Translations under genes and position numbers: made by a program
Shown: positions 1 to 64,000 of the stretch, piece by piece
Layout of the letters: the number at the start of each line of letters is the position of its first letter
How positions within the stretch are numbered: position 1 is the stretch's first letter
Assembly (NCBI GenBank): GCA_965249105.1
Contig: OZ252219.1
Coordinates: 4,823,108-4,887,107, forward strand
Length of the DNA stretch: 64,000 nucleotides
Direction: 5' to 3'
From: Vicinamibacterales bacterium
Lineage (GTDB): Bacteria; Acidobacteriota; Vicinamibacteria; Vicinamibacterales; UBA8438
The notes under the pieces: generated by a model
The model's input: only the letters and a program-made list of their open reading frames with translations
The model's database searches: none
Told to the model about the DNA's origin: nothing

Positions 1-268
1 CCACCCGCCACTTTCGCCTGTTTCCGTCCCGGTCTCCGAACCGGTGAGCCGTCACGAGCTGGGGTCAGGAAAGATGTGTTTCTTGGGCCACTCACCGTGA
101 TCCGGATCGGACTTGCTGAACCTATAATCGCCCTGATGTCCTTAGGTTTACGAGTGGCTATGCGCGGCCCAATTCGAGCGCTCGGCTGTGATGCGACTGG
201 TAACTGCCAGTGACGCCCTGACCCGCCAACCGACCGAGAAATGATCATGCCTGTAGTCTGGAACTGTA

Positions 269-520
269 GTGACCCCTCCAATCGTCTCTAGTCTAGTCAT
301 CGGGAGGAACCCGATTATGAATCCCAACAGGAAGACGGTTAAGTGTGAGCTTTGCGGGAGCGATGCCGAATTACTGGTTGTATCAGATGGCTTCGATGAT
401 GCCCCGACGAGCTTCACGGTTACGCGAACGTGTAGCGGTCCATGCGAAAAGAGGTACTTGCCGATGACGGCGCAGGAGATGCACGAGAGAACTGGGCTCC
501 CGCTTACGGGGTGGTCCTAA
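269..520 (+). CDS. small hypothetical protein, possible Zn-binding (CxxC...CxxxC); true start may be 317
   Basis: 83-aa ORF with CELC and CSGPC; no family recognised. Confidence 0.4.
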   Translation: MTPPIVSSLVIGRNPIMNPNRKTVKCELCGSDAELLVVSDGFDDAPTSFTVTRTCSGPCEKRYLPMTAQEMHERTGLPLTGWS

Positions 521-532
521 TAGTTTTCGATC

Positions 533-847
533 GTGTCTTTAGTTCTCAAACTGAGACACTACCTGGCGTTCGCGAACATTGTTGGAGACTTCGCCGCTCG
601 GCGCGTTACCCAGGATCATCCAGACACACCCTTCCTGAATCCCGGTGGCTTTATCGTGGCAGACGGCGAGATCGACTTCACCAAGTCATCGAACGAGCAC
701 GTGTTTCGACTAGGTACGACGATCATGACCTTGCCCGTTGAGGGGCTGGCTTCGCTGGAGTACTTTCTCGGGGATTCGTATGTCGCGACAGGCCGTCAAG
801 ACACCTCTTGCAGGCTGGACTCAGCGACCAAGGATCAGCCCGTCTGA
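533..847 (+). CDS. hypothetical protein
   Basis: 104-aa ORF 12 bp downstream of the previous ORF on the same strand. Confidence 0.35.
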   Translation: MSLVLKLRHYLAFANIVGDFAARRVTQDHPDTPFLNPGGFIVADGEIDFTKSSNEHVFRLGTTIMTLPVEGLASLEYFLGDSYVATGRQDTSCRLDSATKDQPV

Positions 848-1116
848 TCGGAACGTGCTGCCAAACCTCTCATCCTTCGCCCTCCAGCGTTAGGGCGGTT
901 CGCTTCCACTCTCAGCTCGCCGTCACTGACGACGTTGTACCGGTCAAACACCGACCGGGTCTTGTGGCCGGTGAGTCGCATGGCCACTGGTTCCGAGATA
1001 CCCGTCCTGACCATGTTCCGAACCGCGGTGCGTCGTATGTCGTGAAGCAACCTGCCGGGGCATCCGGGCGGGTTCACCCCCTTGCGGTCCGCGCCACGTT
1101 TGCAATCCGTTTGCAA
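835..1116 (-). pseudogene. tyrosine integrase C-terminal fragment
   Basis: LLHDIRRT (HxxR), LTGHKTRSVFDRY (H...Y catalytic box II); N-terminal and core-binding domains absent. Confidence 0.85.
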
Positions 1117-1195
1117 TTTGCCTCTAAGTGGCCTCCGGGGCCAACCTGCCTGGCGGCTAGGCGTGCCCGTAACTACCTGCCTTTAAAAGAGAAAT

Positions 1196-1254
1196 GTGGC
1201 GGAGGGACTGGGATTCGAACCCAGGGAACGCTTTCACGTTCAACGGTTTTCAAG
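1196..1254 (-). repeat. att site: 59-bp exact copy of tRNA-Ser 3' portion (anticodon loop to CCA)
   Basis: Identical to 54037-54095; identity stops at the 5' edge of the anticodon loop. Confidence 0.95.
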
Positions 1255-1333
1255 TGCGCTGCACCTGATCCCCAAGATCGCCGTTTTCATTGGTAATTCT
1301 TCACTGTCAACGGTTTGGCGCTGCCGCGAAAAC

Positions 1334-1391
1334 TACGAGGAGTGCGTATAGATACGAGGAGTGAGGTCCTGATGGGGACAGTTTGGGGACA
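1334..1391. promoter_or_regulatory. putative integrase arm-type sites (TACGAGGAGTG x2; GGGGACA x2)
   Basis: Direct repeats at 1334/1353 and 1374/1385, 80-140 bp inside the att. Confidence 0.4.
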
Positions 1392-1581
1392 AATCGGCAC
1401 TATAATTCTGGCGGCTCGCCCCGCCATGTCCCTCAGCCCTAGCGCCCCCGGCGACTCGTTTGAAGCCGCGGTCAGAACTGGCGATGTGGCTCGAGCAGGA
1501 ACGGCTGAAAGCTCCGGTTCTCCGAGCCATCCTTGCGGCTGGCAACGCGGCTTGAACAGTTCGCTCGGATGCTTCTAAGCG

Positions 1582-3396
1582 ATGCCTCACCCACCCCCCG
1601 ACAGTTCGATCTCTCCAAACCCTGAAGCGGTCGAGCTCGAGTTCGCGTACCGGTTCTGCAAGTTCGTCCTACCGCTCGCCACCGTTGCGGTCGTGATTGG
1701 CGCGCTTACAGTCCCGTTCACCTATACCATGCCGGATCGTCTCTGGCTGTTATTGGCGTGCGGAGTACTGTTTGTTCTCTATGAAAGCCTCCGCCGGTTC
1801 GGGCTGCCGCGGATCAAATCGTTGTGGCACCTCGACGCGATGGCGGCCGGGATTCTCGTGCCCGGTGGTCTGATCAACGTAGCGGGGATGAGCTTAGCAG
1901 CCGACTCGGGTGCCACGGCGGGAACCATCGGTATCATGCTTGCCGCGGCACTCCTCTTCCATTCGACCGGGATGTTCTTGCTCGTAATGGTCGGGACATT
2001 CGTCTCGTGGTTACTCGTGGCCTCAACTTTCGGAGGCCCACCGCTCGCTCATGTCACGCACCTCGGGGTCGTCGCGCCGTCTCTCGCTCTGGCCATGCGG
2101 TGGGCAGCCAGGAACGCGTACTATGAACTCGTGGATCTGCGGACTCGGGAGCACAGATTGCTCCAGGAACTCCAGACAAACATGTCCCGTCTCCGCGACG
2201 AGGAGGCGAGTCGTGCGACGGCGGATCGCCTGCTGTATCAAGCTCAGCGTCACGAGAGCCTTGGTCTGTTGGCAGGTGGCGTCGCGCACGACTTCAACAA
2301 CTTCCTACAGGCCATCATCGCCTTTTCGGAGTCGTTGCTCGGTGGGAAGAAGCCCGTCCAGCACCGCGATACCATTGAAGAGATCAAACGCACGGCCCTG
2401 AGCGCGGCCGACGTCAGCCAGCAGATGTTGACGTACTCAGGAGAATACCAGGACGTAAGAGCACCCGCGGATGTGACGGCGCTGATAGGCGAGCTCAGGC
2501 CGCTGATCAAAGCTAGCCTTCCCAAGGCCATCACCCTGGATTTCCAGTTTGGGCCGCGCGCGACCGTGTTGATGCATAAAGGACGAGTTCGTCAGGCGGT
2601 GATGAACGTCGTCCTCAACGCAGCCGAATCGATGCCACGTGGAGGCACCATCAGAATCTCCACGGCCGAGCTTCGGCTTCCCGATCAACCATCAAGCGAG
2701 CCGGGCGAGATGTTGGTCGGGGAACTGAAACAAGCGAAGCGATACTTTTGCGTGCGCGTCAGCGACGAAGGCTCCGGGCTGAAACCGGAGGTGGCAGCAA
2801 GGATGTTTGAGCCCTATTTCACGACCAAGGCAAGCGGTCATGGATTTGGTCTAGCCGTTACGCTGGGTATCCTCCAGGGGCACGGTGGCGGCGTGCGCGT
2901 TTTGACCGATCCTCACCCAGGGACGGTGGTTGAGCTCATCCTGCCCGAGGCTGATGCCGCCATCATCCATGACGAGACTGCCACCAAAGCGGACCAGCCG
3001 GCCCAGGCCCATTCGGTCCTCGTTGTGGATGACGAACCCTTTGTGCGAAAGGGGATCGCGGCGATGCTCAGCTCGATAGGTTGCAGTGCAATCACCGCCG
3101 ACAGTGGGCGCGCTGCTCTCGACAAACTCTCGAAGCACGCCGGGGACGTGGACATCGCCATTCTCGACTACTCGATGCCGCAGATGACCGGACTGGAAGT
3201 GCTGCGCGAGATTCGCCGCTCTTACCCCAGGTTGCCCGTGGTGCTCAGTAGCGGTTTCATGATGAGTCGCGACAAGGACAGCGAGGCCCCAGACGCCTAT
3301 CTCGCCAAACCCTACACCGCGTCCAAGCTACGACAGGTCATACACGAGGTGACGGCGCGACCCCAGTCCTCCGGCACCCGAACCCCCTTCCTCTGA
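1582..3396 (+). CDS. membrane-bound hybrid sensor histidine kinase/response regulator
   Basis: Multi-TM N-terminus, H-box GGVAHDFNN, HATPase (LNAAES, DEGSG, FEPYFTTK, GHGFGL), C-terminal REC (VVDDE, LDYSMP, AKP). Confidence 0.95.
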   Translation: MPHPPPDSSISPNPEAVELEFAYRFCKFVLPLATVAVVIGALTVPFTYTMPDRLWLLLACGVLFVLYESLRRFGLPRIKSLWHLDAMAAGILVPGGLINVAGMSLAADSGATAGTIGIMLAAALLFHSTGMFLLVMVGTFVSWLLVASTFGGPPLAHVTHLGVVAPSLALAMRWAARNAYYELVDLRTREHRLLQELQTNMSRLRDEEASRATADRLLYQAQRHESLGLLAGGVAHDFNNFLQAIIAFSESLLGGKKPVQHRDTIEEIKRTALSAADVSQQMLTYSGEYQDVRAPADVTALIGELRPLIKASLPKAITLDFQFGPRATVLMHKGRVRQAVMNVVLNAAESMPRGGTIRISTAELRLPDQPSSEPGEMLVGELKQAKRYFCVRVSDEGSGLKPEVAARMFEPYFTTKASGHGFGLAVTLGILQGHGGGVRVLTDPHPGTVVELILPEADAAIIHDETATKADQPAQAHSVLVVDDEPFVRKGIAAMLSSIGCSAITADSGRAALDKLSKHAGDVDIAILDYSMPQMTGLEVLREIRRSYPRLPVVLSSGFMMSRDKDSEAPDAYLAKPYTASKLRQVIHEVTARPQSSGTRTPFL

Positions 3397-3501
3397 ATCA
3401 GGGTGCCGCGACTCCCGCGTCGGCCCAGCCGTAGCTCAACTCCTTCGGCCCGGCCCGCCCAGCCGTAGCGCGCCCTGTGTTGAGCTTCGGCGCGCGAAGG
3501 C

Positions 3502-3740
3502 TGGCGGTGGGGGCAGTCTCGAGCGAACCCGTCTCGCACGTCGATAAGCGAATAAAAGACGAATATTGGATGGGTCCCTACTATGTCCCGCTTCAAACTC
3601 CTTGACCGGCTCAGGGGGAGTGTCTTGGCGGGTAGCGTCGGTACCTCCGCATCGGAGGATAAGTTGTTGTCCTCGCGCGAGTCGCATCCCGGGGTCATCC
3701 CGGATTAAAACTTGGGTCATGCCTAGCCGGCCGTCACCGG
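3502..3740. repeat. R-end copy A (core TGGCGG + about 210-bp R arm + 29-bp extension), no L arm
   Basis: Near-identical to 38716-38964; left flank differs from all L arms. Confidence 0.95.
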
Positions 3741-3752
3741 CGAGCAACCGGA

Positions 3753-3989
3753 ATGACAAGGGGATTTTTGTTTCTGACGGGAATTACCACAACACTGCTG
3801 CTCATATTCTTTATTGGCTATGAGTGGTCCGGCGGCCGCCTGGCGTTCTTTGGCCTTGAAGGTGATCAGGATCTTGAAGGTCCCATAGAGGCTCTCCTCT
3901 ATTGGATAACCTTGTTTTTTTGGATCGGAGTAATAGGAAGCCTGGTTTTGATTGGGAGAATGGGCGGTCGCAATTCCTCACAGTCTTGA
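3753..3989 (+). CDS. small two-TM membrane protein
   Basis: 78 aa with two hydrophobic segments; lower GC than flanks. Confidence 0.5.
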   Translation: MTRGFLFLTGITTTLLLIFFIGYEWSGGRLAFFGLEGDQDLEGPIEALLYWITLFFWIGVIGSLVLIGRMGGRNSSQS

Positions 3990-4018
3990 AAAGACTGAAG
4001 TTTCGATTTATTTCAAGG

Positions 4019-4459
4019 CTACTGCTCGAAGCTCACCACGATCTGCTGCAGTGCTGCCGAGCTGGTTGGGAGCTCGCTCTCCCCGGCGGGGACTGCGTTC
4101 GCCCACAGGATAAAGCTGAGAACGTCGACGTACTCCTGCCGGCTGAGGCTACCCGGTTCCTTGAGCGGCATGAGCTCCTCGACCTGGGAGAGCATAGTCT
4201 CGACGCTGACGCCCTGCCAGCGAGTGGTGAACTCCAGCCCGCGGAGTGGCGGGCCTCCGTCGATCGTGTTGCCAAGCAGGTCGTCGCGATGGCAGGCGCT
4301 GCACTGCTGCCGGTAGATCAGCTCGCCGCGACGGGCCTGGTCGAGAGCATAGATCCCCTCACGGGTAGTCGTCGCCTCCTGTGACCCGGAACTCGCCGAC
4401 CCGACCGCCGTGATGGCGGCGAGGCACGTGACAACGGACAAACGGCGCGGCATGGTCAC
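4019..4459 (-). CDS. periplasmic monoheme cytochrome c
   Basis: Signal peptide, CSACH, distal Met in MP motif. Confidence 0.85.
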   Translation of the reverse strand: MTMPRRLSVVTCLAAITAVGSASSGSQEATTTREGIYALDQARRGELIYRQQCSACHRDDLLGNTIDGGPPLRGLEFTTRWQGVSVETMLSQVEELMPLKEPGSLSRQEYVDVLSFILWANAVPAGESELPTSSAALQQIVVSFEQ

Positions 4460-4605
4460 GTGCGATCATAGCCCGCAGTGAGCTCGAAGCGCCGCGACGA
4501 TACGCGCCCTTGGCGGGTATGGCCGTCGGGGTTAAGATCGGGCTCCTGTCAGTGTGAGAAGCCTGCGAGGTCGGCCTTCGTGCGCAGGTGAAGAAAGGAC
4601 AGACG

Positions 4606-6690
4606 ATGACCAGAGCATACGTATCCGGGGCGGTAGCCGCAGCTGCCTTCGCCCTGCTCGTCTCCGGGTCAACCGCCTGCGCCCCCGTTGGAGATGGACC
4701 CGGTGACGAGACCGTCCAGCTCGATGATGACGACGTCGGCGGCGGCGTCACTGGTGACCAGGGACCGGAGGCTGGCGTCTGGGTCATCGCGGAGACCCGA
4801 GACCTGCCGACGAAGTACATCAAGACCGTCGTGACTGACGATCATGGGCGCTACCTCCTCCCAGACCTACCCGATGCGGGCTACGACATCTGGGTCCGTG
4901 GCTACGGCCTCGTTGATTCACCCAAAGTCCGAGCCAGGCCCGGTCAGCACCTCGACCTCACCGCGGTAGCGGCACCAGACCCGGCGGCAGCGGCTGAGTA
5001 CTACCCAGCCAATTATTGGTACGCGCTGCTGGAGCCTCCGCCGAAGATCGACTTCCCAGGAACGGGACCCAACGGAAACGGAATCCCCGAAGCGCAGCTG
5101 ACCCAGGGGGCCTGGCTCGGCAACATCAAGATGACAAACGCGTGCACCCAATGCCATCAGATGGGGACCAAGGCTACCCGTGAGATTCCGCCGGAAATTG
5201 GCCGCGAGTTCGACAACTCGTACGACGCGTGGGAGCACCGCACGAAAGTCGGTGCCAGTGGCCCCTATATGGCGAGCAGGCTCGCTCCGCTCGGCCGCCC
5301 GCGAGCACTCGAGGTTTTCGCCGATTGGAGCGATCGGATCGCCGCAGGCGAATTACCACCGGATGTGCCACCGCGGCCACAGGGTGTGGAGCGAAATCTG
5401 GTGGTGACGCAATGGGAGTTCGGTACGGACAGGACCTTCGTCCATGATGTCGTCTCGACGAACCGTCAAGATCCCACGATAAACGCGTACGGACCGATCG
5501 TAGGGGTTGCCGAACTGAGCGGGAATTTCATCGAGCTCCTCGACCCGGTGGACCACGTCGACCGGCGGATCGAGATACCGCCACACGACCCGAGCTTGCC
5601 GGTAATCTGGGGACAGAACATCCTTGAGCCATCGCCATATTGGGGCGAGGAAAAGATCTGGGCACCAACGCTCGCACCCCACAACCCCATGTTCGACAGT
5701 GCAGGTCGAGTCTGGATCACGGCGCGCGGCGGATGCCGCGTGTTCGATCCGCGTACTGATGAGGTGACTCACGTGCCTGGGTGCCAGGCTGGGCACCACT
5801 TGCAGATCGACGACAACGATGTCCTATGGGCCGACTCGGGAGGCGGCACCACCTACTTCGACATCCCACAGTGGGACGCGACAGGTGACGATGAGGCTTC
5901 GGGCGGTCTGATCACCTTCGTGCTAGACACGAACGGCAACGGTGTCAGGGACGAGCCGCCCGTGGCGTGGGGCGAACCACTTGACCCTGCCAGAGACACG
6001 GCCCTACAACCGGGCGGCTACGACGTCATACCGAATCCGGTCGATGGATCTGTCTGGATTTCCAGGCACACCATTCCCGGCCAGCTCGTGCGGGTTGACC
6101 CCGAAACACGGCTCTCGGAAGTCTACGAACCACCCTACATGAACGAGCACTCGCCGGTCGATGCCTACCTGCCGCATGGAATCGACGTCGATCGTCAGAC
6201 GGGCGTGATCTGGACGGGGTTGAACAGCGGTCACTTCGCGGAGTTCGACAGGGCGAAATGCGCGGCGTCGCTCAACGGGCCCGAAGCGACCGGCCAGCAC
6301 TGCCCTGAGGGATGGACCCTGCACGAGGTGCCCGGACCGCAGTTCAAGGGTGTGACCGATTCGGGCGGTGCGGACTCGCACTACCTGAATTGGATGGATT
6401 GGCACAACACGTCAGGGTTCGGTGACAACACGCCGATCCTAACCGGCACCGGATCCGACTCCCTGCTCGCACTCGACGATGGAGAGTGGGTGACCATGCG
6501 TGTGCCCTACCCGATGGGCTTCCATCCTCGGGGCCTCGATGGCCGAATCGACGATCCCGACGCGGGCTGGAAGGGGCGAGGGCTATGGTCCACGCATGCC
6601 GAGCAGTCCACCTGGCACCAGGAAGGTGGAAAGGGCGAGCGGCCAAAGATCGTACAGTTCCAGCTTCGCCCGGACCCGCTCGCCAAGTAG
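4606..6690 (+). CDS. secreted/lipoprotein with carboxypeptidase-regulatory-like domain, heme-c motif and probable beta-propeller
   Basis: GAAAGGA RBS before ATG 4606; VVTDDHGRYLLPDLP; CTQCH. Confidence 0.8.
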   Translation: MTRAYVSGAVAAAAFALLVSGSTACAPVGDGPGDETVQLDDDDVGGGVTGDQGPEAGVWVIAETRDLPTKYIKTVVTDDHGRYLLPDLPDAGYDIWVRGYGLVDSPKVRARPGQHLDLTAVAAPDPAAAAEYYPANYWYALLEPPPKIDFPGTGPNGNGIPEAQLTQGAWLGNIKMTNACTQCHQMGTKATREIPPEIGREFDNSYDAWEHRTKVGASGPYMASRLAPLGRPRALEVFADWSDRIAAGELPPDVPPRPQGVERNLVVTQWEFGTDRTFVHDVVSTNRQDPTINAYGPIVGVAELSGNFIELLDPVDHVDRRIEIPPHDPSLPVIWGQNILEPSPYWGEEKIWAPTLAPHNPMFDSAGRVWITARGGCRVFDPRTDEVTHVPGCQAGHHLQIDDNDVLWADSGGGTTYFDIPQWDATGDDEASGGLITFVLDTNGNGVRDEPPVAWGEPLDPARDTALQPGGYDVIPNPVDGSVWISRHTIPGQLVRVDPETRLSEVYEPPYMNEHSPVDAYLPHGIDVDRQTGVIWTGLNSGHFAEFDRAKCAASLNGPEATGQHCPEGWTLHEVPGPQFKGVTDSGGADSHYLNWMDWHNTSGFGDNTPILTGTGSDSLLALDDGEWVTMRVPYPMGFHPRGLDGRIDDPDAGWKGRGLWSTHAEQSTWHQEGGKGERPKIVQFQLRPDPLAK

Positions 6691-7215
6691 CTCGAAACTC
6701 GACCGGGGCGTCAATCGAACGGAACCTTGGCCGGGATGATCGAGCTGTGCTCCCGGCGTGTCCGCGGTTGCCACCTCCGAGTTCAGAGTGATGCTGCTCA
6801 GCGCGTCCGCGTCCGGTGGTAGTTCCGCCGGGCCGGAAGGAAACCCACCTCCCCTTAGCACGTACGCGATGATGTCGACATACTCTTGGTCGGTCATGCT
6901 GCCCGGGTCGTTGTGCGGCATCGTGACCGTGATCAACTCGAAGAGCTCGCCCACCGACCGGCCTTCCCACCGTTGATTGAACTCGTTGCCGAAGAGCTCT
7001 GGCGCCAAGCCGCCGCCGTGACACGCGTTGCAGCGCTCGTCGAAGAGCGGCGCGGCGCGGTCCGCTTGTGCTTCCGTAAAGATTCCGTCCCTCTGAGATC
7101 GAGACGGCTGCGCCGCCAAATCGAAACGGTCACTTATCGGGCTCGACAGGCTGAGTGCCGCTATCCCGACGACGAGTGCCGCGGTTCGCAAGTCCTCACC
7201 CTTCGTGCGACTCAC
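6583..7215 (-). CDS. periplasmic monoheme cytochrome c (paralog of 4019-4459), extended C-tail
   Basis: CNACH, TMP; shares GI(F/Y)xxxQAxR and ELP motifs with the 4019 ORF. Confidence 0.8.
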   Translation of the reverse strand: MSRTKGEDLRTAALVVGIAALSLSSPISDRFDLAAQPSRSQRDGIFTEAQADRAAPLFDERCNACHGGGLAPELFGNEFNQRWEGRSVGELFELITVTMPHNDPGSMTDQEYVDIIAYVLRGGGFPSGPAELPPDADALSSITLNSEVATADTPGAQLDHPGQGSVRLTPRSSFELLGERVRAKLELYDLWPLALSTFLVPGGLLGMRGP

Positions 7216-7223
7216 CGGCGACC

Positions 7224-8201
7224 CTACTCGAATATCAGCCCGAGCGTGTCGGTGAAGTCGAGGTACGCGAACCCACCCATCTCACCGTTCGGTCCGCCGT
7301 TCGTCCACCTTGCGCCCTTCTCCTGCCCGATGCGCAACCAGGTCTCGCGGTCGATCTCACCGCGGCCGACGGAAATGTGCTGAATCGCATTCCCCTTCTG
7401 CTTGTCGAGTGTGTCGGTCCAGGGATTGGGCCCTCCCACTGGCTCGATCAGCTCGAGCCCGATATTCTGCAGACGGAGCGTGGCCGCTCTGACCTTCGAG
7501 TTCACGTCCCAGAGGCCGGGCGGAAAGGGAAACGGCACGATCTGCGGCGGAAAGAGGATGGGCTCGACCGGGGCAAGACCGAGGATGTCGGTGAACCCGT
7601 CGATAGCGGCCTCAACGTCTCGGACGGCAAGCCCGACGTGCCTGACCGGGAGGCCACCAAAGAGACCGGTTTGACGAGCCATCGTGGCCTGAGGATCGGG
7701 CCTACGGTCGTATGGCTGGAGCTCGATCGTCAGCCCGAGTCGCTCCCTGAAGTCGACGTAGGCGAACAGCCCGTCCTGACCCGCGGAAAGGGTGCCCCCC
7801 TTCGCGATCATCGCATCGCGAACCTCTTCCAGGTCGGCGTCGACGGCGAAGCCGATCTGATGCGCGCTGGTCCCGAACTCCTCGAGGTGCTGACGGATTG
7901 GCCCCGATGTGCCCACCGGCTCGAGCACTTCGATGTGAAAGCCCGGCATACCGACCTCCGAGCGCTTCGCCGGCTCGCGCGATCCGTCCGGCAGCGGGAT
8001 CTGCACTAGGGTCACTTCCGGCACTGGGATGCCGAACGCGTCGGCATAACTACGGAGTGCGGCATCGATGTCGGGCACCACGACCCCGACGTGAGTGGCC
8101 GCCGGCAGGGCCCGAGGACTCTGCACGCTGACGACCGGGGTGAGGGCCCAGAAACCGAGGACCAGGGCCAGACTGCTGGCTAGTACGGCAACGCGTCGCA
8201 T
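7224..8201 (-). CDS. secreted tandem VOC (glyoxalase/methylmalonyl-CoA epimerase-like) protein
   Basis: Signal peptide; two repeats of HVGxxVxD...ELIEP...HI. Confidence 0.8.
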   Translation of the reverse strand: MRRVAVLASSLALVLGFWALTPVVSVQSPRALPAATHVGVVVPDIDAALRSYADAFGIPVPEVTLVQIPLPDGSREPAKRSEVGMPGFHIEVLEPVGTSGPIRQHLEEFGTSAHQIGFAVDADLEEVRDAMIAKGGTLSAGQDGLFAYVDFRERLGLTIELQPYDRRPDPQATMARQTGLFGGLPVRHVGLAVRDVEAAIDGFTDILGLAPVEPILFPPQIVPFPFPPGLWDVNSKVRAATLRLQNIGLELIEPVGGPNPWTDTLDKQKGNAIQHISVGRGEIDRETWLRIGQEKGARWTNGGPNGEMGGFAYLDFTDTLGLIFE

Positions 8202-8216
8202 CGTCCCCTCACCACA

Positions 8217-9551
8217 CTAGATGTCGGTCAGCATCCCGTCAGCATCGCCGATTCTCTCGACCTCCACTCCGGCCTTGTCCAGCAGAGCCATATGCAGATT
8301 CATGATCGGCAGCTTCGCCGACGCAGGGTAGTCGATGTACTGATCGCCTTGAACCGTGCCGCCCAGTCCACCGATGACGAGGGTCGGGAGATCAAGCGGA
8401 CTATGAAGATCACCATCGCTCTGGCCTGCGCCGTACACGATGGCCGAGTGATCGAGCAGCGAACCGTCGCCGTCTGGGGTGCTGTGCATCTTGGTGAGAA
8501 ACCGCATCAGTAGCTCGATGTGGTACGTGTTGATCTTGGTCAGCTGCTTGTGCTTGTGCGGGTTGTTCTGGTGATGCGAAATCTCGTGATGCCCCTCGGG
8601 AACGCCGATGTTCACATACGTCGTGTTGCCCTGTTCGCGCGCGACCGCATACGTGACGACCCGGCTGAGGTCGGCTTGGTACGCGAGGAAGATCAGATCG
8701 AAAAGGAGAGTGACGTGGTCCTCCCACTCCTCAGGAATACCCACGGGCCGTTCTATCAGATCAAAGGCGGAGGATGCGCTCTGCGTCTCGGCCTTCTGAA
8801 TTCGCCGCTCGACGTCGCGCACGGCGTCGAGATACTCGTCCAGCCTTTGCCGATCGGCGGCGGCGATGTCGAGGCCCAAGCGTGTGAGATCAGATGCCAC
8901 CGCGTCCAGGACGCTCTTGTCTGCACGAATTCGCGCCAGCCGATCGGCAGGATCGCTCTCCTCCCCGAATAGCCGCTCGAAGATGATGCGCGGGTTTCTC
9001 TCCATCGGGTTCGGAACCGTCGCCGATTTCCACGACAGGGTGTTGACATAGAGACAGCTGTAGCCGTTGTCGCACGAGCCGACTGCGTCGGATGGCTCGG
9101 TGCATAACTCCAGCGATTCGAACAACGTGTCCCGTCCCAAGACCCGAGCGGCGTACTGGTCGGCCGTGGTCGACAGAATCGGGTCACCGAGCTGCGCCGC
9201 TGCACCTGAGAGCCAGGCGGCTTGGTTGCGGGTGTGGGGACCGCCACCGTCCCCAAGCCCAGCCTGGTAGTTGTTCAAGCCGCCCAGAATCGTCAACCTG
9301 TGGCGCACCGGTTCCATCGCTTCGAGGATAGGTGGCAAGACGAAGCCGCGACCGGGCACGTCCGGTTTCCACAGCGGCATGTGTATGCCGTTGGGAACGT
9401 AGATGTAGCCCAGACGAGGCACGGGATTCGCCGCCGTTCGGCTGGTCGCCGTCAGGGCTGGCACCATGGCGTCTAAAAGAGGAAGGGCCAGTGTGGCACC
9501 GGCACCGCGCAGGAACGTCCGCCGCGGTATGGCTCTCTTGGTGACGATCAT
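8217..9551 (-). CDS. DUF1552 family protein (Tat-like RRxFL leader)
   Basis: RRTFLRGAG...LPLLDAM; SLELCTE, GSCDNGYSC. Confidence 0.9.
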   Translation of the reverse strand: MIVTKRAIPRRTFLRGAGATLALPLLDAMVPALTATSRTAANPVPRLGYIYVPNGIHMPLWKPDVPGRGFVLPPILEAMEPVRHRLTILGGLNNYQAGLGDGGGPHTRNQAAWLSGAAAQLGDPILSTTADQYAARVLGRDTLFESLELCTEPSDAVGSCDNGYSCLYVNTLSWKSATVPNPMERNPRIIFERLFGEESDPADRLARIRADKSVLDAVASDLTRLGLDIAAADRQRLDEYLDAVRDVERRIQKAETQSASSAFDLIERPVGIPEEWEDHVTLLFDLIFLAYQADLSRVVTYAVAREQGNTTYVNIGVPEGHHEISHHQNNPHKHKQLTKINTYHIELLMRFLTKMHSTPDGDGSLLDHSAIVYGAGQSDGDLHSPLDLPTLVIGGLGGTVQGDQYIDYPASAKLPIMNLHMALLDKAGVEVERIGDADGMLTDI

Positions 9552-9571
9552 GGCTCGCTCCTTTCGGGACC

Positions 9572-11953
9572 TCATCTCTCGCCGCCAGCCGCCCGGCGCA
9601 TCTGGAACGGTTCACTGTTGATGATCGCCGTCACCAACGACGAAAAGCGATAGTTGTCGGCCTCGGCCTCGCGGACAATCCGACGAACCGCCGGGGCGTC
9701 ATAGTGCTCGGTGCCGCGACCAATCGCGTACATCAGCAGCCTGTCGGCCAACGTGCGAACGAAGCGCTCGGGAGTCGCTACCAGGATACCCCGAAGATCG
9801 TGTATTCCGCTGAACGGTGTCCCGTCCGGCATCGCTCCGGACGCATCGATCGGCCGAAAGCCCACATCGACCTCCCTCCATTTTCCGGTCGCGTCAAACT
9901 GCTCGAGCGCGAAGCCAACAGGGTCGATCGTGGCATGGCACGACGCGCAGACAGGGCTGGCGCGATGCTGCGCCAGCAGCTCGCGCACTGTCAGCACGCG
10001 GCCATCGCTCTGCTTCTGCTCAGGTAGAGGTGGGACGTTTGCCGGCGGCGCCGGGGGCGGCGTCCCGAGCAGGTTATCGAGAATCCACTTCCCGCGAACC
10101 ACCGGCGATGTGCGCGTCGAGCGCGACGTGACGAGGAGCACGAGGCCCTTGCCCAAGAGGCCTCGCCGCGGACTGTCCTCACCGAGATGAACGCGGCGGA
10201 AGTCAGTCCCGACGATGTACGGAATGCCGTAGTGCTTGGCCAATCGTTCGTTGACGAACGTGTAGTCGGTGTCGAGGAGGTCGAGAACGCCGCGATCTTC
10301 ACGGATGATGCTGTCGAAGAACATCTCGATCTCGATTCGGAAGGCACGCCTCAACGCTTCATCGAAGTTCGGAAAGATGGGATCCGACGTCATGGCGGCA
10401 TCGAGGTTACGCACCCACAACCACTGCGCCGCGAAGCTGCTGGTCAGCGCGGAGGCACGCTCATCAGCCAACATCCGACGCACCTGCGCCTGCATCACGC
10501 CGGGCTGGTGCAGGCGACCTCCGGTAGCCAGATCCAGTAGCGCATCGTCTGGAATGCTGCTCCACAAAAAGAACGACAGCCGCGAGGCGAGCTCGAGGTC
10601 GCTGATCTGATAGACCTGGTTCGGCGGTAGGTCGTCGGGATCCTTCTCGATACGGAAAAGAAAATTTGGGTTGGCCAGGATGCCGCGGACGCCGCGCTGG
10701 ATACCGGCTTCGAAGTGTCCCTCTGCCCGACCCTCTGTGTACAGGCTCATCAGCGTGGACACATCGTGGTCGCTGACTGGCCGACGGTACGCCCGACGAG
10801 CCAGGGTCGAAAGAATGGTCCGGGCACATGGCTCTTCTTCTGAAGGCTGGTCCGGAACGCACACAAAGATCCGCTCCCGGTTGGCGGTGTGTCCGGCGCC
10901 GGCTACCGTCAGCGGTCCCTTGATCCAGACATCCGAGACGCCAGGCAACGAGAGATGAGTTTGCGGGGTACCTGGGCCCGCCCCCTGATCCCGCCCGAAG
11001 AAGAGCTTCCGGTCGCCCTCCGACAGCAGTTGCGGACTCTCGTTCACAAAGGCGGCGGTGATGTACCTCGGCCCCGCCTCGATCGGTAGCCGGACCACAT
11101 GGCTCTCAGCCGGTGGTCCGCCATACTCGTCGTCAGTTCGTTCCGGCGCGACGACGTCGAAGAGACCGATCCGCTCACCATCGAGTGCAAGCTCGATGTG
11201 TCCCGTCCCACCGCCGAGCACGTTGACCTCTATCTCGTAGTCGCCGTCGACCGGGAAGATGTGATCGATTCGTATCCCGCCTCGCGTTCCGAAGGGCAGT
11301 CCGTTGAAGTACACGCTCTGATCGAGATCTTCGTGCACTCGGAACTGCAGCTCGGCGGGGGGCGGAGCAGCCCCCACGGCGAGGCGGCTCACGCGGTTCG
11401 CCACAGACAGATAGACCTCCATGAGCGACTCCGTCAGCCGAAGCGAGGACGCGATGTTGTCAAAGGGCGCGTCGCCTCCACCCGAGTTGTCAATCGGAAG
11501 GAGGTTACTGAAGTCCATGTCGACCGCCAGGAGGTCGCGCACGGCGTGCCGGTATTCGGTCCGATTGAGGCGATGGAGGCTCTCCGTGCGCCCGGGATTC
11601 GGATCAATGGCCGCCGCCCGATCGAGCTCGGTCTCGAGCCATGACACGAACCCGTCGTAGACGACCTTCTCGGGGCGGGGTCGCCCTGGCGGAGGCATCA
11701 GACCGCCCCGCAGCTTTCGAACGACCTTCTCCCACAACGCCGAATGCTGACCGACTGCTGACAGGTCGGCGTCGCCGAGATTGAGGTTCCCGGAGGTGAG
11801 GCGAGCGTTATGACATCCCACGCAATACCGGTCGACGACCGCCCGCTGGGTCGCCGCATCGACGGCCTGTTCAGCCTCGGCTCCTCGCACAGAAGGCGCG
11901 GCGAGAACGAGCGCCAGGAAACACGCCGACGCGACGACTGCTTGGCTCTTCAT
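9572..11953 (-). CDS. DUF1592/DUF1588/DUF1587/DUF1595/DUF1585 cytochrome-c protein
   Basis: CVGCH, HRLNRTEY, LASRLSFFLWSSIPD, RTSPVVRGKW, CASCH; start refined to MKSQ. Confidence 0.9.
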   Translation of the reverse strand: MKSQAVVASACFLALVLAAPSVRGAEAEQAVDAATQRAVVDRYCVGCHNARLTSGNLNLGDADLSAVGQHSALWEKVVRKLRGGLMPPPGRPRPEKVVYDGFVSWLETELDRAAAIDPNPGRTESLHRLNRTEYRHAVRDLLAVDMDFSNLLPIDNSGGGDAPFDNIASSLRLTESLMEVYLSVANRVSRLAVGAAPPPAELQFRVHEDLDQSVYFNGLPFGTRGGIRIDHIFPVDGDYEIEVNVLGGGTGHIELALDGERIGLFDVVAPERTDDEYGGPPAESHVVRLPIEAGPRYITAAFVNESPQLLSEGDRKLFFGRDQGAGPGTPQTHLSLPGVSDVWIKGPLTVAGAGHTANRERIFVCVPDQPSEEEPCARTILSTLARRAYRRPVSDHDVSTLMSLYTEGRAEGHFEAGIQRGVRGILANPNFLFRIEKDPDDLPPNQVYQISDLELASRLSFFLWSSIPDDALLDLATGGRLHQPGVMQAQVRRMLADERASALTSSFAAQWLWVRNLDAAMTSDPIFPNFDEALRRAFRIEIEMFFDSIIREDRGVLDLLDTDYTFVNERLAKHYGIPYIVGTDFRRVHLGEDSPRRGLLGKGLVLLVTSRSTRTSPVVRGKWILDNLLGTPPPAPPANVPPLPEQKQSDGRVLTVRELLAQHRASPVCASCHATIDPVGFALEQFDATGKWREVDVGFRPIDASGAMPDGTPFSGIHDLRGILVATPERFVRTLADRLLMYAIGRGTEHYDAPAVRRIVREAEADNYRFSSLVTAIINSEPFQMRRAAGGER

Positions 11954-11961
11954 CGTGCCCC

Positions 11962-12999
11962 TCAACGCGTGTTCAGCCTGAACTCCTGCCCTGGCGCCGT
12001 GATGTGGTCCCCCGACGGCGGGATACGGTCGTCGACCAGCACGAGGCCCTTCGGTCTCGAATTGCCGGGCTTTATCCACGCGATCCGTGAGCCTGTGAAG
12101 ATATCGTCCGGGAACTTTGCTCCGGACAGCGTCAGCGAGTAGAACTGGGTCTCCTGAGGACCAACCTTCTGGACCTTCCAAACGGCCACGTCAGCCTTGC
12201 GGTCGTAATCGTAGCTGACGCCGCGGTAGCCCTCACCGGTTGCGGTCACCACCGAGCTCTCGCCTGGCAGCACGAGCGAGATAGTCACGTCCTCGGCCAC
12301 GAGGCCTTTCCCCGGAGTGCCGGTGTTGCCGACCGTCAGCGTATAGGTCGCCCCGTTGCCACGCTGCTCGCCCGGTCTAATGTGAGCGGTGAGCGGCACG
12401 AGCAGCCCCTCGAGCATGATGAAGTCTAGGATCTCCGCAAGCTGCGACTCGGGTAGCCGCTCTCTCGACCAGTTACCCATCCATGCCGGTGCGTGCTCGT
12501 ACACGATCCCCTTGAAGTGGTCGAGGTCGACCTCCGTGGCCACTCGACCAAGGTCGCGTCGAGGATGCAGCATTTCACCGCTATGACACTGCGTACATCC
12601 GTGGGCCGTCGCGACGCGTTGTCCTGCCGGTGCGGTCTCCGGCGGCGCGGGAACTCGCCAAGCTCCAGGTTCGTCCACCCGGTCGGTGGTGCGCAGGTAC
12701 GCGTAGATGTCTGCCAGCGTCTCGTCGCTTACCCCGGGGAATCGCGGCATCACGCCCCAGGGTTGACGAACGGCCCGTTTGAATTGCGAGAACGTCAGGC
12801 CGCGTCCGCCAGCCAGGTCGGGACCGAAGCCACCTTGTCCGCTGCGGCCATGACACAACCCACACAACGCACCACCTCCAGCTCCCATGAACGCGCGCTG
12901 TCCGTTGGCCGCATCACCTGCCGGGCTTGCAGACTGCGCTGCTGGGCCGGTGGATAGCAACGGCACCAGAATCAGCAAGATCGCAGTGTGCTTGGTCAT
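11962..12999 (-). CDS. diheme cytochrome c with C-terminal Ig-like domain
   Basis: Signal peptide MTKHTAILL; CGLCH and CTQCH. Confidence 0.85.
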   Translation of the reverse strand: MTKHTAILLILVPLLSTGPAAQSASPAGDAANGQRAFMGAGGGALCGLCHGRSGQGGFGPDLAGGRGLTFSQFKRAVRQPWGVMPRFPGVSDETLADIYAYLRTTDRVDEPGAWRVPAPPETAPAGQRVATAHGCTQCHSGEMLHPRRDLGRVATEVDLDHFKGIVYEHAPAWMGNWSRERLPESQLAEILDFIMLEGLLVPLTAHIRPGEQRGNGATYTLTVGNTGTPGKGLVAEDVTISLVLPGESSVVTATGEGYRGVSYDYDRKADVAVWKVQKVGPQETQFYSLTLSGAKFPDDIFTGSRIAWIKPGNSRPKGLVLVDDRIPPSGDHITAPGQEFRLNTR

Positions 13000-13055
13000 C
13001 GTTTTTCCCACACCGAACGTACCATCACGAGACCGGTCGCGGGTCCCCCGGGCCA

Positions 13056-14435
13056 CTAGAGCTCGGCGAGCCCGTCCGGGTGACCAAACTCCTTGAGCTG
13101 ACCGGTACTGTCGCCGAGCTGCTCTGCCGGTACCCCGGCCTTGCCGAGCAATGTGATGAGCAGGTTGGCCTCAGGCACGTAGTCGTCGATCGGATACGCG
13201 AGGTGCCGGCCGCCCTTGATCCGGCCACCGCCGCCACCGATCACGATGTTCGGCAGGTCGATGATCGCATGCTGGTTAGGATTGCCCAACCCGCCGCCGA
13301 ACAACAGCACGATGTTGTCGAGCAGCGACCCCCCATCACCGTCGGGTGTCGCCTGCAGTTTCTCGAGGTAGTAGGACACCAGTTGGACGTGATACGCGTC
13401 GATCTTCGCTACGTCGTCGATCTTCTGTGGGTTGTTCCCATGGTGGGAGCTTGCGTGGTGCTGGCCCACCACGCCGATGTCAGGGTAGGTCCGTGGACTC
13501 AGTTCCCTCGCCATCTGGAACGTGATGACCCTCGTGACGTCGGCTTGATATGCCGCGACCTGTAAATCGAACATCAGCTTGACGTGCTCGTCGAACGTCT
13601 GGGGAATATCCGCCGGACGAGGCGGCAGCTCCAACGTTGGATCATCGGTGTGGGCTTCCGCCCGCTGGATACGCGCCTCGATGTCTCGGACGGATTCGAG
13701 ATACTGAGTCAGTACTCGACGGTCTCCGCTGCCTAGTTGCGTGCGCAGTTCCGAGATCCGATCCGTGACCGCGTCCAGAATGCTGCTACTAGTCTCGAGG
13801 TGACGACGCTGTTCCTCAGGGGTTGCGCCGTCCCCGAACAACCGCTGGAATACGACGCGGGGATGAACCTCCATCGGCAGTGGCGTCGTCGGGTCTTTCC
13901 ACGACACGGTGTTCTGATAGATACAGCTGTACCCCGCGTCGCAGTTCCCTACCATCTGCTCGTTCTGCTCGGTGGCCAACTCGAGCGATGGCAGGACCGT
14001 CTGCTGCCCCAGCACGTCGGCGGCGATTTGGTCGGCGCTGACACCCGCGCGCACGTCGGCGCCCTCGGTGAATTTTGCGTGGGTGCCGGTGATCCATGCT
14101 GCGCTCGCTCTGGAGTGGGGGCCCGGCGGTGATCCCATGGCCTCAGCCTGCAGGTTGGCGAGGCCGCTCACCACGACCAGCTTGTTCCGAAACGGCTCCA
14201 GCGGCTTCAACGATGGCGTGAGATCGAACTGCTCGCCGACGCTCCCCGGCGTCCAGTACTCTCGAATGAAACCGTTCGGCGTGTAGATGAACCCCAACCG
14301 GCGAATGGGAGCCGCTGCCGACTTCGCGACAGCCGTGAACGCCGGCACCATCGCGTCGAGGAGCGGCAGCGTCAGCGAGACTCCCACGCCGCGAAGAAAA
14401 GTCCGACGCGGTAGCGCTCGTCGTGTGACTATCAT
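13056..14435 (-). CDS. DUF1552 family protein (second copy)
   Basis: RRTFLRGVG, SLELATE, GNCDAGYSC. Confidence 0.9.
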   Translation of the reverse strand: MIVTRRALPRRTFLRGVGVSLTLPLLDAMVPAFTAVAKSAAAPIRRLGFIYTPNGFIREYWTPGSVGEQFDLTPSLKPLEPFRNKLVVVSGLANLQAEAMGSPPGPHSRASAAWITGTHAKFTEGADVRAGVSADQIAADVLGQQTVLPSLELATEQNEQMVGNCDAGYSCIYQNTVSWKDPTTPLPMEVHPRVVFQRLFGDGATPEEQRRHLETSSSILDAVTDRISELRTQLGSGDRRVLTQYLESVRDIEARIQRAEAHTDDPTLELPPRPADIPQTFDEHVKLMFDLQVAAYQADVTRVITFQMARELSPRTYPDIGVVGQHHASSHHGNNPQKIDDVAKIDAYHVQLVSYYLEKLQATPDGDGGSLLDNIVLLFGGGLGNPNQHAIIDLPNIVIGGGGGRIKGGRHLAYPIDDYVPEANLLITLLGKAGVPAEQLGDSTGQLKEFGHPDGLAEL

Positions 14436-14455
14436 GGCTTCACCTATCGCGTCCG

Positions 14456-16873
14456 TCACCGTCGCGCGACGTCGGCGACTTGAGCCGAATTCTCCAGCGG
14501 GCCCACGGTGCGCATCTGAAATGGCACGCTTTTCACGATACCGAGAATGAGGGACGAGAAGGAGTTATGGTGCTGCGCGGCCGCGGTCGTGATCCCGCGA
14601 ACGGCCGGCATGTCGTAGTACTCCAGGCCCCGGCCAAGCGCGTAGATCATCATCTTCTCGGTCAAGGTGGCGACGAAGACATCCGATTTCGCGAGCAGCG
14701 CGGCGCGCAAGCCCGCGACACCATCGAAGGACGCCCCGTCCGGCATCTGTCCGGTCGCGTCAACCGGAAGCCCGGCGTCCTTGGTTCGCCATTCCCCCAG
14801 GGGACTGAAATTCTCGAGCGCGAACCCCAACGGGTCCATCACCCGGTGACACGAGGCGCACACCGGGTTCCTGCGATGCTGCTCCATCCGTTGGCGCAGC
14901 GTCCCCTTGAGCTCCGTTGCCTCGAGTGGGGGGACGTCCGCCGGAGGGTTGGGAGGCGGCGCGCCCAGCAGATTCTCGAGCACCCATTTCCCTCGTGTCA
15001 CCGGCGAGGTTCGGTTCGCCTGCGACGTCACCGTCAGAATGCTTGCATGGCCGAGCAGGCCCCGACGATTCTCGTCGGCGACCTGAATCCGTCGGAAATG
15101 ACTGCCGTAGATACTTGGGACCCCATAGTGCCTGGCGAGTCGCTCGTTGACGAAGGTGTAGTCGGCGTCCAAGAAATCCACGACACTCCGGTCCTCACGC
15201 ATGATCGTTTCGAATAACAGTTCCGTCTCGCGTCGCATCGCCTGTCGCAGGTTGTCGTCGAAGTTGGGAAACATATGCGCGTTGGGGTCGATACCCTCGA
15301 CGTTCCGCAACCGCAACCACTGCCCGCCGAAGTTCTTCACGAGTGCTCCCGATCGCTCGTCGGCCAGCATCCGGCGGGTCTGAGCCTCCAGGACGTCGGG
15401 ATCGCTGAGCTCGCCGCTCACCGCCAGTTCGAGCAGCTCGTCATCTGGAACGCTGCTCCACAGAAAGAACGACAGCCGCGAAGCGAGGGTAAGGTTGTCG
15501 ATTCGATATGTATCCCCTGGCGAGAGGTTGGGCGGGTCCGCGACGATCCGGAATAGGAAGTCAGGGCTCGAAATAATGCGCTCCAGGCCGATGCGGATGC
15601 CGGTCTCGAAATCGCCGTCCGCCCGGCCGTGCTGGTAGAAATCCAGCAAGTCGGTAACGTCCGCATTCGTCAAGGGACGACGATACGCCCGCCGCGCCAA
15701 GGTCGCCAAGATTTGCCGCGCACACGACTCCTCAGCTGCATCCCCTGCGGGACGACAGGCAAAGATCCGCTGGCGGCTCGGCGTGTCACCCGGTCCCGTG
15801 GTGTCAAATGGACCGGTGAACGACACTTGGCCGACATACGGGCCAGCGTAGCCTCCCATTCGGGTCAGTCGAAACGACGAGATCCCCGGTGGTCTGAGGA
15901 ACGGCGCGAGGTGATCCTCGAGCTGGCCGGAGGTTGTCTGGATGAAGGTCACAGCCACGTCGTGAAGGCCAGCGTTGATCGGTATACGGATTTCCCAGTC
16001 TGTATTCGCCTGGATATCCGCACCGGGGATCGTGTGCTTGATCGGCTTCTGGTCCATCTTCTCGAGGAAGATCTGCTCGCCGTCGATAGACACCTCGATG
16101 AAGTTCGGCTCTGCCTCCGACTCACCAACCCCGGTGAACGCCTGAAAGCGGATCACGTAGTCGGCGTCAACCGGAAAATAGCGCCGAATAAGGGTGCCCC
16201 CACGAGTGCCGAAGGGAAGCCCCTCGAGCCGATCATCCTGCGACAGATCGGGCGGGACGATGTACGTGTCCCCGTCGGGGGGCAGAGTCACGTCGCCAAC
16301 GGCCACGCGGCTGATTGTGCGCGCGGCAGTCACATACTGATCGAGATGAGTCGGCGTCATCCCGAGGATGCCAGCGATGTTGTCGAAACCGTAGCTCGCG
16401 TCGTCGCGTGGCAGAATCGTGGTGTAGTTCAGCCCCTCGAGCGCCAAGAGGTCTCGGATCGCGTTCGCATACTCGGCACGATTGAGACGGTGCAGCGCCT
16501 CTGTGCGTCCGGGATTCGGATGGGACGCCGCCGCTTGGTCCAGCTTCCGCTCCAACCAGGACGTAAGCGCGTCGTAGACAGCTGGTTCGGGCCGCGGGTT
16601 CCTCGGGGGCGGCATCGCCCCAGCCCGCAGTTTGCGGACGGCTTTCTCGAGCAGTTCGGAGTGCACGTCCATCCGTTCGAGGTCGACACTTTCTAGAGAA
16701 ACGCCAGCGGTCCTGAGCCGATCGCTGTGACACCGGACGCAGTACTGGTCGAGAACGGCTCGGGCGTCAGAGGCAGCGACGATGCTGGCCGGTGACTGCT
16801 CGGCGGTCGCAGAATCGCTTGACGCCACCAGCACCAACGCGGTCGCGAGCACCCAGGGCGCCGTCGTCCTCAC
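14456..16873 (-). CDS. DUF1592-family cytochrome-c protein (second copy)
   Basis: CVRCH, HRLNRAEY, LASRLSFFLWSS, RTSPVTRGKW, CASCH. Confidence 0.9.
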   Translation of the reverse strand: MRTTAPWVLATALVLVASSDSATAEQSPASIVAASDARAVLDQYCVRCHSDRLRTAGVSLESVDLERMDVHSELLEKAVRKLRAGAMPPPRNPRPEPAVYDALTSWLERKLDQAAASHPNPGRTEALHRLNRAEYANAIRDLLALEGLNYTTILPRDDASYGFDNIAGILGMTPTHLDQYVTAARTISRVAVGDVTLPPDGDTYIVPPDLSQDDRLEGLPFGTRGGTLIRRYFPVDADYVIRFQAFTGVGESEAEPNFIEVSIDGEQIFLEKMDQKPIKHTIPGADIQANTDWEIRIPINAGLHDVAVTFIQTTSGQLEDHLAPFLRPPGISSFRLTRMGGYAGPYVGQVSFTGPFDTTGPGDTPSRQRIFACRPAGDAAEESCARQILATLARRAYRRPLTNADVTDLLDFYQHGRADGDFETGIRIGLERIISSPDFLFRIVADPPNLSPGDTYRIDNLTLASRLSFFLWSSVPDDELLELAVSGELSDPDVLEAQTRRMLADERSGALVKNFGGQWLRLRNVEGIDPNAHMFPNFDDNLRQAMRRETELLFETIMREDRSVVDFLDADYTFVNERLARHYGVPSIYGSHFRRIQVADENRRGLLGHASILTVTSQANRTSPVTRGKWVLENLLGAPPPNPPADVPPLEATELKGTLRQRMEQHRRNPVCASCHRVMDPLGFALENFSPLGEWRTKDAGLPVDATGQMPDGASFDGVAGLRAALLAKSDVFVATLTEKMMIYALGRGLEYYDMPAVRGITTAAAQHHNSFSSLILGIVKSVPFQMRTVGPLENSAQVADVARR

Positions 16874-18393
16874 CTCTCCACCTCAAGACCCTTGGCGATC
16901 ATCGCGTCACGGATGATCGCGGCTAGCTCGGGCTGGACGTGGTACGTAATACCCAGGCCAGAGCCTTTCGCAAGGTCCAGCGCCGTTTCGCCGCTCTTCA
17001 TCCTATGGTCGAGCGGCACACCTTCGTCGACCAACCACCTCACGAGACCTTCGGCGCCACGAATGACTGCACCGTGCAGCGCAGATGCTCCCATCCAGTC
17101 GCCTCCGGTGAGGGTCCCGGTCGACGCCGATGCCTCCGCATCGAAGGTGGTCCGGACGTCGTTGCCAAGGGTCTGCAGCAACTGGACAGCTTCGAGCGCC
17201 TCGTCAGGGGTTCCCGGTGATTCGCCAATGGTGTACCCGACTCCTGCGGCTGCCAGGAGCGGGCTGACACCTTGCGTCGTTCCAATGGAAGGGTCGGCGC
17301 CTTTGGTCATCAGAAACCGCATGAACTCCAGGTCGCAGTGCTTCGACGCAATGTAGAACGGCGTGGCGCCGGTGAAGCTGACGCCTGGAAACAGTCCGAG
17401 CGCCATGTGCGGCGGAAAACGCGGGCCGTCGTCCCAGTCGACGCGATCATTGATCTTCGCACCGCGAGTCAGCAGCAGCTCAGCCAGCTCGAGCGTGTCG
17501 ATGTTCCCTGACGGTGTCCTGGGCAGCCAGGGCGACAACCCGCGGTTCCCGGCCCGGCGCATGAAGGCGAGGACGTGAAGTGGACGCCCGTGCAGCGGGT
17601 CGTCGCGGTTCGGATCCGCTCCGCGCTCTAGCAGAAACGCCGCGAGCTCCCAGTGCGCGTTGATCATCGAGAGCACGAGCATGGTCGTGCCATCGGGCGC
17701 AGTCGCGTCGAGGTCGGCACCCTGATCAAGCAGTTCCCGAGTCACGTCGAGGTCTCCGGCCCGCACGGCAAACATCAGGGCGTTCATCCCGGTCCTGGAC
17801 CGTGTCTCTAGATCCGCCCCGGACTCGACGAGCAGGTTCACCGCCGCGCGGTGCCGCTCCGCCGCGGCCCACATCAGTGCGGTTTGGTCCCGGATCCCTT
17901 CCTGGACGTTCAGGTCGGCATCATGGGCCAGGAGTCGTTGCAGCACGTCCACGTGACCGGATCGCGCCGCGATCATCAGTACCGTCTCGCCACTCGTGCC
18001 CCGACTCGTGCTCGGGTCCGCCCCGGCTCGCAGCAGCGCTTCGACGACGGCGACGTGGCCGTTCTGGGCCGCGATCCAGATCGGCGCGATGCCATACCGG
18101 TTTGTCGACGACACCTCCGCTCCGGCCTCGATCAACCGGGTCACGGTGTCCAGGTCACCGTGGTGGGAGGCCCAGTGGAGGGCCGCGGTGCCGTCAGGAC
18201 CGGTCTCGTTCACGTCCACGCCTTGCTCGAGAAGGGTGTCGATCAACGCCCGATCGAGGCGCTTGGCCGCAGTAGTCAGCGAGGTGTCACTCGCGGCCTC
18301 ACCGGCTTCCACCGAGCCAGCCCAGACAGCGAGCGCGAGCACCACACCCCCGCGCAGGCTAGAACGCCGAATCCTCGTGATTCTGCTACCCAT
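16870..18393 (-). CDS. secreted ankyrin-repeat protein
   Basis: Repeated GxTALHWA/TALMWAA motifs; start refined to MGSRIT. Confidence 0.9.
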   Translation of the reverse strand: MGSRITRIRRSSLRGGVVLALAVWAGSVEAGEAASDTSLTTAAKRLDRALIDTLLEQGVDVNETGPDGTAALHWASHHGDLDTVTRLIEAGAEVSSTNRYGIAPIWIAAQNGHVAVVEALLRAGADPSTSRGTSGETVLMIAARSGHVDVLQRLLAHDADLNVQEGIRDQTALMWAAAERHRAAVNLLVESGADLETRSRTGMNALMFAVRAGDLDVTRELLDQGADLDATAPDGTTMLVLSMINAHWELAAFLLERGADPNRDDPLHGRPLHVLAFMRRAGNRGLSPWLPRTPSGNIDTLELAELLLTRGAKINDRVDWDDGPRFPPHMALGLFPGVSFTGATPFYIASKHCDLEFMRFLMTKGADPSIGTTQGVSPLLAAAGVGYTIGESPGTPDEALEAVQLLQTLGNDVRTTFDAEASASTGTLTGGDWMGASALHGAVIRGAEGLVRWLVDEGVPLDHRMKSGETALDLAKGSGLGITYHVQPELAAIIRDAMIAKGLEVER

Positions 18394-18618
18394 CAAATGG
18401 GCCTGGTCTCTTCCTGGGTCTACGCGGCGTGGGCACGCGAGGCCCGCAGTTCCAGAGCCTAGCCCACCAACTTGCAGTATAGACCACCAGCGTGACTCCC
18501 CCTCGGGACCAGCCAGGTCCGTGGTACGCGTTAGGCGGGTCCGTTCTTGGCCGGTTGAACGGGGGTGCGAGCGGGTCTCACGCTCCACAGGCCCGGCTCG
18601 ACGGGGCGAGGCTGTGCC

Positions 18619-20361
18619 CTACTTGTCGTACGGCTCCGTCGCGGTGGGCTGGCCCTGGACATCGACAGCCGTGACGACGAGAAGCGGGAACTCAGCGTCG
18701 TCCAATGAGTCGACCCGCTGGAAGTTCCCTCGAGATGGCTCAACAACGATGTCCCCAACGGCGAAGACAGCGCCCACGGTGAGCAACCCGGTGTCGTTGA
18801 CCATCGGTGGCTCTGGCGGCTCCAGCCCCCGGTCTCGATAGGCCGCACGTAGAAGCTCTGCAGTATGGGGCTGCGCTTTGTAGAAACCGGCGAAGAACAC
18901 GCCGTCCGCGAGCGAGGTCGGCGTCCATCCCAGTACGTTCTCCACGCCCAGCTTTGCGCCATGGTTCAGCAGATACGTCGCGACGCGGTTCCAGCCACGA
19001 TAGGAGGGACCGAACAACGGAGTTTCGCCGTTGTTGTTGACGGCGTTGACGTCGAAGCCAAGTTCCTCCACCAGATACCGCACTGCTGCAAGGGCCTCGG
19101 TTTCGGTACCCGCATCCTCGTTCGGATTGAGCGTCGAGCCGCCTGCGGCCAAAAGCAACGGCGTGTCATTGTCACGGTTCAGGATCCGGGTATCGGCGCC
19201 GTGGTCGACCAGTAACTTCATCATCGGAAGGTCGACGAGCTTCGAGGACAGTAGAAAGGCCGTCGCCCCAAACCTGATCATGCGGTTCCGGTACCCGTCG
19301 GCGAAGCTCTTGTCCATCTGCGCATCGATGTCGACGCCGCTGGCCAGGATTCTTGCTGCGAGCTCCAAACTGTCCAGCGTTCCGGTCGGTTCGGGATTGA
19401 GGGGCCCGAACTTGGCGTTGAGCCGGCGGGTCCAGGCAACCTGATGCAGTGCGGTGTATCCGGGCCCGAGGTTCGGATCCGCCCCTTGGTCGAGGAGGTA
19501 CGCTGCGAGCTCGTAGTGGCGGTTCTCGATGGCGAGGATCAGATTCGCTCGGCCGTCAGGCTTCCCGTCGTTCACGTCGGCGCCGGCCGCGAGCAGCGCC
19601 GCGACCGCCCCGATGTGGCCTTCACGACTCGCCCAGTTGATCGGGGTCAGCTCCCAGCCGTCCAGGTTGACGGCCCAGGTGGGGTCACGATGCGCTCGAA
19701 GGCCGATCGGATCGTTGACCCGCGATATCCGCCCTCCAATCTGAGGCATCTCCGATGGCCCAGTCGACCGCGCGTCGACGTTGGCTTTCGAGCCGGTTGA
19801 CGGATTCCCCTCCTGCACCAATACTTCGATGGCGCCTACGTTGCCCGCGGCCGCCGCGTGCATGAGCGCCGTTTGACCTCGTGCCGATTCGCTGACATTT
19901 GGGTCTGCGCCGTGGCGCAGGAGCGCCCGAAGCGCGGCGGGGCGACCGGCTCGGGCCACCATCATCAGGACTGGCTCGCCATTCACCAGCGAGTTCGGAT
20001 CCTCCCCGGCCTGCAGCAACCGCTCGATGACCCCCGCGTGCCCTTTGTAACACGCGAGCGACAACGGCGTGGCACCGTTCCGGGTCGTCGCGTTCGAGTC
20101 GGCACCGGCATCAAGCAGCAGGTCTGTCGATGTCACGTCGCCGAGATGGGCTGCCCAATGGAGAGCGGTCGTACCATCGAGCTCCGCAGAGTTGGCGTTG
20201 GCCCGCTCAGCCAATAGCGCGCGAACCGCAGCCGCATCACCCTGCCTGACCGCGTCGATCAGTGGGACCTCAGCGGCACCCGTCTGCCCGGGCAAGACAC
20301 CGGTCAGAACGACACAGACACCGACGAGAGAAACGTCCAGGCGACGGCGCAACATTGACAC
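18619..20361 (-). CDS. secreted ankyrin-repeat protein
   Basis: GTTALHWAA, GATPLSLAC, GQTALMHAA; signal peptide. Confidence 0.9.
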   Translation of the reverse strand: MSMLRRRLDVSLVGVCVVLTGVLPGQTGAAEVPLIDAVRQGDAAAVRALLAERANANSAELDGTTALHWAAHLGDVTSTDLLLDAGADSNATTRNGATPLSLACYKGHAGVIERLLQAGEDPNSLVNGEPVLMMVARAGRPAALRALLRHGADPNVSESARGQTALMHAAAAGNVGAIEVLVQEGNPSTGSKANVDARSTGPSEMPQIGGRISRVNDPIGLRAHRDPTWAVNLDGWELTPINWASREGHIGAVAALLAAGADVNDGKPDGRANLILAIENRHYELAAYLLDQGADPNLGPGYTALHQVAWTRRLNAKFGPLNPEPTGTLDSLELAARILASGVDIDAQMDKSFADGYRNRMIRFGATAFLLSSKLVDLPMMKLLVDHGADTRILNRDNDTPLLLAAGGSTLNPNEDAGTETEALAAVRYLVEELGFDVNAVNNNGETPLFGPSYRGWNRVATYLLNHGAKLGVENVLGWTPTSLADGVFFAGFYKAQPHTAELLRAAYRDRGLEPPEPPMVNDTGLLTVGAVFAVGDIVVEPSRGNFQRVDSLDDAEFPLLVVTAVDVQGQPTATEPYDK

Positions 20362-20365
20362 TCCA

Positions 20366-22060
20366 CTAGTCCAGGAGCTCTACTCGGGTAATCCTGGCTG
20401 TCCGCTTGTTCGTCATCCAGAGAACGACCGCCTCGGTCGTCGGGTCGTACGCGATCTTCTTCGTGTCGAACTCCGTCGGCATCTGATACTCGATCACGTC
20501 TCCCGTCCGGGGATCCAGACGCAGCAGACGTTCGGACATATTGCTCGGTGCATAGACGTACCCATTTCTGTCTGGCACCGTTGCGGTGTACGGCGTCGAG
20601 TACTCGGGAACGTTCCACCGTCGAACCTCCTGCGTACGTGTGTCGAACCTGAAGATCTTATCGTTCAGGTACTCTCCGTACCAGAGGCGATCCTCGTCGT
20701 CGATTCGACCACGCCGCGCGCTCAACCCCTCGATCGGAAACCAACTCACCTCGCCCGTCTCGGCATCGACCCCGATCACGCCGCCGGGTCCCCGGTTCGT
20801 GGCCATCCAGGCGTTGCCTTGCGAATCGACCCGGCTATTGCTCGCGTACGGCGATGCGCCCTCGGGCACGTCGTCGCTATAGTCGAAGTTCGCGTCGACT
20901 TCCATCGTATCGGGATTGATACGTGTGAACCCAGTCCAAATCTTGCCGTCTGGGCCGCGGGCCAGGAATTGGCCCCCGGTGCCCTCGACCCGGCTGATTT
21001 CCTCGGTCTCCGGGTCGAACTTGGTCATTACGGTGCCGCTCCCGGAGATCCGCATCGGGAACCACACGTTGTCGTCCAGATCCATCTGCACATCCCGAGT
21101 GCCAGGCACATCGCCTGGGTTCACCGGCGGAAGCTCGTACTCGGTGAAGGTCGCAGTGCTGGGAACCAGCTTGCCGATCATCTGGCGGCTCTCGTCCGTG
21201 TACCAGATGACGCCGTTCGAATCGATATCCATGTCATGCGCCACGGTGCCCGGCGTGGGCAGGTCGTACTCGGTCACGATGACGCGGGTCGCTTGTCCAC
21301 TCGGCCGGGGCAGCGTTTGTAGCTCGTAGTCCCAGGTCTGCTTCCCGCCGCTGAGGTTGGCTGCCGCGAGCAGCCGTGCCAGCTCGGTTTTGGGGATACC
21401 CGGGACGAACCCCCAGTCTGGTGGCGCGAGAAAGGCCTGCTGTCCGGCCTCGGTGTTCTTGACCGCACGACCACGGCGGCCATCGTTACTGGACGCTGCA
21501 CCATCGGGGTAGTACGTGCCCATTCGCTGGATCACCGGCAGGAAACGTTCAGCGGTGTGCCGTGAGCGCATGATCCGCTGATAGGTATGACAGTAGGCGC
21601 AGCTGAGTAGCTGGTGGACGACCTGGCTCTTCTCTTCCGGCGTGGCCGGCATGCTCATCGCCCACTCGCGCGACGAGAGTTGCCCACCAAGATCGGTCGT
21701 TACCTCGAGTTCCAGATCTGTCGGCGCCGGGTGCGCGGCCTCGATCGTCACAGTTCCGGGACCGACCAGGTCGTACCCCACGGCACGTGTTGTGAGTGTG
21801 TACTGGCCTGGCTCGAGATGTGTGCGCGGGAAACGGTAGGTGCCGGATGCGTCGCTGACCACTGACACCGTGTAGATTGAGCCGTCGCCCCGGGCCGTCA
21901 CGACGACACCCTCCATCGGACCTTCAGCGCTCGACGCAACCACGCCGGTCAGCGCGATAGCATCGTCCGATTGAGCACGCACCTGCTCGGACACGACGTG
22001 TACACACGCCAGCACCAGCGCAGCACTCCCGATCGAGAGCAGCTTGGGACCGACCGTCAT
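20366..22060 (-). CDS. carboxypeptidase-regulatory-like domain + heme c + Vgb (streptogramin lyase-like) beta-propeller protein
   Basis: VVSDASGTYRFP, CAYCH, repeated DxxGxIW/VW blades. Confidence 0.8.
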   Translation of the reverse strand: MTVGPKLLSIGSAALVLACVHVVSEQVRAQSDDAIALTGVVASSAEGPMEGVVVTARGDGSIYTVSVVSDASGTYRFPRTHLEPGQYTLTTRAVGYDLVGPGTVTIEAAHPAPTDLELEVTTDLGGQLSSREWAMSMPATPEEKSQVVHQLLSCAYCHTYQRIMRSRHTAERFLPVIQRMGTYYPDGAASSNDGRRGRAVKNTEAGQQAFLAPPDWGFVPGIPKTELARLLAAANLSGGKQTWDYELQTLPRPSGQATRVIVTEYDLPTPGTVAHDMDIDSNGVIWYTDESRQMIGKLVPSTATFTEYELPPVNPGDVPGTRDVQMDLDDNVWFPMRISGSGTVMTKFDPETEEISRVEGTGGQFLARGPDGKIWTGFTRINPDTMEVDANFDYSDDVPEGASPYASNSRVDSQGNAWMATNRGPGGVIGVDAETGEVSWFPIEGLSARRGRIDDEDRLWYGEYLNDKIFRFDTRTQEVRRWNVPEYSTPYTATVPDRNGYVYAPSNMSERLLRLDPRTGDVIEYQMPTEFDTKKIAYDPTTEAVVLWMTNKRTARITRVELLD

Positions 22061-22136
22061 CGTTCTATCGGTGCGGGTGAGCCGGTCGGCTCACCCGCCC
22101 GCTACATGTGCTAGCGCGCCGCCGCGTGAACGTCCT

Positions 22137-25100
22137 TTACCAGTCGAGCGTGGCGGTCCACTTGAAGAACCGTCCACCGAGAATGCCCTGGGGGGACAGG
22201 TAGGTGGCATCGAATACCTGCCGAGACCCCAACACCGGCCGGGCGTTAAAGACATTATACAACTCTCCGGCGGCGATAAGCCGAAGTCCCCCGATGATGA
22301 TCGCGCGGCTCAGCTTCAAGTCCAGTTGCGTGATCCGATCGTCTTGTCGCGTTCGGTTCGGGATGAGGTTGATCTCCGCGGTCACCGGGCACGCGGCACC
22401 GCTCAGCCCAGTGCAGCCAGTCAGGGGGCGCCCCAGCGAGGGCTCCAGATCCACGTTCGGGACGAACAGCTCGGCCCCGATATCGACGCCAGGGCTGGTG
22501 TAGAAGTTCCCGCTGAGCATGAAGTCCTGCGGCAGCGGGTAGAGCGCTTGGAACTTGATCTGCGTCGACTGAGAATTCCAGATGCTGGGCGCCGACCTGC
22601 AGTAGTCGTCGTTGCGGATCGTCGCGAACGGGACGCTCGTAGCGGCGTTCACACCGGGGTCCAGGCTGGATGCGCCGGGGGTGAACGTTCCCGAGGCTTC
22701 ACCGCCGCTCACCTGCGGGAGATTGTTCGCCCAGCACTCATCGTTGACGCGGCGACCAATCGTCACGCCCCCACCTACGTACACTCCGTTCATGAGGCTC
22801 ACGTCGAGAGCGATATCCACGCCGTTGTACTCGAATTTCGGACCGTCGCCTGAGCCTGGGATGTCCTGCCACGGAATCCTCACGATTTCGTTGCGTCCCA
22901 ACGAATCCGCGTTCCGGTCGAAGATGCCGGTGATCACCGCACCGCTGCGGTCACCCAGTCGTGGATCCGTCGGCGCGGTGATGCTACCCACGGCAAAGTC
23001 GGCAGCTGTGAGTGCTCGGTTCCAGTTGTATTGCGTGTTGTGCCAGCTGTTCCGGAAATAGCTGACGCTCAGACTCACGCTGCGAGTCAGCTCGCGCTGG
23101 ACGCCGACTGAAAGCTGATTGCTATACGCTCGATTGCCCCAGCCCGTGTTCCCCTCCCACGGGTTGGTGCTCACCGGTCTACGGAGATCCTCGACACCGA
23201 CGCCGATCGTCGCACCGCACTCGCCATTCGCTGCGGAGACCGTCAGGTCACACTGCGGGATGTAGTCGCCCGTGACTTCGTTACCCGTCTGCGGGGCTCC
23301 GAAGGCACCCGCGGCGGCCGGCCCGTTGTCGAACCACAAACGATTGAGTGTCTCGATACGGGCGGTGGCAGGATCGAGCTCTCGTCCCACGCCTGCCCCC
23401 ATCCCCATCATGTACCGGCCCCACGAGGCCTTGAGGGCTGTCTTGCCGTCGCCCTGGAGGTCATAGACCACTCCCAGCCGCGGCGAGATGTCGTGGTACT
23501 TCGGAATGTCCTTGAGCCCCGGGGACTGCACCTCTTGGACAAACGGCTGATGGACGCTCCCGTCGCTCAGGGTATAGGGATCCGGCACCCCAAGCGTGAC
23601 TGGGTTGGCGAACGCATGGAAGTACTCGTACCGCAGACCGAGGTTGAGCGTCATCCGGTCGATAGTCCAATGGTCCTGCGCAAAGAAAGCGAAGCTGCGC
23701 GTGCGCATGTTGCTGATGATCGGGGTTGCGTACTGGGTGATTTGGAGAGGTCCGCCGGCGGGATTGACCGGTGTCGGGAAGAAGAGGTACGAGATCGGTT
23801 CTCGCGTTGGTGTCCCTTCTGCCTGGTCAACCCGGCCGAACAGCCCGTCGACGCCGACCTTGAAGTTGTGAGTGCCGGTCACATACGCGACCGACGCGCG
23901 GTAGCTGTGCGTGTCGAATGGGCTCCCGACCTCGTAGGTTCCGACCGTTCCATCAACCGGGTTCTGGTTGAAGATGGGGCGTTTCGACAGAGGATCGACG
24001 ATCCGGATACGGCCCGCGCCAACCGGCGCAGGGTCGGAATTCGAGGAAAAGACCTCCTGGAGCACCGACGATACGCCGGCCTGAAACAACAGGTTGTTGG
24101 TGACCGGCGCGGTCCAGCTCGTCTGCGACAACCACATCCCACCACCACCGCCTAGTCGGTCCGTCCCATAACCAAACTCGGCCACCGCCGAGGGCGCGGA
24201 CGGATCTCCAAGCGACGTCGTGAGTTTGCAGCCACACCCTTGCTGCCAGCGCACTGTCTGGGACAGCCTGTGTTTCGGTGCCGCCTGAATCGTGAACCGC
24301 GACCCGTAGTCTTTCTGCCACAGAGCGGTGAACGCCGGACGGGTTCGGTCCTCCTCGTATCGCCAGAAGTCAGTCGATTTGTTGAAGAAGTTGTCGGCTG
24401 CGTTTGATTCGCCGCCCCAGTCTCGGCCTGAGGCATAGAACCACACGCGGTTTCTCACGAGCGGTCCGCCTACGCCGAGACCCAAGTCCCAGACCCTCTT
24501 GTGGAAAAGAGACTCGGTCAGCTGGCCGTTCGACCGGTCGACCACCGAGTCGGGGAGTGCGGACGTGCCGAATCCTCCGGGGTTGGCCGTGAGAAAGCTG
24601 TGAAACGAGAAGACGTTGGCGCCGTCACGCGGGATCATGTTGATGTTGGCGCCCCCGGTGGCGGCGTCTGCGTTGCCACCGCCGATGTCGACCGTGATCT
24701 CCTGAACGCTGATCGTGTTGAACTTCCAGATCCGCATTTGGCCGCCGCCATCGAACAGTTGGATGTTCGTGTTCATGCCGTCATAGGTAGCCCGGCTCTG
24801 TCCGCCCAAGGACCCGTGGACGCTCAGACCGGTGTTGATTTCAGCAAAGGCCCCGCCGACATCCTGGCGATCGGTATTTCCCTGACTCACTCCCAGCATG
24901 GCCTTCCCGAGCCCCGTGTAGTCGCGGGCGCCGGTTGGCAGCGCTTCGAGTGTTTCCAGCGTCTGCGACCGTTGCTCGCGCACGTTGATGACGTCGACCC
25001 TCGGGGTCCCGCTGACCGTGACCGTCTCTTGGACACCACCGACTGCCAGCGTGGCGTTGGCCGTCGTCGCGACGAGGGCTCTCGCCTCGAGACCTTCGAG

Positions 25101-25406
25101 CACGACGGTCGAGAAGCCAGACAGCGAGAACGTAACCGTGTACTCACCGACCGGAAGAGCCGTCAGATTGAACCGTCCTTCGGGACCCGTGGTCGTCTCT
25201 CGGGGCGTCAGCAGACAGTCGCAGTCAGCCAAGACGCCGACACCGGGCATCAGGCCGCCGGTCTCATCTTCGACACGGCCGGTCAGCTGAGCGTTCGGCT
25301 GGGCCCATGCCGCGGGTGCACCCAGGGCGAGCAGCGTCACGGCCACTACGATCGTCCTGGTGAGTGTTCTTTGAGATCTTGCTCGGACTACGTTTCTGTG
25401 TCGCAT
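22137..25406 (-). CDS. TonB-dependent receptor-like (Oar-type) outer-membrane protein
   Basis: Signal peptide, carboxypeptidase-regulatory-like domain, plug-like region, TLNLGLRYE, C-terminal aromatic (ATLDW); start refined to MRHRN. Confidence 0.85.
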   Translation of the reverse strand: MRHRNVVRARSQRTLTRTIVVAVTLLALGAPAAWAQPNAQLTGRVEDETGGLMPGVGVLADCDCLLTPRETTTGPEGRFNLTALPVGEYTVTFSLSGFSTVVLEGLEARALVATTANATLAVGGVQETVTVSGTPRVDVINVREQRSQTLETLEALPTGARDYTGLGKAMLGVSQGNTDRQDVGGAFAEINTGLSVHGSLGGQSRATYDGMNTNIQLFDGGGQMRIWKFNTISVQEITVDIGGGNADAATGGANINMIPRDGANVFSFHSFLTANPGGFGTSALPDSVVDRSNGQLTESLFHKRVWDLGLGVGGPLVRNRVWFYASGRDWGGESNAADNFFNKSTDFWRYEEDRTRPAFTALWQKDYGSRFTIQAAPKHRLSQTVRWQQGCGCKLTTSLGDPSAPSAVAEFGYGTDRLGGGGGMWLSQTSWTAPVTNNLLFQAGVSSVLQEVFSSNSDPAPVGAGRIRIVDPLSKRPIFNQNPVDGTVGTYEVGSPFDTHSYRASVAYVTGTHNFKVGVDGLFGRVDQAEGTPTREPISYLFFPTPVNPAGGPLQITQYATPIISNMRTRSFAFFAQDHWTIDRMTLNLGLRYEYFHAFANPVTLGVPDPYTLSDGSVHQPFVQEVQSPGLKDIPKYHDISPRLGVVYDLQGDGKTALKASWGRYMMGMGAGVGRELDPATARIETLNRLWFDNGPAAAGAFGAPQTGNEVTGDYIPQCDLTVSAANGECGATIGVGVEDLRRPVSTNPWEGNTGWGNRAYSNQLSVGVQRELTRSVSLSVSYFRNSWHNTQYNWNRALTAADFAVGSITAPTDPRLGDRSGAVITGIFDRNADSLGRNEIVRIPWQDIPGSGDGPKFEYNGVDIALDVSLMNGVYVGGGVTIGRRVNDECWANNLPQVSGGEASGTFTPGASSLDPGVNAATSVPFATIRNDDYCRSAPSIWNSQSTQIKFQALYPLPQDFMLSGNFYTSPGVDIGAELFVPNVDLEPSLGRPLTGCTGLSGAACPVTAEINLIPNRTRQDDRITQLDLKLSRAIIIGGLRLIAAGELYNVFNARPVLGSRQVFDATYLSPQGILGGRFFKWTATLDW

Positions 25407-25508
25407 GTGAACAGGCTCCCCTCTCGGGTGATAGAAAGCACGAAACGACGGCAATTTGAGTATGAGAATGTACCCGGCTGTCATGTCAATCCGATAGTGA
25501 AAGGGTGG

Positions 25509-26681
25509 CTATAGGTCAGATGCTTCAGACCAGCTGTACGCGTAGCCCACGTCTTCGAGCGCGATCGCCTGCGTCGTCATCTTCAGTGGTCGGAACGTGT
25601 CGATCATCACCGCAAGCTCCTCGGTGCGCTCTTTCCCGATCGAGCCTTCGTACAGCCCTGGGTGCGGACCGTGTGGAATACCGTTCGGGTGGATCGTAAA
25701 CGCTGCCGGCTCGATTCCCTTGCGCGACATGAATTTTCCGGCGACGTAGTACAGCACCTCATCCGAGTCGACGTTGGAGTGGTTATAGGGCGCTGGAATC
25801 GAGAGAGGGTGGTAGTCGAAAAGCCGAGGCACGAAGGAACACAAGACGAAGCCAGGTCCCTCGAACGTTTGATGCACTGGTGGCGGCTGATGTACGCGAC
25901 CGGTGATCGGCTCGAAGTCGCTGATGTTAAAGGCATACGGCCAGAGGTGCCCATCCCACCCGACCACGTCCAGTGGATGATGGCGGTAGTGATAGCGGGC
26001 GATTCGGCCACGCGCCTTTACCCTGACCTCGTATTCACCTTCTTCATCATGGGTGACGAGAGTGTCTGGTGGACGGATGTCGCGCTCGGCGTAGGGGGCA
26101 TGTTCGACGAACTGCCCGTAGTTGTTGAGGTAGCGTTTTGGCGGTTCGACGTGGCCACCGCTGCTTTCGACGACGAGCATCCGCTGCGCCACGCCGTCAT
26201 CCGGGAGAATCCGCCACAGGACGCCGGTCGGAATCACCAGGTAGTCGCCCGGACCGTACTTCAAAGTCCCGAACTGACTCTCCAGCACGCCTGAGCCGTC
26301 GTGGACGAAGATCACCTCGTCGCCCTGCGCGTACCGATACCAGTAGCTCATGGGCTCAACGGGCCTGACCACCGAGATGCACACATCGTCGTTGGCCAGC
26401 AGTGGCACGCGTCCTCCGACCGCATCCCCGCTCGGGGTGAGCTCAATCGTTCGCAGGAGGCGGTGCCGAACGGGGCCTTGTTCGGCGAAAGGAATCTCGA
26501 CGCTGCACCCGTCCTCTATGCGCTGAACCTCGGTGGGGGGACGGAGGTGATAGAGCAGCGACTGAATCCCGGTGAAGCCGCGAGTGCCCATCAGCTCCTC
26601 GTGGTACAGTGAGCCGTTGGGCTGTCGAAACTGCGTATGACGCTTGTGCGGAACCGTCCCGAGCTTGCAGTAGTAGCTCAT
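25509..26681 (-). CDS. hmgA: homogentisate 1,2-dioxygenase (short type)
   Basis: PHKRH, HQPPPVH, HSNVDSDEVLYY, HPxGIPHGPHPG, ELAVMIDTF. Confidence 0.9.
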   Translation of the reverse strand: MSYYCKLGTVPHKRHTQFRQPNGSLYHEELMGTRGFTGIQSLLYHLRPPTEVQRIEDGCSVEIPFAEQGPVRHRLLRTIELTPSGDAVGGRVPLLANDDVCISVVRPVEPMSYWYRYAQGDEVIFVHDGSGVLESQFGTLKYGPGDYLVIPTGVLWRILPDDGVAQRMLVVESSGGHVEPPKRYLNNYGQFVEHAPYAERDIRPPDTLVTHDEEGEYEVRVKARGRIARYHYRHHPLDVVGWDGHLWPYAFNISDFEPITGRVHQPPPVHQTFEGPGFVLCSFVPRLFDYHPLSIPAPYNHSNVDSDEVLYYVAGKFMSRKGIEPAAFTIHPNGIPHGPHPGLYEGSIGKERTEELAVMIDTFRPLKMTTQAIALEDVGYAYSWSEASDL

Positions 26682-26766
26682 CGCCACCCCATCCTCACCG
26701 CGGCATCTACGATGTTGTCGAGCATACAGGTTACAACGTTTCGGGCCGCGAATCGCCGAGGCCGTT

Positions 26767-26782
26767 TGGCACGGTTTGAGCT
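26767..26782 (+). promoter_or_regulatory. possible sigma-54 (-24/-12) promoter for the fahA operon
   Basis: TGGCACGGTTTGAGCT has GG-N10-GC spacing; -12 element imperfect. Confidence 0.35.
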
Positions 26783-26785
26783 GTC

Positions 26786-27691
26786 GTGACAACTCGGGTG
26801 GGAGTCGAATCGGCCGTGCGAAGTCTCCTCGAGTCGGCGGTTGACTACGCGGGGATGTTCCCTCCCGCGAAGCTCACGCTCACAGAGGCGGCGAGCCAAT
26901 ACGCGAGCGCTCACGCCGGAATGCACAGCTGGTTGCTGGGGCGATTCCTCCTTTCCCTCGGGAGGCTTGAGGATTTCGGAGACGTGGTGGAGGCCTCAAT
27001 GCCCGCACGGGGCAGCTCAGTGTGGCCCGTAGGCGTGATTGCGACGGACGACCGGCTGGGGCAACTCGACGCAATCCAGCGATTCAATGAACGATGGACC
27101 GGCTCGCTGAGTGTGGAGGCGGTGGAGATCGCACCCCTATCCCGGTCCAGGGTTGGCGAGGTGGCCGGACAGGTGCCGGAGGGCGTCGACGTGTACTTCG
27201 AAGTCCGTCCAGACGAAGATGTCGGCACCTACCTCGAGGTGGTCGCAGCCGCCGGCGCCGGCGCGAAGATCCGCACGGGGGGAGTCACCGCCGATGCCTT
27301 TCCCAGCACGAGTACCCTCGCGGAGTTCATTGCGTCCTGCGCCAACGCCCGAGTGCCGTTCAAGGCCACTGCCGGCCTGCATCACGCCCTGCGAGGCCCC
27401 TATCCGCTTACGCCGTCGTTGGACAACACGACCACCATGCATGGTTTCCTCAACCTATCTGTGGCGGCGGCGCTCGTGCAGGTGGAGCAGGCGGACCTGA
27501 GCGAGGTCCGTGCGGCGCTGGACGAAACGTCTACTGATGCGTTCAGGTTTCGGTCTGGTCAGCTGACGTGGCGCGATCGCACTCTCGCCGCCGCGAACCT
27601 TATCGAGACCCGCCAACGCTCCTTCAACTCGTTCGGCTCGTGTTCGTTCGATGAGCCGGTCGCAGACCTCGAAGCATTGGGGATGCTGTGA
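26786..27691 (+). CDS. conserved hypothetical enzyme co-transcribed with fahA
   Basis: VDYAGMFPPA, KIRTGG, FKATAGLHH, HGFLN, SFGSCSFDEP; GTGA overlap with fahA; start uncertain. Confidence 0.75.
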   Translation: MTTRVGVESAVRSLLESAVDYAGMFPPAKLTLTEAASQYASAHAGMHSWLLGRFLLSLGRLEDFGDVVEASMPARGSSVWPVGVIATDDRLGQLDAIQRFNERWTGSLSVEAVEIAPLSRSRVGEVAGQVPEGVDVYFEVRPDEDVGTYLEVVAAAGAGAKIRTGGVTADAFPSTSTLAEFIASCANARVPFKATAGLHHALRGPYPLTPSLDNTTTMHGFLNLSVAAALVQVEQADLSEVRAALDETSTDAFRFRSGQLTWRDRTLAAANLIETRQRSFNSFGSCSFDEPVADLEALGML

Positions 27692-29004
27692 CGCGACCTG
27701 TCGACGCGACCCATGACCCGACTCTCCGCAGCTGGGTCGAATCGGCCAACCAATCGGGTGCCGACTTCCCGATTCAGAATCTCCCGTTCGGGATCTTTCG
27801 TCGCTCGGGCGCCCATGAGAGGTGTCGAGTCGGTGTTGCGATCGGTGATCAGGTGGTCGACCTTGCCCAGTGCGGTGAGAGTGGGCTCCTCGAAGGACTG
27901 TCCCCGCAGCTGGTTTCGGCGACTTCGGCGTCCTCTCTCAACGCTCTCCTGGCGGCCGGGCCTGGCGCTGCCTCGGACCTTCGGCGGCGACTGAGCACGA
28001 TTCTGGATGCCAACGCACCAACCCCTGAACCGCGAATCCTCGTCTCGCTCGCGGAGGTGGAACTGGGGCTCCCCGTGGATGTCGGTGACTACAGCGACTT
28101 CTACGCCTCGATCTTCCACGCGACGAACGTTGGCAAGCTGTTTCGCCCCGACAACCCTCTGTTACCGAATTTTCGACACGTACCGATCGCGTATCACGGG
28201 CGAACGTCCTCAATCATTGTCAGCGGTACCGAGGTCACTCGGCCGTGCGGCCAGTCGAAGCCGGCCGACGCGGACCGTCCGTCGTTTGGGCCCTCCCAGC
28301 GTCTGGACTACGAGCTCGAGATCGGGTTCTACGCGGGTTCTGGCAACTCGCTTGGCCGGCCGGTGCCGATCGATAAAGCTGAGGACCATGTCTTCGGCCT
28401 GTCTTTGCTCAACGATTGGTCGGCACGGGATCTTCAGCTGTGGGAGTACCAACCACTCGGCCCGTTTCTGTCCAAGAGCTTCGCGACCAGCGTTGCGCCA
28501 TGGGTCGTAACCCTGGACGCCCTCGCGCCGTTTCGGTGCCCGGCGTTTGTTCGGCGGGACGATGATCCGCAGCCACTACCCTATCTGTCCTCCACCCGAA
28601 ACACGACAGCGGGTGGTCTCGACCTCAAGGTGGAAGCGTTGCTGCGCTCGGCCGAGATGCGTCGCCAGGGCCTGGACCCGTACCGGGTCAGTGCAGGTTC
28701 GACTCGGGAGACGTTCTGGACCGTGGCGCAGATAGCGGCGCACCACACGAGCAACGGGTGCAACCTTCGCCCAGGCGATCTGTTTGCGAGTGGTACCGTC
28801 TCCGGGTCCGAAGAAGGCTCGGAAGGATGCTTGCTTGAGAAGACCAAGGGCGGCACCCGCCCGATCGAGCTGCCGACCGGAGAGCAACGCCACTTCCTTG
28901 TCGACGGTGACGAGGTCATTCTGCGTGGGTATTGCGAGCGCGAGGGGTATACGCGAATCGGGTTGGGCGAATGTGTTGGCGTGGTCCTCCCGGCCCCAGC
29001 TTGA
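27688..29004 (+). CDS. fahA: fumarylacetoacetase
   Basis: FPIQNLPFG, DYSDFYASIFHATN, YHGRTSS, LDYELE, NDWSARD, GPFLSKSF. Confidence 0.95.
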   Translation: MTRPVDATHDPTLRSWVESANQSGADFPIQNLPFGIFRRSGAHERCRVGVAIGDQVVDLAQCGESGLLEGLSPQLVSATSASSLNALLAAGPGAASDLRRRLSTILDANAPTPEPRILVSLAEVELGLPVDVGDYSDFYASIFHATNVGKLFRPDNPLLPNFRHVPIAYHGRTSSIIVSGTEVTRPCGQSKPADADRPSFGPSQRLDYELEIGFYAGSGNSLGRPVPIDKAEDHVFGLSLLNDWSARDLQLWEYQPLGPFLSKSFATSVAPWVVTLDALAPFRCPAFVRRDDDPQPLPYLSSTRNTTAGGLDLKVEALLRSAEMRRQGLDPYRVSAGSTRETFWTVAQIAAHHTSNGCNLRPGDLFASGTVSGSEEGSEGCLLEKTKGGTRPIELPTGEQRHFLVDGDEVILRGYCEREGYTRIGLGECVGVVLPAPA

Positions 29005-29021
29005 CCGGTAACTGAACAACC

Positions 29022-30359
29022 GTGACTACCATCAACGTCGCCGAACTTATCGACACGAGCGGTCTCAGCCGCTTTCAGAAGACGCTGATCCTCCTGTGCG
29101 GTCTCTGCCTGGTCATGGACGGCTTCGACGTCCAGATGATGGGATACGTGGCACCGGCGATCATCGAAGACTGGGGTTCTTCAACCTCCGAGATCGGACT
29201 GGTGATCAGTATCGGCCTCCTCGGCGTCATGCTAGGTGCTCTCATCTTCACGATGGTCGCCGATAGGATCGGACGGCGCCCGGTCCTGATTGGGGCGACC
29301 TTCTTCTTCTCCATCATGATGATCGTCACTGCGCAAGCGACGTCAGTACGGGAGTTGCTTATCCTTCGCTTCATCACTGGCATCGGCCTTGGCTGTGTAG
29401 TTCCGAATGCGACGGCCCTGGCCGGCGAGTACAGCCCCCGACGATTGCGCGTCACCGTCATGATGATCGTCTCGGTCGGTTTCACCGCCGGTGCGGCCTT
29501 CGGGGGCTTTGTCTCGGCCTGGCTGATTCCGAATTTCGGCTGGCGTTCTGTCTTCTACTTCGGCGGGGCCGTCCCGTTCGTCCTCGCCATCCTGATGACG
29601 GTGTGGGTCCCTGAGTCGCTCCAGTTCATGGTCTTGCGTGGTAAGAACCGCGGGCAGGTTGTCCGCTGGCTCAAGCGCATCGCTCCCTCGGCCCCCGTTG
29701 ATGGGGCCGAGCTCGTGGTGAACGAGAAGAGTCGAGGCGGCGTTCCCGTCCTGCACTTGTTCCGGGACGGGAGGGCCTTGGGAACGCTCCTCCTGTGGGC
29801 CGTCAACTTCACGAACATCCTCGACCTGTACGCGTTGTCGGCGTGGATCCCGACGATCGTCGAACGGGCCGGGTACACGACATCCACGGCTGTCCTCATC
29901 GGCGCCACGATGCAGTCAGCGGGAACGGTGGGGACATTTGGCCTGGCTTGGCTCATTGCGCGGCGCGGGTTCGTAGCTGTGCTCGGCGTGAGCTTCGCCA
30001 TCGCAAGCCTGAGCCTGGCTGTCACAGGGCCCTCGCTTTCATCGCTTGTCGCCCTGGTCGTGGTCGTCATCATCTCCGGGTGGTGTATCGTGGGCAGCCA
30101 GCCTGGTATCAACGCCCTTTCTGCCACGTTCTATCCGACGTCGATACGTGCAACGGGAATCGGCTGGGGCCTGGGGATCGGTCGCCTGGGCGGGTTCTTT
30201 GGCCCGTGGGTAGGAGGGCAGCTGCTTGACCAGTGGTCACCAGACGCGCTCTTTCTGCTGGCCGCCATACCGGCGCTCCTGTCGGCGGTGATCATGTTCA
30301 CGCTGGGAAACGTCCTGCCGTCGCGGCAGGTGGGCAAAGCGAGCGTGGAGGCCGCGTGA
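29022..30359 (+). CDS. MFS aromatic acid:H+ symporter (AAHS, PcaK/GenK-like)
   Basis: DGFD, ADRIGRRP, EYSPRRLR, RATGIGW.LGIGRLG. Confidence 0.9.
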   Translation: MTTINVAELIDTSGLSRFQKTLILLCGLCLVMDGFDVQMMGYVAPAIIEDWGSSTSEIGLVISIGLLGVMLGALIFTMVADRIGRRPVLIGATFFFSIMMIVTAQATSVRELLILRFITGIGLGCVVPNATALAGEYSPRRLRVTVMMIVSVGFTAGAAFGGFVSAWLIPNFGWRSVFYFGGAVPFVLAILMTVWVPESLQFMVLRGKNRGQVVRWLKRIAPSAPVDGAELVVNEKSRGGVPVLHLFRDGRALGTLLLWAVNFTNILDLYALSAWIPTIVERAGYTTSTAVLIGATMQSAGTVGTFGLAWLIARRGFVAVLGVSFAIASLSLAVTGPSLSSLVALVVVVIISGWCIVGSQPGINALSATFYPTSIRATGIGWGLGIGRLGGFFGPWVGGQLLDQWSPDALFLLAAIPALLSAVIMFTLGNVLPSRQVGKASVEAA

Positions 30360-30778
30360 GCCCCCGACCGGGACGACCGTCGTCAATTCGCGCCCTCGCT
30401 GCGGGAGTCCTGGCGCTGACTGCAGCCCCGCCGATGGGCGCCCACCACTCCATCCTGCCATTCGACGGCACCCAGGCGACGACCGTGCACGGAGTGGTGG
30501 CGAGGTTCGTTTGGCAGAACCCACATGCGCATATCTATCTCGATGTCACGAACGAACAGGGTGACGTAGAGCAGTGGGCGATCGAAAGTGAGGGTGCCAA
30601 CGGGTTGCGCAGGCTTGGCTGGACGAAGGATGTGATTAGACCGGGCGATCGGGTGACGAGCATGGGGGCGCGCGCGAAGAACGGCGCCCCGATCATGCGG
30701 TGCCAGGCGCTCGTGTTGGGGGACGGGCGGCGTCTAGCTTGCCAACTCGAGATTGAAACACCATTGAGGAAGGGATAG
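30356..30778 (+). CDS. DUF6152 family protein
   Basis: Signal peptide-AHHS...WQNPHAHIY; GTG overlaps the MFS stop. Confidence 0.8.
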   Translation: MSPRPGRPSSIRALAAGVLALTAAPPMGAHHSILPFDGTQATTVHGVVARFVWQNPHAHIYLDVTNEQGDVEQWAIESEGANGLRRLGWTKDVIRPGDRVTSMGARAKNGAPIMRCQALVLGDGRRLACQLEIETPLRKG

Positions 30779-30817
30779 AGTCGGCCAGGTCACACCCGTG
30801 GCCAGCCCAGTGGCAAG

Positions 30818-31633
30818 ATGGAGCCCTCCGTGAACCGGCGTGTCGCAATGGCGATCGTTCTCTCCTTGGCGGTGGGAGCCCTCGCGCAGAGCGCATGCGG
30901 GAATGCAGCAACGGGCGATGGCATGGCGGCGGACTCGCCGCTGCGCACGTCTGACGGCCATCCCGACTTTCAGGGGATCTGGCAGGTTCGCAACACCGCT
31001 CACTGGGATCTGCAGCATCACGCCGGCAGCGACAACATACCCGCGGGTCTTGGCGTCGTCGTCGATCCGCCGGATGGACGCATTCCGTACCAGGAGTGGG
31101 CGCTCGAGCAAAAGCAGGCGAACTTCGAAGACCGCGACACACTCGACCCGCAAGAGAAGTGCTACCTGGCCGGCGTCCCGCGAACGATGTATCTGCCGTT
31201 CCCGTTTCAGATCTTTCAAACTGACGAAGAGGTCGTGGTCTTCTCGGAGTATGTCCATACATGGCGCTGGCTCCCGCTATTCGACCTTCCACGCTATCCC
31301 GGGTATGAATCGTGGATGGGAGACCCGCGCGGGCACTGGGAGGGAGACACGCTTGTGGTTGAGTCGATCGGCTTCAACGGTCAAACGTGGCTCGACCACG
31401 CCGGCGACTTCCACAGTGACGCCCTGGTCGTGACCGAGCGGCTTACCCTCGCCGACGCCGACACGATCACCTACGAAGCGACGATCGAGGATCCGACGGT
31501 GTTCACGCAGCCGTGGACGATCCGTATGCCGATCTACCGCCACCGTGACATGGATCAGATCCTCGAGTACGAATGCTATCTATACGCGGAAGATGAGGGC
31601 CGGCCGATCTTCGGTCGGCATCCGGAAAACTAG
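30818..31633 (+). CDS. uncharacterised secreted lipoprotein, paralog 1
   Basis: PDFQGIW, PDGRIPYQ, KC..GVPR, GHWEGDTLVV, EDP..FTxPWT, EYEC. Confidence 0.8.
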   Translation: MEPSVNRRVAMAIVLSLAVGALAQSACGNAATGDGMAADSPLRTSDGHPDFQGIWQVRNTAHWDLQHHAGSDNIPAGLGVVVDPPDGRIPYQEWALEQKQANFEDRDTLDPQEKCYLAGVPRTMYLPFPFQIFQTDEEVVVFSEYVHTWRWLPLFDLPRYPGYESWMGDPRGHWEGDTLVVESIGFNGQTWLDHAGDFHSDALVVTERLTLADADTITYEATIEDPTVFTQPWTIRMPIYRHRDMDQILEYECYLYAEDEGRPIFGRHPEN

Positions 31634-31645
31634 TGGAGCGCCCTC

Positions 31646-32518
31646 GTGAGTCGTAAAGCGAGATTCGTTGGTGGTACGGCCGCGGCATTCACACTTGTCT
31701 CACTGGTTCTCATGTCGGCCGGGGGACAGGACACCGAAGCTCCAGAGCTGTTCGGTGGCTGTCCAAGCGATTCTGTCGCGTTCCACGAATGCGCGGTAGA
31801 AAAGGCCAAGACCTTCGACCCGCCTCGAACGCCGGACGGTCAACCCGACATGCGCGGATACTGGCGCGGCCACCACAATGGCGCCGCGTTCGACATCGAG
31901 CCCGGCGAACGGTCATTCGCGCTGCAGCAAACGCTCGGTGTGATCGTGGATCAGCCAGACCGACGTATCCCCTATCAGCCTTGGGCGCTGGCTCGCAGAG
32001 ACGAGCTCCGCGAACAGCTGTATCTCGACCCCCAGGCGCACTGCGCTCCATCGGGATCACCGCGAAAGAACTTCACGAACTACGGCTGGCGGATCATCCA
32101 GCTACCGGAACACTTCCTCTTTGTCTACGAATCGATGCACGACTATCGGATCATTCCGACCGATGGCCGTGCCCACCTGCCAGAGACCGTCAAGCTGTGG
32201 CATGGCGATCCGCTGGGGCACTGGGAGGGCAACACGTTCGTCGTGGATTTCACCAATCTCAACGGCAGGCACTGGTTCGACATGTCAGGAAATTTTCAGA
32301 GTGAGAACATCCACGTCGTCGAGCGCTATACGCTGATCGACCCGGACACGATTCACTTCGAGGCCAGGATCGAGGATCCGACCATCTACACCAGTAGCTG
32401 GACGCTGTCGTTTCCCTTCGTTCGGAACAACGAGGAAGGCTACTACCAGCTCGAATACGCCTGTCACGAGGGCGAACGCGACCTCCAACATCTGATGCCA
32501 GATGCCGACTCGCATTAG
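31646..32518 (+). CDS. uncharacterised secreted protein, paralog 2
   Basis: Same motif series as 30818. Confidence 0.8.
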   Translation: MSRKARFVGGTAAAFTLVSLVLMSAGGQDTEAPELFGGCPSDSVAFHECAVEKAKTFDPPRTPDGQPDMRGYWRGHHNGAAFDIEPGERSFALQQTLGVIVDQPDRRIPYQPWALARRDELREQLYLDPQAHCAPSGSPRKNFTNYGWRIIQLPEHFLFVYESMHDYRIIPTDGRAHLPETVKLWHGDPLGHWEGNTFVVDFTNLNGRHWFDMSGNFQSENIHVVERYTLIDPDTIHFEARIEDPTIYTSSWTLSFPFVRNNEEGYYQLEYACHEGERDLQHLMPDADSH

Positions 32519-32551
32519 ACGGACGTGTCGACCGTCTGGGTTAGTGGCGTA

Positions 32552-32986
32552 CTAACGAGTCGTTCGAGTCGGACCGCCGGGGGCGCCCGTCCCTGGGGAT
32601 CCGGTGTAGAAACCGCGACCGTCGGGCAGGGTCACGCTTTGGCTGTTCGCGGTTGTCGACCCATCTTTGGCGCGATAGCCGTCGACAGTCACGATTGAGC
32701 CAATAGGCAGGTGATCCTCGGTGACGCCGCGTCTGATCAGCGAGTTGGGCGTGCCCATCTCGATATTCCACCGCGTCGTGTTGCCGTCCTCATCCGTCAC
32801 TTCGATATACAGCCAGGCGTGGGGGTTCACCCACTCGACCCTTACGAGGGCGCCCTCCAAGGTGATTGGCTGGTTGGCATCGAACTCGGCGGCAAAGGCG
32901 TGGTGGGCAAGACCCCTGGCTCCGGCGAGTTGGACGCCGACCACAATTCCCAACCCGAGCGTTACGAGTCTGACGTGCGCCGCCAT
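32552..32986 (-). CDS. DUF6152 family protein
   Basis: AHHAFAAEFD...WVNPHAWLY...GDGYRAKDG-like motif. Confidence 0.85.
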   Translation of the reverse strand: MAAHVRLVTLGLGIVVGVQLAGARGLAHHAFAAEFDANQPITLEGALVRVEWVNPHAWLYIEVTDEDGNTTRWNIEMGTPNSLIRRGVTEDHLPIGSIVTVDGYRAKDGSTTANSQSVTLPDGRGFYTGSPGTGAPGGPTRTTR

Positions 32987-33022
32987 TGGTATGCTCCTTG
33001 GCCACGAAACGCGAGACGTCGC

Positions 33023-34225
33023 TTATCGTAGGCCCGTGAACGTGAACTTCTGCACACGGTCCCCGCCGACAGTTTCTGCCACGTAGATATTCCCGTGTGA
33101 GTCGGTTTCGAGCGCATGGACAATCGCGAATTCGCCCGCATACTGTCCACCCGTCCCGAACGAGTCGACAATCTCCAGAGTATCACGACGTAGGATCCAC
33201 ACCTTCTTGTTGGCCCCGTCACCGAGATACAGGAATCGTTGCTCGGGATCGACAGAGAAGGCGATGTCGAACGATGCCCCGAACCCGAGCGTGCGTGGCG
33301 CAACGAACCCCTCCTGCACGAACGTCCCGTCCTTGTGAAAAACCTGGATTCTGTTGCCCTCTCGGTCGCACACGTACACCAGACCGTCGCGGCTCACCTC
33401 GACGCAGTGCACAGGACGCCGAAACTGTTGGGACGGGGGAGCGTCGGGATCGTACTGCGGGTCGCCGTCGAGGGGCGCGTTGCCGTACGCGCCCCACATC
33501 CGCTTGAACGCCCCAGTGTCAGCGTCGAGCACGATCACGCGGTTATTCTCGTACCCGTCAGCGACATAGACCTCGTTGTCCTCCTCAACAACAAAGAGGC
33601 CAGCAGGGGAGCCGAAGTTGTCCGTATCGGCGTTGCCTCCACTCTGGCCGAACGACCCTCGCTGAAAGACCAGCTGGCCGTCTCCCGTCAACTTCGTCAC
33701 GGTGGCCGCACCCGGCTCCGCTCCCCCGGTCCACACGTTGCCCTGATGATCGACGAACAGCCCGTGCTCGCGCGGCCAGTCGTAGCCCTCGGCCGTGCGC
33801 TTGCTTTCAGGTGCGGCCGGATCCGGTCCACCCCAGGCCTGAACGACCTCGCCCGATGGGTCGAACTCGATGATCGATGGGAAGGGTCGGCAGCACTCGC
33901 CGGCTGGTGGATCGAGTGCTGCGTAGTCGTTGGACAGCGTCATCGAGAGCGGACGATGAATGACCCACAAATGATCGTTCGCGTCCACGGCCATCCCCGC
34001 GACGTTGCCAAAAACCCATTGGTTGGGGAATGGCCGCTTCGGCCAGGTTGGATCGAAGTCGAATACCGGGACCGGGTCGCCGTCGGCCGAGGTCGGGACG
34101 GCTTCCGGGGGTTCGCTGGGTGGGGGCTGGCTCGGGGCGCCGCAGCTGGCGAGGATCCACCCACTGATGACCAGCAGTCCGATGGGTGCTGCCCCGTGTC
34201 GCTTCATCCTGCCTCCTTCGTCCAT
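33023..34225 (-). CDS. NHL-repeat lipoprotein, PAL (peptidyl-alpha-hydroxyglycine lyase)-like
   Basis: EHGLFVD, YVADGY.NNRV, VHCVEV, CDREGNRIQVF, VHALETD; start may be 34207. Confidence 0.8.
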   Translation of the reverse strand: MDEGGRMKRHGAAPIGLLVISGWILASCGAPSQPPPSEPPEAVPTSADGDPVPVFDFDPTWPKRPFPNQWVFGNVAGMAVDANDHLWVIHRPLSMTLSNDYAALDPPAGECCRPFPSIIEFDPSGEVVQAWGGPDPAAPESKRTAEGYDWPREHGLFVDHQGNVWTGGAEPGAATVTKLTGDGQLVFQRGSFGQSGGNADTDNFGSPAGLFVVEEDNEVYVADGYENNRVIVLDADTGAFKRMWGAYGNAPLDGDPQYDPDAPPSQQFRRPVHCVEVSRDGLVYVCDREGNRIQVFHKDGTFVQEGFVAPRTLGFGASFDIAFSVDPEQRFLYLGDGANKKVWILRRDTLEIVDSFGTGGQYAGEFAIVHALETDSHGNIYVAETVGGDRVQKFTFTGLR

Positions 34226-34306
34226 GCGTTCATGCCGCCTCCTCTGCCGAGCGCCGTTCTTCTACGACCTCGGGACTGCCGCGACGTCGAGGCTCAGCCG
34301 GCGACG

Positions 34307-35464
34307 TCAGGGACGACGACGTGGAGGGGCCTGGAGCTCTTTCCAGGAAGGCACCTCAGGATTCCGCGCGAGCCATCCCTCGTAGTCAGTCCGCCGATTC
34401 TTTAGAGATGGATCCTCTTTCTCTAGATTTCGCACGGCATTGAGTATGTGCACCATCGCGTAGTTGCCTTCCGCGCATGCGTACTCGAAGAAGATGAGGG
34501 ACTTCTCGTCTGTGAGAATGTTCGTCAGCGTGAGCTCGACCGACCACGGAGACATGAACTTGGATGGATCAGTGACCGTCAGTTGGTACTCCATCTCGTC
34601 AGGTCCAACACGCGTCCAGCGTTCAGCGAGGTGCAGGGTTTCCGACCCGGACTTCCAGGTGTCCTGCCACCACTGATCCGCCTTATCGAGAAAATGACTC
34701 GTCTCGACGACCAGGCTGTCACCTTCCCACCGACCACTGGCGTTGCCGAGCCAGGTCGGCACTTCGCTCGATGGCCGGCCGTCGGTTGGGATGATGCGGC
34801 GGTCGCGGAACTGCTCATGGAGGATGACGACGTACCCAGGACCCTGAACGAACTGATTGGGTCCCGTCCCGACCCACATTTGACCGATGGTGCCATCCGT
34901 GAGACACCGTTCACCGGTGTCCCTGTCGAGCCAGGAGTTGGCGTAGTGATCGTCGGGCGGATAGTTGGATACCCACATCGCGTGGAACTGCTCACGCTTG
35001 ATCAGCTCGGGTCTCAGCGGAAGGCGGCCATCCGGGGGCTCCACGATGAGCGAGGTGCGCCGGCTCGCCTTCTTCGCTAGGCCCTCATACACCCAGAACC
35101 GGTTGTACTCATTCGACTGAAATGGGGATTCCTCGACGTCAGGGCGGAAGTCGTCTGCGCCGTCGATGCCTTTCGCGAAGGTCGCCGCCTCTCGTGCCCG
35201 GATATCAGCCACCTCTTCGTTGGTGAGAAACTCTCGTCCGTCGACGTTGTCGGGACGTTCCAACGGCGCGGTCCCCTGATGTCGCCACACTCCCTGGAAG
35301 TCCGGCTCGCCCCAGGCTGTGCGAGGCGCGGTCCATGCCTCGTCGGTCGCCTCCGTCTGCTCGGACCCGCACCCCAGGGAGAAGGTGAGGGCGCCAATCG
35401 CGCAACCGCCGAGCCATCCTGATCGCCGCGTCCACACTTGTTTTCTCTTGTGAGCTGGCTCCAC
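34307..35464 (-). CDS. uncharacterised secreted lipoprotein, paralog 3
   Basis: PDFQGVW, PPDGRLP, GRWEGDSLVVE, EYACAEGN. Confidence 0.8.
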   Translation of the reverse strand: MEPAHKRKQVWTRRSGWLGGCAIGALTFSLGCGSEQTEATDEAWTAPRTAWGEPDFQGVWRHQGTAPLERPDNVDGREFLTNEEVADIRAREAATFAKGIDGADDFRPDVEESPFQSNEYNRFWVYEGLAKKASRRTSLIVEPPDGRLPLRPELIKREQFHAMWVSNYPPDDHYANSWLDRDTGERCLTDGTIGQMWVGTGPNQFVQGPGYVVILHEQFRDRRIIPTDGRPSSEVPTWLGNASGRWEGDSLVVETSHFLDKADQWWQDTWKSGSETLHLAERWTRVGPDEMEYQLTVTDPSKFMSPWSVELTLTNILTDEKSLIFFEYACAEGNYAMVHILNAVRNLEKEDPSLKNRRTDYEGWLARNPEVPSWKELQAPPRRRP

Positions 35465-35485
35465 GCGAATGCTCGAGTCCTCTCG

Positions 35486-35941
35486 CTATTCTTCTGGCGG
35501 CACCGGCACTCGGGCGACGAGCACCTCGCCTTGCCCGGCGTTGCGCGTCTTATGGCCGTGCCCGGTTGTATCTGCCACGAGCAGGACTGAGCCTGGCGGA
35601 AACACCCTCGCCTCTCCGCTACCTGCCGTGACCTCAAAGAGGCCCTGCATGATCACCAGAAACTGCTTCCTCGGTGACGGATGGTACCCCTGAGAGAAAC
35701 CTTCCGGCAGCCGAAGGAACCCGACACTTCTGGCCTCCAGCAGCGGCGTCGTCCACGCTTCCAGTGACGGGAGAGGTGCCCAAGCGATTTCATCGTCGTC
35801 GAAATGAGAAACCCCATCGTCGTCCGGATAGATCCTCGCGTATGACAGCGCGTCGTCCTGAGCCGCGAGCGGTTGTGTGAGAAAAGCCACCGCAGAGAGC
35901 AACAATGACCCGGCCAAGAAACAGCTGTTTACCTTCCTCAT
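35486..35941 (-). CDS. secreted cupin-domain protein
   Basis: Signal peptide; YHPSPRKQF...GSVLLVADTTGHGH. Confidence 0.8.
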   Translation of the reverse strand: MRKVNSCFLAGSLLLSAVAFLTQPLAAQDDALSYARIYPDDDGVSHFDDDEIAWAPLPSLEAWTTPLLEARSVGFLRLPEGFSQGYHPSPRKQFLVIMQGLFEVTAGSGEARVFPPGSVLLVADTTGHGHKTRNAGQGEVLVARVPVPPEE

Positions 35942-35988
35942 TGCTTCACCCCTCCGCCCATAACCTCATCGCAACCTCCGACGGAGGT

Positions 35989-37269
35989 TTACCCGCCAGC
36001 GGGGTCGAGACTGTAGGTCGTGAAACCGATCATCATCTCTTCCCACGTCTGCTCGCCCCACGACACCGGGCTTGCCGGGTCGGGGTTGAAGCGGTTTGCG
36101 GCTGAGTTGTCGAACACGGCGGTACACACGAGGCGGGAACCGGCGGGTGCTTTGATCGGCTCCTTCAGGTAGTAGTCGCGCTGCCAGTTGAAGTCGTAAC
36201 GCGGCACCGACAGGAGCACCTCGCTACTCCCGTCAGGGTAGAAGAGGACGTACTCAAATGCCTTCCCGCGCCGGTGCATGTGCGGAAACAGGGTCCAGAG
36301 TAGGACATCCTCCGTGAACGTCACTTGGGACACCACCTCGTGATGTGCCGCCCCCGCCGGAATCTCGAAGTCGAAGGTCATGACGGGAATCGTCCGGAGC
36401 CGCTGCGCCGGCGGCTCGTCGGCGAAGAGGAAACCGATCTGGGTTTGGTCGACCGTTGGCGTCCCAATGGTCACGTAATGCACCTCGAGGGTAAGTTCGG
36501 AGCCAGCCCTCACCAGGAGGCCCGCGTCGTCGCTAAGCTGCGGAGGCTCGGTGCCAACTCCGGCTGCCAGCACCACGTTCCCGAATGGCGAAACGCGCAG
36601 CGTGGGCTCATCTCCGATCTGCTTCGCTGGGCCGCTGTCGATCCGGATACCGGGGTACTCGACCTCATTGGGGTCGGGCGCAGGCTCCCGGGCGTGCAGG
36701 CCGACGTGGTGAACGACCGCCGGGTTACTCGGGAGCACCTGCACGCGCGCGATCCACTTGTCCTCCGCGAAATTTGTAGGGATGACGAAGTGTTGGTAGG
36801 CGACCGCTCCCTCGGCTGGCACCTCGAACGGTTCGGCGATCTGCAAGACGACGTCAGGTGTACCGATCAGCCACCCACCCGGAAAGACCGGCTGGGACGG
36901 CAAGTCGCCCGGATCACCTTCCGGAGAGCCGGCATCAACCCATGAGACGATGGCCTCAATTTCTTGTTCGGTAAGCGAGGGGTCGTTCTGAAACTTTCCA
37001 TACTGAGAGTCGGCATGCCACGGGGGCATCTCGCGCGCGAGAACCCTTTGCTTGATCGCGCGTGCCCACGGCCGCGTTTCCGCGTAGCTCATCAGCGGCA
37101 TCGGGCCGACAGCGCCCTCACGGTGACACTGCACACACCTCTCGTACAGGATGGGTGCGACGTCCCCGGTAAAGGTGGCACGTTCGGGACGCGTTTGCGC
37201 GAGCCCCTGCGCCACCGTCAGCACACAGATGCTCAGCGTGAGAAGCGCATCAACCCACGATCGCTGCAT
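35989..37269 (-). CDS. heme c + copper type II (PHM/DBH-like) monooxygenase
   Basis: CVQCH; VVHHV, EVHY, PHMH, EEMM; start refined to MQRSW. Confidence 0.8.
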   Translation of the reverse strand: MQRSWVDALLTLSICVLTVAQGLAQTRPERATFTGDVAPILYERCVQCHREGAVGPMPLMSYAETRPWARAIKQRVLAREMPPWHADSQYGKFQNDPSLTEQEIEAIVSWVDAGSPEGDPGDLPSQPVFPGGWLIGTPDVVLQIAEPFEVPAEGAVAYQHFVIPTNFAEDKWIARVQVLPSNPAVVHHVGLHAREPAPDPNEVEYPGIRIDSGPAKQIGDEPTLRVSPFGNVVLAAGVGTEPPQLSDDAGLLVRAGSELTLEVHYVTIGTPTVDQTQIGFLFADEPPAQRLRTIPVMTFDFEIPAGAAHHEVVSQVTFTEDVLLWTLFPHMHRRGKAFEYVLFYPDGSSEVLLSVPRYDFNWQRDYYLKEPIKAPAGSRLVCTAVFDNSAANRFNPDPASPVSWGEQTWEEMMIGFTTYSLDPAGG

Positions 37270-37403
37270 CACCTCGCCTCCATACGGTCGGGAGGGCATC
37301 GCCCGACTACGTTCGACTCCGTCTTCGCAATGTCCATTCTCGTATACTGACAGAACGTGAGCGGCGCGCAAAGTTCGAATCGATGAGGCAGGGACGATCA
37401 ACA

Positions 37404-38243
37404 ATGCGCATTCAACTCCTCGTCCTGGCCGCGACTGCGGTCGTCGTGATCGCGCTGCATCCGGCGCCGCCGCTCCTGGCGCAAGCCCCGACGTTCGAGG
37501 TTCCACGCCTACCGGACGGCGCACCGGATTTGAGCGGAATCTGGCAGACTCTCAATACGTCGAACTACGACATCCTGGCTCATCCGGCGAGGCCGGGCCC
37601 GTTTCCTCAATTGCTCGGGGCGATCGGCGCCGTCCCGGCCGGTCATGGCATCGTCGAGGGGAACGAGCTTCCTTACCAGCCCTGGGCGCTCGGACAGAAA
37701 CAGTCGAACTTCGACACTCGTCTGCACGCCGATCCGCATGATTTGACAATCGGGGACCCGGAGGCGAAGTGCTTCATGCCTGGTGTTCCGCGCGCCAACT
37801 ACATGCCCTTCCCATTTCAGATCGTGCAGGGCACAGACCAGATCCTGATCGCGTACGAGTTCGCTCACGCCAGCCGCATCATCCACATGACCGACGTGGG
37901 CGAAAGCCCGACGAACACGTGGATGGGGCACTCGCGAGGGCGCTGGGACGGCGACGTGCTAGTCGTCGATGTCACGAGCAACATTGCGGATACGTGGTTT
38001 GACCGTGTGGGTAACTTTCACAGCGAGGAGATGCGCGTCACGGAACGATGGACGAGGACCGGTCCAGACCACATCTCCTACGAAGCCACGATCGACGATC
38101 CGGAAGTGTTCACGCGTCCGTGGACGATCCGCTTCCCGCTGTACCGACGAATCGAGGACAACGCGGAGATCAACGAGTTCCGGTGCGTTGAGTTCGCCGA
38201 GCCCTTCATCCTCGGAACGCTGAGCAACCCGCCCCTGAAGTAG
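37404..38243 (+). CDS. uncharacterised secreted protein, paralog 4
   Basis: PDLSGIW, KCFMPGVPR, GRWDGDVLVV, DDPEVFTRPWT, EFRC. Confidence 0.8.
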   Translation: MRIQLLVLAATAVVVIALHPAPPLLAQAPTFEVPRLPDGAPDLSGIWQTLNTSNYDILAHPARPGPFPQLLGAIGAVPAGHGIVEGNELPYQPWALGQKQSNFDTRLHADPHDLTIGDPEAKCFMPGVPRANYMPFPFQIVQGTDQILIAYEFAHASRIIHMTDVGESPTNTWMGHSRGRWDGDVLVVDVTSNIADTWFDRVGNFHSEEMRVTERWTRTGPDHISYEATIDDPEVFTRPWTIRFPLYRRIEDNAEINEFRCVEFAEPFILGTLSNPPLK

Positions 38244-38378
38244 CGGGCACTTCATCCGGCCCGTCGTCGGCTCCGTAACGCGGCCCAGGCAAGGCTTCCA
38301 AGGAACACAACCTTCACAACGGCGCCTTCCTGTATCGGTGAGGAACAAGGTTTGTTACTCGTGTGCATCGTCACAAAA

Positions 38379-38964
38379 GTTTTAATCCGGGATAATCCGG
38401 GATAACCCGGGATGACCCCGGGATGCGACTCGCGCGGGCGCAACGACTGACGGGGAGGGCGACAGAATTGGGCCGTGCCGAGGCCCGATCCGCCGTCCGT
38501 GGGAGGGGTGTCCCGGGAGGCTCTCACGTGCGCCCCACCCGGACCACGGAAACCGGCTCGCGAGACGATCGCCCGCATACCGGCGCCACCTCGCTCCAGA
38601 CGTGTCTCGTCTTCTCGGCGCCGCGCCCGCGACCGTCGAAATCGCCCGGCATCCACAGAAAAAACTTGGGGCCGCCCCCGAGCGATCCCGGAGTGCGAGC
38701 ATCAGCGGGACTGGGTGGCGGTGGGGGCAGTCTCGAGCGAACCCGTCTCGCACGTCGATAAGCGAATAAAAGACGAATATTGGATGGGTCCCTACTATGT
38801 CCCGCTTCAAACTCCTTGACCGGCTCAGGGGGAGTGTCTTGGCGGGCAGCGTCGGTACCTCCGCATCGGAGGATAAGTTGTTGTCCTCGCGCGAGTCGCA
38901 TCCCGGGGTCATCCCGAATTATCCCGGATTAAAACTTGGGTCATGCCTAGCCGGCCGTCACCGG
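38379..38964. repeat. complete L-core-R unit B (core 38716) bounded by inverted repeats
   Basis: GTTTTAATCCGGGAT...CCGGATTAAAAC ends; 29-bp inner IR 38408-38436/38888-38916. Confidence 0.95.
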
Positions 38965-39248
38965 GACCGGTCCCGCACGATGGAGGAGCAGCGGTCAAAG
39001 TACGGCAAGACACAGATCGCCGTGTTCAAATTCTCCTCCCGCGGCGAATGGTACCCGAACGGGCCAACGAGGCCTTGGCTAATCTCGGCGAGATCAACAC
39101 CATGATGCACGGCATCCTCGATCTCATGGAAAGAGAGTCAGCGCCACCGGCGTCGGAAAAAGAGGTGGTGAGTATGTTCAGAAAGGTGCGGGAGCTCTCA
39201 CGCATCGCGGAGAAGGAGCTTCACGCGCTGGTGCTGTCTTGTACCTGA
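38943..39248 (+). CDS. hypothetical protein, start codon inside the R-end extension
   Basis: 101-aa ORF with helical-looking C-half; no family recognised. Confidence 0.35.
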   Translation: MPSRPSPGPVPHDGGAAVKVRQDTDRRVQILLPRRMVPERANEALANLGEINTMMHGILDLMERESAPPASEKEVVSMFRKVRELSRIAEKELHALVLSCT

Positions 39249-39330
39249 AGTACGAGAGGCGCCGGTATTACGTTTCACAATTTCTGAGCCAGGACTAGAC
39301 GGGGAGCCGCCGGTTTAGCCAGACTGGGAC

Positions 39331-39888
39331 ATGGTCATACTTCGGCCGACACGCAAGCTGAGTTCCTTGCTGCCGGCAACGGAGGTCGTTCCGGCCAGCT
39401 CCGACACAGCGCTCGGCGATTGGTACGTCAATCGAGTTGTGGTGGATCGGCAGCCGCTTCTTCTCTTGGTGAGTTCCACCTCCCTGCTGCCGATGCTGAT
39501 TCCGGCACGGGATGTGCGGGGCCTCCCTACCCGACTCGTTGCGCTCGTCGAGGCAAGATTGCGACATTGCGGTATCGACGATCGGACGATCGCCGCCGAG
39601 ACTCGGGCCATGGCTTCGGTCGCGGTCGGTCCGACGGTCGATCGGTCCGTGCTCGGCATCATGGTCGACTTCGCGAAGGCGGTTCCGTACCATCTTGCGC
39701 CGGGGCAGTGGGGGGAAGCGACCCTGCGGATCGTTGAAGATCGCCTCGCCGAGACTCCGTGCCACGCGGCGCACTCATGGGACCGCGTGATATTTCCGGA
39801 GAAGAAGGCATCGGAGGTGCTGCGGGCGAAATGGCTGGCGAACACGCCGCTGCAGCTGACGAGCAGTGCAGGGACCAGTGTGCATTAA
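39331..39888 (+). CDS. DUF6933-like protein
   Basis: LRPTRKL...LGDWYVN...LLLLVS..SLLPMLIPA. Confidence 0.65.
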   Translation: MVILRPTRKLSSLLPATEVVPASSDTALGDWYVNRVVVDRQPLLLLVSSTSLLPMLIPARDVRGLPTRLVALVEARLRHCGIDDRTIAAETRAMASVAVGPTVDRSVLGIMVDFAKAVPYHLAPGQWGEATLRIVEDRLAETPCHAAHSWDRVIFPEKKASEVLRAKWLANTPLQLTSSAGTSVH

Positions 39889-39906
39889 GCATCGAGGTCG
39901 CCGCTC
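39837..39906. other. possible truncated integron attC site
   Basis: GGCGAAC ACGCCGCTGCAGCTGACGAGC left arm; right arm stops after CGCCGCTC. Confidence 0.35.
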
Positions 39907-39934
39907 CGACCATCACGCCCACGGCGGGGCGCAG

Positions 39935-40757
39935 GTCGGGTAGACCAGGGTCGTTGCTGACCCTGGCCCCCCACAGATCCGGACGTGCGGGTTCTGCCGC
40001 ATCCGGCTCCTCGACAGATGGCTTCGCTACGCGCCGTCGCGTACCCGTTGGTCCAGGAAGCCAGGCGATGGCCACCGCCATCCCCAAGGCTTGTCTGGCC
40101 AGTTCGGCTATCCGTTGTCGTGACGTGGAGACGGGACCCAACCTCGGTGTGTTGGCCGTCTTTCCCTCCACCGGTGCCACCTGCCGGTGCCCCCTTCCCT
40201 CCACGGGGTCTCGTGGGCTCAATTCCCCCGTTTCGGCGGTACTATGAGACACTCCGACTCCTCGCCGTCCATCCCCCCGCGCTTCGTTGCCTTCGCCCGG
40301 CGGTACCATCCGAGCACCTGCGGCTTCGCTCCGTCGGACGCCAGGTGCTGCGTCCACGGCCTCGGGCTTGGTGAGCCGGTGCCCGCCCCCCGGCGGTCTT
40401 TAAGATGGAGACGACGAGGCCTCCCGGGTTCCCGGGAAACCCACCCGCACGCATGCCACGCGCTCCGACCCCGGCGAGGTCGCCGCCTCCACGGCCTCTG
40501 AGATGCGGCGAGATAGCCTTCCGTCCAACGCACGACGTCGGCCCTCACAAACAATGCATTTCGGGGCTCAATCACGCGGCCTACGGGCTCCCTGTGAACG
40601 CTTCGCGCCCTGGGTCACCCCAGGCCCACGCATCACTCGGTTCCGGCTGGCGGCCGACCTTGGCCGGATGGGATTGGATACCCACAGGGTTTCGAACAAG
40701 GTTTCAAAGATCACATCACGGCATCTTGTCCCCCTTGACCGGGCTTTCCCGGCACAC
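39935..40757 (-). mobile_element. group II intron with internally deleted IEP (823 nt)
   Basis: 5' GTGTGCCGGG; domain V GAGCCGGATGCGG...CGCACGTCCGGATCTGTGGGG; domain VI ending CTACCCGAC; only IEP N- and C-terminal stubs remain. Confidence 0.9.
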
Positions 40758-40987
40758 GCGTTGGTGCACGGTTTCCTTCGCTCCCGGCGAGAACCGTCGA
40801 TGCCCTGGCCATCGTGACGCCAAGAGGGCAGGATCTCGACAGGAAGTCGAGAATGCATCCGCAGGACAGGACGACATACCGCGTCGGAAACTGGCCAGCG
40901 TACGACCGAGCGCTTGTCGAACGCGGTGACGTTACGATGGGGTTGGCACCTGCCGTGACCGCCACGTGGGAGGTCACGGGGCACTGA
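40758..40987 (+). pseudogene. IS5-family (IS903-group) left end and transposase N-terminal stub (40853-40987)
   Basis: G|GCGTTGGTGCACGG terminal repeat-like sequence; YRVGNWPAYDRALVERGDVT. Confidence 0.7.
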
Positions 40988-41012
40988 CGCCCCTATATGT
41001 CAAGACAGTCGT

Positions 41013-42098
41013 TCAGGCAGCCAAGTCTGCGGCTTGGCGCGCTCGGTGGTCTGCCATCACGCGTTGAAAGATCTCGCGGGCGAGAAAGCGTTTGAGACAG
41101 CGGATGATCTCCCGTTTGGGCCGCCCTTCAACGGTGCGTCGTTCGACGTAGTTGAGGGTTGGTGAGTGGTACCGCATCCGCACGATGACGGCCCGGTGGA
41201 GCGCGGCGTTGGCCTGTCGATGACCGCCGCGGTAGAGGCGGTGGCGGCCCGTCGTCATCCCGGACGAAGCCGGGATGGGGCAGGCCCCGCAGAGCTTGGC
41301 GAAGGCGGCTTCAGAATGAATCCGATCGGGGTTGTCGCCAAAGATGATCAGCATCTCGGCGGCGGTGTCGGCACCGATGCCAAAGCCCTCACGCAGCGTC
41401 GGCGAGGTCTGGGTGGTGAGTCGACCCAGGTGACGGTCGTGGTCCACGATCTCGACGGAGAGAGCGAACCAGCGCCGGGCGAGCGCCCGGAGGGTATGTT
41501 TCGCCGAGGCAGTCGGCGTATCGATCGTGCCGCATCGCCATCCGCGGCAGCGTTTGAGGAGCGCCTGGTCGGCGAGCGGGTGGAGGGTCTCTCGCAGCTC
41601 CGGCGGGGCGTTGACGACGATCTGCTTCAGCGTGATCATCGCCGAGGTGCGGGCTTTGACCGCCGTCCGCCGCGCGACCTTGAGGTGGCGCATCATCTCG
41701 ACCGCCCCGTCCGCGGTCTTCGGGATGGCGGTCGATTGGCCAGCCAGGACCGACCGCGCCGCGGTCTCGGCATCCACGGGGTCGGACTTCCCGGCGATTC
41801 GACGTGTGCGCCGGTCGCCCCGGTTCACTTCGAGCACCTGGTGCCCGGCTCGCCGGACCGCGCGCGCGAGTCCCGCCCCGTAGCTGCCGGTGCCCTCGAT
41901 GCCGAACGCGGCGATGCGTCCGTGACGCTCGGCCCAGGTGATCAGCTGTTGGTAGCCGTCTGAGTCGGCGGCACACGATCGATCGTCGAGGCGGATCCCC
42001 CACGTGTCGATCGCCACGGCCACGTGGACGTGCTTGTGGGTGTCCACGCCGACGATCACCTTCCGCGCGTCGGGTTGAATAGTCCTGTGGTTCGTCAC
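41013..42098 (-). CDS. IS110-family DEDD recombinase/transposase
   Basis: VGVDTHK, GIEGTG, KSDPVDA, GIGxxTAA, PIPASSG, GGHRQAN. Confidence 0.95.
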   Translation of the reverse strand: MTNHRTIQPDARKVIVGVDTHKHVHVAVAIDTWGIRLDDRSCAADSDGYQQLITWAERHGRIAAFGIEGTGSYGAGLARAVRRAGHQVLEVNRGDRRTRRIAGKSDPVDAETAARSVLAGQSTAIPKTADGAVEMMRHLKVARRTAVKARTSAMITLKQIVVNAPPELRETLHPLADQALLKRCRGWRCGTIDTPTASAKHTLRALARRWFALSVEIVDHDRHLGRLTTQTSPTLREGFGIGADTAAEMLIIFGDNPDRIHSEAAFAKLCGACPIPASSGMTTGRHRLYRGGHRQANAALHRAVIVRMRYHSPTLNYVERRTVEGRPKREIIRCLKRFLAREIFQRVMADHRARQAADLAA

Positions 42099-42345
42099 CG
42101 GGTGGCCTCCTCGGGTGCTGGTGCGTCGGCCGGATGGGCGGACAGGACTGTGATGGGTCGACGTTGCAGCAGGCCCCTATTGGGTCACTGCCCATCCGGT
42201 CAGACGGGTTGCCGTGTCCATCGCCGACGGACGATGACCGACAGATCAGTAGCGAGGACCGTAGGTCAGTCAAGTTGCGGGTCAGGCCACCACCCGCCGG
42301 CACCCACCAGTGTCACCGAGCGACCTCGGCAGGCAGCGGAATGAT
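42099..42345 (-). ncRNA. putative IS110 bridge RNA region
   Basis: Left-end non-coding region with nested stems 42130-42139/42190-42199 and 42124-42130/42223-42229. Confidence 0.55.
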
Positions 42346-42519
42346 GCTCACAGTCAAGTTGACGAGCGGAGCGCATGATTGTGGCTGGATGGCGGACTCC
42401 CGTCATCCTTAGTAGTAGGCACACGTCACCTCATCCCACACGCGGAACGAACGCGTTCTCAGCGAACGGTGGTGAACCGCTCGGAGCAGGTGGCGCCCAA
42501 CCCGAAAGAGGTTCTGAAC

Positions 42520-42880
42520 AAGGCCGTCGGGATGATCTACCTCAAGCTGCGGCAGGCGGGAGCACTGGTCAACCACAAGCGGGTGGAGCGCCTGTATACC
42601 GAGGCCAGGCTGCAGGTACGTCGGCGGCGACGCAAGAAGATCCCGGTGGCGGACCGCCAGCCCCTGATACGACCCCAGGCGCCGAACGAGGTCTGGTCTG
42701 CCGACTTCGTCTTCGACCGCACGGCCGATGGACGGGTGGTGAAGTGCCTGACGGTCGTCGATGACGCGACCACCGAAGCGGTGGCCATTGTGCCTGCCCG
42801 CACGCTCGGTGGGCTGCCGGTCACCCGCGTGCTTGATCGACTCGCGTTCGAACGCGGCCTGCCGCGTGTCCTGCGCACCG
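42520..42880 (+). pseudogene. IS3-family OrfB fragment
   Basis: VNHKRVERLY, PNEVWSADFVFD, LTVVDDAT; truncated before the second catalytic Asp. Confidence 0.9.
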
Positions 42881-43106
42881 CGTGCTATGAACAAGTTGTC
42901 AAGGCTCTCGGCGCCGTTGGGTCGTCCAATCGAGGGACAGATACGGGCTCAGGCTCGGTGGAGCCGGCCCATCGTGCGTCATCCGGACTCATACCCGAGG
43001 AGCGGAGGGTGCCAGGCGGAAGTACGTCGAGCTGTCTTCGACGCGAAGAGCTCAGGACAACGGTGGGCATGGCCTCCTCTCCGGTTGGAGCCGGAGCCTC
43101 AGGTTT

Positions 43107-43510
43107 CTACGCGGCGATCGACTCGTCCCTCCACACGTGGTCAGCATCGAACGCCGTGCGGTTCTTGACGACGGCGAACGCGTAGTGCAGCAGTTTGGTC
43201 ATGCAGGCCCCGATCGCCTGCATCGGAGGCAAGGGACGCGTGACTCGCTGCGTGAGGCGCTCGTAGTGGGCTTTGAGGCGCGGGTTATGGCGGAGGGACG
43301 ACAGCGTGGCCATGTAGACCACGGCGCGCAGCTGGGCCCGCCCGCGCTTGGTGATCGGCGTCCGTCCAGCGTGCTGGCCGCTTTCCCGTCTCGAGGGCTG
43401 CAGGCCGGCCAGCTTCACCAACTGCCGGCCATGCTGGTATCTGTCGAACGGGCCAATCTCAGCGATCAGCCCGGCGATGGTGATCCACCCGATCCCCGGC
43501 AGCGTGGCGA
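43107..43510 (-). pseudogene. IS110-family transposase C-terminal fragment
   Basis: LPGIGWITIAGLIAEIG, AGLxPSRRESG, ITKRGR; 5' part cut off at the L-end repeat. Confidence 0.9.
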
Positions 43511-43617
43511 CTGGAGCGCGCACAGTGAGGTCGATCAAAAGTTTTAATCCGGGAGGCACTTGCAAAACCCTGCGCGTAGAGAAGTTTTTTGGCGGCTTGC
43601 GCACGGTGCGGGCCACA

Positions 43618-43965
43618 TCACACAGGCGTGAGCTGACGAAGCAGGCGCTCAGTCATCCGCAGCGACAACGTCTCCATTTCCACAACGATTCGGTCTAGCT
43701 GTCGGCCGTTCTCGATCCAGTCCCGGACACGCTCGGCTTGCTGCTCGGTGAGACGGACGGTGACGGTCTTGCCGCGGACCTTGCGGGTCCACTGATAGTA
43801 CGGCCCGTGTAGCTGCGGGGGCGTCGCTTGGCAGCGGCAGTTCGGCTTGCCGCACGGCATGAAACGTTGCACGAGGCTGCCACGTCGAAGCAATCCCACC
43901 TCAGCGACGGTGCGCTTGAGCGCGTCGTAGCGCTGCGTGTCGGTTGTTGGGTCACGGGTGGGCAT
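43618..43965 (-). CDS. DUF6788-like passenger protein
   Basis: RGSL...CGKPNCRC...HGPYYQWT...GKT. Confidence 0.8.
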   Translation of the reverse strand: MPTRDPTTDTQRYDALKRTVAEVGLLRRGSLVQRFMPCGKPNCRCQATPPQLHGPYYQWTRKVRGKTVTVRLTEQQAERVRDWIENGRQLDRIVVEMETLSLRMTERLLRQLTPV

Positions 43966-44028
43966 GTCGTGCCATTCGGTCTAGCAGTTGTTATACTGCT
44001 AGACCTGGCCCCAGGAGTCAAGAAGAAA

Positions 44029-45168
44029 ATGAGCCGTCTCCGAGAGTGCTTCGCACCACACTGGCTGTCCATTCAGACCGCACTCTTTCCATGGCTGGAG
44101 GAAGAGCTGGGACCACTCACGGAGAAACAGCAGCAGTTCGTGCAGACCTTGGAGGTCATCCGGGTCGAGGACCACATTCCCCGACGCGTCCGCATGCCCG
44201 GCCGACCTCGCAAGGATCGCGCGGCCGTCGCCCGCGCGTTTGTCGCCAAGGCCGTCTACGACCTGCCGACGACACGCAGGCTGCTCGATCGGCTGGCCAC
44301 CGATCGACCCTTGCGCCGGATCTGCGGCTGGGAGACTAGGCGCCAGGTCCCGAGCGAATCCTTGTTCTCACACGCCTTCGACGAGTTTGCGACCACGCAG
44401 TTGCCTCTGCGCGTGCACGAGACGGTCATCCAGAAGACGCATCACGACCGATTGGTCGGTCATCTCTCGCGAGACTCCACCGCGATTGCGGCACGCGAGA
44501 AGCCCGCCACGAAGGACAAGCCGCCCGCGCCCTCGCAGCGGAAGCGGGGACGACCGAAGAAGGGAGAGGAGCGCCCTCACGAGCCCACGCGTCTGCAGCG
44601 GCAGGGCACCATGACCAAGCCGGAGATGCTCGCTGATCTCCCGACGGCCTGCGATGTCGGGACGAAAAAGAACAGCAAGGGCTACAAGGAAACCTGGGTC
44701 GGCTACAAGCTGCATATCGATGTGGCCGATGGCCAGATCCCCATCAGCTGCCTACTGACCACTGCCTCCCTTCATGACAGCCAGGCCGCTATTCCGCTCG
44801 CAACCCTGTCCGCCGAGCGGAGCACCAATCTGTACGACGTGATGGACGCCGCCTACGATGCGCAGGAGATTCGGGCACACAGCCGTTCGCTGAACCACGT
44901 TCCGCTGATCGACATCAACACGCGCCGCAACACGGCGCTGAAGGAAGAACGCCAAGCGGAAGCTCGGCGCCGACAGGTGCTTGGCTTCCAGCTTCCGGAG
45001 GACGTTCGCTACAACGAACGCACGGCCGTTGAGCGGGTCAATGGCCGCCTCAAGGACGAATTCGGCGGTCGCCATGTCCGGGTCCGCGGCCCGGCGAAGG
45101 TGATGTGCCACTGCATGTTCGGCGTGCTCGCACTCACCGCTGACCAACTCATGCGCCTCGTCACGTAG
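44029..45168 (+). CDS. DDE transposase (YREK motif)
   Basis: RDSTAI, GYKLH, DAAYD, YNERTAVERVNGRLK; start refined to MSRLRE. Confidence 0.95.
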   Translation: MSRLRECFAPHWLSIQTALFPWLEEELGPLTEKQQQFVQTLEVIRVEDHIPRRVRMPGRPRKDRAAVARAFVAKAVYDLPTTRRLLDRLATDRPLRRICGWETRRQVPSESLFSHAFDEFATTQLPLRVHETVIQKTHHDRLVGHLSRDSTAIAAREKPATKDKPPAPSQRKRGRPKKGEERPHEPTRLQRQGTMTKPEMLADLPTACDVGTKKNSKGYKETWVGYKLHIDVADGQIPISCLLTTASLHDSQAAIPLATLSAERSTNLYDVMDAAYDAQEIRAHSRSLNHVPLIDINTRRNTALKEERQAEARRRQVLGFQLPEDVRYNERTAVERVNGRLKDEFGGRHVRVRGPAKVMCHCMFGVLALTADQLMRLVT

Positions 45169-45990
45169 CCATCGGTGACGTGATGACCTCGATCCACCCA
45201 GCTGCCTACGCGCAGAAGGCGGCAGCTCTTGCCAGACCCTCGCCCAATGCCCGGGCGGGCCTGCGTCTCCTCATGAATCGGTGCCTCGATCCCGGTGCCC
45301 TGGGCCCGAGTGACCAGTTTGCACCCAAACCCTGACGCTTGTTCCACTGTCGGCCAGGAGTTTTGCAAGTGCCTCCCGGGATAATCCGGGATCATCCGGG
45401 ATGACCCCGGGATGCGACTCGCGCGGGCGCAACGATTGACGGGGAGGGCGACAGAATTGGGCCGTGCCGAGGCCCGATCCGCCGTCCGTGTGAGGGGTGT
45501 CCCGGGAGGCTCTCACGTGCGCCCCACCCGGACCACGGAAACCGGCCCGCGAGACGATCGCCCGCATACCGGCGCCACCTCGCTCCAGACGTGTCTCGTC
45601 TTCTCGGCGCCGCGCCCGCGACCGCTGAAATCGCCTGAATCCAACGAGGAAATCGGGGGCAACCCTCGAGCGATCCCGAAGTGCGAGCATCGGCAGGACT
45701 GGGTGGCGGAGGGGGCAGTCTCGCGCGAACCCGTCTCGCACGTCGCCAAGCGAATAAAAGACGAATATTTGATGGGTCCCTACTATGTCCCGCTTCAAAC
45801 TCCTTGACCGGCTCAGGGGGAGTGTCTTGGCGGGCAGCGTCGGTACCTCCGCATCGGAGGAGAAGTTGTTGTCCTCGCGCGAGTCGCATCCCGGGGTCAT
45901 CCCGGATTATCCCGGCTTATCCCGGGAGGCACTTGCAAAACCCTGCGCGTAGAGAAGTTTTTTGGCGGCTTGCGCACGGTGCGGGCCACA

Positions 45991-46338
45991 TCACACAGGC
46001 GTGAGCTGACGAAGCAGGCGCTCAGTCATCCGCAGCGACAACGTCTCCATTTCCACAACGATTCGGTCTAGCTGTCGGCCGTTCTCGATCCAGTCCCGGA
46101 CACGCTCGGCTTGCTGCTCGGTGAGACGGACGGTGACGGTCTTGCCGCGGACCTTGCGGGTCCACTGATAGTACGGCCCGTGTAGCTGCGGGGGCGTCGC
46201 TTGGCAGCGGCAGTTCGGCTTGCCGCACGGCATGAAACGTTGCACGAGGCTGCCACGTCGAAGCAATCCCACCTCAGCGACGGTGCGCTTGAGCGCGTCG
46301 TAGCGCTGCGTGTCGGTTGTTGGGTCACGGGTGGGCAT
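45991..46338 (-). CDS. DUF6788-like passenger protein
   Basis: Identical to 43618-43965. Confidence 0.8.
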   Translation of the reverse strand: MPTRDPTTDTQRYDALKRTVAEVGLLRRGSLVQRFMPCGKPNCRCQATPPQLHGPYYQWTRKVRGKTVTVRLTEQQAERVRDWIENGRQLDRIVVEMETLSLRMTERLLRQLTPV

Positions 46339-46401
46339 GTCGTGCCATTCGGTCTAGCAGTTGTTATACTGCTAGACCTGGCCCCAGGAGTCAAGAAGAA
46401 A

Positions 46402-47541
46402 ATGAGCCGTCTCCGAGAGTGCTTCGCACCACACTGGCTGTCCATTCAGACCGCACTCTTTCCATGGCTGGAGGAAGAGCTGGGACCACTCACGGAGAAA
46501 CAGCAGCAGTTCGTGCAGACCTTGGAGGTCATCCGGGTCGAGGACCACATTCCCCGACGCGTCCGCATGCCCGGCCGACCTCGCAAGGATCGCGCGGCCG
46601 TCGCCCGCGCGTTTGTCGCCAAGGCCGTCTACGACCTGCCGACGACACGCAGGCTGCTCGATCGGCTGGCCACCGATCGACCCTTGCGCCGGATCTGCGG
46701 CTGGGAGACTAGGCGCCAGGTCCCGAGCGAATCCTTGTTCTCACACGCCTTCGACGAGTTTGCGACCACGCAGTTGCCTCTGCGCGTGCACGAGACGGTC
46801 ATCCAGAAGACGCATCACGACCGATTGGTCGGTCATCTCTCGCGAGACTCCACCGCGATTGCGGCACGCGAGAAGCCCGCCACGAAGGACAAGCCGCCCG
46901 CGCCCTCGCAGCGGAAGCGGGGACGACCGAAGAAGGGAGAGGAGCGCCCTCACGAGCCCACGCGTCTGCAGCGGCAGGGCACCATGACCAAGCCGGAGAT
47001 GCTCGCTGATCTCCCGACGGCCTGCGATGTCGGGACGAAAAAGAACAGCAAGGGCTACAAGGAAACCTGGGTCGGCTACAAGCTGCATATCGATGTGGCC
47101 GATGGCCAGATCCCCATCAGCTGCCTACTGACCGCTGCCTCCCTTCATGACAGCCAGGCCGCTATTCCGCTCGCAACCCTGTCCGCCGAGCGGAGCACCA
47201 ATCTGTACGACGTGATGGACGCCGCCTACGATGCGCAGGAGATTCGGGCACACAGCCGTTCGCTGAACCACGTTCCGCTGATCGACATCAACACGCGCCG
47301 CAACACGGCGCTGAAGGAAGAACGCCAAGCGGAAGCTCGGCGCCGACAGGTGCTTGGCTTCCAGCTTCCGGAGGACGTTCGCTACAACGAACGCACGGCC
47401 GTTGAGCGGGTCAATGGCCGCCTCAAGGACGAATTCGGCGGTCGCCATGTCCGGGTCCGCGGCCCGGCGAAGGTGATGTGCCACTGCATGTTCGGCGTGC
47501 TCGCACTCACCGCTGACCAACTCATGCGCCTCGTCACGTAG
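46402..47541 (+). CDS. DDE transposase
   Basis: Differs from copy 1 by one residue (LLTAAS vs LLTTAS). Confidence 0.95.
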   Translation: MSRLRECFAPHWLSIQTALFPWLEEELGPLTEKQQQFVQTLEVIRVEDHIPRRVRMPGRPRKDRAAVARAFVAKAVYDLPTTRRLLDRLATDRPLRRICGWETRRQVPSESLFSHAFDEFATTQLPLRVHETVIQKTHHDRLVGHLSRDSTAIAAREKPATKDKPPAPSQRKRGRPKKGEERPHEPTRLQRQGTMTKPEMLADLPTACDVGTKKNSKGYKETWVGYKLHIDVADGQIPISCLLTAASLHDSQAAIPLATLSAERSTNLYDVMDAAYDAQEIRAHSRSLNHVPLIDINTRRNTALKEERQAEARRRQVLGFQLPEDVRYNERTAVERVNGRLKDEFGGRHVRVRGPAKVMCHCMFGVLALTADQLMRLVT

Positions 47542-47791
47542 CCATCGGTGACGTGATGACCTCGATCCACCCAGCTGCCTACGCGCAGAAGGCGGCAGCT
47601 CTTGCCAGACCCTCGCCCAATGCCCGGGCGGGCCTGCGTCTCCTCATGAATCGGTGCCTCGATCCCGGTGCCCTGGGCCCGAGTGACCAGTTTGCACCCA
47701 AACCCTGACGCTTGTTCCACTGTCGGCCAGGAGTTTTGCAAGTGCCTCCCGGATTAAAACTTTTGATCGAGCTCAGCGGATTATGTTCCGC

Positions 47792-47851
47792 GAGCAAGGC
47801 ATCGAAAAATATCTTGGCTCCGGCATGATCCGGGGCATCGGCCCGGTCTAC
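47792..47851 (+). pseudogene. RecD2-like helicase internal fragment
   Basis: My translation: EQGIEKYLGSGMIRGIGPVY. Confidence 0.7.
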
Positions 47852-47883
47852 CCGAGCTGCCCTATCGCCAATGGGTCATCAGT
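47851..47883 (+). pseudogene. IS91-type transposase motif fragment
   Basis: My translation: PELPYRQWVIS; only 11 codons. Confidence 0.45.
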
Positions 47884-47888
47884 AGGCG

Positions 47889-48011
47889 AAGTACACAATG
47901 ACCAGTAACACGGGGGAAATCCTGGTCATGCTCCTCGCTCCGCTCATCGGGATGCCGCTGCCGCCGCTCCCTTTGCAGATCTTGTGGATCAACCTCGTGA
48001 CCGATGGGTTG
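47889..48011 (+). pseudogene. cation-transporting P-type ATPase TM5-TM6 fragment
   Basis: KYTMTSNTGEILVMLLAPLIGMPLPPLPLQILWINLVTDGL. Confidence 0.85.
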
Positions 48012-48064
48012 GGGTCGAGAGCTCCGGGCGTGCGGTTCGGCCACGCGTGGACGGCGGGGCCGGC

Positions 48065-48841
48065 TCAGAAGTCGACGGTGATGCCGATCTGCACCCCGAA
48101 CAACGTGGCCAGTGACCGCGTCGGCTCGAACGTTACCCCGGTCTCATCGCGCTGGAGCTCTCCCCGCGTCAAATAGTCGACCTCGCCGCCGGTGAGATAC
48201 CGGAGCCCGATGTCGAGACCCAGGCGAGCCTCGCTCCCCGACACGAGCCCGATCGTGACGCCGCCTCCCGCACCGAAGCTCGGCGCGAAGTCGCCCAGAT
48301 GCGTGGTCGCCGCACCGCCACCTTCATTGCCCAGGTCGACAGACGTTCGCGTATACACGTGACTGAACCCGAGGAGCCCCTCGGCGTACGGCCGTACCCG
48401 GCCGGCGGGAGGCTGGACCCGCACGAGCGCATGGGTCCGAATGAAGTTGTTGGTGGTCCCGACGTCGCTAAACACCTCGGGGACGGCCGGAAACAGCGCG
48501 ATGCGGCGGGTCTCCGTGCCGTAGCGCAGGTAGTCGATGGTCGCTCCCACGGAGACGGGGGTCTGGCCTACGCGGGCCGTGAAGTCGACGGCCGCCCCCG
48601 GGGTCGCGCCGACCTTCTTCCCGAACGGCCCGATCGGGACCCCGACCAGGAACTTTGGGCTGAACTGGAAGCGCAGCAGTTCCGGGACCTCGACCACGGA
48701 TGATTCCGGCCGAGGAAGCTGCCCGGGCGGCGGTGCCGGTGGGCTGGCGGACGCCGTCTGCGCAGCGGCAGTTGATGTGCCTGCGAGCCACAATCCACAC
48801 GCGACGGCGATGGCTCCGCGACTGACAGCTCGTCTCTGCAT
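48065..48841 (-). CDS. outer-membrane beta-barrel protein
   Basis: Signal peptide, amphipathic strands, VRPYAEG, terminal Phe (GITVDF); start refined to MQRRA. Confidence 0.75.
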   Translation of the reverse strand: MQRRAVSRGAIAVACGLWLAGTSTAAAQTASASPPAPPPGQLPRPESSVVEVPELLRFQFSPKFLVGVPIGPFGKKVGATPGAAVDFTARVGQTPVSVGATIDYLRYGTETRRIALFPAVPEVFSDVGTTNNFIRTHALVRVQPPAGRVRPYAEGLLGFSHVYTRTSVDLGNEGGGAATTHLGDFAPSFGAGGGVTIGLVSGSEARLGLDIGLRYLTGGEVDYLTRGELQRDETGVTFEPTRSLATLFGVQIGITVDF

Positions 48842-49091
48842 CGTTGCCTGCCTCCGTAGTTCGAATGGACGCATTATCTGATCATGAGAAGCGGCAGTCT
48901 CCCACGATATAGAGGAGCAAACCTCGTGCCGGTCTCGTGAGAGCATCCAAGTCGTTTGTGGAGAGTGGGTTGCGCTCCGGAGGCACGCATTGACGGCACC
49001 GTGGCGTCGACCTGATCCGTGGACAATCCACCACAGCTAGTGAACTTTTTTGGAGACGCGCTACCCATGCTGCCGGGCGTTTCCGTAGCAC

Positions 49092-49270
49092 TTGACCGAC
49101 GTGGACGCGAAGCTGACCGCGCTGCAGGCGATGGACCTCGCGGCCCTGCGCCGCGAATGGTGCCGCTGTCATCGGGCTCCGCCGCCGCGGCTCAGCCGCG
49201 ACCTGCTGCTCCGGGACCTCGCCTATACGCTCCAAGAAGACGCGTATGGCGGCGTGAGCAAGGCGATCCG
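49092..49270 (+). pseudogene. DUF2924-family fragment
   Basis: LAALRREW...PPPRLSRDLLLRDLAYTLQEDAYGG; C-terminal half missing. Confidence 0.75.
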
Positions 49271-49539
49271 CACGGCTCCGGACCCTGGCCAAGGCCGTCG
49301 CCGAGACCGGCCGCGTCGCCCCCGAGAATCGACTCGGCCAGCGCATCAATCAGTTGGGTGGTTGCGCGTGTGGCCAGGAGCCGTTGCGGTACAGCGTGAT
49401 GGCGACGTCGACGTTTCGGCGTAGCGCGGCCTGAACCGCAGGCCAGTTCTTCTCGGAGCGAACCAGTGTCTTCCACGAGTACAAGTGCTTCCGCTTGTGA
49501 AAGTCGGAGTGGGTGCTCGGAACCACTGGTCGATCAAGA

Positions 49540-50144
49540 GTTTGATCCGAGATATTCCGGAACTATCCGAAACACGTGAGACGTGCGATGCTCGTGGGCA
49601 CAACACCTGACGGGGAGGGCGACAGGATTGGGCCGCGCCGATCCCGATCCGACGTCCGCCTTCTGCGGGAGGGGTGTCCGAGAAAGCTCTCACGCAGCGC
49701 CCAACCCGGACCACGGAACCCGGCTCGCGAGACGATCACGCGGACACCAGCCGCCACCTCGCCCCAGGCGCGACTCACCTCCCCGGCGCCGTGCCCGTGC
49801 CCGCTGAAATCGCCTGAATCCAACGAGGAAATCGAGGGCAACCCTCGAGCGATCCCGAAGTGCGAGCATCGGCAGGACTGGGTGGCGGAGGGGGCAGTCT
49901 CGCGCGAACCCGTCTCGCACGTCGCCAAGCGAATAAAAGACGAATATTTGATGGGTCCCTACTATGTCCCGCTTCACACTCCTTGACCGGCTCAGGGGGA
50001 GTGTCTTGGCGGGCAGCGTCGGTACCTCCGCATCGGAGGATAAGTTGTTGTCCTCGCGCGAGTCGCATCCCGGGGTCATCCCGGATGATCCCGGCTTATC
50101 CCGGATTAAAACTTTTGATCGAGCTCAGCGGATTATGTTCCGCG
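49540..50144. repeat. L-core-R unit D (core 49883), left terminal repeat degenerate
   Basis: R arm near-identical to unit C including the 32-bp extension; L arm similar to 53858-54037. Confidence 0.9.
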
Positions 50145-50618
50145 CTTTGATGACATCGAGAAAGTGATCCGATCATGAATGCGGATTGGCCGACTGCCAG
50201 ATGCATACTCTGTGGCTCCGGAGAAGACATCACAACGGAACATATAATTCCCGACTGCCTCGCCGGAAAACTCGTAGCGAATTTCCTGTGCAAAGACTGC
50301 AATTCAAGGCTTGGCCATGGTGCCGAAAGCGCTGTCAGGAACGACCCAAAGGTTCGGCTATTAATTGAACGCCTAGTCGGTGAACAACCTCACCTCGCCA
50401 ATAAATTACAGAAGCGGCTACCGTACATAGGCCGCAGTGAGCAAGGCGAAATCCCTGGATACATGCGAGACGGAAGGTTCGTTCCGAAGGAACAACCGCT
50501 GGACGATGGATCGTTTATCTTTCCGGAGGACCTATCTCTATATCATTCATCATGAGGCACTTGCAAAACCCTGCGCGTAGAGAAGTTTTTTGGCGGCTTG
50601 CGCACGGTGCGGGCCACA

Positions 50619-50966
50619 TCACACAGGCGTGAGCTGACGAAGCAGGCGCTCAGTCATCCGCAGCGACAACGTCTCCATTTCCACAACGATTCGGTCTAGC
50701 TGTCGGCCGTTCTCGATCCAGTCCCGGACACGCTCGGCTTGCTGCTCGGTGAGACGGACGGTGACGGTCTTGCCGCGGACCTTGCGGGTCCACTGATAGT
50801 ACGGCCCGTGTAGCTGCGGGGGCGTCGCTTGGCAGCGGCAGTTCGGCTTGCCGCACGGCATGAAACGTTGCACGAGGCTGCCACGTCGAAGCAATCCCAC
50901 CTCAGCGACGGTGCGCTTGAGCGCGTCGTAGCGCTGCGTGTCGGTTGTTGGGTCACGGGTGGGCAT
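50619..50966 (-). CDS. DUF6788-like passenger protein
   Basis: Identical to the other copies. Confidence 0.8.
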   Translation of the reverse strand: MPTRDPTTDTQRYDALKRTVAEVGLLRRGSLVQRFMPCGKPNCRCQATPPQLHGPYYQWTRKVRGKTVTVRLTEQQAERVRDWIENGRQLDRIVVEMETLSLRMTERLLRQLTPV

Positions 50967-51029
50967 GTCGTGCCATTCGGTCTAGCAGTTGTTATACTGC
51001 TAGACCTGGCCCCAGGAGTCAAGAAGAAA

Positions 51030-52169
51030 ATGAGCCGTCTCCGAGAGTGCTTCGCACCACACTGGCTGTCCATTCAGACCGCACTCTTTCCATGGCTGGA
51101 GGAAGAGCTGGGACCACTCACGGAGAAACAGCAGCAGTTCGTGCAGACCTTGGAGGTCATCCGGGTCGAGGACCACATTCCCCGACGCGTCCGCATGCCC
51201 GGCCGACCTCGCAAGGATCGCGCGGCCGTCGCCCGCGCGTTTGTCGCCAAGGCCGTCTACGACCTGCCGACGACACGCAGGCTGCTCGATCGGCTGGCCA
51301 CCGATCGACCCTTGCGCCGGATCTGCGGCTGGGAGACTAGGCGCCAGGTCCCGAGCGAATCCTTGTTCTCACACGCCTTCGACGAGTTTGCGACCACGCA
51401 GTTGCCTCTGCGCGTGCACGAGACGGTCATCCAGAAGACGCATCACGACCGATTGGTCGGTCATCTCTCGCGAGACTCCACCGCGATTGCGGCACGCGAG
51501 AAGCCCGCCACGAAGGACAAGCCGCCCGCGCCCTCGCAGCGGAAGCGGGGACGACCGAAGAAGGGAGAGGAGCGCCCTCACGAGCCCACGCGTCTGCAGC
51601 GGCAGGGCACCATGACCAAGCCGGAGATGCTCGCTGATCTCCCGACGGCCTGCGATGTCGGGACGAAAAAGAACAGCAAGGGCTACAAGGAAACCTGGGT
51701 CGGCTACAAGCTGCATATCGATGTGGCCGATGGCCAGATCCCCATCAGCTGCCTACTGACCGCTGCCTCCCTTCATGACAGCCAGGCCGCTATTCCGCTC
51801 GCAACCCTGTCCGCCGAGCGGAGCACCAATCTGTACGACGTGATGGACGCCGCCTACGATGCGCAGGAGATTCGGGCACACAGCCGTTCGCTGAACCACG
51901 TTCCGCTGATCGACATCAACACGCGCCGCAACACGGCGCTGAAGGAAGAACGCCAAGCGGAAGCTCGGCGCCGACAGGTGCTTGGCTTCCAGCTTCCGGA
52001 GGACGTTCGCTACAACGAACGCACGGCCGTTGAGCGGGTCAATGGCCGCCTCAAGGACGAATTCGGCGGTCGCCATGTCCGGGTCCGCGGCCCGGCGAAG
52101 GTGATGTGCCACTGCATGTTCGGCGTGCTCGCACTCACCGCTGACCAACTCATGCGCCTCGTCACGTAG
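51030..52169 (+). CDS. DDE transposase
   Basis: Same protein as copy 2. Confidence 0.95.
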   Translation: MSRLRECFAPHWLSIQTALFPWLEEELGPLTEKQQQFVQTLEVIRVEDHIPRRVRMPGRPRKDRAAVARAFVAKAVYDLPTTRRLLDRLATDRPLRRICGWETRRQVPSESLFSHAFDEFATTQLPLRVHETVIQKTHHDRLVGHLSRDSTAIAAREKPATKDKPPAPSQRKRGRPKKGEERPHEPTRLQRQGTMTKPEMLADLPTACDVGTKKNSKGYKETWVGYKLHIDVADGQIPISCLLTAASLHDSQAAIPLATLSAERSTNLYDVMDAAYDAQEIRAHSRSLNHVPLIDINTRRNTALKEERQAEARRRQVLGFQLPEDVRYNERTAVERVNGRLKDEFGGRHVRVRGPAKVMCHCMFGVLALTADQLMRLVT

Positions 52170-52991
52170 CCATCGGTGACGTGATGACCTCGATCCACCC
52201 AGCTGCCTACGCGCAGAAGGCGGCAGCTCTTGCCAGACCCTCGCCCAATGCCCGGGCGGGCCTGCGTCTCCTCATGAATCGGTGCCTCGATCCCGGTGCC
52301 CTGGGCCCGAGTGACCAGTTTGCACCCAAACCCTGACGCTTGTTCCACTGTCGGCCAGGAGTTTTGCAAGTGCCTCTCATGTTAAAAAAATGTCCAAGCG
52401 GGCGGGCAGAGAACTCTTCGGGGTTACGCCTGATCAACTCAGATGCCTACCTTCCGGCGGCTCAGTTGAAGCGGCATCCGGGCTTTTTATTACAAACTGG
52501 ACTCTAGATTCAATTGAACCTGACCTCAGCGGACCAGAGATTGACCCGATAGTTCCGGCGACAATTGCGTTCGAGTTTCTCGCATTGCATTGCGGTATTA
52601 AAATCTATGAAAACCCGCCGCAGTTTGCGCTAATTCGGCGTCAGCTCATTGATGGCAAGTTGTCTGGAGATGAGATTCGTGTGCAGCGCCTGGAGGCGCA
52701 GAATAGGCAGCTCTTCCACGGACTCGTATTTGAAGGCAACAGCCCAGGAGCGCGAGTCCAGATACGGCTTTTTGGCTCTCTGGCTTTTCGCGTGGAATTT
52801 AACCGTTGGTCCATCAGCGGCACTCGTTGTGGTTACACTCACGACTTAGTGTCTGAAGATGACGGCTTTTGGGTCGATGCATAGATTGGTGGTCGAGGAG
52901 GAGGCGATAATTTCGTTCCATTACCGTGACACTCAACACGCTAGATGTTAAAAACACCTAGATTTATTATATGTTTTTAGATCAACGGTCT

Positions 52992-53105
52992 CTCCTCAAG
53001 GGGGACGTGTTCACGCCTGACGTGATCGAGAACTGGCTCGCCTACAAACGGGAGAACGAAGTCGACGCCATTCGCCTGCGGCCGCATCCGTGGGAATTCG
53101 CGCTG
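52992..53105 (+). pseudogene. glnA: glutamine synthetase type I 3'-terminal fragment
   Basis: My translation: [38 protein letters not shown]. Confidence 0.85.
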
Positions 53106-53359
53106 GGATGACCCCGGGATGCGACTCGCGCGGGCGCAACGACTGACGGGGAGGGCGACAGAATTGGGCCGTGCCGAGGCCCGATCCGCCGTCCGTGGGA
53201 GGGGTGTCCCGGGAGGCTCTCACGTGCGCCCCACCCGGACCACGGAACCCGGCTCGCGAGACGATCGCCCGCATACCGGCGCCACCTCGCTCCAGACGTG
53301 TCTCGTCTTCTCGGCGCCGCGCCCGCGACCGTCGAAATCGCCCGGCATCCACAGAAAAA
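53105..53359. repeat. partial L arm E (no outer iterons, no core)
   Basis: Near-identical to the L arm of unit B. Confidence 0.9.
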
Positions 53360-53395
53360 CGCCAGCTCGCCCACAGATTTTTCTGACGAACCAAA

Positions 53396-54043
53396 GTTTT
53401 AATCCGGGATCAGCCGGGATCAGCCGGGATGACCCCGGGATGCGACTCTCGCGGTCGCAACGACGTACGGGGACGCGGCGGATCCAGCGTGGCGCGTTGC
53501 GCTCGACGACGAGGCGTTCGTCGTCGATGCCCGGGTCGGTGTACGGTCGGTCGTGCAGCCCGGCGTGGATCACGCGCACCAGCTTGTGGGCGGTGGCCAG
53601 GATCCATCCCGGTAGCCGACGCTCTGTGGGCGCAACGACTGACGCCGAGTCCAGCGCCGGGACGCCACGTTGCACCGGCCGGTGCAGGTCCAGCGCGCCG
53701 CGCGTCATGGTCAGTTTCTGTGACGTGGGCTCGGCCGCCGCGCCGCGAGAAGTTCTTGCAGCGGCATATTCCGGGACTTGCCGGGCTCCATCCCGGAATC
53801 CGACGCTCCGCGGACCCGACGACTGACAGGGGTCAGTCGTACATGGCTCTCTCAAAACCCCGGACCACCGAACCTGGCTCGCGAGACGATCACGCGGACA
53901 CCGGCCGCCACCTCGCCCCCGGCGCGACTCACCTCCCCGGCGCCGCGCCCGTGACCGCTGAAATCGCCTGAATCCAACGAGGAAATCGGGGGGCACCCCT
54001 CGAGCGATCCCGAAGTGCGAGCATCGGCAGGACTGGGTGGCGG
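53396..54043. repeat. L arm F: terminal repeat 53396-53470, unrelated insert, L body 53858-54037 abutting the tRNA CCA end
   Basis: GTTTTAATCCGGGAT(CAGCCGGGAT)2GACCCCGGG; ...GCATCGGCAGGACTGGG|TGGCGG. Confidence 0.9.
53474..53610 (-). pseudogene. IS110-family transposase extreme C-terminal fragment
   Basis: ATAHKLVRVIHAGLHDRPYTDPGIDDERLVVERNAPRWIRR. Confidence 0.6.
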
Positions 54044-54127
54044 AGGGACTGGGATTCGAACCCAGGGAACGCTTTCACGTTCAACGGTTTTCAAGACCGC
54101 CGCCTTCAACCGCTCGGCCATCCCTCC
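54038..54127 (-). tRNA. tRNA-Ser(UGA)
   Basis: GGAGGGA/TCCCTCC acceptor, CTTGAAA loop, long variable arm, GGTTCGAATCC, discriminator G, encoded CCA. Confidence 0.98.
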
Positions 54128-54186
54128 CGGAACTGGGCGCAGCTACGGACCCTGGGGCTCGAAGCCGAGACCTCAGGTTGCTCATT

Positions 54187-55476
54187 CTATGCTGGCGGCT
54201 CGATGACCTCCTGGCCGTGCATATAGGGGCGGAGCACCTCGGGGATCACCACCGACCCGTCGAGCTGCTGGTAGTTCTCCAGGATCGCGATCATCGCGCG
54301 ACCGACCGCCACGCCAGAGCCGTTGAGTGTATGCACGTGTTCGGGCTTCCCCTTTCCGTTCGGCCGGAACTTGATATTGGCCCGGCGCGCCTGGAAACCC
54401 TCGGTGTTGCTGCACGACGAGATTTCCCGATAGGCGTTCTGACCAGGCAACCACACCTCGAGGTCATAGGTCTTGGCGGCGGCGAAACCCATGTCACCCG
54501 TACACAGCGTCACCGTGCGATACGCGAGGCCGAGCCGCTTGAGCACCTCCTCGGCGTGACCGGTGAGCTGCTCGTGGATCTCGTACGACTGGTCTGGCGT
54601 CGCGTAGGTGACGAGCTCGACCTTGTCGAACTGATGCTGGCGGAACAACCCTCGCACATCCTTGCCGTATGAGCCGGCTTCACTCCGAAAACACGGTGTA
54701 TACGCCACGTAACGGATCGGGAGCGTGCTGCCGTCCAGAATCTCGTCGCGGTGCAGGTTGCACAGCGGGACTTCGGCTGTCGGTATCAAGTAGAGGTCCC
54801 AGTCGCCCCCAACCTTGAAGAGGTCCTGCGCGAACTTGGGAAGATTCCCAGTCCCGACCAGCGACTTCGAGTTGGCCAAGAACGGCGGCTCTACCTCGGT
54901 GTAGCCATGTTCTCCGCCGTGGAGGTCGAGCATGAAGTTGATGAGCGCCCGTCCCAGCCTGGCACCGGCCCCCATCAGCACCGAGAATCGTGCACCGGCG
55001 ATCCGGGTGGACCGCTCGAAGTCCAGAATCCCGAGGTCGGGTCCCAGGTCCCAATGCGCCTTGACCTCGAAGTCGAACGTCGGGGGATCACCGACGCGTC
55101 GCACCTCCTGGTTGTCGGCGTCACTCTTGCCGACCGGCACACTCTCGTGGGCTAGGTTGGGCAACGTCAAGGCCAACGCGTCGCGCTCGGTCTCAACCTT
55201 GTCTAGCTGCTCCTCCTGCTCCTTGATGCGTTCGCCGTATCGCTGACCCGCCGCGAGGAGCTCCTCCGCGGGGAGACCGTCCCTCTTGGCCTGGGCAATC
55301 TGACCGCCGAGCTCCTTACGCTGGCGTCGGGCGTCTTCGAGAACGGGCAGAATCTCCCGGCGCGAGGCGTCCAGCCTAACGAGTGCGTCCAACAGCTCTC
55401 CAAGGTCAACACCGCGATGCAGGAGACCTGCCCGGACGTCCTCTGGTCGCTCCCTCAACAGGATGGGGTCAAGCAT
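54187..55476 (-). CDS. serS: seryl-tRNA synthetase
   Basis: LIPTAEVP, FRSEAGSYG, RQHQFDKVE, EISSCSN, TLNGSG. Confidence 0.98.
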   Translation of the reverse strand: MLDPILLRERPEDVRAGLLHRGVDLGELLDALVRLDASRREILPVLEDARRQRKELGGQIAQAKRDGLPAEELLAAGQRYGERIKEQEEQLDKVETERDALALTLPNLAHESVPVGKSDADNQEVRRVGDPPTFDFEVKAHWDLGPDLGILDFERSTRIAGARFSVLMGAGARLGRALINFMLDLHGGEHGYTEVEPPFLANSKSLVGTGNLPKFAQDLFKVGGDWDLYLIPTAEVPLCNLHRDEILDGSTLPIRYVAYTPCFRSEAGSYGKDVRGLFRQHQFDKVELVTYATPDQSYEIHEQLTGHAEEVLKRLGLAYRTVTLCTGDMGFAAAKTYDLEVWLPGQNAYREISSCSNTEGFQARRANIKFRPNGKGKPEHVHTLNGSGVAVGRAMIAILENYQQLDGSVVIPEVLRPYMHGQEVIEPPA

Positions 55477-55544
55477 CGCGTCGTCTGTCCCTTCCGAGCA
55501 TCATTCTACAAGCCACACGACCCGGGCTGATACGATCGCGCCAC

Positions 55545-56411
55545 ATGGCGTCATCTGTCACCACCGTCGTCTTTCCCGCCGCCGGTCTCGGGACTCGAAT
55601 CCTGCCCGCGACAAAGGCGTTCCCCAAGGAACTGCTGCCGCTCGTGGACCGACCCGTCATTCAGTACGGCGTCGAGGAAGCGGTCGCGGCCGGCATCGCT
55701 CATGTCGTGCTCGTCACCAGCCCGGGCAACACCATGACAAGCTCGCATTTCGCGCCGAGCCCGGAGCTCGAAGCGCTTCTCACCGAGCGAGGAAAGACCG
55801 AAGCCCTGGAGAAGATTCGGGCCGTCGCGGGTGGGGCTGAGGTCACGACCGTTCACCAGACCGAGCCACGTGGTCTGGGTCACGCCGTCTTGATGGCCCG
55901 CGACCGATGCGGGGATTCGCCCTTCGCCGTGGCACTCCCCGATGATGTGATCGACGCCAACCCCCCGGCGCTCAAGCAGATGGTCGATGTCTTCACCGAG
56001 GTGAGTAGCCCGGTGATTCTCGTGCAACGCGTCCCCCGGAGCGCTGTCAACCGATACGGCATCATCGACGCCACGCCCGTTCGAGACGGCGTGTATCAGG
56101 TCACGGATATGGTCGAGAAGCCCAGCCCAGACGAGGCGCCCTCAGACCTGGCCATCGTCGGTCGCTACATCCTGACCCCTGACCTGTTCCCGGTGCTCAA
56201 GAAGACCGGCGCCGACCACGGTGGCGAGATCCAGCTGACTGACGGCCTGCGTAAGTTGCTCCAGACGCGATCCGTCTACGCCTGCGAGATTCGCGACGCG
56301 GTGCGTCACGATGTCGGCACCCCGCTTGGGTTCATCCAGGCCTCGGTCTACTACGCCCTCCAACGGCCCAGCATCGCACCCGGGCTGCGAGACTATCTAA
56401 AGACGATCTAG
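55545..56411 (+). CDS. galU: UTP-glucose-1-phosphate uridylyltransferase
   Basis: PAAGLGTRILPATKAFPKELLP, EPRGLGHAV, VEKP, GEIQLTD. Confidence 0.95.
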   Translation: MASSVTTVVFPAAGLGTRILPATKAFPKELLPLVDRPVIQYGVEEAVAAGIAHVVLVTSPGNTMTSSHFAPSPELEALLTERGKTEALEKIRAVAGGAEVTTVHQTEPRGLGHAVLMARDRCGDSPFAVALPDDVIDANPPALKQMVDVFTEVSSPVILVQRVPRSAVNRYGIIDATPVRDGVYQVTDMVEKPSPDEAPSDLAIVGRYILTPDLFPVLKKTGADHGGEIQLTDGLRKLLQTRSVYACEIRDAVRHDVGTPLGFIQASVYYALQRPSIAPGLRDYLKTI

Positions 56412-56568
56412 TGCAGTGGTTCAGAAATACCTCGTGCACCGAGGGCGCCGAGGCACCCGTCTGGCCAGGCGCGACGAAGGAGCAAATCGGGAATCTGTGA
56501 CAGAGGAGCATCGCAGGCAGAGGGGATGCCTCGGTGGCCGGATGCCGAGGTATTTCTGAACCACTGCA

Positions 56569-56928
56569 CTAGCTCTTGGCCGACGACGGAGACTTGGACG
56601 AGGATGTGCTCGACGGTGAACTCGAGGACGAGGACGAGCTCGATGAATCTGAGCTCTCTTTCTTCGTGCTAGACGACTCGGATGACTTGTTCTCGCTCTT
56701 GTCGTTCGATTCCGATTTCGAAGACGACTCTTCTTGCCCGCCACTCGGCTTGCGAGCGTAGTCCGTGATGTACCAGCCTGTGCCCTTGAACTGGATCGCC
56801 GGAGAGGAGAGAAGCTTCTGCACCGTGCCCTCACACTCCGGACAGGTCGTTATCAGTTCATCGGAAAACTTCTGAATTCGCTCGAAGCGATGACCGCAGT
56901 CATCACACAGGTATTCGTAGAGCGGCAT
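56569..56928 (-). CDS. FmdB-family zinc-ribbon protein with Ser-rich tail
   Basis: MPLYEYLCDDCGHRFE...CPEC...FKGTGWYITDY. Confidence 0.9.
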   Translation of the reverse strand: MPLYEYLCDDCGHRFERIQKFSDELITTCPECEGTVQKLLSSPAIQFKGTGWYITDYARKPSGGQEESSSKSESNDKSENKSSESSSTKKESSDSSSSSSSSSSPSSTSSSKSPSSAKS

Positions 56929-56936
56929 ATCTTTGG

Positions 56937-58607
56937 TTACTCGAGCAGGGTTCCGACTTCGCCGAGCATGAGCTCGCGGTGCGCCCAGAAGGGCAGGTTC
57001 CCCTGCCCGAGCAGCTGGTCGTGAAAACCCTGCAGCGAGAACTTCTCGCCCTGCTTGGACTTGCAGTCCGCACGCAGCTGGAGCAACATCCTCTTACCGA
57101 GGGCATAGAGGACGTATTGCGGGTCGAAGGTTCCCCGTTCAGCCTCGCGCCGGGCCGTGCTTTCCTCGAGGTATGCCTCTTCGCGAAAGAAGCGGACGCC
57201 TTGCTCGACGGAAAGGTCCTCGATGTGCAACCGGATACCTACGATCGTCCGCGCCAGACGAACCAGCGATTCGACCAGTTGGCCGAGTTTGGCTTCGGTG
57301 TTGCCCTTTTCGAACCCGCTGTCGAACATCAGCTGCTCGCTGTAGTGAGCCCAGCCTTCGACAAATGACACGGGCATCAGCAGCGCCGTCTTGCGGAGAG
57401 GCTTTGCGATCGCCCGAACGTGCTCGAAGTGCAGAAAGTGGCCGGGAAACACCTCGTGTATTGAGATCGTGGGCAGCGTCGCCGAATTGAAATCGCGGAG
57501 GTGCTCCTCCTGGCGTTCTGGTGACCACGATGGATCGACGGTCGTGATGTAGTAGTACGCTGGCAGCGTCTTCGACTCGAAGGCGCCGGGCGACCACATG
57601 CTGGCGGACGTCCACCGATAGAACTCCGGCGTCGGCGCGACCCTGACCGCGTCGTGTTCGGGAATCGTCACCAGTCGTCTCTTCCGGATGAAGGCAACCA
57701 GATCCTGCAACTGGCCGTCGACGACACCGAGGAGTTCATTCGCCTGTGGGTGACTGGCCTTGACCTCGCTCCAAACAGCGCGTGCGTCACCTCCGAGACC
57801 GCTTGCCACCTTCGCAAACTCGGCCTGGGTCGCCTTTAGGTCTCGCCCAGCGATCTCGAGCAACTGCTCTGGAGGCACGTCGATGCCGTCGGGGAGCTTG
57901 AGCATTTGGGCGAAGCGGTCACGACCCAACCGGAACGATGCTCGGCTCCGGGGCGCGACAGACTCCTTCAGATGACCGATGTGCTCACGAAGCGCATCAG
58001 CCGCGACGGTCGAGGCGTCGGCCAGGTCACCCAGCAGGTGCATGTCATCCAGGGCCCGAAACGCCTTTGGCAGGTCTCGTTCCACGAACGTCAGCACACC
58101 TTCGAGCGACTCGACTCCCACCTTGACGAAGAGGCCCGGCGGGTCTGTCACGTTCTTGCGGGCGGCCTCCAGCAAACGGGGCGTCTGGCGAAGTTTCGAT
58201 ACGACGCGACGGGCCCGCTCGGTCACCGGTGCGTAGTCGAATAGGACCTGACCGGCGAGGCTACTCGCCAGGGTCTCGGCGTAGTGGATCGGGCTCCGCT
58301 GCCAGGGACGGACCTCCTCGAGCGAAAACAGCCTCGCACGAATGCTGTCAGACAGCACCCGTCGCTCGAGTCGCTCCTCAGATTTCAGGGTGCTCGGGCT
58401 AATTCCTTCGAGACGACGGGCCCACCCGCCAAGTTCGCGGCCACGGGCGTCCACGGCCTCGCGCGAGTAGTCCTCGATCAGGTCATCATGAAGATGGACG
58501 CCGTCGAATGCAGCTTCCGTTGGATGGCTCTCCCGGAGGTAGGCCAGATACTCGTCGACAAAGTGTGACAGCGGTTCTGCCGAATGTGTGGAACGCGATC
58601 GCTTCAT
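56937..58607 (-). CDS. DUF885 family protein
   Basis: HEVFPGHFL, FVEGWAHYSE, YALGK; start refined to MKRSR. Confidence 0.9.
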   Translation of the reverse strand: MKRSRSTHSAEPLSHFVDEYLAYLRESHPTEAAFDGVHLHDDLIEDYSREAVDARGRELGGWARRLEGISPSTLKSEERLERRVLSDSIRARLFSLEEVRPWQRSPIHYAETLASSLAGQVLFDYAPVTERARRVVSKLRQTPRLLEAARKNVTDPPGLFVKVGVESLEGVLTFVERDLPKAFRALDDMHLLGDLADASTVAADALREHIGHLKESVAPRSRASFRLGRDRFAQMLKLPDGIDVPPEQLLEIAGRDLKATQAEFAKVASGLGGDARAVWSEVKASHPQANELLGVVDGQLQDLVAFIRKRRLVTIPEHDAVRVAPTPEFYRWTSASMWSPGAFESKTLPAYYYITTVDPSWSPERQEEHLRDFNSATLPTISIHEVFPGHFLHFEHVRAIAKPLRKTALLMPVSFVEGWAHYSEQLMFDSGFEKGNTEAKLGQLVESLVRLARTIVGIRLHIEDLSVEQGVRFFREEAYLEESTARREAERGTFDPQYVLYALGKRMLLQLRADCKSKQGEKFSLQGFHDQLLGQGNLPFWAHRELMLGEVGTLLE

Positions 58608-58637
58608 GGTTAGCCGTAGGCGGCCGGGGATGCCAAC

Positions 58638-59555
58638 ATGAATGGTACAATACCGCCGCCTCTTCTCTTCATCCTGGTCGTGGCTACACCCCGCCAAACA
58701 CCTCTGTCGACGGCTCGAACCAGCGGGACACTCTATCTAGTGGCCACGCCGATCGGTAATCTCGAGGACATCACCCTGCGTGCTCTTAGAATCCTCAGAG
58801 AGGTCTCGATCATCGCGGCGGAGGATACCCGACGAACTGCCAAGCTCCTACGGCACTTCGACATCAGCACCCGGACGCGGAGCTTTCACGAACACAACGA
58901 GCGAACCCAGACAGGGACGTTGCTCAAGAGACTGGCGACAGGGCAATCAATCGCCGTCGTCACAGACGCCGGAACGCCTCTCCTTTCAGACCCCGGTGCC
59001 AGGCTGGTTGGCGAGGCCTTGCGGGCGGGCTTCCCCGTGCAGGCCATCCCCGGACCCAGCGCGGTACTCGCAGCCCTGGTGGCCTCCGGCCTAGCTGGGT
59101 CCCAGTTCACGTTCGTGGGGTTTCCACCTATTAGGTCAAATGAACGAAAACATTGGTTTAAAGACCTAATTGTTGAGCCTCGACCGGTGGTCCTCTTCGA
59201 GGCACCGCATAGAATCAAGCGATCATTGGCAGACATGCTTGAGGTTTTCGGAGACAGACAGATTGCTGTCTGCCGCGAAATGACAAAGATCCACGAAGAA
59301 TTGGTTGAAGGACCGATCTCTGAGGTGTTGGACCGAATCCTTCCGAAAGGTGAGCTCACAGTCGTCCTGTCCCCAGAGCCTGCAGGTTCTGCGGAGGTAA
59401 ACACAGCTCCAGACTCAAAGACACTGAGTCAAGAATTTGGTGGCTTGACCAAGACTTCCGGCTCAAGACGTGAGGCGGTCAAGGAACTTGCCGGTCGCTA
59501 TGGGCTCAGCGCGCGTGAGACTTACCGAAGACTCGAGGAGGCAAAGAGTAAATAG
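58638..59555 (+). CDS. rsmI: 16S rRNA (C1402-2'-O)-methyltransferase
   Basis: LYLVATPIGNLEDIT, AAEDTR, DAGTP.LSDPG, FEAPHR, REMTKIHEE; start uncertain. Confidence 0.95.
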   Translation: MNGTIPPPLLFILVVATPRQTPLSTARTSGTLYLVATPIGNLEDITLRALRILREVSIIAAEDTRRTAKLLRHFDISTRTRSFHEHNERTQTGTLLKRLATGQSIAVVTDAGTPLLSDPGARLVGEALRAGFPVQAIPGPSAVLAALVASGLAGSQFTFVGFPPIRSNERKHWFKDLIVEPRPVVLFEAPHRIKRSLADMLEVFGDRQIAVCREMTKIHEELVEGPISEVLDRILPKGELTVVLSPEPAGSAEVNTAPDSKTLSQEFGGLTKTSGSRREAVKELAGRYGLSARETYRRLEEAKSK

Positions 59556-59616
59556 GTTGATTGACCTTAGCTTGATACCTTTTGCACATTCTGCTAATCT
59601 GCCACTTCCTAATTCC

Positions 59617-60441
59617 ATGGCAAAAAGACCGCGCGCCAAGAAACCGGCTGGGACGGTCAAGAAGCTGGCGAAAACGCAGGCTAAACCGGCCAAGAAATCG
59701 CCGGTAGGGAAGGCATCGGCTAAGAAGACCGCTGTAAAGAAGAAGGCACCCGCCAAGAAGTCGCCGGTACAGAAGAAGGCGCCGGTGCAGAAGAAGGCGC
59801 CGGTACAGAAGAAGGCACAGGCAAGAAAGAAGGCTCCGGTAAGGAAGACCGGCCGGGCCACCAAAAGTAGACGACCGGTGCGCAAGTCCCCTCCCGGAGG
59901 CGCGAGAGCAACGGCGGCCTCCGAAAGGGCAGCTGAAGCCAGGCGGAAGAAGAGCCTGAAGGCCGTGGCCCTCTACGAGCGAGCACTGGAGACGCTGCAG
60001 AAACGAAGGCTCTCGACCGCTGCCGCGTTGTTTCGACGTGTGATTGGCGAGTTTCCCGACGAGCGTGAGCTCCACGAGCGGTGTCACCGCTATCTTGAAG
60101 TGTGTGTACGCGAGACGACACCGGCTCCGAGACCAGAAACGCTGGAGGAGCGAGTCTACGCGGCGACACTGGCCCTCAACGCCGGCGCCGAGGACAAGGC
60201 CCTTGAACACCTCGAAGCGGCCGTAGCCAAGGAGCCAGACAGCGATCACGTCCAGTACATGCTCGCGGTGGCGCGAGCAGCGGCCGGGGAGACGAAGACG
60301 GCGGTCACCCACCTGCATCGGGCGATCGAGCTGAACCCGGACAACCGATTCCTGGCGCGCCACGAACCCGGCTTCGAGACGCTCCACGAGAATGTGTCGT
60401 TCCGGAAGGCAATCGAGCTCCCGCCAAGCAACGACTCGTGA
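59617..60441 (+). CDS. TPR protein with Lys/Ala/Pro-rich histone-like N-terminus
   Basis: KKAPVQ-type repeats followed by TPR helices (AVTHLHRAIELNP). Confidence 0.75.
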   Translation: MAKRPRAKKPAGTVKKLAKTQAKPAKKSPVGKASAKKTAVKKKAPAKKSPVQKKAPVQKKAPVQKKAQARKKAPVRKTGRATKSRRPVRKSPPGGARATAASERAAEARRKKSLKAVALYERALETLQKRRLSTAAALFRRVIGEFPDERELHERCHRYLEVCVRETTPAPRPETLEERVYAATLALNAGAEDKALEHLEAAVAKEPDSDHVQYMLAVARAAAGETKTAVTHLHRAIELNPDNRFLARHEPGFETLHENVSFRKAIELPPSNDS

Positions 60442-61817
60442 ACCCCCGTCACGTGATCGTGCTCGCGGCCGGAAAGGGCACGCGCATGCGCGCGCGGCGC
60501 CCCAAAGTCCTCCATCGTTTGGCCGGCCAGACCCTGATCGAGCGCGTCCTACGATCGGCGGACGCCCTGTCACCTGCGACCACCACGCTGGTGGTTGGTC
60601 ATGCATCGGACGCGATTCGTGCGGCGCTGACTGACCGTCCACATCTACGATTCGTGCACCAAGAGCCGCAACTGGGGACAGCGCACGCGCTCTTGCAGGG
60701 CCGTTCGGCTCTCGATGGAGCAACCGGCGACCTTGTGGTCCTGTCGGGAGACGTCCCGCGTCTCCGTGCGACGACGCTGAGGGCACTCCTCGACACGCAC
60801 GAACGCGCGGGCAATGTTGCGACGGTCTTGACGACCACGTTGACGCGCCCCTTCGGATATGGCCGCGTTCTTCACTCGAGCGGCGAGATGGTCGGAATCG
60901 TCGAGGAGACAGAGGCCACGCCAGAGCAGCGAAGAATCACGGAGGTCAACGGGGGGGTCTACGTGTTTGCCCTCGCGCCACTCTGGGATGCACTCAACCA
61001 GATCCCCGAGGCGGGACCGCAGCACGAGCGTTATCTTCCGGCGATTGTTCCGATCTATCGCCGTCAGGGACTCCGGGTCGGGACCTTCCGGGCCGCCGAC
61101 CCCGACGAAATCAGAGGCATCAACAGCCAGACCGAGCTGGCGGAAGTGAGCACGAGCGTGAGACAGAGCAAGAACGAAGAGCTGATGGCCGCCGGCGTGA
61201 CAATCGACGACCCGGCGACGACCTATATCGACGACGACGTGAACGTGGGGTCGGACACCGTGATCCATCCGGGGGTCACGCTGGAGGGGCACACGACGGT
61301 CGGCGAGCGCTGCGAGGTGCACTCGGGTGTCCGGGTGGTCAACTCGTCGATCGGGGACGACGTGACAGTCCGGAACCACTGCGTGATCACCGATGCGCAT
61401 CTGGCCTCCGGCGCCCAGGTTGGTCCGTTTGCCCACCTCCGCCCTGGGTCGGTTCTGGAGTCCAGCGCTCGGGTCGGAAACTTCGTCGAGCTGAAGAAGA
61501 CGACCCTCGGTTCCGGTTCAAAGGCCAATCACCTGAGCTACATCGGCGATTCAACGGTGGGGAAGGACGTCAACATCGGCGCCGGCACCATCACCTGCAA
61601 CTACGACGGAACGCACAAGCACCAGACGACGTTGGAGGACGGCGTGTTTGTCGGCAGCGGCACCCAACTCGTCGCGCCCGTCACGGTGGCCAAGGGCGGA
61701 TACGTCGCGGCCGGGTCGTGCATCACCGACGACGTGCCTGCGGGTGCCCTGGCGGTCGCCCGTGGGCAGCAGGTGAACAAACCGGGGTGGGTGGAAAAGA
61801 GGCGCAGTTCCGAGTAG
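60438..61817 (+). CDS. glmU: bifunctional UDP-GlcNAc pyrophosphorylase/GlcN-1-P acetyltransferase
   Basis: LAAGKGTRM, QLGTAHA, GPFAHLRPG, GNFVELK, HLSYIGD, NYDG. Confidence 0.98.
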   Translation: MNPRHVIVLAAGKGTRMRARRPKVLHRLAGQTLIERVLRSADALSPATTTLVVGHASDAIRAALTDRPHLRFVHQEPQLGTAHALLQGRSALDGATGDLVVLSGDVPRLRATTLRALLDTHERAGNVATVLTTTLTRPFGYGRVLHSSGEMVGIVEETEATPEQRRITEVNGGVYVFALAPLWDALNQIPEAGPQHERYLPAIVPIYRRQGLRVGTFRAADPDEIRGINSQTELAEVSTSVRQSKNEELMAAGVTIDDPATTYIDDDVNVGSDTVIHPGVTLEGHTTVGERCEVHSGVRVVNSSIGDDVTVRNHCVITDAHLASGAQVGPFAHLRPGSVLESSARVGNFVELKKTTLGSGSKANHLSYIGDSTVGKDVNIGAGTITCNYDGTHKHQTTLEDGVFVGSGTQLVAPVTVAKGGYVAAGSCITDDVPAGALAVARGQQVNKPGWVEKRRSSE

Positions 61818-61871
61818 ACGCGACCGAGTCGATTGCGCGCAGGCCATCATCCGAACCACACTAGGGCGATT

Positions 61872-63716
61872 ATGTGCGGCATCATTGGTTACATCGGCTC
61901 CAAAGAGGTCGTCCCGGTCTTGGTGGACGGGCTCAGGCGGCTCGAGTATCGCGGCTATGATTCTGCCGGGATTGCGCTCGTTCAACAGGGCCAGGTGGAG
62001 GTCCGACGGAGCGCGGGGAAGCTGGCCCGGCTCGAAGAAGTCATCCGGACCCAACCGGTCAGCGGCAGCTATGGCGTCGGGCATACCCGCTGGGCGACGC
62101 ACGGACGCCCGACAGAAGAGAACGCGCACCCACACCGCGACTGCACCGGTCAGATCGTCGTCGTCCACAACGGCATCATCGAGAACTACCTCGACCTCAA
62201 GCACCAGCTCGAGCAGGAAGGGCATCGGTTCGAAACCGAGACCGACACGGAGGTGGTCGCGCATCTCGTCGAGCACGAGGTGCGCCTCGACGGGTTGGAG
62301 AACGCGGTGCGCCGTGCGCTCTCCCAGCTGCGCGGACTGTTCGGCCTCGTGCTGGTTGCCGCCAGCGACCCCGACAAGATCGTGGCCGTGCGGAACGGGC
62401 CGCCGATCGTCGTGGGGATGGGCGATCAGGAGTTCCTCGTCGCATCCGACATCCCGGCCGTGCTGGGCCACACCCGCGACGTCGTCTTCCTCGGGGACGA
62501 GGAGATGGCCGTGATCACCCGGTCGACGGTGGAGTTCACAGACTTCGACGGGCGGGCGGTCTCGAAGGCTACCGAACGAGTCCAATGGGACCCGGTGATG
62601 GCCGAGAAGGCCGGCTACAAGCACTTCATGCTCAAAGAGATCTTCGAGCAGCCCAGGGCCGTCCAGGAAACCGTGCTTGGCCGAATCTCGGAGGAGCGCG
62701 GCACCGTCCACCTCGGGGAGGTCGATATCTCCCACGATGAGCTGCGTCGCATCGAACAGGTCGTGATCCTCGCCTGTGGCACATCCTGGCACGCTGGGCT
62801 TGTCGGCAAGTTTCTGATCGAGCAGCTCGCGAAGCTCCGCGTCGATGTGGACTACGGCTCCGAGTACCGATATCGGGACCCGCTGGCGGATTCGCGGACG
62901 CTCACCGTCGTGATCACGCAGTCGGGTGAAACGGCCGACACTCTAGCCGCACTCCGAGAGGCACAGGGCAAGGGCGCCACGAGCATCGCCATTTGCAATG
63001 TCGTGGGGAGCATGGCTACCCGCGACGCCGACGGCACCATCTACACCCATGCTGGGCCGGAGATCGGCGTGGCCTCTACCAAGGCCTTTACGGCCCAGCT
63101 AGTGGCCCTCAACCTCCTAGCGCTGTATCTCGCACAGGTACGAGGTACGCTGGCTTCCGACGAAGCCCAGCGGCAGATCGAGGGCCTGACGCAGCTGCCC
63201 GGCTTGCTCCAACACACCCTTCGGTGTGACACGGCGGTCGCGGGCATCGCCAAACGGTTCTACCGCCGCTCCAACTTTTTGTATCTCGGGCGTGGTATCA
63301 ACTATCCCATCGCGCTCGAGGGCGCCCTCAAGCTCAAGGAGATCTCATATATCCACGCCGAAGGCTATCCGGCGGGGGAGATGAAGCATGGGCCCATCGC
63401 GCTGATCGACGAGAACATGCCGGTCGTCGCTCTGGTCCCAAGCGGACCGGTATTCGCAAAGATGATGGGCAACCTGCAAGAGGCCAAGACCCGCGGCGCG
63501 GCGATCCTTGCCGTGACCGATGCCGACCCGGAGGCGTTCAGCGACATTCTCGATCCGGGTCAGGACTGTGTCATCCAGGTTCCCCCCGCACATCGGTTGC
63601 TCAACCCACTCCTCATGGTGGTTCCACTTCAGCTCCTTGCCTACCACATCGCCGTCCTGCGAGGATGTGACGTCGACCAGCCACGCAACCTCGCCAAGAG
63701 CGTCACGGTCGAGTAG
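61872..63716 (+). CDS. glmS: glutamine-fructose-6-phosphate aminotransferase
   Basis: [43 protein letters not shown]. Confidence 0.98.
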
Positions 63717-63739
63717 AGGGTGCCCCGAGTCCGACGCTC

Positions 63740-64000
63740 GTGAAGTTTCTCGACAACCTCAACCCCGAACAACGACGCGCCGTTCTCCACCGGGAAGGTC
63801 CCCTGCTCATCCTGGCCGGTGCCGGGTCTGGAAAGACTCGGGTCATCTCGTATCGCGCCGCCTACCTCATCGGAGATGGTCACGCCGAGCCCCATGAGAT
63901 CCTGGCGGTCACATTCACCAACAAGGCCGCCGAGGAAATGCGTTCGCGGGTCGAGGAATTGCTGGGATCAGAGTACCCACGTCTGTGGCTCTCGACGTTT
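63740..64000 (+). CDS. uvrD: UvrD/PcrA helicase, 5' part, runs off the window
   Basis: My translation from GTG: [15 protein letters not shown]...[13 protein letters not shown]...[10 protein letters not shown]. Confidence 0.9.

Follow-up and report, generated by a model that had tools for sequence, protein, structure and literature searches.

ORF-less group II introns of Methanosarcina reportedly home into the ORFs of related introns. In Sinorhizobium meliloti GR4, the class D intron RmInt2, which is of the IIB type and has no endonuclease (En) domain, homes into the inverted repeats of the insertion sequence (IS) ISRm17 (Martinez-Rodriguez et al. 2014, PMC4615759). RmInt1 is also En-less and has an IS, ISRm2011-2, as its home, and a role in limiting how far this host spreads has been proposed for it (PMC5894124, PMC3035460). 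The ORF-less TeI3 families of Thermosynechococcus elongatus are mobilised by the 'driver' intron-encoded proteins (IEP) of TeI4 (Mohr, Ghanem and Lambowitz 2010, PMC2882425).

The stretch of Vicinamibacterales DNA analysed here (the window) is 64,000 nt long and contains an 823 nt element on its reverse strand, running from a 5' splice site at position 40757 to a 3' splice site after 39935; all of the intron features below are on this strand. It is very probable, as a single explanation taken whole, that this is an ORF-less group II intron with a IIB-like structure, non-autonomous and derived from a 2030 nt parent, mobilised in trans and homing to the ends of IS903-like IS. An 823 bp repeat recurs at IS ends in these MAGs, and such an intron explains it. 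The boundaries are the same in 8 intact copies in the genome and in 20 copies from other genomes. The element starts with GUGUG (40753 to 40757), in keeping with the conserved GUGYG rule for 5' ends, and finishes in ...GAC (39937 to 39935), in keeping with the AY rule for 3' ends.

The ribozyme domains are recognisable. A full-length match to the Rfam model RF02005 (group-II-D1D4-6; 138.7 bits, E 2e-39) at 40677 to 40459 covers the core of domain I (DI), intron nt 81 to 299, and RF00029, the model for DV and DVI, matches 40011 to 39935 with 45.5 bits against a gathering threshold of 40. The 34 nt DV (39976 to 40009, intron nt 749 to 782; GAGCCGGAUGCGGCAGAACCCGCACGUCCGGAUC) has the AGC triad and a 2 nt bulge. 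In DVI (39935 to 39975) a bulged branch-point A is present at 39941; this is A817 of 823, 7 nt from the 3' end of the intron. A sequence-only reading of this DNA, made without database searches, had described the 5' end, DV and DVI as intact, and this was correct. Where the parent differs in DV and DVI, the changes are in the loop, in the bulge, or at pairs that are kept by wobble, including those of the DVI helix. The window copy differs from the family consensus by three substitutions (nt 434, 527 and 710), none of them in DI, DV or DVI.

A minimum free energy fold of the single 823 nt sequence (z = -1.3) did not recover the domain structure and was replaced by the Rfam models and comparative folding. 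Folding with RNAalifold across 8 relatives gave 109 pairs in DI to DIII, 49 of which have compensatory changes, with a covariation term of -14.3; for DII and DIII the support for the fold is this alignment, and RF02005 covers DI. An Rfam fold with EBS-IBS pairing had been proposed as a check in the sequence-only reading, and both components of that check favour the intron.

EBS1, GCGUUG, lies in a hairpin loop at intron nt 227 to 232 (40526 to 40531) and pairs at 6/6 positions with IBS1, CAACGC, at -6 to -1. The candidate EBS2, UGCAU, is in an internal loop at intron nt 200 to 204 (40554 to 40558) and pairs with IBS2, (A/G)UGCA, at -12 to -8. Position -7 is C, A or U at different occupied sites, as is expected of a linker base between IBS1 and IBS2. 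The assignment of an EBS3 was attempted in the intron and found no location. Across relatives, the EBS1 loop and the 5' exon covary, pairing at 6/6 positions in L024, at 6/6 with wobble in L030 and L038, and at 5/6 in L031 and L034. More distant relatives by IEP (about 60% identity) differ both in their EBS1 loops and in their 5' exons, and the habit of using IS ends is therefore specific to the lineage of the window intron.

Every copy in the genome has ...TGCA(N)CAACGC immediately before it and a C immediately after it, so that the target written out is GTGCACCAACGC followed by C. Empty IS ends read TGCACCAACGC followed by C in 7/7 cases. Of about 25 IS ends with intact IBS1, IBS2 and +1 C, 14 are occupied; among the 27 or more ends whose IBS contains a mismatch (e.g. 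...CCAAGGC/A, ...CAAAGC/C and CGCACC...), no more than 1 is. Both counts are hand tabulations rather than a systematic scan. Genome positions 845418, 1027686, 1591366 and 1644579 are examples of IS ends that are empty at present.

Removing 39935 to 40757 in silico joins ...CGCAG to GCGTTGGTGCACGG, the junction given in the sequence-only reading. The G at 39934 (forward strand) is base 1 of the left inverted repeat of the IS, which the intron separates from the remainder; read on the intron strand, this base is a C and serves as IBS3 (+1). Bases 2 to 225 of this IS903-like, IS5-family left end are at 40758 to 40981 on the forward strand, which include the inverted repeat (GCGTTGGTGCACGG...) followed by about 41 codons from the start of the transposase. 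The N-terminus of this IS5/IS903-like transposase (YRVGNWPAYDRALVERGD) starts at an ATG at 40853, 95 nt from 40758 as had been claimed, with a GTG at 40814 as an alternative start. The stub has been truncated by an IS110-family insertion, and its homology ends at 40981. The IS110-family element (40982 to 42350, reverse strand, boundaries approximate) has its transposase at 42098 to 41013 in the ORF list and is transcribed towards the intron.

The host IS is 1053 to 1089 bp in size and has the ends GGCGTTGGTGCA...TGCA(C/A)CAACGCC. The intron is between bases 1 and 2 of its terminal inverted repeat, GGCGTTGGTGCA, and points outwards. By ISfinder criteria, members of the IS903 group of the IS5 family are approximately 0.95 to 1.15 kb and have terminal inverted repeats beginning GGC. 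The size and the GGC-type ends of the host IS fit this description. Its transposase belongs to the PF13737+PF01609 family (NF033579 at 244 bits) and shares 35 to 36% identity, over 97 to 99% of its length, with genes annotated as IS903B family transposase. The earlier naming of an IS903-type element is thus upheld by homology of the transposase to that of IS903B (36% identity over the whole length), and not by the 9 bp target-site duplication, since no duplication of this or any other length was found around 17 IS copies. Rearrangement may have erased the duplications, as the left and right flanks often come from different repeats; with mosaic flanks and no duplication, the IS end was defined by where flank homology stops.

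The breakpoints of flank homology are at positions 199/200 and 2/200 in many copies. Position 39934 was taken as base 1 because the empty IS ends all read ...CAACGC/C and flank homologies stop exactly there, in agreement with the original placement of the intron after the first IS base. The terminal G/C was also considered as a 2 bp GC duplication or a target preference; this was rejected, since homology of the flanks to other repeats runs right up to the G on one side and starts immediately beyond the C on the other. Insertion at this point would presumably cripple the IS end.

The genome contains 8 intact ORF-less copies with 0 to 4 differences, as well as fragments, and four of the copies are identical. 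Identical boundaries in 8 copies are far beyond chance. No fewer than five IS species carry copies at their ends, the sequences on the 3' side of the copies are unrelated, and there is one head-to-tail tandem. Two derived substitutions are common to the window copy and the copy at 4481963. An empty allele of the window site is present in DNA run X2 from the source sample, where a contig joins 39935 directly to the IS end at a depth of 21.8 versus 63 for the flank; this allele is represented by that single contig, whose shorter side measures 29 nt and which has a 1 nt TT/TTT difference. The claim that the element homes to IS ends is sustained by the uniform 5' exons, the sequence of the empty IS ends and the point at which flank homology stops. 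The several IS species, the unrelated 3' flanks and this empty allele support the view that the element has moved on its own, and recently.

It is very unlikely that the copies are instead inert fossils whose number results from DNA-level events such as IS transposition, segmental duplication or recombination between IS ends. The carrier IS species share only about 12 to 14 nt at the tip, yet the boundaries are base-exact, and an IS would be unable to carry an intron that separates its terminal base from the transposase-binding repeat. The surroundings are a graveyard of IS whose flanks are scrambled, and the window IS is itself a truncated relic, as fossils would lead one to expect, and one other genome (G003) retains copies without any intact IEP. 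Lower variation in the ribozyme domains than in DIV was not found among 28 ORF-less copies, with 10 to 17% variable sites everywhere; this evenness fits neutral decay after insertion and gives no signal of selection. Set against this are the four copies at 100% identity, the unrelated 3' flanks, the dependence of occupancy on EBS/IBS complementarity, and the existence of an empty allele.

The copies also show a strand bias. Nine of 11 intact copies are co-directional with replication, its direction being judged from GC skew, and 11 of the 12 copies listed for genome G016 are on one strand. This bias is that known for En-less introns. In the IS species ISb, left ends are occupied in 3/3 cases while perfect right-end targets are empty in 3/3, an asymmetry that needs an argument from strand bias or some other unknown preference. 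It could be taken to mean that IS and intron together form a composite transposon, in which the transposase still uses the split end and the intron hitch-hikes, like in IStrons, and the flanks of ISb with FL1 and of ISb with FL2 do differ on both sides. However, the third ISb carries the ORF-less type, which calls for at least two independent insertions, and these IS types also have copies free of the intron. The transposase would also need to cleave 0.8 to 2 kb from its binding site, the same intron is present in five or more IS species and at a non-IS gene site, and the asymmetry is explained by strand bias. A composite transposon is therefore extremely improbable, and an intron that homes to IS ends is retained here as the explanation.

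The parent intron is 2030 nt and has three intact copies in the genome, 1 to 2 nt apart; these and four complete IEP reading frames were found when the genome was searched for a full-length parent. Together with the absence of an RT ORF from the element, this agrees with its earlier description as non-autonomous. One of the full-length introns, FL3, is in a non-IS gene site, an ABC permease. By alignment, nt 1 to 684, 685 to 721 and 722 to 823 of the ORF-less element correspond to nt 1 to 683, 1129 to 1166 and 1929 to 2030 of the parent. Two internal deletions have thus taken out approximately 1.2 kb of the reading frame, keeping the ribozyme domains, the start region of the DIV ORF and the stop codon.

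A remnant of IEP codons 1 to 36, reading VEGKTANTPRLGPVSTSRQRIAELARQA, is identified by alignment to the parent at 40073 to 40180 in DIV, in the presumed DIVa or IEP-binding region; both of its ATGs are mutated. Between the two deletions is a 37 nt relic of the RT domain (40037 to 40073, parent nt 1129 to 1166) encoding GFLDQRVRDG at intron nt 695 to 724. The last IEP codons and the stop TAG (intron nt 728 to 730) are retained at 40025 to 40035. Two IEP stubs had been reported in the sequence-only reading. The first, VEGKTANTPRLGPVSTSRQRIAELARQA, is genuine, but the second, 'RRVAKPSVEEPD', does not come from the IEP: the DIV 3' strand and DV yield it when read out of frame, and it lies mostly downstream of the IEP stop TAG. 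A second true relic, GFLDQRVRDG, was overlooked. A 232 aa ORF overlapping the intron has no match in Pfam.

The parent IEP is a 453 aa RT/maturase (RVT_1 2e-35; TIGR04416 339 bits, cut-off 300) in which a domain profile search matched RT and X domains only, with no match to an HNH or other endonuclease domain. The absence of D and En domains agrees with one feature of the RmInt1-like class D proteins. The class D motif LX3AX3PXLF[V/A]HW (PMC4615759) has no match in the C-terminus of the protein, ...WTRFLRLLARYPLPRMTAAHFATGV. Identity to Sinorhizobium IEPs is 36 to 41%, no higher than the 41% to enterobacterial plasmid IEPs and hence uninformative for class.

ORF-less copies were found in three other species (G016, G003 and G001), one of them in another genus, and these have the same target. 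All 20 of the copies fetched from these genomes follow TGCA(A/C)CAACGC or a one-base variant, and in 19/20 the next base is C. An 85%-identical full-length intron in a Vicinamibacterales MAG is also located at the left end of an IS903-like element. The window intron is one of dozens of near-identical copies, all aimed at a single 12-base transposon end, in several acidobacteria from soil. G016 carries no fewer than 12 ORF-less copies, 95 to 99.5% identical; its only intact group II RT is of a type with 50% identity to the cognate protein, which is itself present only as fragments. In G003 there are at least seven ORF-less copies and no intact group II RT. The copies in these two genomes are either fossils or are served by a different helper.

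This raises the possibility that a distantly related 'driver' IEP, rather than the cognate 453 aa protein, mobilised the copies here or in the other genomes. The candidate is the 50%-identity protein encoded beside ORF-less copies in G000 (1594701 to 1595942) and G016 (1012434 to 1013699), its gene being within 2 kb of such a copy in both, and driver IEPs with relaxed specificity are known in Thermosynechococcus (PMC2882425). The ribozyme of this second intron type, however, shows no nucleotide similarity to the element. Comparison with the cognate parent also points in both directions: DIV has diverged, differing by 8 to 19%, but DI to DIII differ at 1 of 342 nt, EBS1 and EBS2 are the same, and the same target is used. 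As the window genome has four intact cognate IEP genes alongside a burst of identical copies, a foreign driver is considered unlikely, and the cognate protein, assumed to recognise the ORF-less RNA, remains the preferred helper. It is similarly doubtful that the element is a long-lived, horizontally spreading MITE-like retroelement, which borrows distant group II maturases even where there is no cognate RT, as in G016 and G003, and which caps and immobilises IS903-like elements as a hyperparasite restraining their expansion.

In metatranscriptomes X7, X10, X15 and X20 the depth over the intron is far above that of the flanks. A contig of 853 nt (823 + 30) from X10 joins nt 823 to nt 1; this could be circular RNA, or tandem copies as DNA or transcript, or DNA carry-over. 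Contigs from DNA runs X1 and X2, examined for the head-to-tail junction, are fragmented. No ligated-exon reads were seen in the metatranscriptome data.

The element would have come about as follows. Two deletions in the 2030 nt RT/maturase-encoding intron would have left the 823 nt ORF-less form, the RNA of which, once transcribed, would fold and be excised with an RT/maturase presumably supplied in trans, most likely the 453 aa protein that the full-length introns of this genome encode. The RNP so formed is predicted to reverse-splice into DNA where EBS1, EBS2 and an EBS3 can pair with 5'-(R)UGCA-N-CAACGC/C. This 12 to 13 nt target is the outermost part of the terminal inverted repeat (GGCGTTGGTGCA...) in a group of IS903-like IS5-family elements, and the intron therefore lands between IS bases 1 and 2, pointing outwards. 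Because the helper protein has no nuclease domain, priming would most likely be by the nascent lagging strand. We infer splicing, the identity of the helper and priming at replication forks.

The intron is a clear example of the already documented 'parasite of a parasite', with RmInt2 and the ORF-less families of Thermosynechococcus as precedents. Homing to IS repeats, so far described for RmInt2 in a rhizobium, is extended to the Acidobacteriota. The family is large and natural, with a known parent and a target rule that is simple and easy to read, and its genomes include some with this parent and some without it. It is therefore a convenient system for asking how specific a maturase has to be in order to drive a ribozyme other than its own, in what way replication forks serve En-less introns, and whether the host IS is disabled when an intron occupies the tip of its inverted repeat.

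The similarities to RmInt2 are several. In both cases the helper RT/maturase has no endonuclease domain, and the target is in IS terminal inverted repeats, giving two sites per IS on opposite strands. Insertion is biased to the lagging-strand template, head-to-tail tandems occur, and EBS2/IBS2 pairing is relaxed, 4 to 5 bp being enough. RmInt2, however, is full length, autonomous and known from one strain, whereas here the successful form is ORF-less and is found in several species from a different phylum. There are differences too in IS family and target sequence, the site here being between bases 1 and 2, and the IEP is approximately 36 to 41% identical to the Sinorhizobium IEPs found and does not have the class D C-terminal motif. 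With RmInt1 the intron shares ectopic insertion into genes with a similar IBS, namely oxi1 for RmInt1 and the ABC permease site for FL3, but RmInt1 is inside the transposase gene in sense orientation rather than in the terminal repeat. As in TeI3, a single ancestral deletion of the DIV ORF has left N- and C-terminal remnants, and mobilisation in trans is predicted. The TeI3 introns differ in having many targets, often within other introns, in being of the CL/IIB type with En-containing relatives, and in belonging to one genome; here there is one conserved IS-end target in several species. ORF-less derivatives coexist with RT-encoding relatives and target mobile DNA both here and in Methanosarcina, where the hosts are archaea and the target is an intron ORF instead of an IS end. 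In IStrons, which are group I introns fused to an IS (PMC4227781), a ribozyme is likewise tied to an IS end. There, however, ribozyme and IS travel together as a single DNA unit moved by the IS, whereas the intron described here would move itself as RNA, with IS ends as its landing sites.

The whole window was scanned with Rfam, giving two group II matches, both on the minus strand. RF02005 (group-II-D1D4-6) is matched over its full length at 40677-40459 (138.7 bits, E 2e-39) and RF00029 (domains V/VI) at 40011-39935 (45.5 bits), within an ORF-less group II intron that runs from 40757 (nt 1) to 39935 (nt 823). The intron RNA begins with GUGUG and ends with ...CUACCCGAC. Domain V is a 34-nt hairpin at intron nt 749-782 with an AGC triad and a 2-nt bulge, and the bulged A of domain VI is A817, seven nt before the 3' end. 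These features, with the RF00029 match, bear out the intact 5' end, DV and DVI described in the sequence-only reading. The single-sequence MFE fold of the element was uninformative. A consensus fold of the first ~470 nt with seven relatives has 109 pairs, 49 of them with compensatory changes, and the idea that the RNA cannot fold DI-DIII is therefore not upheld. The sole long ORF overlapping the element has no match in Pfam.

The genome, G000, is a single contig of 6.1 Mb with a G+C content of 63.6%, and its nearest relatives put it in the Vicinamibacterales, Acidobacteriota. A full-length parent, for which the sequence-only reading proposed a search, is present as three intact 2030-nt introns, at 1048975-1051004 (FL1), 1674282-1676311 (FL2) and 2480800-2478771 (FL3), which differ from each other by 1-2 nt. 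Their product is a protein of 453 aa (RVT_1 at 2e-35) that passes the NCBIfam group II RT/maturase equivalog TIGR04416 with 339 bits (cut-off 300); no endonuclease domain was found in it by domain profile searches. A fourth complete IEP frame lies within a 5'-truncated copy.

The ORF-less element corresponds to the parent without nt 684-1128 and 1167-1928. Three pieces of the ORF remain: IEP codons 1-36, in which both ATGs are mutated; 37 nt left over from the RT domain, still readable as GFLDQRVRDG; and the final IEP codons with their TAG stop. Of the two stubs to which the IEP had been said to be reduced, the N-terminal one is thus genuine (codons 1-36), and the other, RRVAKPSVEEPD, does not represent protein; it results when the 3' strand of DIV and DV itself are read out of frame, GAGGAGCCGGAU being the start of DV. 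With this small correction, the original observation as a whole is confirmed.

Divergence from the parent is a mosaic, with a single difference in nt 1-342 (DI-DIII) and 7-19% in the remainder (343-823). It is ~8% in non-coding 5' DIV and ~19% in the ORF stub, and the final 102 nt have 7 differences; the ones in DV/DVI are in a loop or in the bulge, or leave pairing intact through wobble. Haplotypes at nt 198, 242, 355, 361-363, 505, 514 and 665 are shuffled among the copies of three genomes. Together with the mosaic divergence, this is suggestive of recombination between intron lineages, or of template switching between them.

At all 5' junctions the sequence is ...(R/C)TGCA(C/A/T)CAACGC|GUGUG, except for two or three sites that are ectopic or decayed and whose changes are compatible with G·U pairing, and at all 3' junctions of the G000 copies there is a C, then unrelated sequence. 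The exact word TGCACCAACGC occurs 21 times in G000, 11 times with the intron directly after it; seven other occurrences are empty IS ends, with C as the next base in 7 of 7. The target is the tip of the terminal inverted repeats in elements 1053-1089 bp long, which encode a ~325-aa DDE transposase (PF13737 and PF01609; NF033579 at 244 bits). Homology of the outer flanks to other G000 repeats ends exactly before the G or after the C at IS copies, and also after the C that follows an inserted intron. The IS thus reads GGCGTTGGTGCA..., with the intron between its bases 1 and 2 and pointing outwards, in agreement with the proposal that it lies after the first base of the IS end.

The assignment of these elements to the IS903 type holds in part. 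The transposase is 35-36% identical, end to end, to IS903B-family transposases. A 9-bp duplication is typical of the IS903 group, and no target-site duplication of that or any other length is visible at the 17 copies examined in G000; for this reason the elements are called 'IS903-like' here. The flanks of these copies are often chimeric, left and right matching different repeat families, which, with the absent duplications, suggests either frequent recombination between IS/intron copies or insertion without duplication. The window locus itself is a nest of dead insertion sequences, in which an IS110-family element (40982-42350, minus strand, 361-aa transposase), transcribed towards the intron, cuts short the IS903-like stub; after it comes a fragment of an IS3-family integrase (42379-43185). 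The window also has an 87-nt tRNA with a long variable arm at 54041-54127 (minus strand, Rfam 59.3 bits), which from its anticodon loop, CUUGAAA, is probably tRNA-Ser(UGA).

Base pairing accounts for the target word. EBS1 (GCGUUG, in a hairpin loop at intron 225-232) is complementary to CAACGC at -6 to -1 of the 5' exon and EBS2 (UGCAU, in an internal loop at 196-208) to (A/G)UGCA at -12 to -8; EBS3 was not located in the element. Occupied sites have C, A or U at position -7, which would be expected of an unpaired linker. In relatives with a ~60%-identical IEP, the equivalent EBS1 loop differs and matches each intron's own 5' exon: CCGCAC with GUGCGG in L024, UGAGAG with UUCUCA in L030 and CGUAAC with GUUAUG in L038, while 5 of 6 positions pair in L031 and L034.

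Occupancy within G000 follows this complementarity. By hand tabulation, about 14 of the 25 IS ends in which IBS1, IBS2 and the +1 C are intact contain an intron or what is left of one. Apart from one remnant, ends with ...CCAAGGC|A (at least 14, from a sister IS) and with ...CAAAGC|C or CGCACCAACGC have no insertion. The sister IS, with a ~40% identical transposase and ends TGCCTTGGTGCAC...GTGCACCAAGGCA in which IBS1 position -3 and the +1 base deviate from the intron target, has at least 8 copies genome-wide (among them 720517-721603, 783651-784737 and 2812524-2813610) and is never occupied. The interpretation of the element as a non-autonomous ribozyme, mobilised in trans and homing to IS ends, is supported. 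One sister copy, at 1198055-1199141, has itself inserted into a full-length intron and beheaded it. Two IS903-like left ends, at G000:C1:912907 and 1322244, have ...TGCAACAACGC followed by G, not C, and a common outer flank (GCCGCTTAACAACC...). This G is what an IS excised from an intron-occupied end would carry, and may have arisen so, or the two may be one duplicated locus.

A BLAST search of the genome with the 823 nt found 8 intact copies, which have 0-4 differences and include four identical ones. Another ~15 are fragmentary or interrupted, and there is one tandem arranged head to tail. Two derived substitutions (nt 434, 710) common to the window copy and the copy at 4481963 suggest that a daughter copy served as a source of further copies. 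In the tandem (loci L131 and L132, G000:C1:1596027-1598912), nt 823 of the first copy abuts nt 1 of the second, and the upstream copy probably arose by insertion into the former 5' exon/intron junction, even though +1 is a G. The second copy is broken at nt 519-522, with a 4-bp overlap, by a 1236-bp IS30-family element with a 391-aa transposase.

Most insertions are in the transposase-proximal (left) repeat, pointing away from the transposase gene, with at least one (1506542) in the right repeat. In one IS type with perfect targets at both ends, the left is occupied in 3 of 3 and the right in 0 of 3. With the origin near 3.69 Mb (cumulative minimum of the GC skew) and the terminus near 2.0 Mb (local maximum), 9 of 11 intact copies are co-directional with the fork, and 11 of the 12 copies listed for another genome, G016, are on one strand. 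A lagging-strand bias has been described for En-less introns priming from the nascent lagging strand, including RmInt2, for which an IS repeat was noted to offer one site on each strand (PMC4615759). The bias here matches that pattern, which is suggestive and not proof. By skew, the replichores of G000 are very unequal (about 4.4 and 1.7 Mb); the skew reverses locally at 4.5-4.75 Mb, and intron and IS copies are concentrated at 0.6-2.5 Mb.

Public sequencing runs X1-X4 contain the window (0.77-0.83 of sampled words) and are probably from the source sample. In X2, the contig of the unique 3' flank stops precisely at 39935, and a second contig runs from 39935 through CGTTGGTGCACGG to window 40773 onwards at a depth of 21.8, compared with 63 for the flank. 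This is good evidence of the same IS end without the 823 nt, yet not conclusive, being one contig with 29 nt on its shorter side. It has TT where the assembly has TTT at 40772-40774 and is therefore probably from a co-existing strain. In several metatranscriptomes, intron depth is far above that of the flanks. In X10 the intron is assembled as an 853-nt contig (823 + 30) with nt 823 joined to nt 1, the signature of a circular path at k = 31. Full-length intron circles are known for RmInt1 and Ll.LtrB, and the contig fits such a circle; a head-to-tail tandem transcript or DNA would look alike, and the contig is uninterrupted across the tandem junction of L131. The RNA runs X10 and X20 also have abundant contigs (depth 120-159) overlapping window 39964-39993, in which an intron-3'-end-like ...CCCAGGAUCUAUCCCGAC is joined directly to the 3' half of DV (ACCCGCACGUCCGG...); these could be from a related intron with a common 30-mer or a nested or aberrant junction.

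The closest full-length relative found in the genome collection has 85% nucleotide identity and is in a Vicinamibacterales MAG. It is preceded by ...CATGCAACAACGC and followed by C, and it occupies the left end of an IS903-like element, with the transposase gene pointing away from it. The 823-nt form is present at full length in six other species representatives (G016, G003, G001, G002, G004 and G007), with at least 12 copies of 95-99.5% identity in G016, a different genus, and at least 7 in G003. Among the copies fetched from other genomes, TGCA(A/C)CAACGC or a one-base variant is upstream in 20 of 20 and C is next in 19, the twentieth being followed by another intron's 5' end. Haplotypes are common to several genomes in a mosaic pattern, and one G016 copy is only 3 positions from the G000 master; this speaks for transfer from one lineage to another.

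No intact group II RT was found in G003, only two weak matches (60 and 44 bits), and G016 has just a 50%-identity IEP together with fragments of the cognate. The copies in these genomes are therefore either fossils or dependent on a different helper. A candidate is the 50%-identity IEP of a second intron type (G000:C1:1594701-1595942, minus, TIGR04416 316 bits; G016:C1:1012434-1013699, minus, 311 bits), which lies inside an IS903-like element between the left repeat and the transposase start and, in both genomes, no more than 2 kb from an ORF-less copy. G000 also has an IEP of a third type, at 1433200-1434237. As a natural system, the element is unusually clean.

According to a review, ORF-less introns are seldom found in bacteria, and almost always together with a related IEP (PMC4424553). 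Two known systems each cover one half of the finding. RmInt2 of S. meliloti GR4, a class D intron without an En domain, has all its copies in ISRm17 inverted repeats and shows a bias to the lagging strand, relaxed pairing of EBS2 and head-to-tail products (PMC4615759, PMC5894124). The 453-aa IEP could not be placed in class D, since it lacks the C-terminal motif of that class and resembles the Sinorhizobium IEPs no more closely than it does others. The ORF-less TeI3 introns of Thermosynechococcus, from a single deletion event, keep N- and C-terminal ORF remnants, are more numerous than the introns they derive from and depend on driver IEPs for mobilisation (PMC2882425). Both habits come together in the present element, here in a new phylum and across several species.

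Follow-up and report, generated by a model that had tools for sequence, protein, structure and literature searches.

How does a complete site-specific recombination unit come to lie between two copies of the same insertion sequence (IS)? The question is raised by a locus in a window of 64,000 nucleotides, the whole stretch of DNA analysed, from the chromosome of a Vicinamibacterales bacterium (contig OZ252219.1, positions 4,823,108 to 4,887,107), in which one repeat unit, termed unit C, is bracketed by IS copies 1 and 2. The reading favoured here, with a probability of roughly 80%, is that unit C is an attP-like junction and that a recently arrived IS, whose transposase prefers a particular target, entered the two arms of the unit by two separate insertions. 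The features on which the argument draws are listed below in window coordinates.

43520–43552, no strand: outer tip of the left arm of unit C, class c, GCACAGTGAGGTCGATCAAAAGTTTTAAT, with the left CCGG (43549–43552) as its final bases
43553–45375, plus strand: IS copy 1, 1823 bp, 16-bp perfect terminal inverted repeats, G1209A variant
43618–43965, minus strand: 115-aa DUF6788 gene of IS copy 1, oriented divergently to the transposase gene (Pfam PF20586, E = 4.5e-33)
44029–45168, plus strand: transposase gene (DUF772 and DDE_Tnp_1) of IS copy 1, encoding 379 aa from the ATG
45376–45433, plus strand: left arm of unit C, a CCGG duplication copy followed by intact 10-bp iterons CCGGGATAAT CCGGGATCAT CCGGGATGAC CCCGGGATGC...
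45527–45713, plus strand: segment X of unit C, with homology to the sequence immediately 3′ of four tRNA-Ser genes
45704–45713, plus strand: core TGGCGGAGGG, resembling a tRNA 3′ end, which terminates segment X of unit C
45868–45925, minus strand: right arm of unit C, repeating the left arm in inverted orientation, with a CCGG duplication copy at its end (45922–45925)
45926–47748, plus strand: IS copy 2, 1823 bp, equal to the genomic consensus
45991–46338, minus strand: DUF6788 gene of IS copy 2
46402–47541, plus strand: transposase gene of IS copy 2
47749–47792, no strand: right CCGG and outer tip of the right arm of unit C, class a, ATTAAAACTTTTGATCGAGCTCAGCGGATTATGTTCCGCG
50554–52376, plus strand: IS copy 3, outside any unit, with a TCAT duplication
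54038–54127, minus strand: tRNA-Ser(tga), anchor of the array of stacked elements, with an X segment and then a left arm after its 3′ end
3499–3707, plus strand: distal half att site, with only core, Y segment and right arm, closing the 50.5-kb array

IS copies 1 and 2 are direct repeats, each enclosed by a CCGG duplication (43549–43552 and 45376–45379 around copy 1, 45922–45925 and 47749–47752 around copy 2), and exact end searches place their termini at GAGGCACTTGCAAAAC...GTTTTGCAAGTGCCTC. The DNA between them amounts to exactly 550 bp (45376–45925) and consists of left arm, core and right arm; the preliminary description of this arrangement was correct to the base. A single difference separates the two copies, at IS position 1209 (A at window position 44761, G at 47134), and the A variant of copy 1 recurs in the copy at genome position 1,182,530. 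The class c tip seen in the left arm of unit C is found outside ~20 other arms genome-wide, and the stretch at the right tip is a direct repeat, identical to 50099–50144. An IS110 fragment to the left of unit C was considered as part of the repeat and discarded, being unique in the genome; recurrence is limited to the tip of ~33 nt. A search for RNA families within the unit found none.

The unit is supported as the attP-like junction of decayed integrative elements stacked at tRNA-Ser genes. From the last 8–10 nt of each of these genes (gga twice, cga and tga), there follow ~185 bp homologous to unit positions ~150–340. The core is shared with the tRNA 3′ end, and the array is bounded by a half site that begins exactly at the tRNA-like core. 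The label 'att', given to the unit when it was first described, is thus borne out by tRNA-Ser homology, core and distal half site, and this independently supports taking the 550-bp units for att junctions between elements that are stacked at tRNA-Ser genes. The units are 90–97% alike and are present in three relatives of the genus too. Their arm boundary, AAAAGTTTTAAY-CCGG-GATAAK, occurs ~147 times in the genome and twice, in inverted orientation, per complete unit. The 10-bp phased repeats, or iterons, of the inverted arms are putative binding sites of a recombinase or accessory protein. C-terminal fragments of a tyrosine recombinase lie next to tips, one of them directly outside a class-a tip (genome 1537086–1537340). 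An intact 418-aa integrase at genome position 2,833,577 was evaluated as the cognate enzyme and rejected, as it lies 9 kb from any arm. The notion that the unit itself is an insert in CCGG was likewise abandoned: the empty palindromic site that this would imply, TTAATCCGGATTAA, is absent from the genome.

The element bracketing unit C has the attributes of an IS: 16-bp perfect inverted repeats, a 379-aa DDE_Tnp_1/DUF772 protein, 4-bp duplications and ~26 copies. Its 1823 bp accommodate the transposase gene and a divergent DUF6788 gene. The transposase scores 62.5 bits for DDE_Tnp_1 and 41.6 bits for DUF772, both above the respective Pfam cut-offs, and its homologs are nearly all 379 aa long. 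Of 80 related IS loci, 64 have a DUF6788 homolog at the corresponding place, and a literature search for the term DUF6788 found it in no paper. The IS belongs to an unnamed group of Acidobacteriota with at least 8000 homologs and a conserved DUF6788 gene. Like IS5 and IS1182, it combines a DUF772 N-terminal domain with a DDE_Tnp_1 catalytic domain and has short terminal inverted repeats; IS5 itself also generates a 4-bp duplication. Unlike these families, members of the group measure 1.8–1.9 kb and carry the conserved divergent DUF6788 gene. The transposase of the present IS reaches neither NCBIfam cut-off: it scores 89.7 bits, in 3 stretches, against 270 for IS1182 (NF033551), and 77.5, 53.3 and 37.3 bits for the IS5 models NF033581, NF033579 and NF033580, whose cut-offs are 110–140 bits, the best case being 77.5 against 140. 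Two homologs of the transposase are labelled 'IS5 family transposase' in one source.

Duplications of 4 bp accompany 21 complete copies. At five copies located outside units, the duplications are clean and unrelated in sequence (ATAG, ACTC, ACCC, GGTT and TCAT), which fixes the ends of the IS. The 4-bp duplication is therefore no artefact of the palindromic junction, and readings of that junction as a 0-bp or 2-bp duplication are ruled out. For annotation, this settles the ends and the duplication length of a large Acidobacteriota IS group, to which the symmetric target consensus set out below can be added.

The 6.1-Mb genome contains ~26 copies, 20 full and ~6 partial, with 0–2 differences from the consensus over 1823 positions, and the IS is absent from 30 related genomes. 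The near-identical burst of copies suggests that the IS arrived or expanded recently. A genome-wide tabulation of targets, which the preliminary description had called for, reveals a CCGG and arm bias: 19 of the ~26 copies are located at one arm position, the outermost CCGG of a unit arm (TTTTAAY-CCGG-GATAA). Sixteen have both flanks in an arm together with a CCGG duplication, and 3 more have one arm flank. At the occupied position the A/T-rich outer segment AAAAGTTTTAAY meets the first iteron. The second, third and fourth CCGG are free of IS copies throughout the ~147 arms. The earlier proposal that the iterons are a hotspot for this IS consequently holds for the unit ends, which are a real hotspot, and fails for the inner iterons, which are free, as only the outermost CCGG is used. 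The left end of the IS faces outward in 9 arms and inward in 8. Outer contexts of the occupied arms differ, no two of them sharing an outer flank of more than 150 bp. With 19 arm boundaries occupied in both orientations and next to distinct outer flanks, the element qualifies as a target-specific IS. Two copies have an arm on one flank and unrelated sequence on the other; a reciprocal inversion between them was considered and dismissed, as the flanking tetranucleotides do not match.

The choice of this CCGG finds a counterpart in relatives of the IS. A profile compiled from 45 loci of 76–80% relatives with 4-bp duplications in other genomes yields a symmetric target consensus, AAA..T..C-NNNN-G..A..TTT. 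In these loci, positions −4/+4 are T/A in 58/90 (p = 2e-24), positions −1/+1 are C/G in 58/90 (p = 3e-9), and positions ±9 to 11 are A/T-rich (p below 1e-11). When each locus is left out in turn, 91% of true sites rank in the top 1% of their own flanks. The arm boundary falls within the top 0.007–0.03% of genome positions under the family profile, the second CCGG ranks at 4–29%, and the TCAT target of IS copy 3 reaches the top 0.0013% genome-wide. The use of the outermost CCGG is explained by its match to the symmetric family consensus, and it is probably the transposase itself that reads this consensus. Its symmetric, locally A/T-rich preference would then be what the att arm boundary happens to fit.

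The family profile leaves an approximately 100-fold excess at arms over equal-scoring non-arm sites unaccounted for. Among sites scoring at least as high as a typical arm, 16/97 arm sites are occupied versus 2/1239 non-arm clusters (p = 2e-17). An extra factor is needed, be it a finer specificity of the IS, an arm feature (a bound protein or bending, for instance), local hopping, or counter-selection of insertions at other sites. One candidate is steering of the transposase by its context, either through an iteron-bound protein (the arm-binding domain of an integrase, or an excision factor) or through a bend induced beside the A-tract. This proposal draws on the ~100-fold higher occupancy of arms and on the position of all arm hits at the edge of the iteron array, never within it. 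It is nevertheless doubtful. Arms with CC instead of AA at −12/−11 are occupied in 0/34 cases versus 19/104, and this difference between variants distinguished only at −12/−11 (Fisher p = 0.004) points to DNA sequence. Moreover, the family consensus already predicts the same CCGG, and such arms were not noted at target sites in the source genomes. No intact cognate integrase was found either, the tyrosine recombinase C-terminal fragments beside the tips being all that was detected. The motif TTAAYCCGGGWTA does not occur outside arms in the genome, so that sequence and context are inseparable within this genome. If the excess turned out to be context-dependent, it would exemplify cross-talk linking a DDE transposase to an integrase site. 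Much less credible is the extended version of this proposal, in which bound recombinase, accessory protein or DNA shape draws the IS to iteron arrays and two hits produce a portable IS-att-IS module, able to plant a tRNA-Ser docking site on a new replicon.

The arrangement has the outward form of a composite transposon: a segment is bracketed, as in Tn903 and Tn10, by two copies of one IS, here with intact outer ends. Both copies are full length, in direct orientation and equipped with intact transposase genes, and joint use of the outer ends is possible in principle. That the block is, or once was, an active composite transposon carrying a complete att site is nonetheless extremely unlikely. 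Its flanks are the outer tips of unit C itself (classes c and a), which implies that the block lies where the unit always was. A genome search for the block elsewhere, as had been advised, returned no second copy of the 4.2-kb structure. The only other IS-unit-IS block (genome 1470179–1473869), with a 45-bp remnant between its copies, is also in place. The suggestion that the att site could be moved as a composite transposon thus goes unsupported, and the locus differs from Tn903 and Tn10 in that joint movement has left no sign and the bracketed DNA is a 550-bp gene-free recombination site.

Disablement of both terminal repeats of unit C, also presumed at first, is equally unsupported, because the 4-bp duplication spares every iteron. 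The iterons and the L-core-R body are intact, and the insertions have displaced only the outer tip of each arm, ~12–40 bp, by 1.8 kb.

The presence of the IS at the same spot in both arms follows from that spot being a strong landing site. Separate insertions into the left and the right arm of unit C probably generated the IS-att-IS structure, which would be a by-product of a repeated hotspot rather than a transposon that has moved. Double hits affect 2 of 29 paired units against an expectation of 0.55 (P(2 or more) = 0.11) and fit independent insertions, and the two events in unit C were probably independent of each other. Viewed in this light, the case is tidy but ordinary, and illustrates how IS-site-IS blocks arise as by-products.

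The same structure could have been assembled by recombination, if one att unit occupied on the left and another occupied on the right were joined by site-specific exchange at the core or by homologous exchange in the 430-bp body. Units are evidently shuffled, as tip classes pair freely (b/d, b/a and b/c, with c/a in unit C) and unit orientation is mixed in the large arrays elsewhere in the genome. The two IS copies with one arm and one unrelated flank indicate that rearrangements at IS copies do occur. Such an origin is unlikely, however, since the additional step is unneeded with double hits within expectation for independent insertions. In addition, all units in the array of the window, that of unit C, keep one orientation throughout, and no reciprocal product is identifiable. 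Each IS would still have to enter an arm at the hotspot, so that the main conclusion stands under recombination as well.

Repeats as abundant as these (~26 IS copies, ~147 arms) invite the suspicion that the tandem is an assembly artefact, all the more as short Logan unitigs end at every repeat boundary and the tandem is read from the assembled contig. Such an error is most improbable. A single 6.1-Mb contig resolves all of these repeats, which would in practice have required long reads. Furthermore, the two IS copies differ at one base, with each variant common to other copies, the two arms differ from each other, as do the two outer tips, and the second IS-unit-IS block is built differently.

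The situation has a close precedent in IS231, a member of the IS4 family known in Bacillus thuringiensis to insert into the terminal inverted repeats of Tn4430 (Mahillon et al. 1987, described in PMC5604178; Hallet et al. 1991, 1994, listed in PMC6199540). In both systems a DDE IS settles repeatedly at a fixed position within the terminal inverted repeat of a different mobile element, and IS-element-IS arrangements result in which the inner element is not destroyed. IS231 targets a symmetric consensus that lies between stretches of bendable A/T-rich DNA. The differences lie in the enzyme (DDE_Tnp_1 and DUF772, with a 4-bp duplication here as opposed to the 10–12 bp of IS4), in the target, which is an att-type junction arm of tRNA-Ser elements and not the end of a Tn3-family transposon, and in the ~147 target copies within one chromosome. 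The target consensus also differs from the YTAR of IS5.

The locus provides a quantified example of an IS concentrating on the recombination sites of another family of mobile elements. IS1111-attC elements and group IIC-attC introns, which insert in integron attC sites, are similarly specialised on a recombination site repeated in an array of mobile cassettes or islands; they rely on an RNA-guided DEDD recombinase or on retrohoming and insert in one orientation without a duplication (PMC11187229, PMC3001079). In contrast, the present IS employs a DDE transposase, duplicates 4 bp on insertion, is found in both orientations and uses unrelated sites too. An identical IS in a different organism (ENA ERZ26167216) occupies, for the most part, consensus-matching sites outside arms; one of its copies lies in an att-like arm, at the same CCGG.

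Unit C is flanked by two directly oriented copies of a single insertion sequence (IS), and the resulting IS-att-IS block is an ordinary by-product of a well-supported hotspot, with no evidence of composite mobility. Such ~550-bp units comprise a left arm, a core and a right arm in inverted copy; each arm is made of 10-bp iterons with an A/T-rich outer segment, and the DNA outside an arm is termed its tip. The two flanking copies are:

43553-45375, plus strand: IS copy 1
45926-47748, plus strand: IS copy 2

The window sequence, a repeat search and an exact genome-wide search for IS ends agree on these limits, and the layout in the preliminary description (direct copies, CCGG duplications, 550 bp between) proved exact to the base. 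Both copies are 1823 bp long, end in perfect 16-bp inverted repeats (GAGGCACTTGCAAAAC), have CCGG at either side and are separated by 550 bp (45376-45925). Their junctions are palindromic and, taken alone, compatible with a duplication of 0, 2 or 4 bp. Five copies outside units show clean duplications of unrelated tetranucleotides (ATAG, ACTC, ACCC, GGTT and TCAT), which fix the IS ends and the 4-bp duplication.

Indirect points argue for the tandem being a real structure: the closed 6.1-Mb contig resolves ~26 IS copies; copies 1 and 2 differ at one base, each variant being common to other copies; and arms and tips differ between the two sides. The sequence is present in four runs, as short unitigs too short to span the tandem. 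In one run, for the junctions at 45375/45376 and 47748/47749, low-depth contigs (7–12 versus 39–97 for unique flanks) link the IS end to A/T-rich flanks different from these and missing from this assembly. Within the sampled population, the IS may be polymorphic or still mobile.

The IS carries two divergent genes, located as follows in copy 1:

43618-43965: DUF6788 gene, 115 aa, divergent from the transposase gene
44029 (ATG): transposase gene, 379 aa, with DUF772 and DDE_Tnp_1 domains

A palindrome (GGTCTAGCAG..CTGCTAGACC) at 43978-44005, between the two starts, may be an operator. As the element scores under the curated cut-offs of both the IS1182 and IS5 families, it is called IS5/IS1182-like, with no closer assignment. 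The transposase has at least 8000 homologs, nearly all 379 aa long. Among 80 sampled loci that are 76–80% alike to the IS, mainly from Vicinamibacterales MAGs, the relatives are ~1.9-kb elements with ends GAGCCTCTTGCGAAAA; the DUF6788 gene is in the same position at 64, and a 4-bp duplication accompanies 45 of the 55 measurable loci.

The window belongs to one 6.11-Mb contig (G+C 63.6%), and the genome harbours 20 full-length and ~6 partial IS copies. Tabulation of their targets bears out a bias towards CCGG and arms: in 16 copies the two flanks belong to a unit arm and CCGG is duplicated, and a further three have an arm on one flank. Arm insertions share one position, TTTTAA(T/C)-CCGG-GATAA, which is the first CCGG past the A/T-rich outer segment. 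The hotspot previously ascribed to the iterons therefore holds for the outermost CCGG of the arm (19 of ~26 copies) but not for the inner ones, as genome-wide searches for IS ends placed no copy in the second, third or fourth CCGG of an arm. The left end of the IS faces outward in nine copies and inward in eight, and the outer flank common to any two occupied arms never exceeds 150 bp; the junctions thus represent separate events rather than replicas of a single one. The copies deviate from their consensus at 0–2 of 1823 positions, and the IS was not found in 30 related genomes; its spread is a recent burst. The units, which are 90–97% alike and found also in three genus relatives, are older than this burst.

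A family target profile, independent of this genome, was built from 45 confirmed target sites of the IS relatives. The consensus is symmetric, with T at -4 or A at +4 in 58/90 (p = 2e-24), C at -1 or G at +1 in 58/90 (p = 3e-9) and A/T at positions ±9 to 11 (p < 1e-11); in full it reads AAA(-11..-9)..T(-4)..C(-1)/NNNN/G(+1)..A(+4)..TTT(+9..+11), and the duplicated 4 bp are without base preference. Leave-one-out testing ranked 91% of the true sites in the top 1% of positions in their respective 4-kb flanks. When the whole genome was scored with this profile, the arm boundary lay in the top 0.007–0.03% of positions, the second CCGG of arms ranked at 4–29%, and three of the five non-arm IS sites were in the top 0.05%. 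Arms with CC for AA at -12/-11 are occupied in 0 of 34 cases versus 19 of 104 for the others (p = 0.004). Given these ranks and the empty CC arms, a target preference intrinsic to the IS family accounts for the choice of CCGG. The full arm bias exceeds what it explains: among positions with scores equal to or above that of a typical arm, the IS occupies 16 of 97 arm sites versus 2 of 1239 non-arm clusters, a ~100-fold excess. Finer IS specificity, some feature of the arms, local hopping and selection against insertions elsewhere are candidate causes. The arm boundary motif is absent outside arms in this genome, and sequence and context are therefore inseparable within it.

In silico removal of the IS left 29 complete units, of which 23 are unhit, four hit once and two hit twice, namely unit C and a unit reduced to a 45-bp remnant (block at genome positions 1470179-1473869). 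Independent hits would yield 0.55 double hits, with P(2 or more) = 0.11, so that a double hit needs no special explanation. In the second block the IS copies are likewise direct, and the 45 bp between them consist of three left-arm iterons fused to the final iteron of the right arm, with deletion of the unit core. The preliminary description envisaged movement of the att site as a composite transposon, but both blocks, including this one found elsewhere in the genome, are still flanked by their unit's own outer tips and hence neither has moved. No IS copy in the genome is flanked by two outer tips; the att site has thus not been deleted through recombination between copies. The suggestion that both terminal repeats are disabled is likewise unsupported, because the duplication restores CCGG on the inner side, leaving the iterons and core of unit C intact and displacing only the outer tip.

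Across the genome ~147 arm ends are clustered in regions touching tRNA-Ser genes. Four of the five tRNA-Ser genes (gga twice, cga, tga) show, from their last 8–10 nt, ~185 bp of homology to unit positions ~150–340, and unit C contains a degenerate tRNA 3′ end at 45704-45713. Two features bound the local array:

3499-3707: half att unit, starting exactly at the core, with only core, Y segment (the part between core and right arm) and right arm
54038-54127: tRNA-Ser(tga), the other bound of the array

They enclose a 50.5-kb array of stacked elements, and all units between them have one orientation. The half unit looks as the far end of an integrated-element array should. On the strength of the tRNA-Ser homology, the half unit that starts at the core and the uniform orientation, the unit is read as a junction of attP-like type separating stacked elements that have decayed, with its iteron arms ~250 bp to each side of the crossover. 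The search for an intact cognate integrase returned only C-terminal tyrosine recombinase fragments, one directly outside a tip. At genome positions 1536972-1537526 (minus strand), an open frame from the Y segment, with the same ATG as at window 45785, crosses the right arm, then the class-a tip, and enters sequence for the C-terminal third of a tyrosine recombinase (HDLRH...RYAHL); there are three fragments of this kind, none full length. Outside the conserved AAGTTTTAAY, arms bear one of ~7 recurrent tip classes of 25–40 nt, which pair freely across the two sides of units. Unrelated gene fragments adjoin tips, such as an IS110 C-terminal half, unique in the genome, at window 43107-43530.

Among known systems, IS231 inserted in the terminal repeats of Tn4430 comes closest (PMC5604178, PMC6199540). 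Functionally analogous, but through a different chemistry, are IS1111-attC elements and group IIC-attC introns (PMC11187229, PMC3001079). A 100% identical transposase is encoded in contigs of ENA ERZ26167216 (845 and 483 kb), where the IS is present many times; the unique flanks of these loci are at most 88% like this genome, indicating a different organism. Ten of the loci include six with a clean 4-bp duplication and one with a duplication of 5 bp, these lying at varied sites compatible with the consensus; one copy abuts the corresponding CCGG of an att-like arm. An IS630-type element (97.5% identical) and a unit (~95% identical) are also common to the ERZ26167216 contigs and this genome. 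The comparison suggests that mobile elements were recently exchanged between two co-occurring bacteria.

Follow-up and report, generated by a model that had tools for sequence, protein, structure and literature searches.

A short mosaic of RecD2, P-type ATPase and other fragments beside a MITE-like element in a Vicinamibacterales bacterium is probably a product of pseudogene erosion

Introduction

ISCR elements mobilise adjacent DNA, CRISPR spacer acquisition lines up short foreign sequences next to a defined end, all on one strand, and integron cassette arrays stack unrelated sequences in one orientation. In the plasticity zones of Helicobacter pylori, remnant mosaics have arisen from multiple insertions and from spontaneous and transposon-mediated deletions, as described by Kersulyte et al. 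(2009, PMC2731543). We compare these systems with a 220-bp mosaic in a DNA stretch of 64,000 nucleotides (hereafter the window) from a Vicinamibacterales-type acidobacterium. The original prediction, made from the letters of the window, was that three short fragments of unrelated genes are butted together at the right end of a mobile element, and that they arose either by deletions between neighbouring genes or by serial capture of short DNA pieces at the element end. Comparison with sibling contigs favours the former: with a probability of about 0.85, this short stretch is what is left of three older, longer pseudogene fragments that were trimmed by separate deletions and insertions.

The mosaic and its immediate surroundings

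The mosaic lies within a mobile-element zone at ~38.3-54.0 kb of the window, beside a tRNA-Ser gene. The features that matter for the argument are listed below by window position and strand.

45926-47748, plus strand: second copy of the IS5-like element IS-A, inserted at a CCGG, now duplicated, within the right terminal repeat of element B
47749-47790, plus strand: right terminus of B (CCGGATTAAAACTT) with a 28-nt outer extension, TTGATCGAGCTCAGCGGATTATGTTCCG; the 'R end' and 'R extension' of the original prediction
47791-47795, no strand assigned: CGAGC, between the B end and the RecD2 relic
47796-47850, plus strand: RecD2 helicase relic of 18 codons from the first helix-hairpin-helix stretch, (Q)GIEKYLGSGMIRGIGPVY, assigned by identity to sibling contigs
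47846-47850, no strand assigned: deletion junction GTCTA; its counterpart on sibling contig L002 is GTTTA, with four of five bases matching, two of them contiguous (TA)
47851-47888, no strand assigned: middle piece, reading PELPYRQWVIS in one plus-strand frame; a segment of separate origin according to the contig comparison
47889-48011, plus strand: relic of a type II P-type ATPase that begins shortly before TM5 and reaches TM6 (KYTMTSNTGEI…QILWINLVTDGL), assigned by profile matches
48012-48064, no strand assigned: 53-bp spacer from the ATPase relic to the stop of the convergent gene; 100% identical in L001-L005, L007 and L008, 92% in L006
48065-48841, minus strand: OMP-like gene of 258 aa (48065-48946 as a 293-aa reading) with a signal peptide and C-terminal …ITVDF; on every contig the stable right neighbour of the mosaic
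49092-49424, plus strand: DUF2924 gene (Pfam DUF2924, E 1.7e-13), right part of a 1.7-kb block that recurs on sibling contigs
49584-50142, plus strand: left-truncated copy of B; the 28-nt extension recurs at its right end, beyond which lies an HNH gene split by the third IS-A copy

A three-frame reading of 47740-48070 resolves 47796-48011 into three distinct plus-strand segments that follow one another without gaps and measure 55 bp (RecD2), 38 bp (middle piece) and 123 bp (ATPase). One frame reads …REQGIEKYLGSGMIRGIGPVY and ends at 47851, another reads LPELPYRQWVISRRSTQ*, and the third reads AKYTMTSNTGEILVMLLAPLIGMPLPPLPLQILWINLVTDGL and ends at 48011, after which 53 bp lead to the stop codon of the convergent gene. 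In the same reading, the three same-strand, abutting pieces lie no more than a few bases from the positions given in the original prediction. Homology at the junctions amounts to 0-2 bp where the join is not blunt. No separating repeats lie between the pieces, with only chance-level repeats of 8-18 nt in 47740-48070, and a self-comparison of the window found no self-matches of the mosaic region. The five bases CGAGC are absent from the uninterrupted RecD2 relic of L004 (…TCGGTGG/AAGGCATCG) and do not follow all copies of the 28-nt extension. Two sequences found after that extension, GGCATCGAAAAA and GACATCGAGAAA, look alike at differing offsets, and the likeness was judged to be due to chance.

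Sibling contigs and recurrence of the junctions

The sibling contigs all belong to a single long-read metagenome assembly (ERZ26167216), with coverages from 3x to 144x. L001 is a closed Vicinamibacterales chromosome of 6.64 Mb at 144x, also deposited as OZ252227.1; several others have only 3-11x (L002-L005 fall in that range), at which single-base differences may be errors; the structural differences relied on here far exceed errors of that size. A 1.7-kb block at 47846-49561, which comprises the middle piece, the ATPase relic, the spacer, the OMP-like gene and the DUF2924 gene, is found again on L001-L005 and L007, with 99.2-99.9% identity; only L001, L004 and L005 have it in full. L006 carries the part from the ATPase to the OMP-like gene at 92% identity and has no middle piece; on L007 the block starts at 47937, within the ATPase piece, beside a PadR-MacB operon. 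A 92-aa ORF runs across the ATPase piece on L001-L005, with variant forms on L006 and L007. The left context of the block differs from contig to contig, and the 10-kb flanks of the sibling contigs share only the block and mobile elements; the contigs may be strain variants of one locus, or they may carry copies of a segment that travels.

An assembly chimera, with junctions made by mis-joined reads, would be conceivable in a region so full of near-identical repeats, where assemblers err. Its probability is vanishingly small: the junctions lie in unique sequence outside the repeats and recur on seven other contigs with different surroundings and coverages, including the closed chromosome at 144x. 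They are not assembly artefacts, because they are found on contigs of 3x to 144x coverage.

The OMP-like gene is called at 258 aa on L001, L002, L004, L005 and L007, at 136 aa on L003 and at 210 aa on L006, and no Pfam or NCBIfam family was found for it. Compared with L006 10125-10901 it is 92% identical, indel-free and intact in frame, and both of its flanks have indels. The substitutions between the two copies fall evenly on the three codon positions (19/16/21), and they and the codon changes (34 nonsynonymous, 16 synonymous) suggest that the gene may be under relaxed or diversifying selection.

The RecD2 and ATPase relics

The RecD2 piece is a short part of a longer relic that sibling contigs retain. 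Its DNA at 47796-47850 is 100% identical to L002 6924-6978 and to L004 9899-9953, where the relic is about 125-150 codons long. On L004 the match to the window begins at 47796 and the RecD2 frame extends upstream to a start codon (143-aa ORF), and on L002 the frame runs past the breakpoint of the window (…GPVY/ATRMVRLFGTDVFDIIE; 180-aa ORF). These longer ORFs match Pfam OB_YrrC (PF23139) with E 1e-23 and positions 1-114 of NCBIfam TIGR01448 (helicase_RecD2) with E 2e-31, which confirms the first piece as belonging to the N-terminal region of a RecD2 (YrrC) SF1B helicase. A near full-length RecD2 of the same type occurs on the IS-dense contig L035 (10001-12291), where it is split by a frameshift into 303 + 460 aa (AAA_30, UvrD_C_2), and is only 86% identical in protein sequence. 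A word-indexed protein search with the 180-aa relic listed only proteins of 134-315 aa and seems biased towards similar length. The same metagenome contains many RecD2 N-terminal fragments (proteins P0005-P0124) with differing breakpoints and fusions: P0019 breaks after …YLGSGL and P0006 after …RMVRLF, and in P0062 the fragment is fused to a PF18735 domain after …APSSV. This type of RecD2 seems to travel with mobile DNA and to suffer frequent breakage.

The third piece matches positions 1-21 of Pfam Cation_ATPase_C (PF00689) with E 2.4e-4. L006 has 218 bp of ATPase, that is, 95 bp more on the 5' side, and with this 5' continuation the piece matches positions 580-649 of TIGR01116 (SERCA-type) with E 8e-23. 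The L006 relic has an internal 13-nt deletion, and its right junction, TDGL/GSRAPG, is the same as in the window. A scan of JGI metagenomes for KYTMTSNTGEI yielded 26 ordinary ATPase genes in ORFs of up to 978 aa, 25 of which share 30-38 of the 41 relic residues, and all of which read …DNIRKFI before and …PGLAL after the retained stretch. The DNA alignment starts precisely at 47889 and, for 22 of these 26 genes, stops at 48007-48011; for three of the others it continues to 48028-48032, and for one it breaks off at 47932. Profiles and homologues thereby confirm the piece as the stretch of a type II P-type ATPase that leads from the P domain end through TM5-TM6.

Donor searches returned relics. 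Among the ATPase genes found, none exceeds 78% DNA identity to the ATPase relic. A scan of 185,579 species-representative genomes for the pattern of a 14-residue ATPase peptide gave a single match, the relic itself in OZ252227.1. A pattern scan of that closed chromosome detected no intact ATPase encoding the peptide, so that no recent donor of the relic was found. A donor tblastn in the window and ~130 kb of sibling loci gave mosaic copies only, and a word-indexed protein search with the 44-aa ATPase piece gave four short proteins, all fragments and none a donor.

The middle piece

On L001 and L003 the middle piece belongs to a longer segment, of at least 132 bp, and forms its right end. Its leftward extension is common to L001 and L002 for 37 bp and to L001 and L003 for 89 bp; on L003 an IS200/IS605 element of 610 bp, which has the usual end hairpins, has inserted into the 132-bp segment. 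Reading it as a continuation of the DUF1552 fragment that is adjacent on L002 was tried and rejected. A minus-strand …VLIYADDAR in the 132-bp version recalls the YADD of reverse transcriptases, has no Pfam support and was treated as chance.

The original prediction saw an IS91-type motif here. The peptide LPELPYRQWVIS presumably resembles an LPxVPxRQWVLS stretch that follows the zinc-binding region of IS91-family transposases. In one rival explanation, rolling-circle, one-ended transposition of IS91/ISCR type brought the ATPase fragment beside a transposase gene that would survive only as the middle piece; this resemblance and the mobilisation of neighbouring DNA by ISCR elements speak for it. 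Twelve residues make a family call impossible, however, and neither the 30-residue nor the 48-residue reading, with all frames tried, has a Pfam or NCBIfam match, IS91 included, at E<=10. The 132-bp version encodes no recognisable protein in any frame, and its left part does not continue as a transposase. The window and ~130 kb of sibling loci contain no IS91-type gene. A tblastn comparison with 72,556 plasmids, insensitive for 12 residues, gave no IS91 match, and the 10-residue pattern PELPYRQWVI is absent from IMG/VR and JGI contigs. Transfer by this rolling-circle route is very unlikely. Among the original family calls, those of RecD2 and P-type ATPase hold with Pfam and NCBIfam matches, whereas that of IS91 finds support from neither profiles nor tblastn.

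Elements B and IS-A and the surrounding island

Element B is a MITE-like element of ~0.55 kb with no convincing gene, and each of its ~70-bp terminal inverted repeats has three CCGGGAT(N4) subrepeats. The window holds complete copies at 38375-38937 and 43526-47790 (the latter interrupted by two IS-A copies), the left-truncated copy listed above, and fragments at 3499-3740, 53105-53473 and 53859-54047. Conserved outer sequences lie beyond …GGATTAAAACTT and are of three kinds: GGGTCATGCCTAGC…, the 28-nt TTGATCGACCTCACTGTGCGCGCTCCAG, and the 28-nt extension found beside the mosaic. This last sequence (47763-47790) also follows B ends at 50115-50142 and at L007 13991-14018, and the flanks diverge after …GTTCCG. 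Three independent flanks thus place the end of the proposed R extension at 47790 and make it a part of B. The element is very abundant in this population. A B-like end adjoins an IS1595-type transposase gene at L001 19306-20279, which is a possible autonomous partner of B.

IS-A is ~1.82 kb long, has inverted ends GAGGCACTTGCAAAAC, and carries genes for a 446-aa DUF772 + DDE_Tnp_1 transposase and, divergently, a 115-aa DUF6788 protein (Pfam). Its three copies (43553-45375, 45926-47748 and 50554-52376) are 99.9-100% identical and are flanked by 4-bp target duplications, CCGG, CCGG and TCAT, respectively. The first two lie in the same orientation at CCGG of both terminal repeats of the B copy at 43526-47790, and IS-A may prefer the CCGG of these repeats; the third splits the HNH endonuclease gene (duplication TCAT). 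IS-A was recently active, because L005 has the same B end without it.

Other relics like those of the mosaic lie nearby. The C-terminal half of an IS110 transposase (Transposase_20, 4e-25) at 43107-43616 on the minus strand is cut by the left end of B at 43526, and it is overlapped by an IS3-type integrase fragment at 42379-43185 on the plus strand. The zone also holds one whole IS110 and, on the minus strand, group II intron domains at 39935-40011 and 40459-40677 (Rfam RF02005, 138.7 bits; RF00029, 45.5 bits). A tRNA-Ser(TGA) gene lies at 54038-54127 on the minus strand, and its 3' part is present as a perfect 59-bp direct repeat 52.8 kb apart (1196-1254 = 54037-54095). Such a repeat is the signature of a tRNA-integrated genomic island, here a putative one at ~1255-54036, within which no integrase was identified. 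The island interior contains a homogentisate pathway, DUF1552/DUF1592 pairs and ankyrin-repeat proteins together with the mobile-element zone; two full DUF1552 genes lie in the window at 8217-9575 and 13056-14459.

Order of events

The most recent inner junction can be followed across contigs. In L002 a stretch of 2,970 bp separates the RecD2 relic from the middle piece and the ATPase relic; the order and strand of the pieces are those of the window, and 37 bp lie between the 2,970-bp stretch and the part of the middle piece that the window retains. L004 equals L002 minus 6979-9948, and the 2,970 bp are also missing from L005 and from the window. Within the missing stretch lie phage genes for HK97-type capsid and S78 protease, as well as a 52-aa DUF1552 tail. 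This tail, at L002 9730-9888 on the minus strand between the capsid genes and the middle piece, is the C terminus of a DUF1552 (HXXSHH) protein and thus one more short relic at this border. Because homology is contiguous on both sides of the RecD2-middle junction, the L002 state is ancestral there to that of L004; no insertion could have re-created the RecD2 frame together with the leftward continuation of the middle piece. One locus, L002, thus holds all pieces in order, which tells against capture at the RecD2-middle junction, and its collinearity with L004, L005 and the window bears out the alternative of deletions between neighbouring sequences. Microhomology, which the original prediction proposed to look for at the junctions, is present at this one as GTCTA/GTTTA.

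By the same argument, the ATPase relic of L006, being longer, is ancestral to those of shorter length, and the middle-ATPase junction is a later truncation, because L006 keeps 95 bp more of the ATPase. The ATPase-spacer junction is common to every copy, including that of L006 at 92% identity. As far as the contig comparison tells, the middle-ATPase and ATPase-spacer junctions are older than the RecD2-middle junction. We infer the sources of these two older junctions only from the longer relics, no intact ATPase or middle-piece source being present at the locus. The two junctions might instead have formed in one step, by double-strand-break end joining with filler DNA. Blunt junctions or 0-2 bp of homology would suit such an event, the middle piece and the ATPase relic come without identified neighbours of origin, and no contig has the middle piece together with the longer ATPase relic. 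Before trimming, however, the ATPase segment measured at least 218 bp and the middle segment at least 132 bp, their short sizes being due to later loss, and nothing sets this route apart from ordinary illegitimate recombination; we regard it as quite unlikely.

The B end arrived after the inner junctions had formed. L005 is the same as the window from 47747 on and has the B end without IS-A, and in five of the seven sibling contigs B is absent from the mosaic position. The left flank of B in L005 and in the window is not the missing 5' part of RecD2, and because of this the arrival of B was not a simple insertion. This sequence of states bears directly on serial capture, in which the B/IS-A end would have gained short foreign pieces one after another, as in spacer acquisition without repeats. 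The pieces are indeed short, co-oriented and abutting, they start 5 bp from the element end, and the left border of the block is unusually variable. Yet for each piece some sibling contig carries a longer, contiguous precursor, the lengths of 55, 38 and 123 bp come with no repeats between the pieces, and the B end is the latest arrival apart from IS-A, which came later still (L005 versus the window). The B end cannot have collected the pieces, because the inner junctions exist without an adjoining B end on five contigs (L001-L004 and L007). Serial, spacer-like capture, which the original prediction had entertained, is highly improbable. Some 20 B ends with 60-90 bp of flank were listed from the window and L001-L007, only a few of which have annotated flanks: an IS110 transposase fragment, the start of an HNH gene and unrelated sequence, with no run of short pieces noticed among these few.

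Comparison of the contigs shows pseudogene erosion in four states. In the first (a), which is like L002, a RecD2 relic of ~150 codons was followed by the 2,970 bp of phage genes with the DUF1552 fragment, and then by the middle piece, the ATPase relic and the OMP-like gene. Loss of the 2,970 bp, with the join in GTCTA/GTTTA and probably by illegitimate or microhomology-mediated recombination, gave the L004 state (b). Placement of the B end with its 28-nt extension 55 bp upstream of that junction, and loss of the 5' part of RecD2, gave the L005 state (c), probably either through a transposon-associated adjacent deletion or through recombination between B copies. Insertion of IS-A at CCGG in the B terminal repeat (d) completed the window state. 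Features of a transposon-deletion mosaic are present throughout: the B terminus lies 5 bp from the RecD2 break, L002 keeps the undeleted state, and the junction is GTCTA/GTTTA. The three sources are known as relics in a mobile-element-dense zone and may or may not have been neighbouring cellular genes.

A further possibility is that the left border of the 1.7-kb block is an actively targeted recombination hotspot and not a site of passive decay. Seven different left contexts occur among block copies of 92-99.9% identity in one community, and the six different left borders within the 99%-identical block are a point against passive decay, with much turnover. Adjacent deletions driven by the B transposase, or a serine recombinase linked to DUF2924, which such a recombinase usually accompanies, could provide a mechanism. 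We consider a targeted hotspot unlikely.

Significance and comparison with known systems

The mosaic is a case of ordinary pseudogene erosion in a mobile-element-dense zone, a known kind of outcome that involves no new route of DNA capture, and its pieces have no function of their own. Its value is mainly that of a negative result, in that a look-alike of spacer capture without repeats turns out to be ordinary erosion; longer precursors and the order of events in sibling contigs are what tell capture from erosion. The locus is also a four-state structural record from an uncultured Vicinamibacterales population, with a deletion, the arrival of a MITE end and an IS insertion, and it draws attention to two elements that are uncharacterised and evidently active: B, which is MITE-like, and an IS5-like IS whose insertions lie in the terminal repeats of B.

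The likeness to CRISPR spacer acquisition, short heterologous pieces in a one-strand row near a defined end, is superficial: the mosaic was seen to have no repeats, no uniform piece length and no cas genes, its pieces come from longer local precursors, and the leader-like end came after the pieces. Integron cassette arrays likewise stack unrelated sequences in one orientation, whereas the mosaic has no attC-like inverted repeats, its pieces are gene-internal instead of whole cassettes, and no integron integrase occurs among the scanned ORFs. Capture by ISCR/IS91 elements would leave a transposase remnant abutting unrelated cargo, as the mosaic might seem to show; here no IS91-family gene or end was detected, and the sole link is the 12-residue resemblance. 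The plasticity zones of H. pylori differ in that the fragments here are only 38-123 bp long with three of them abutting, that the host is an uncultured acidobacterium, and that B and IS-A are uncharacterised. They are alike in their nested insertions (here IS-A in B, IS200/605 in the middle piece and IS-A in the HNH gene), in a break at a transposon end, in spontaneous deletion with short junction homology, in different intermediates being kept by different strains or contigs, and in a site beside a tRNA gene.
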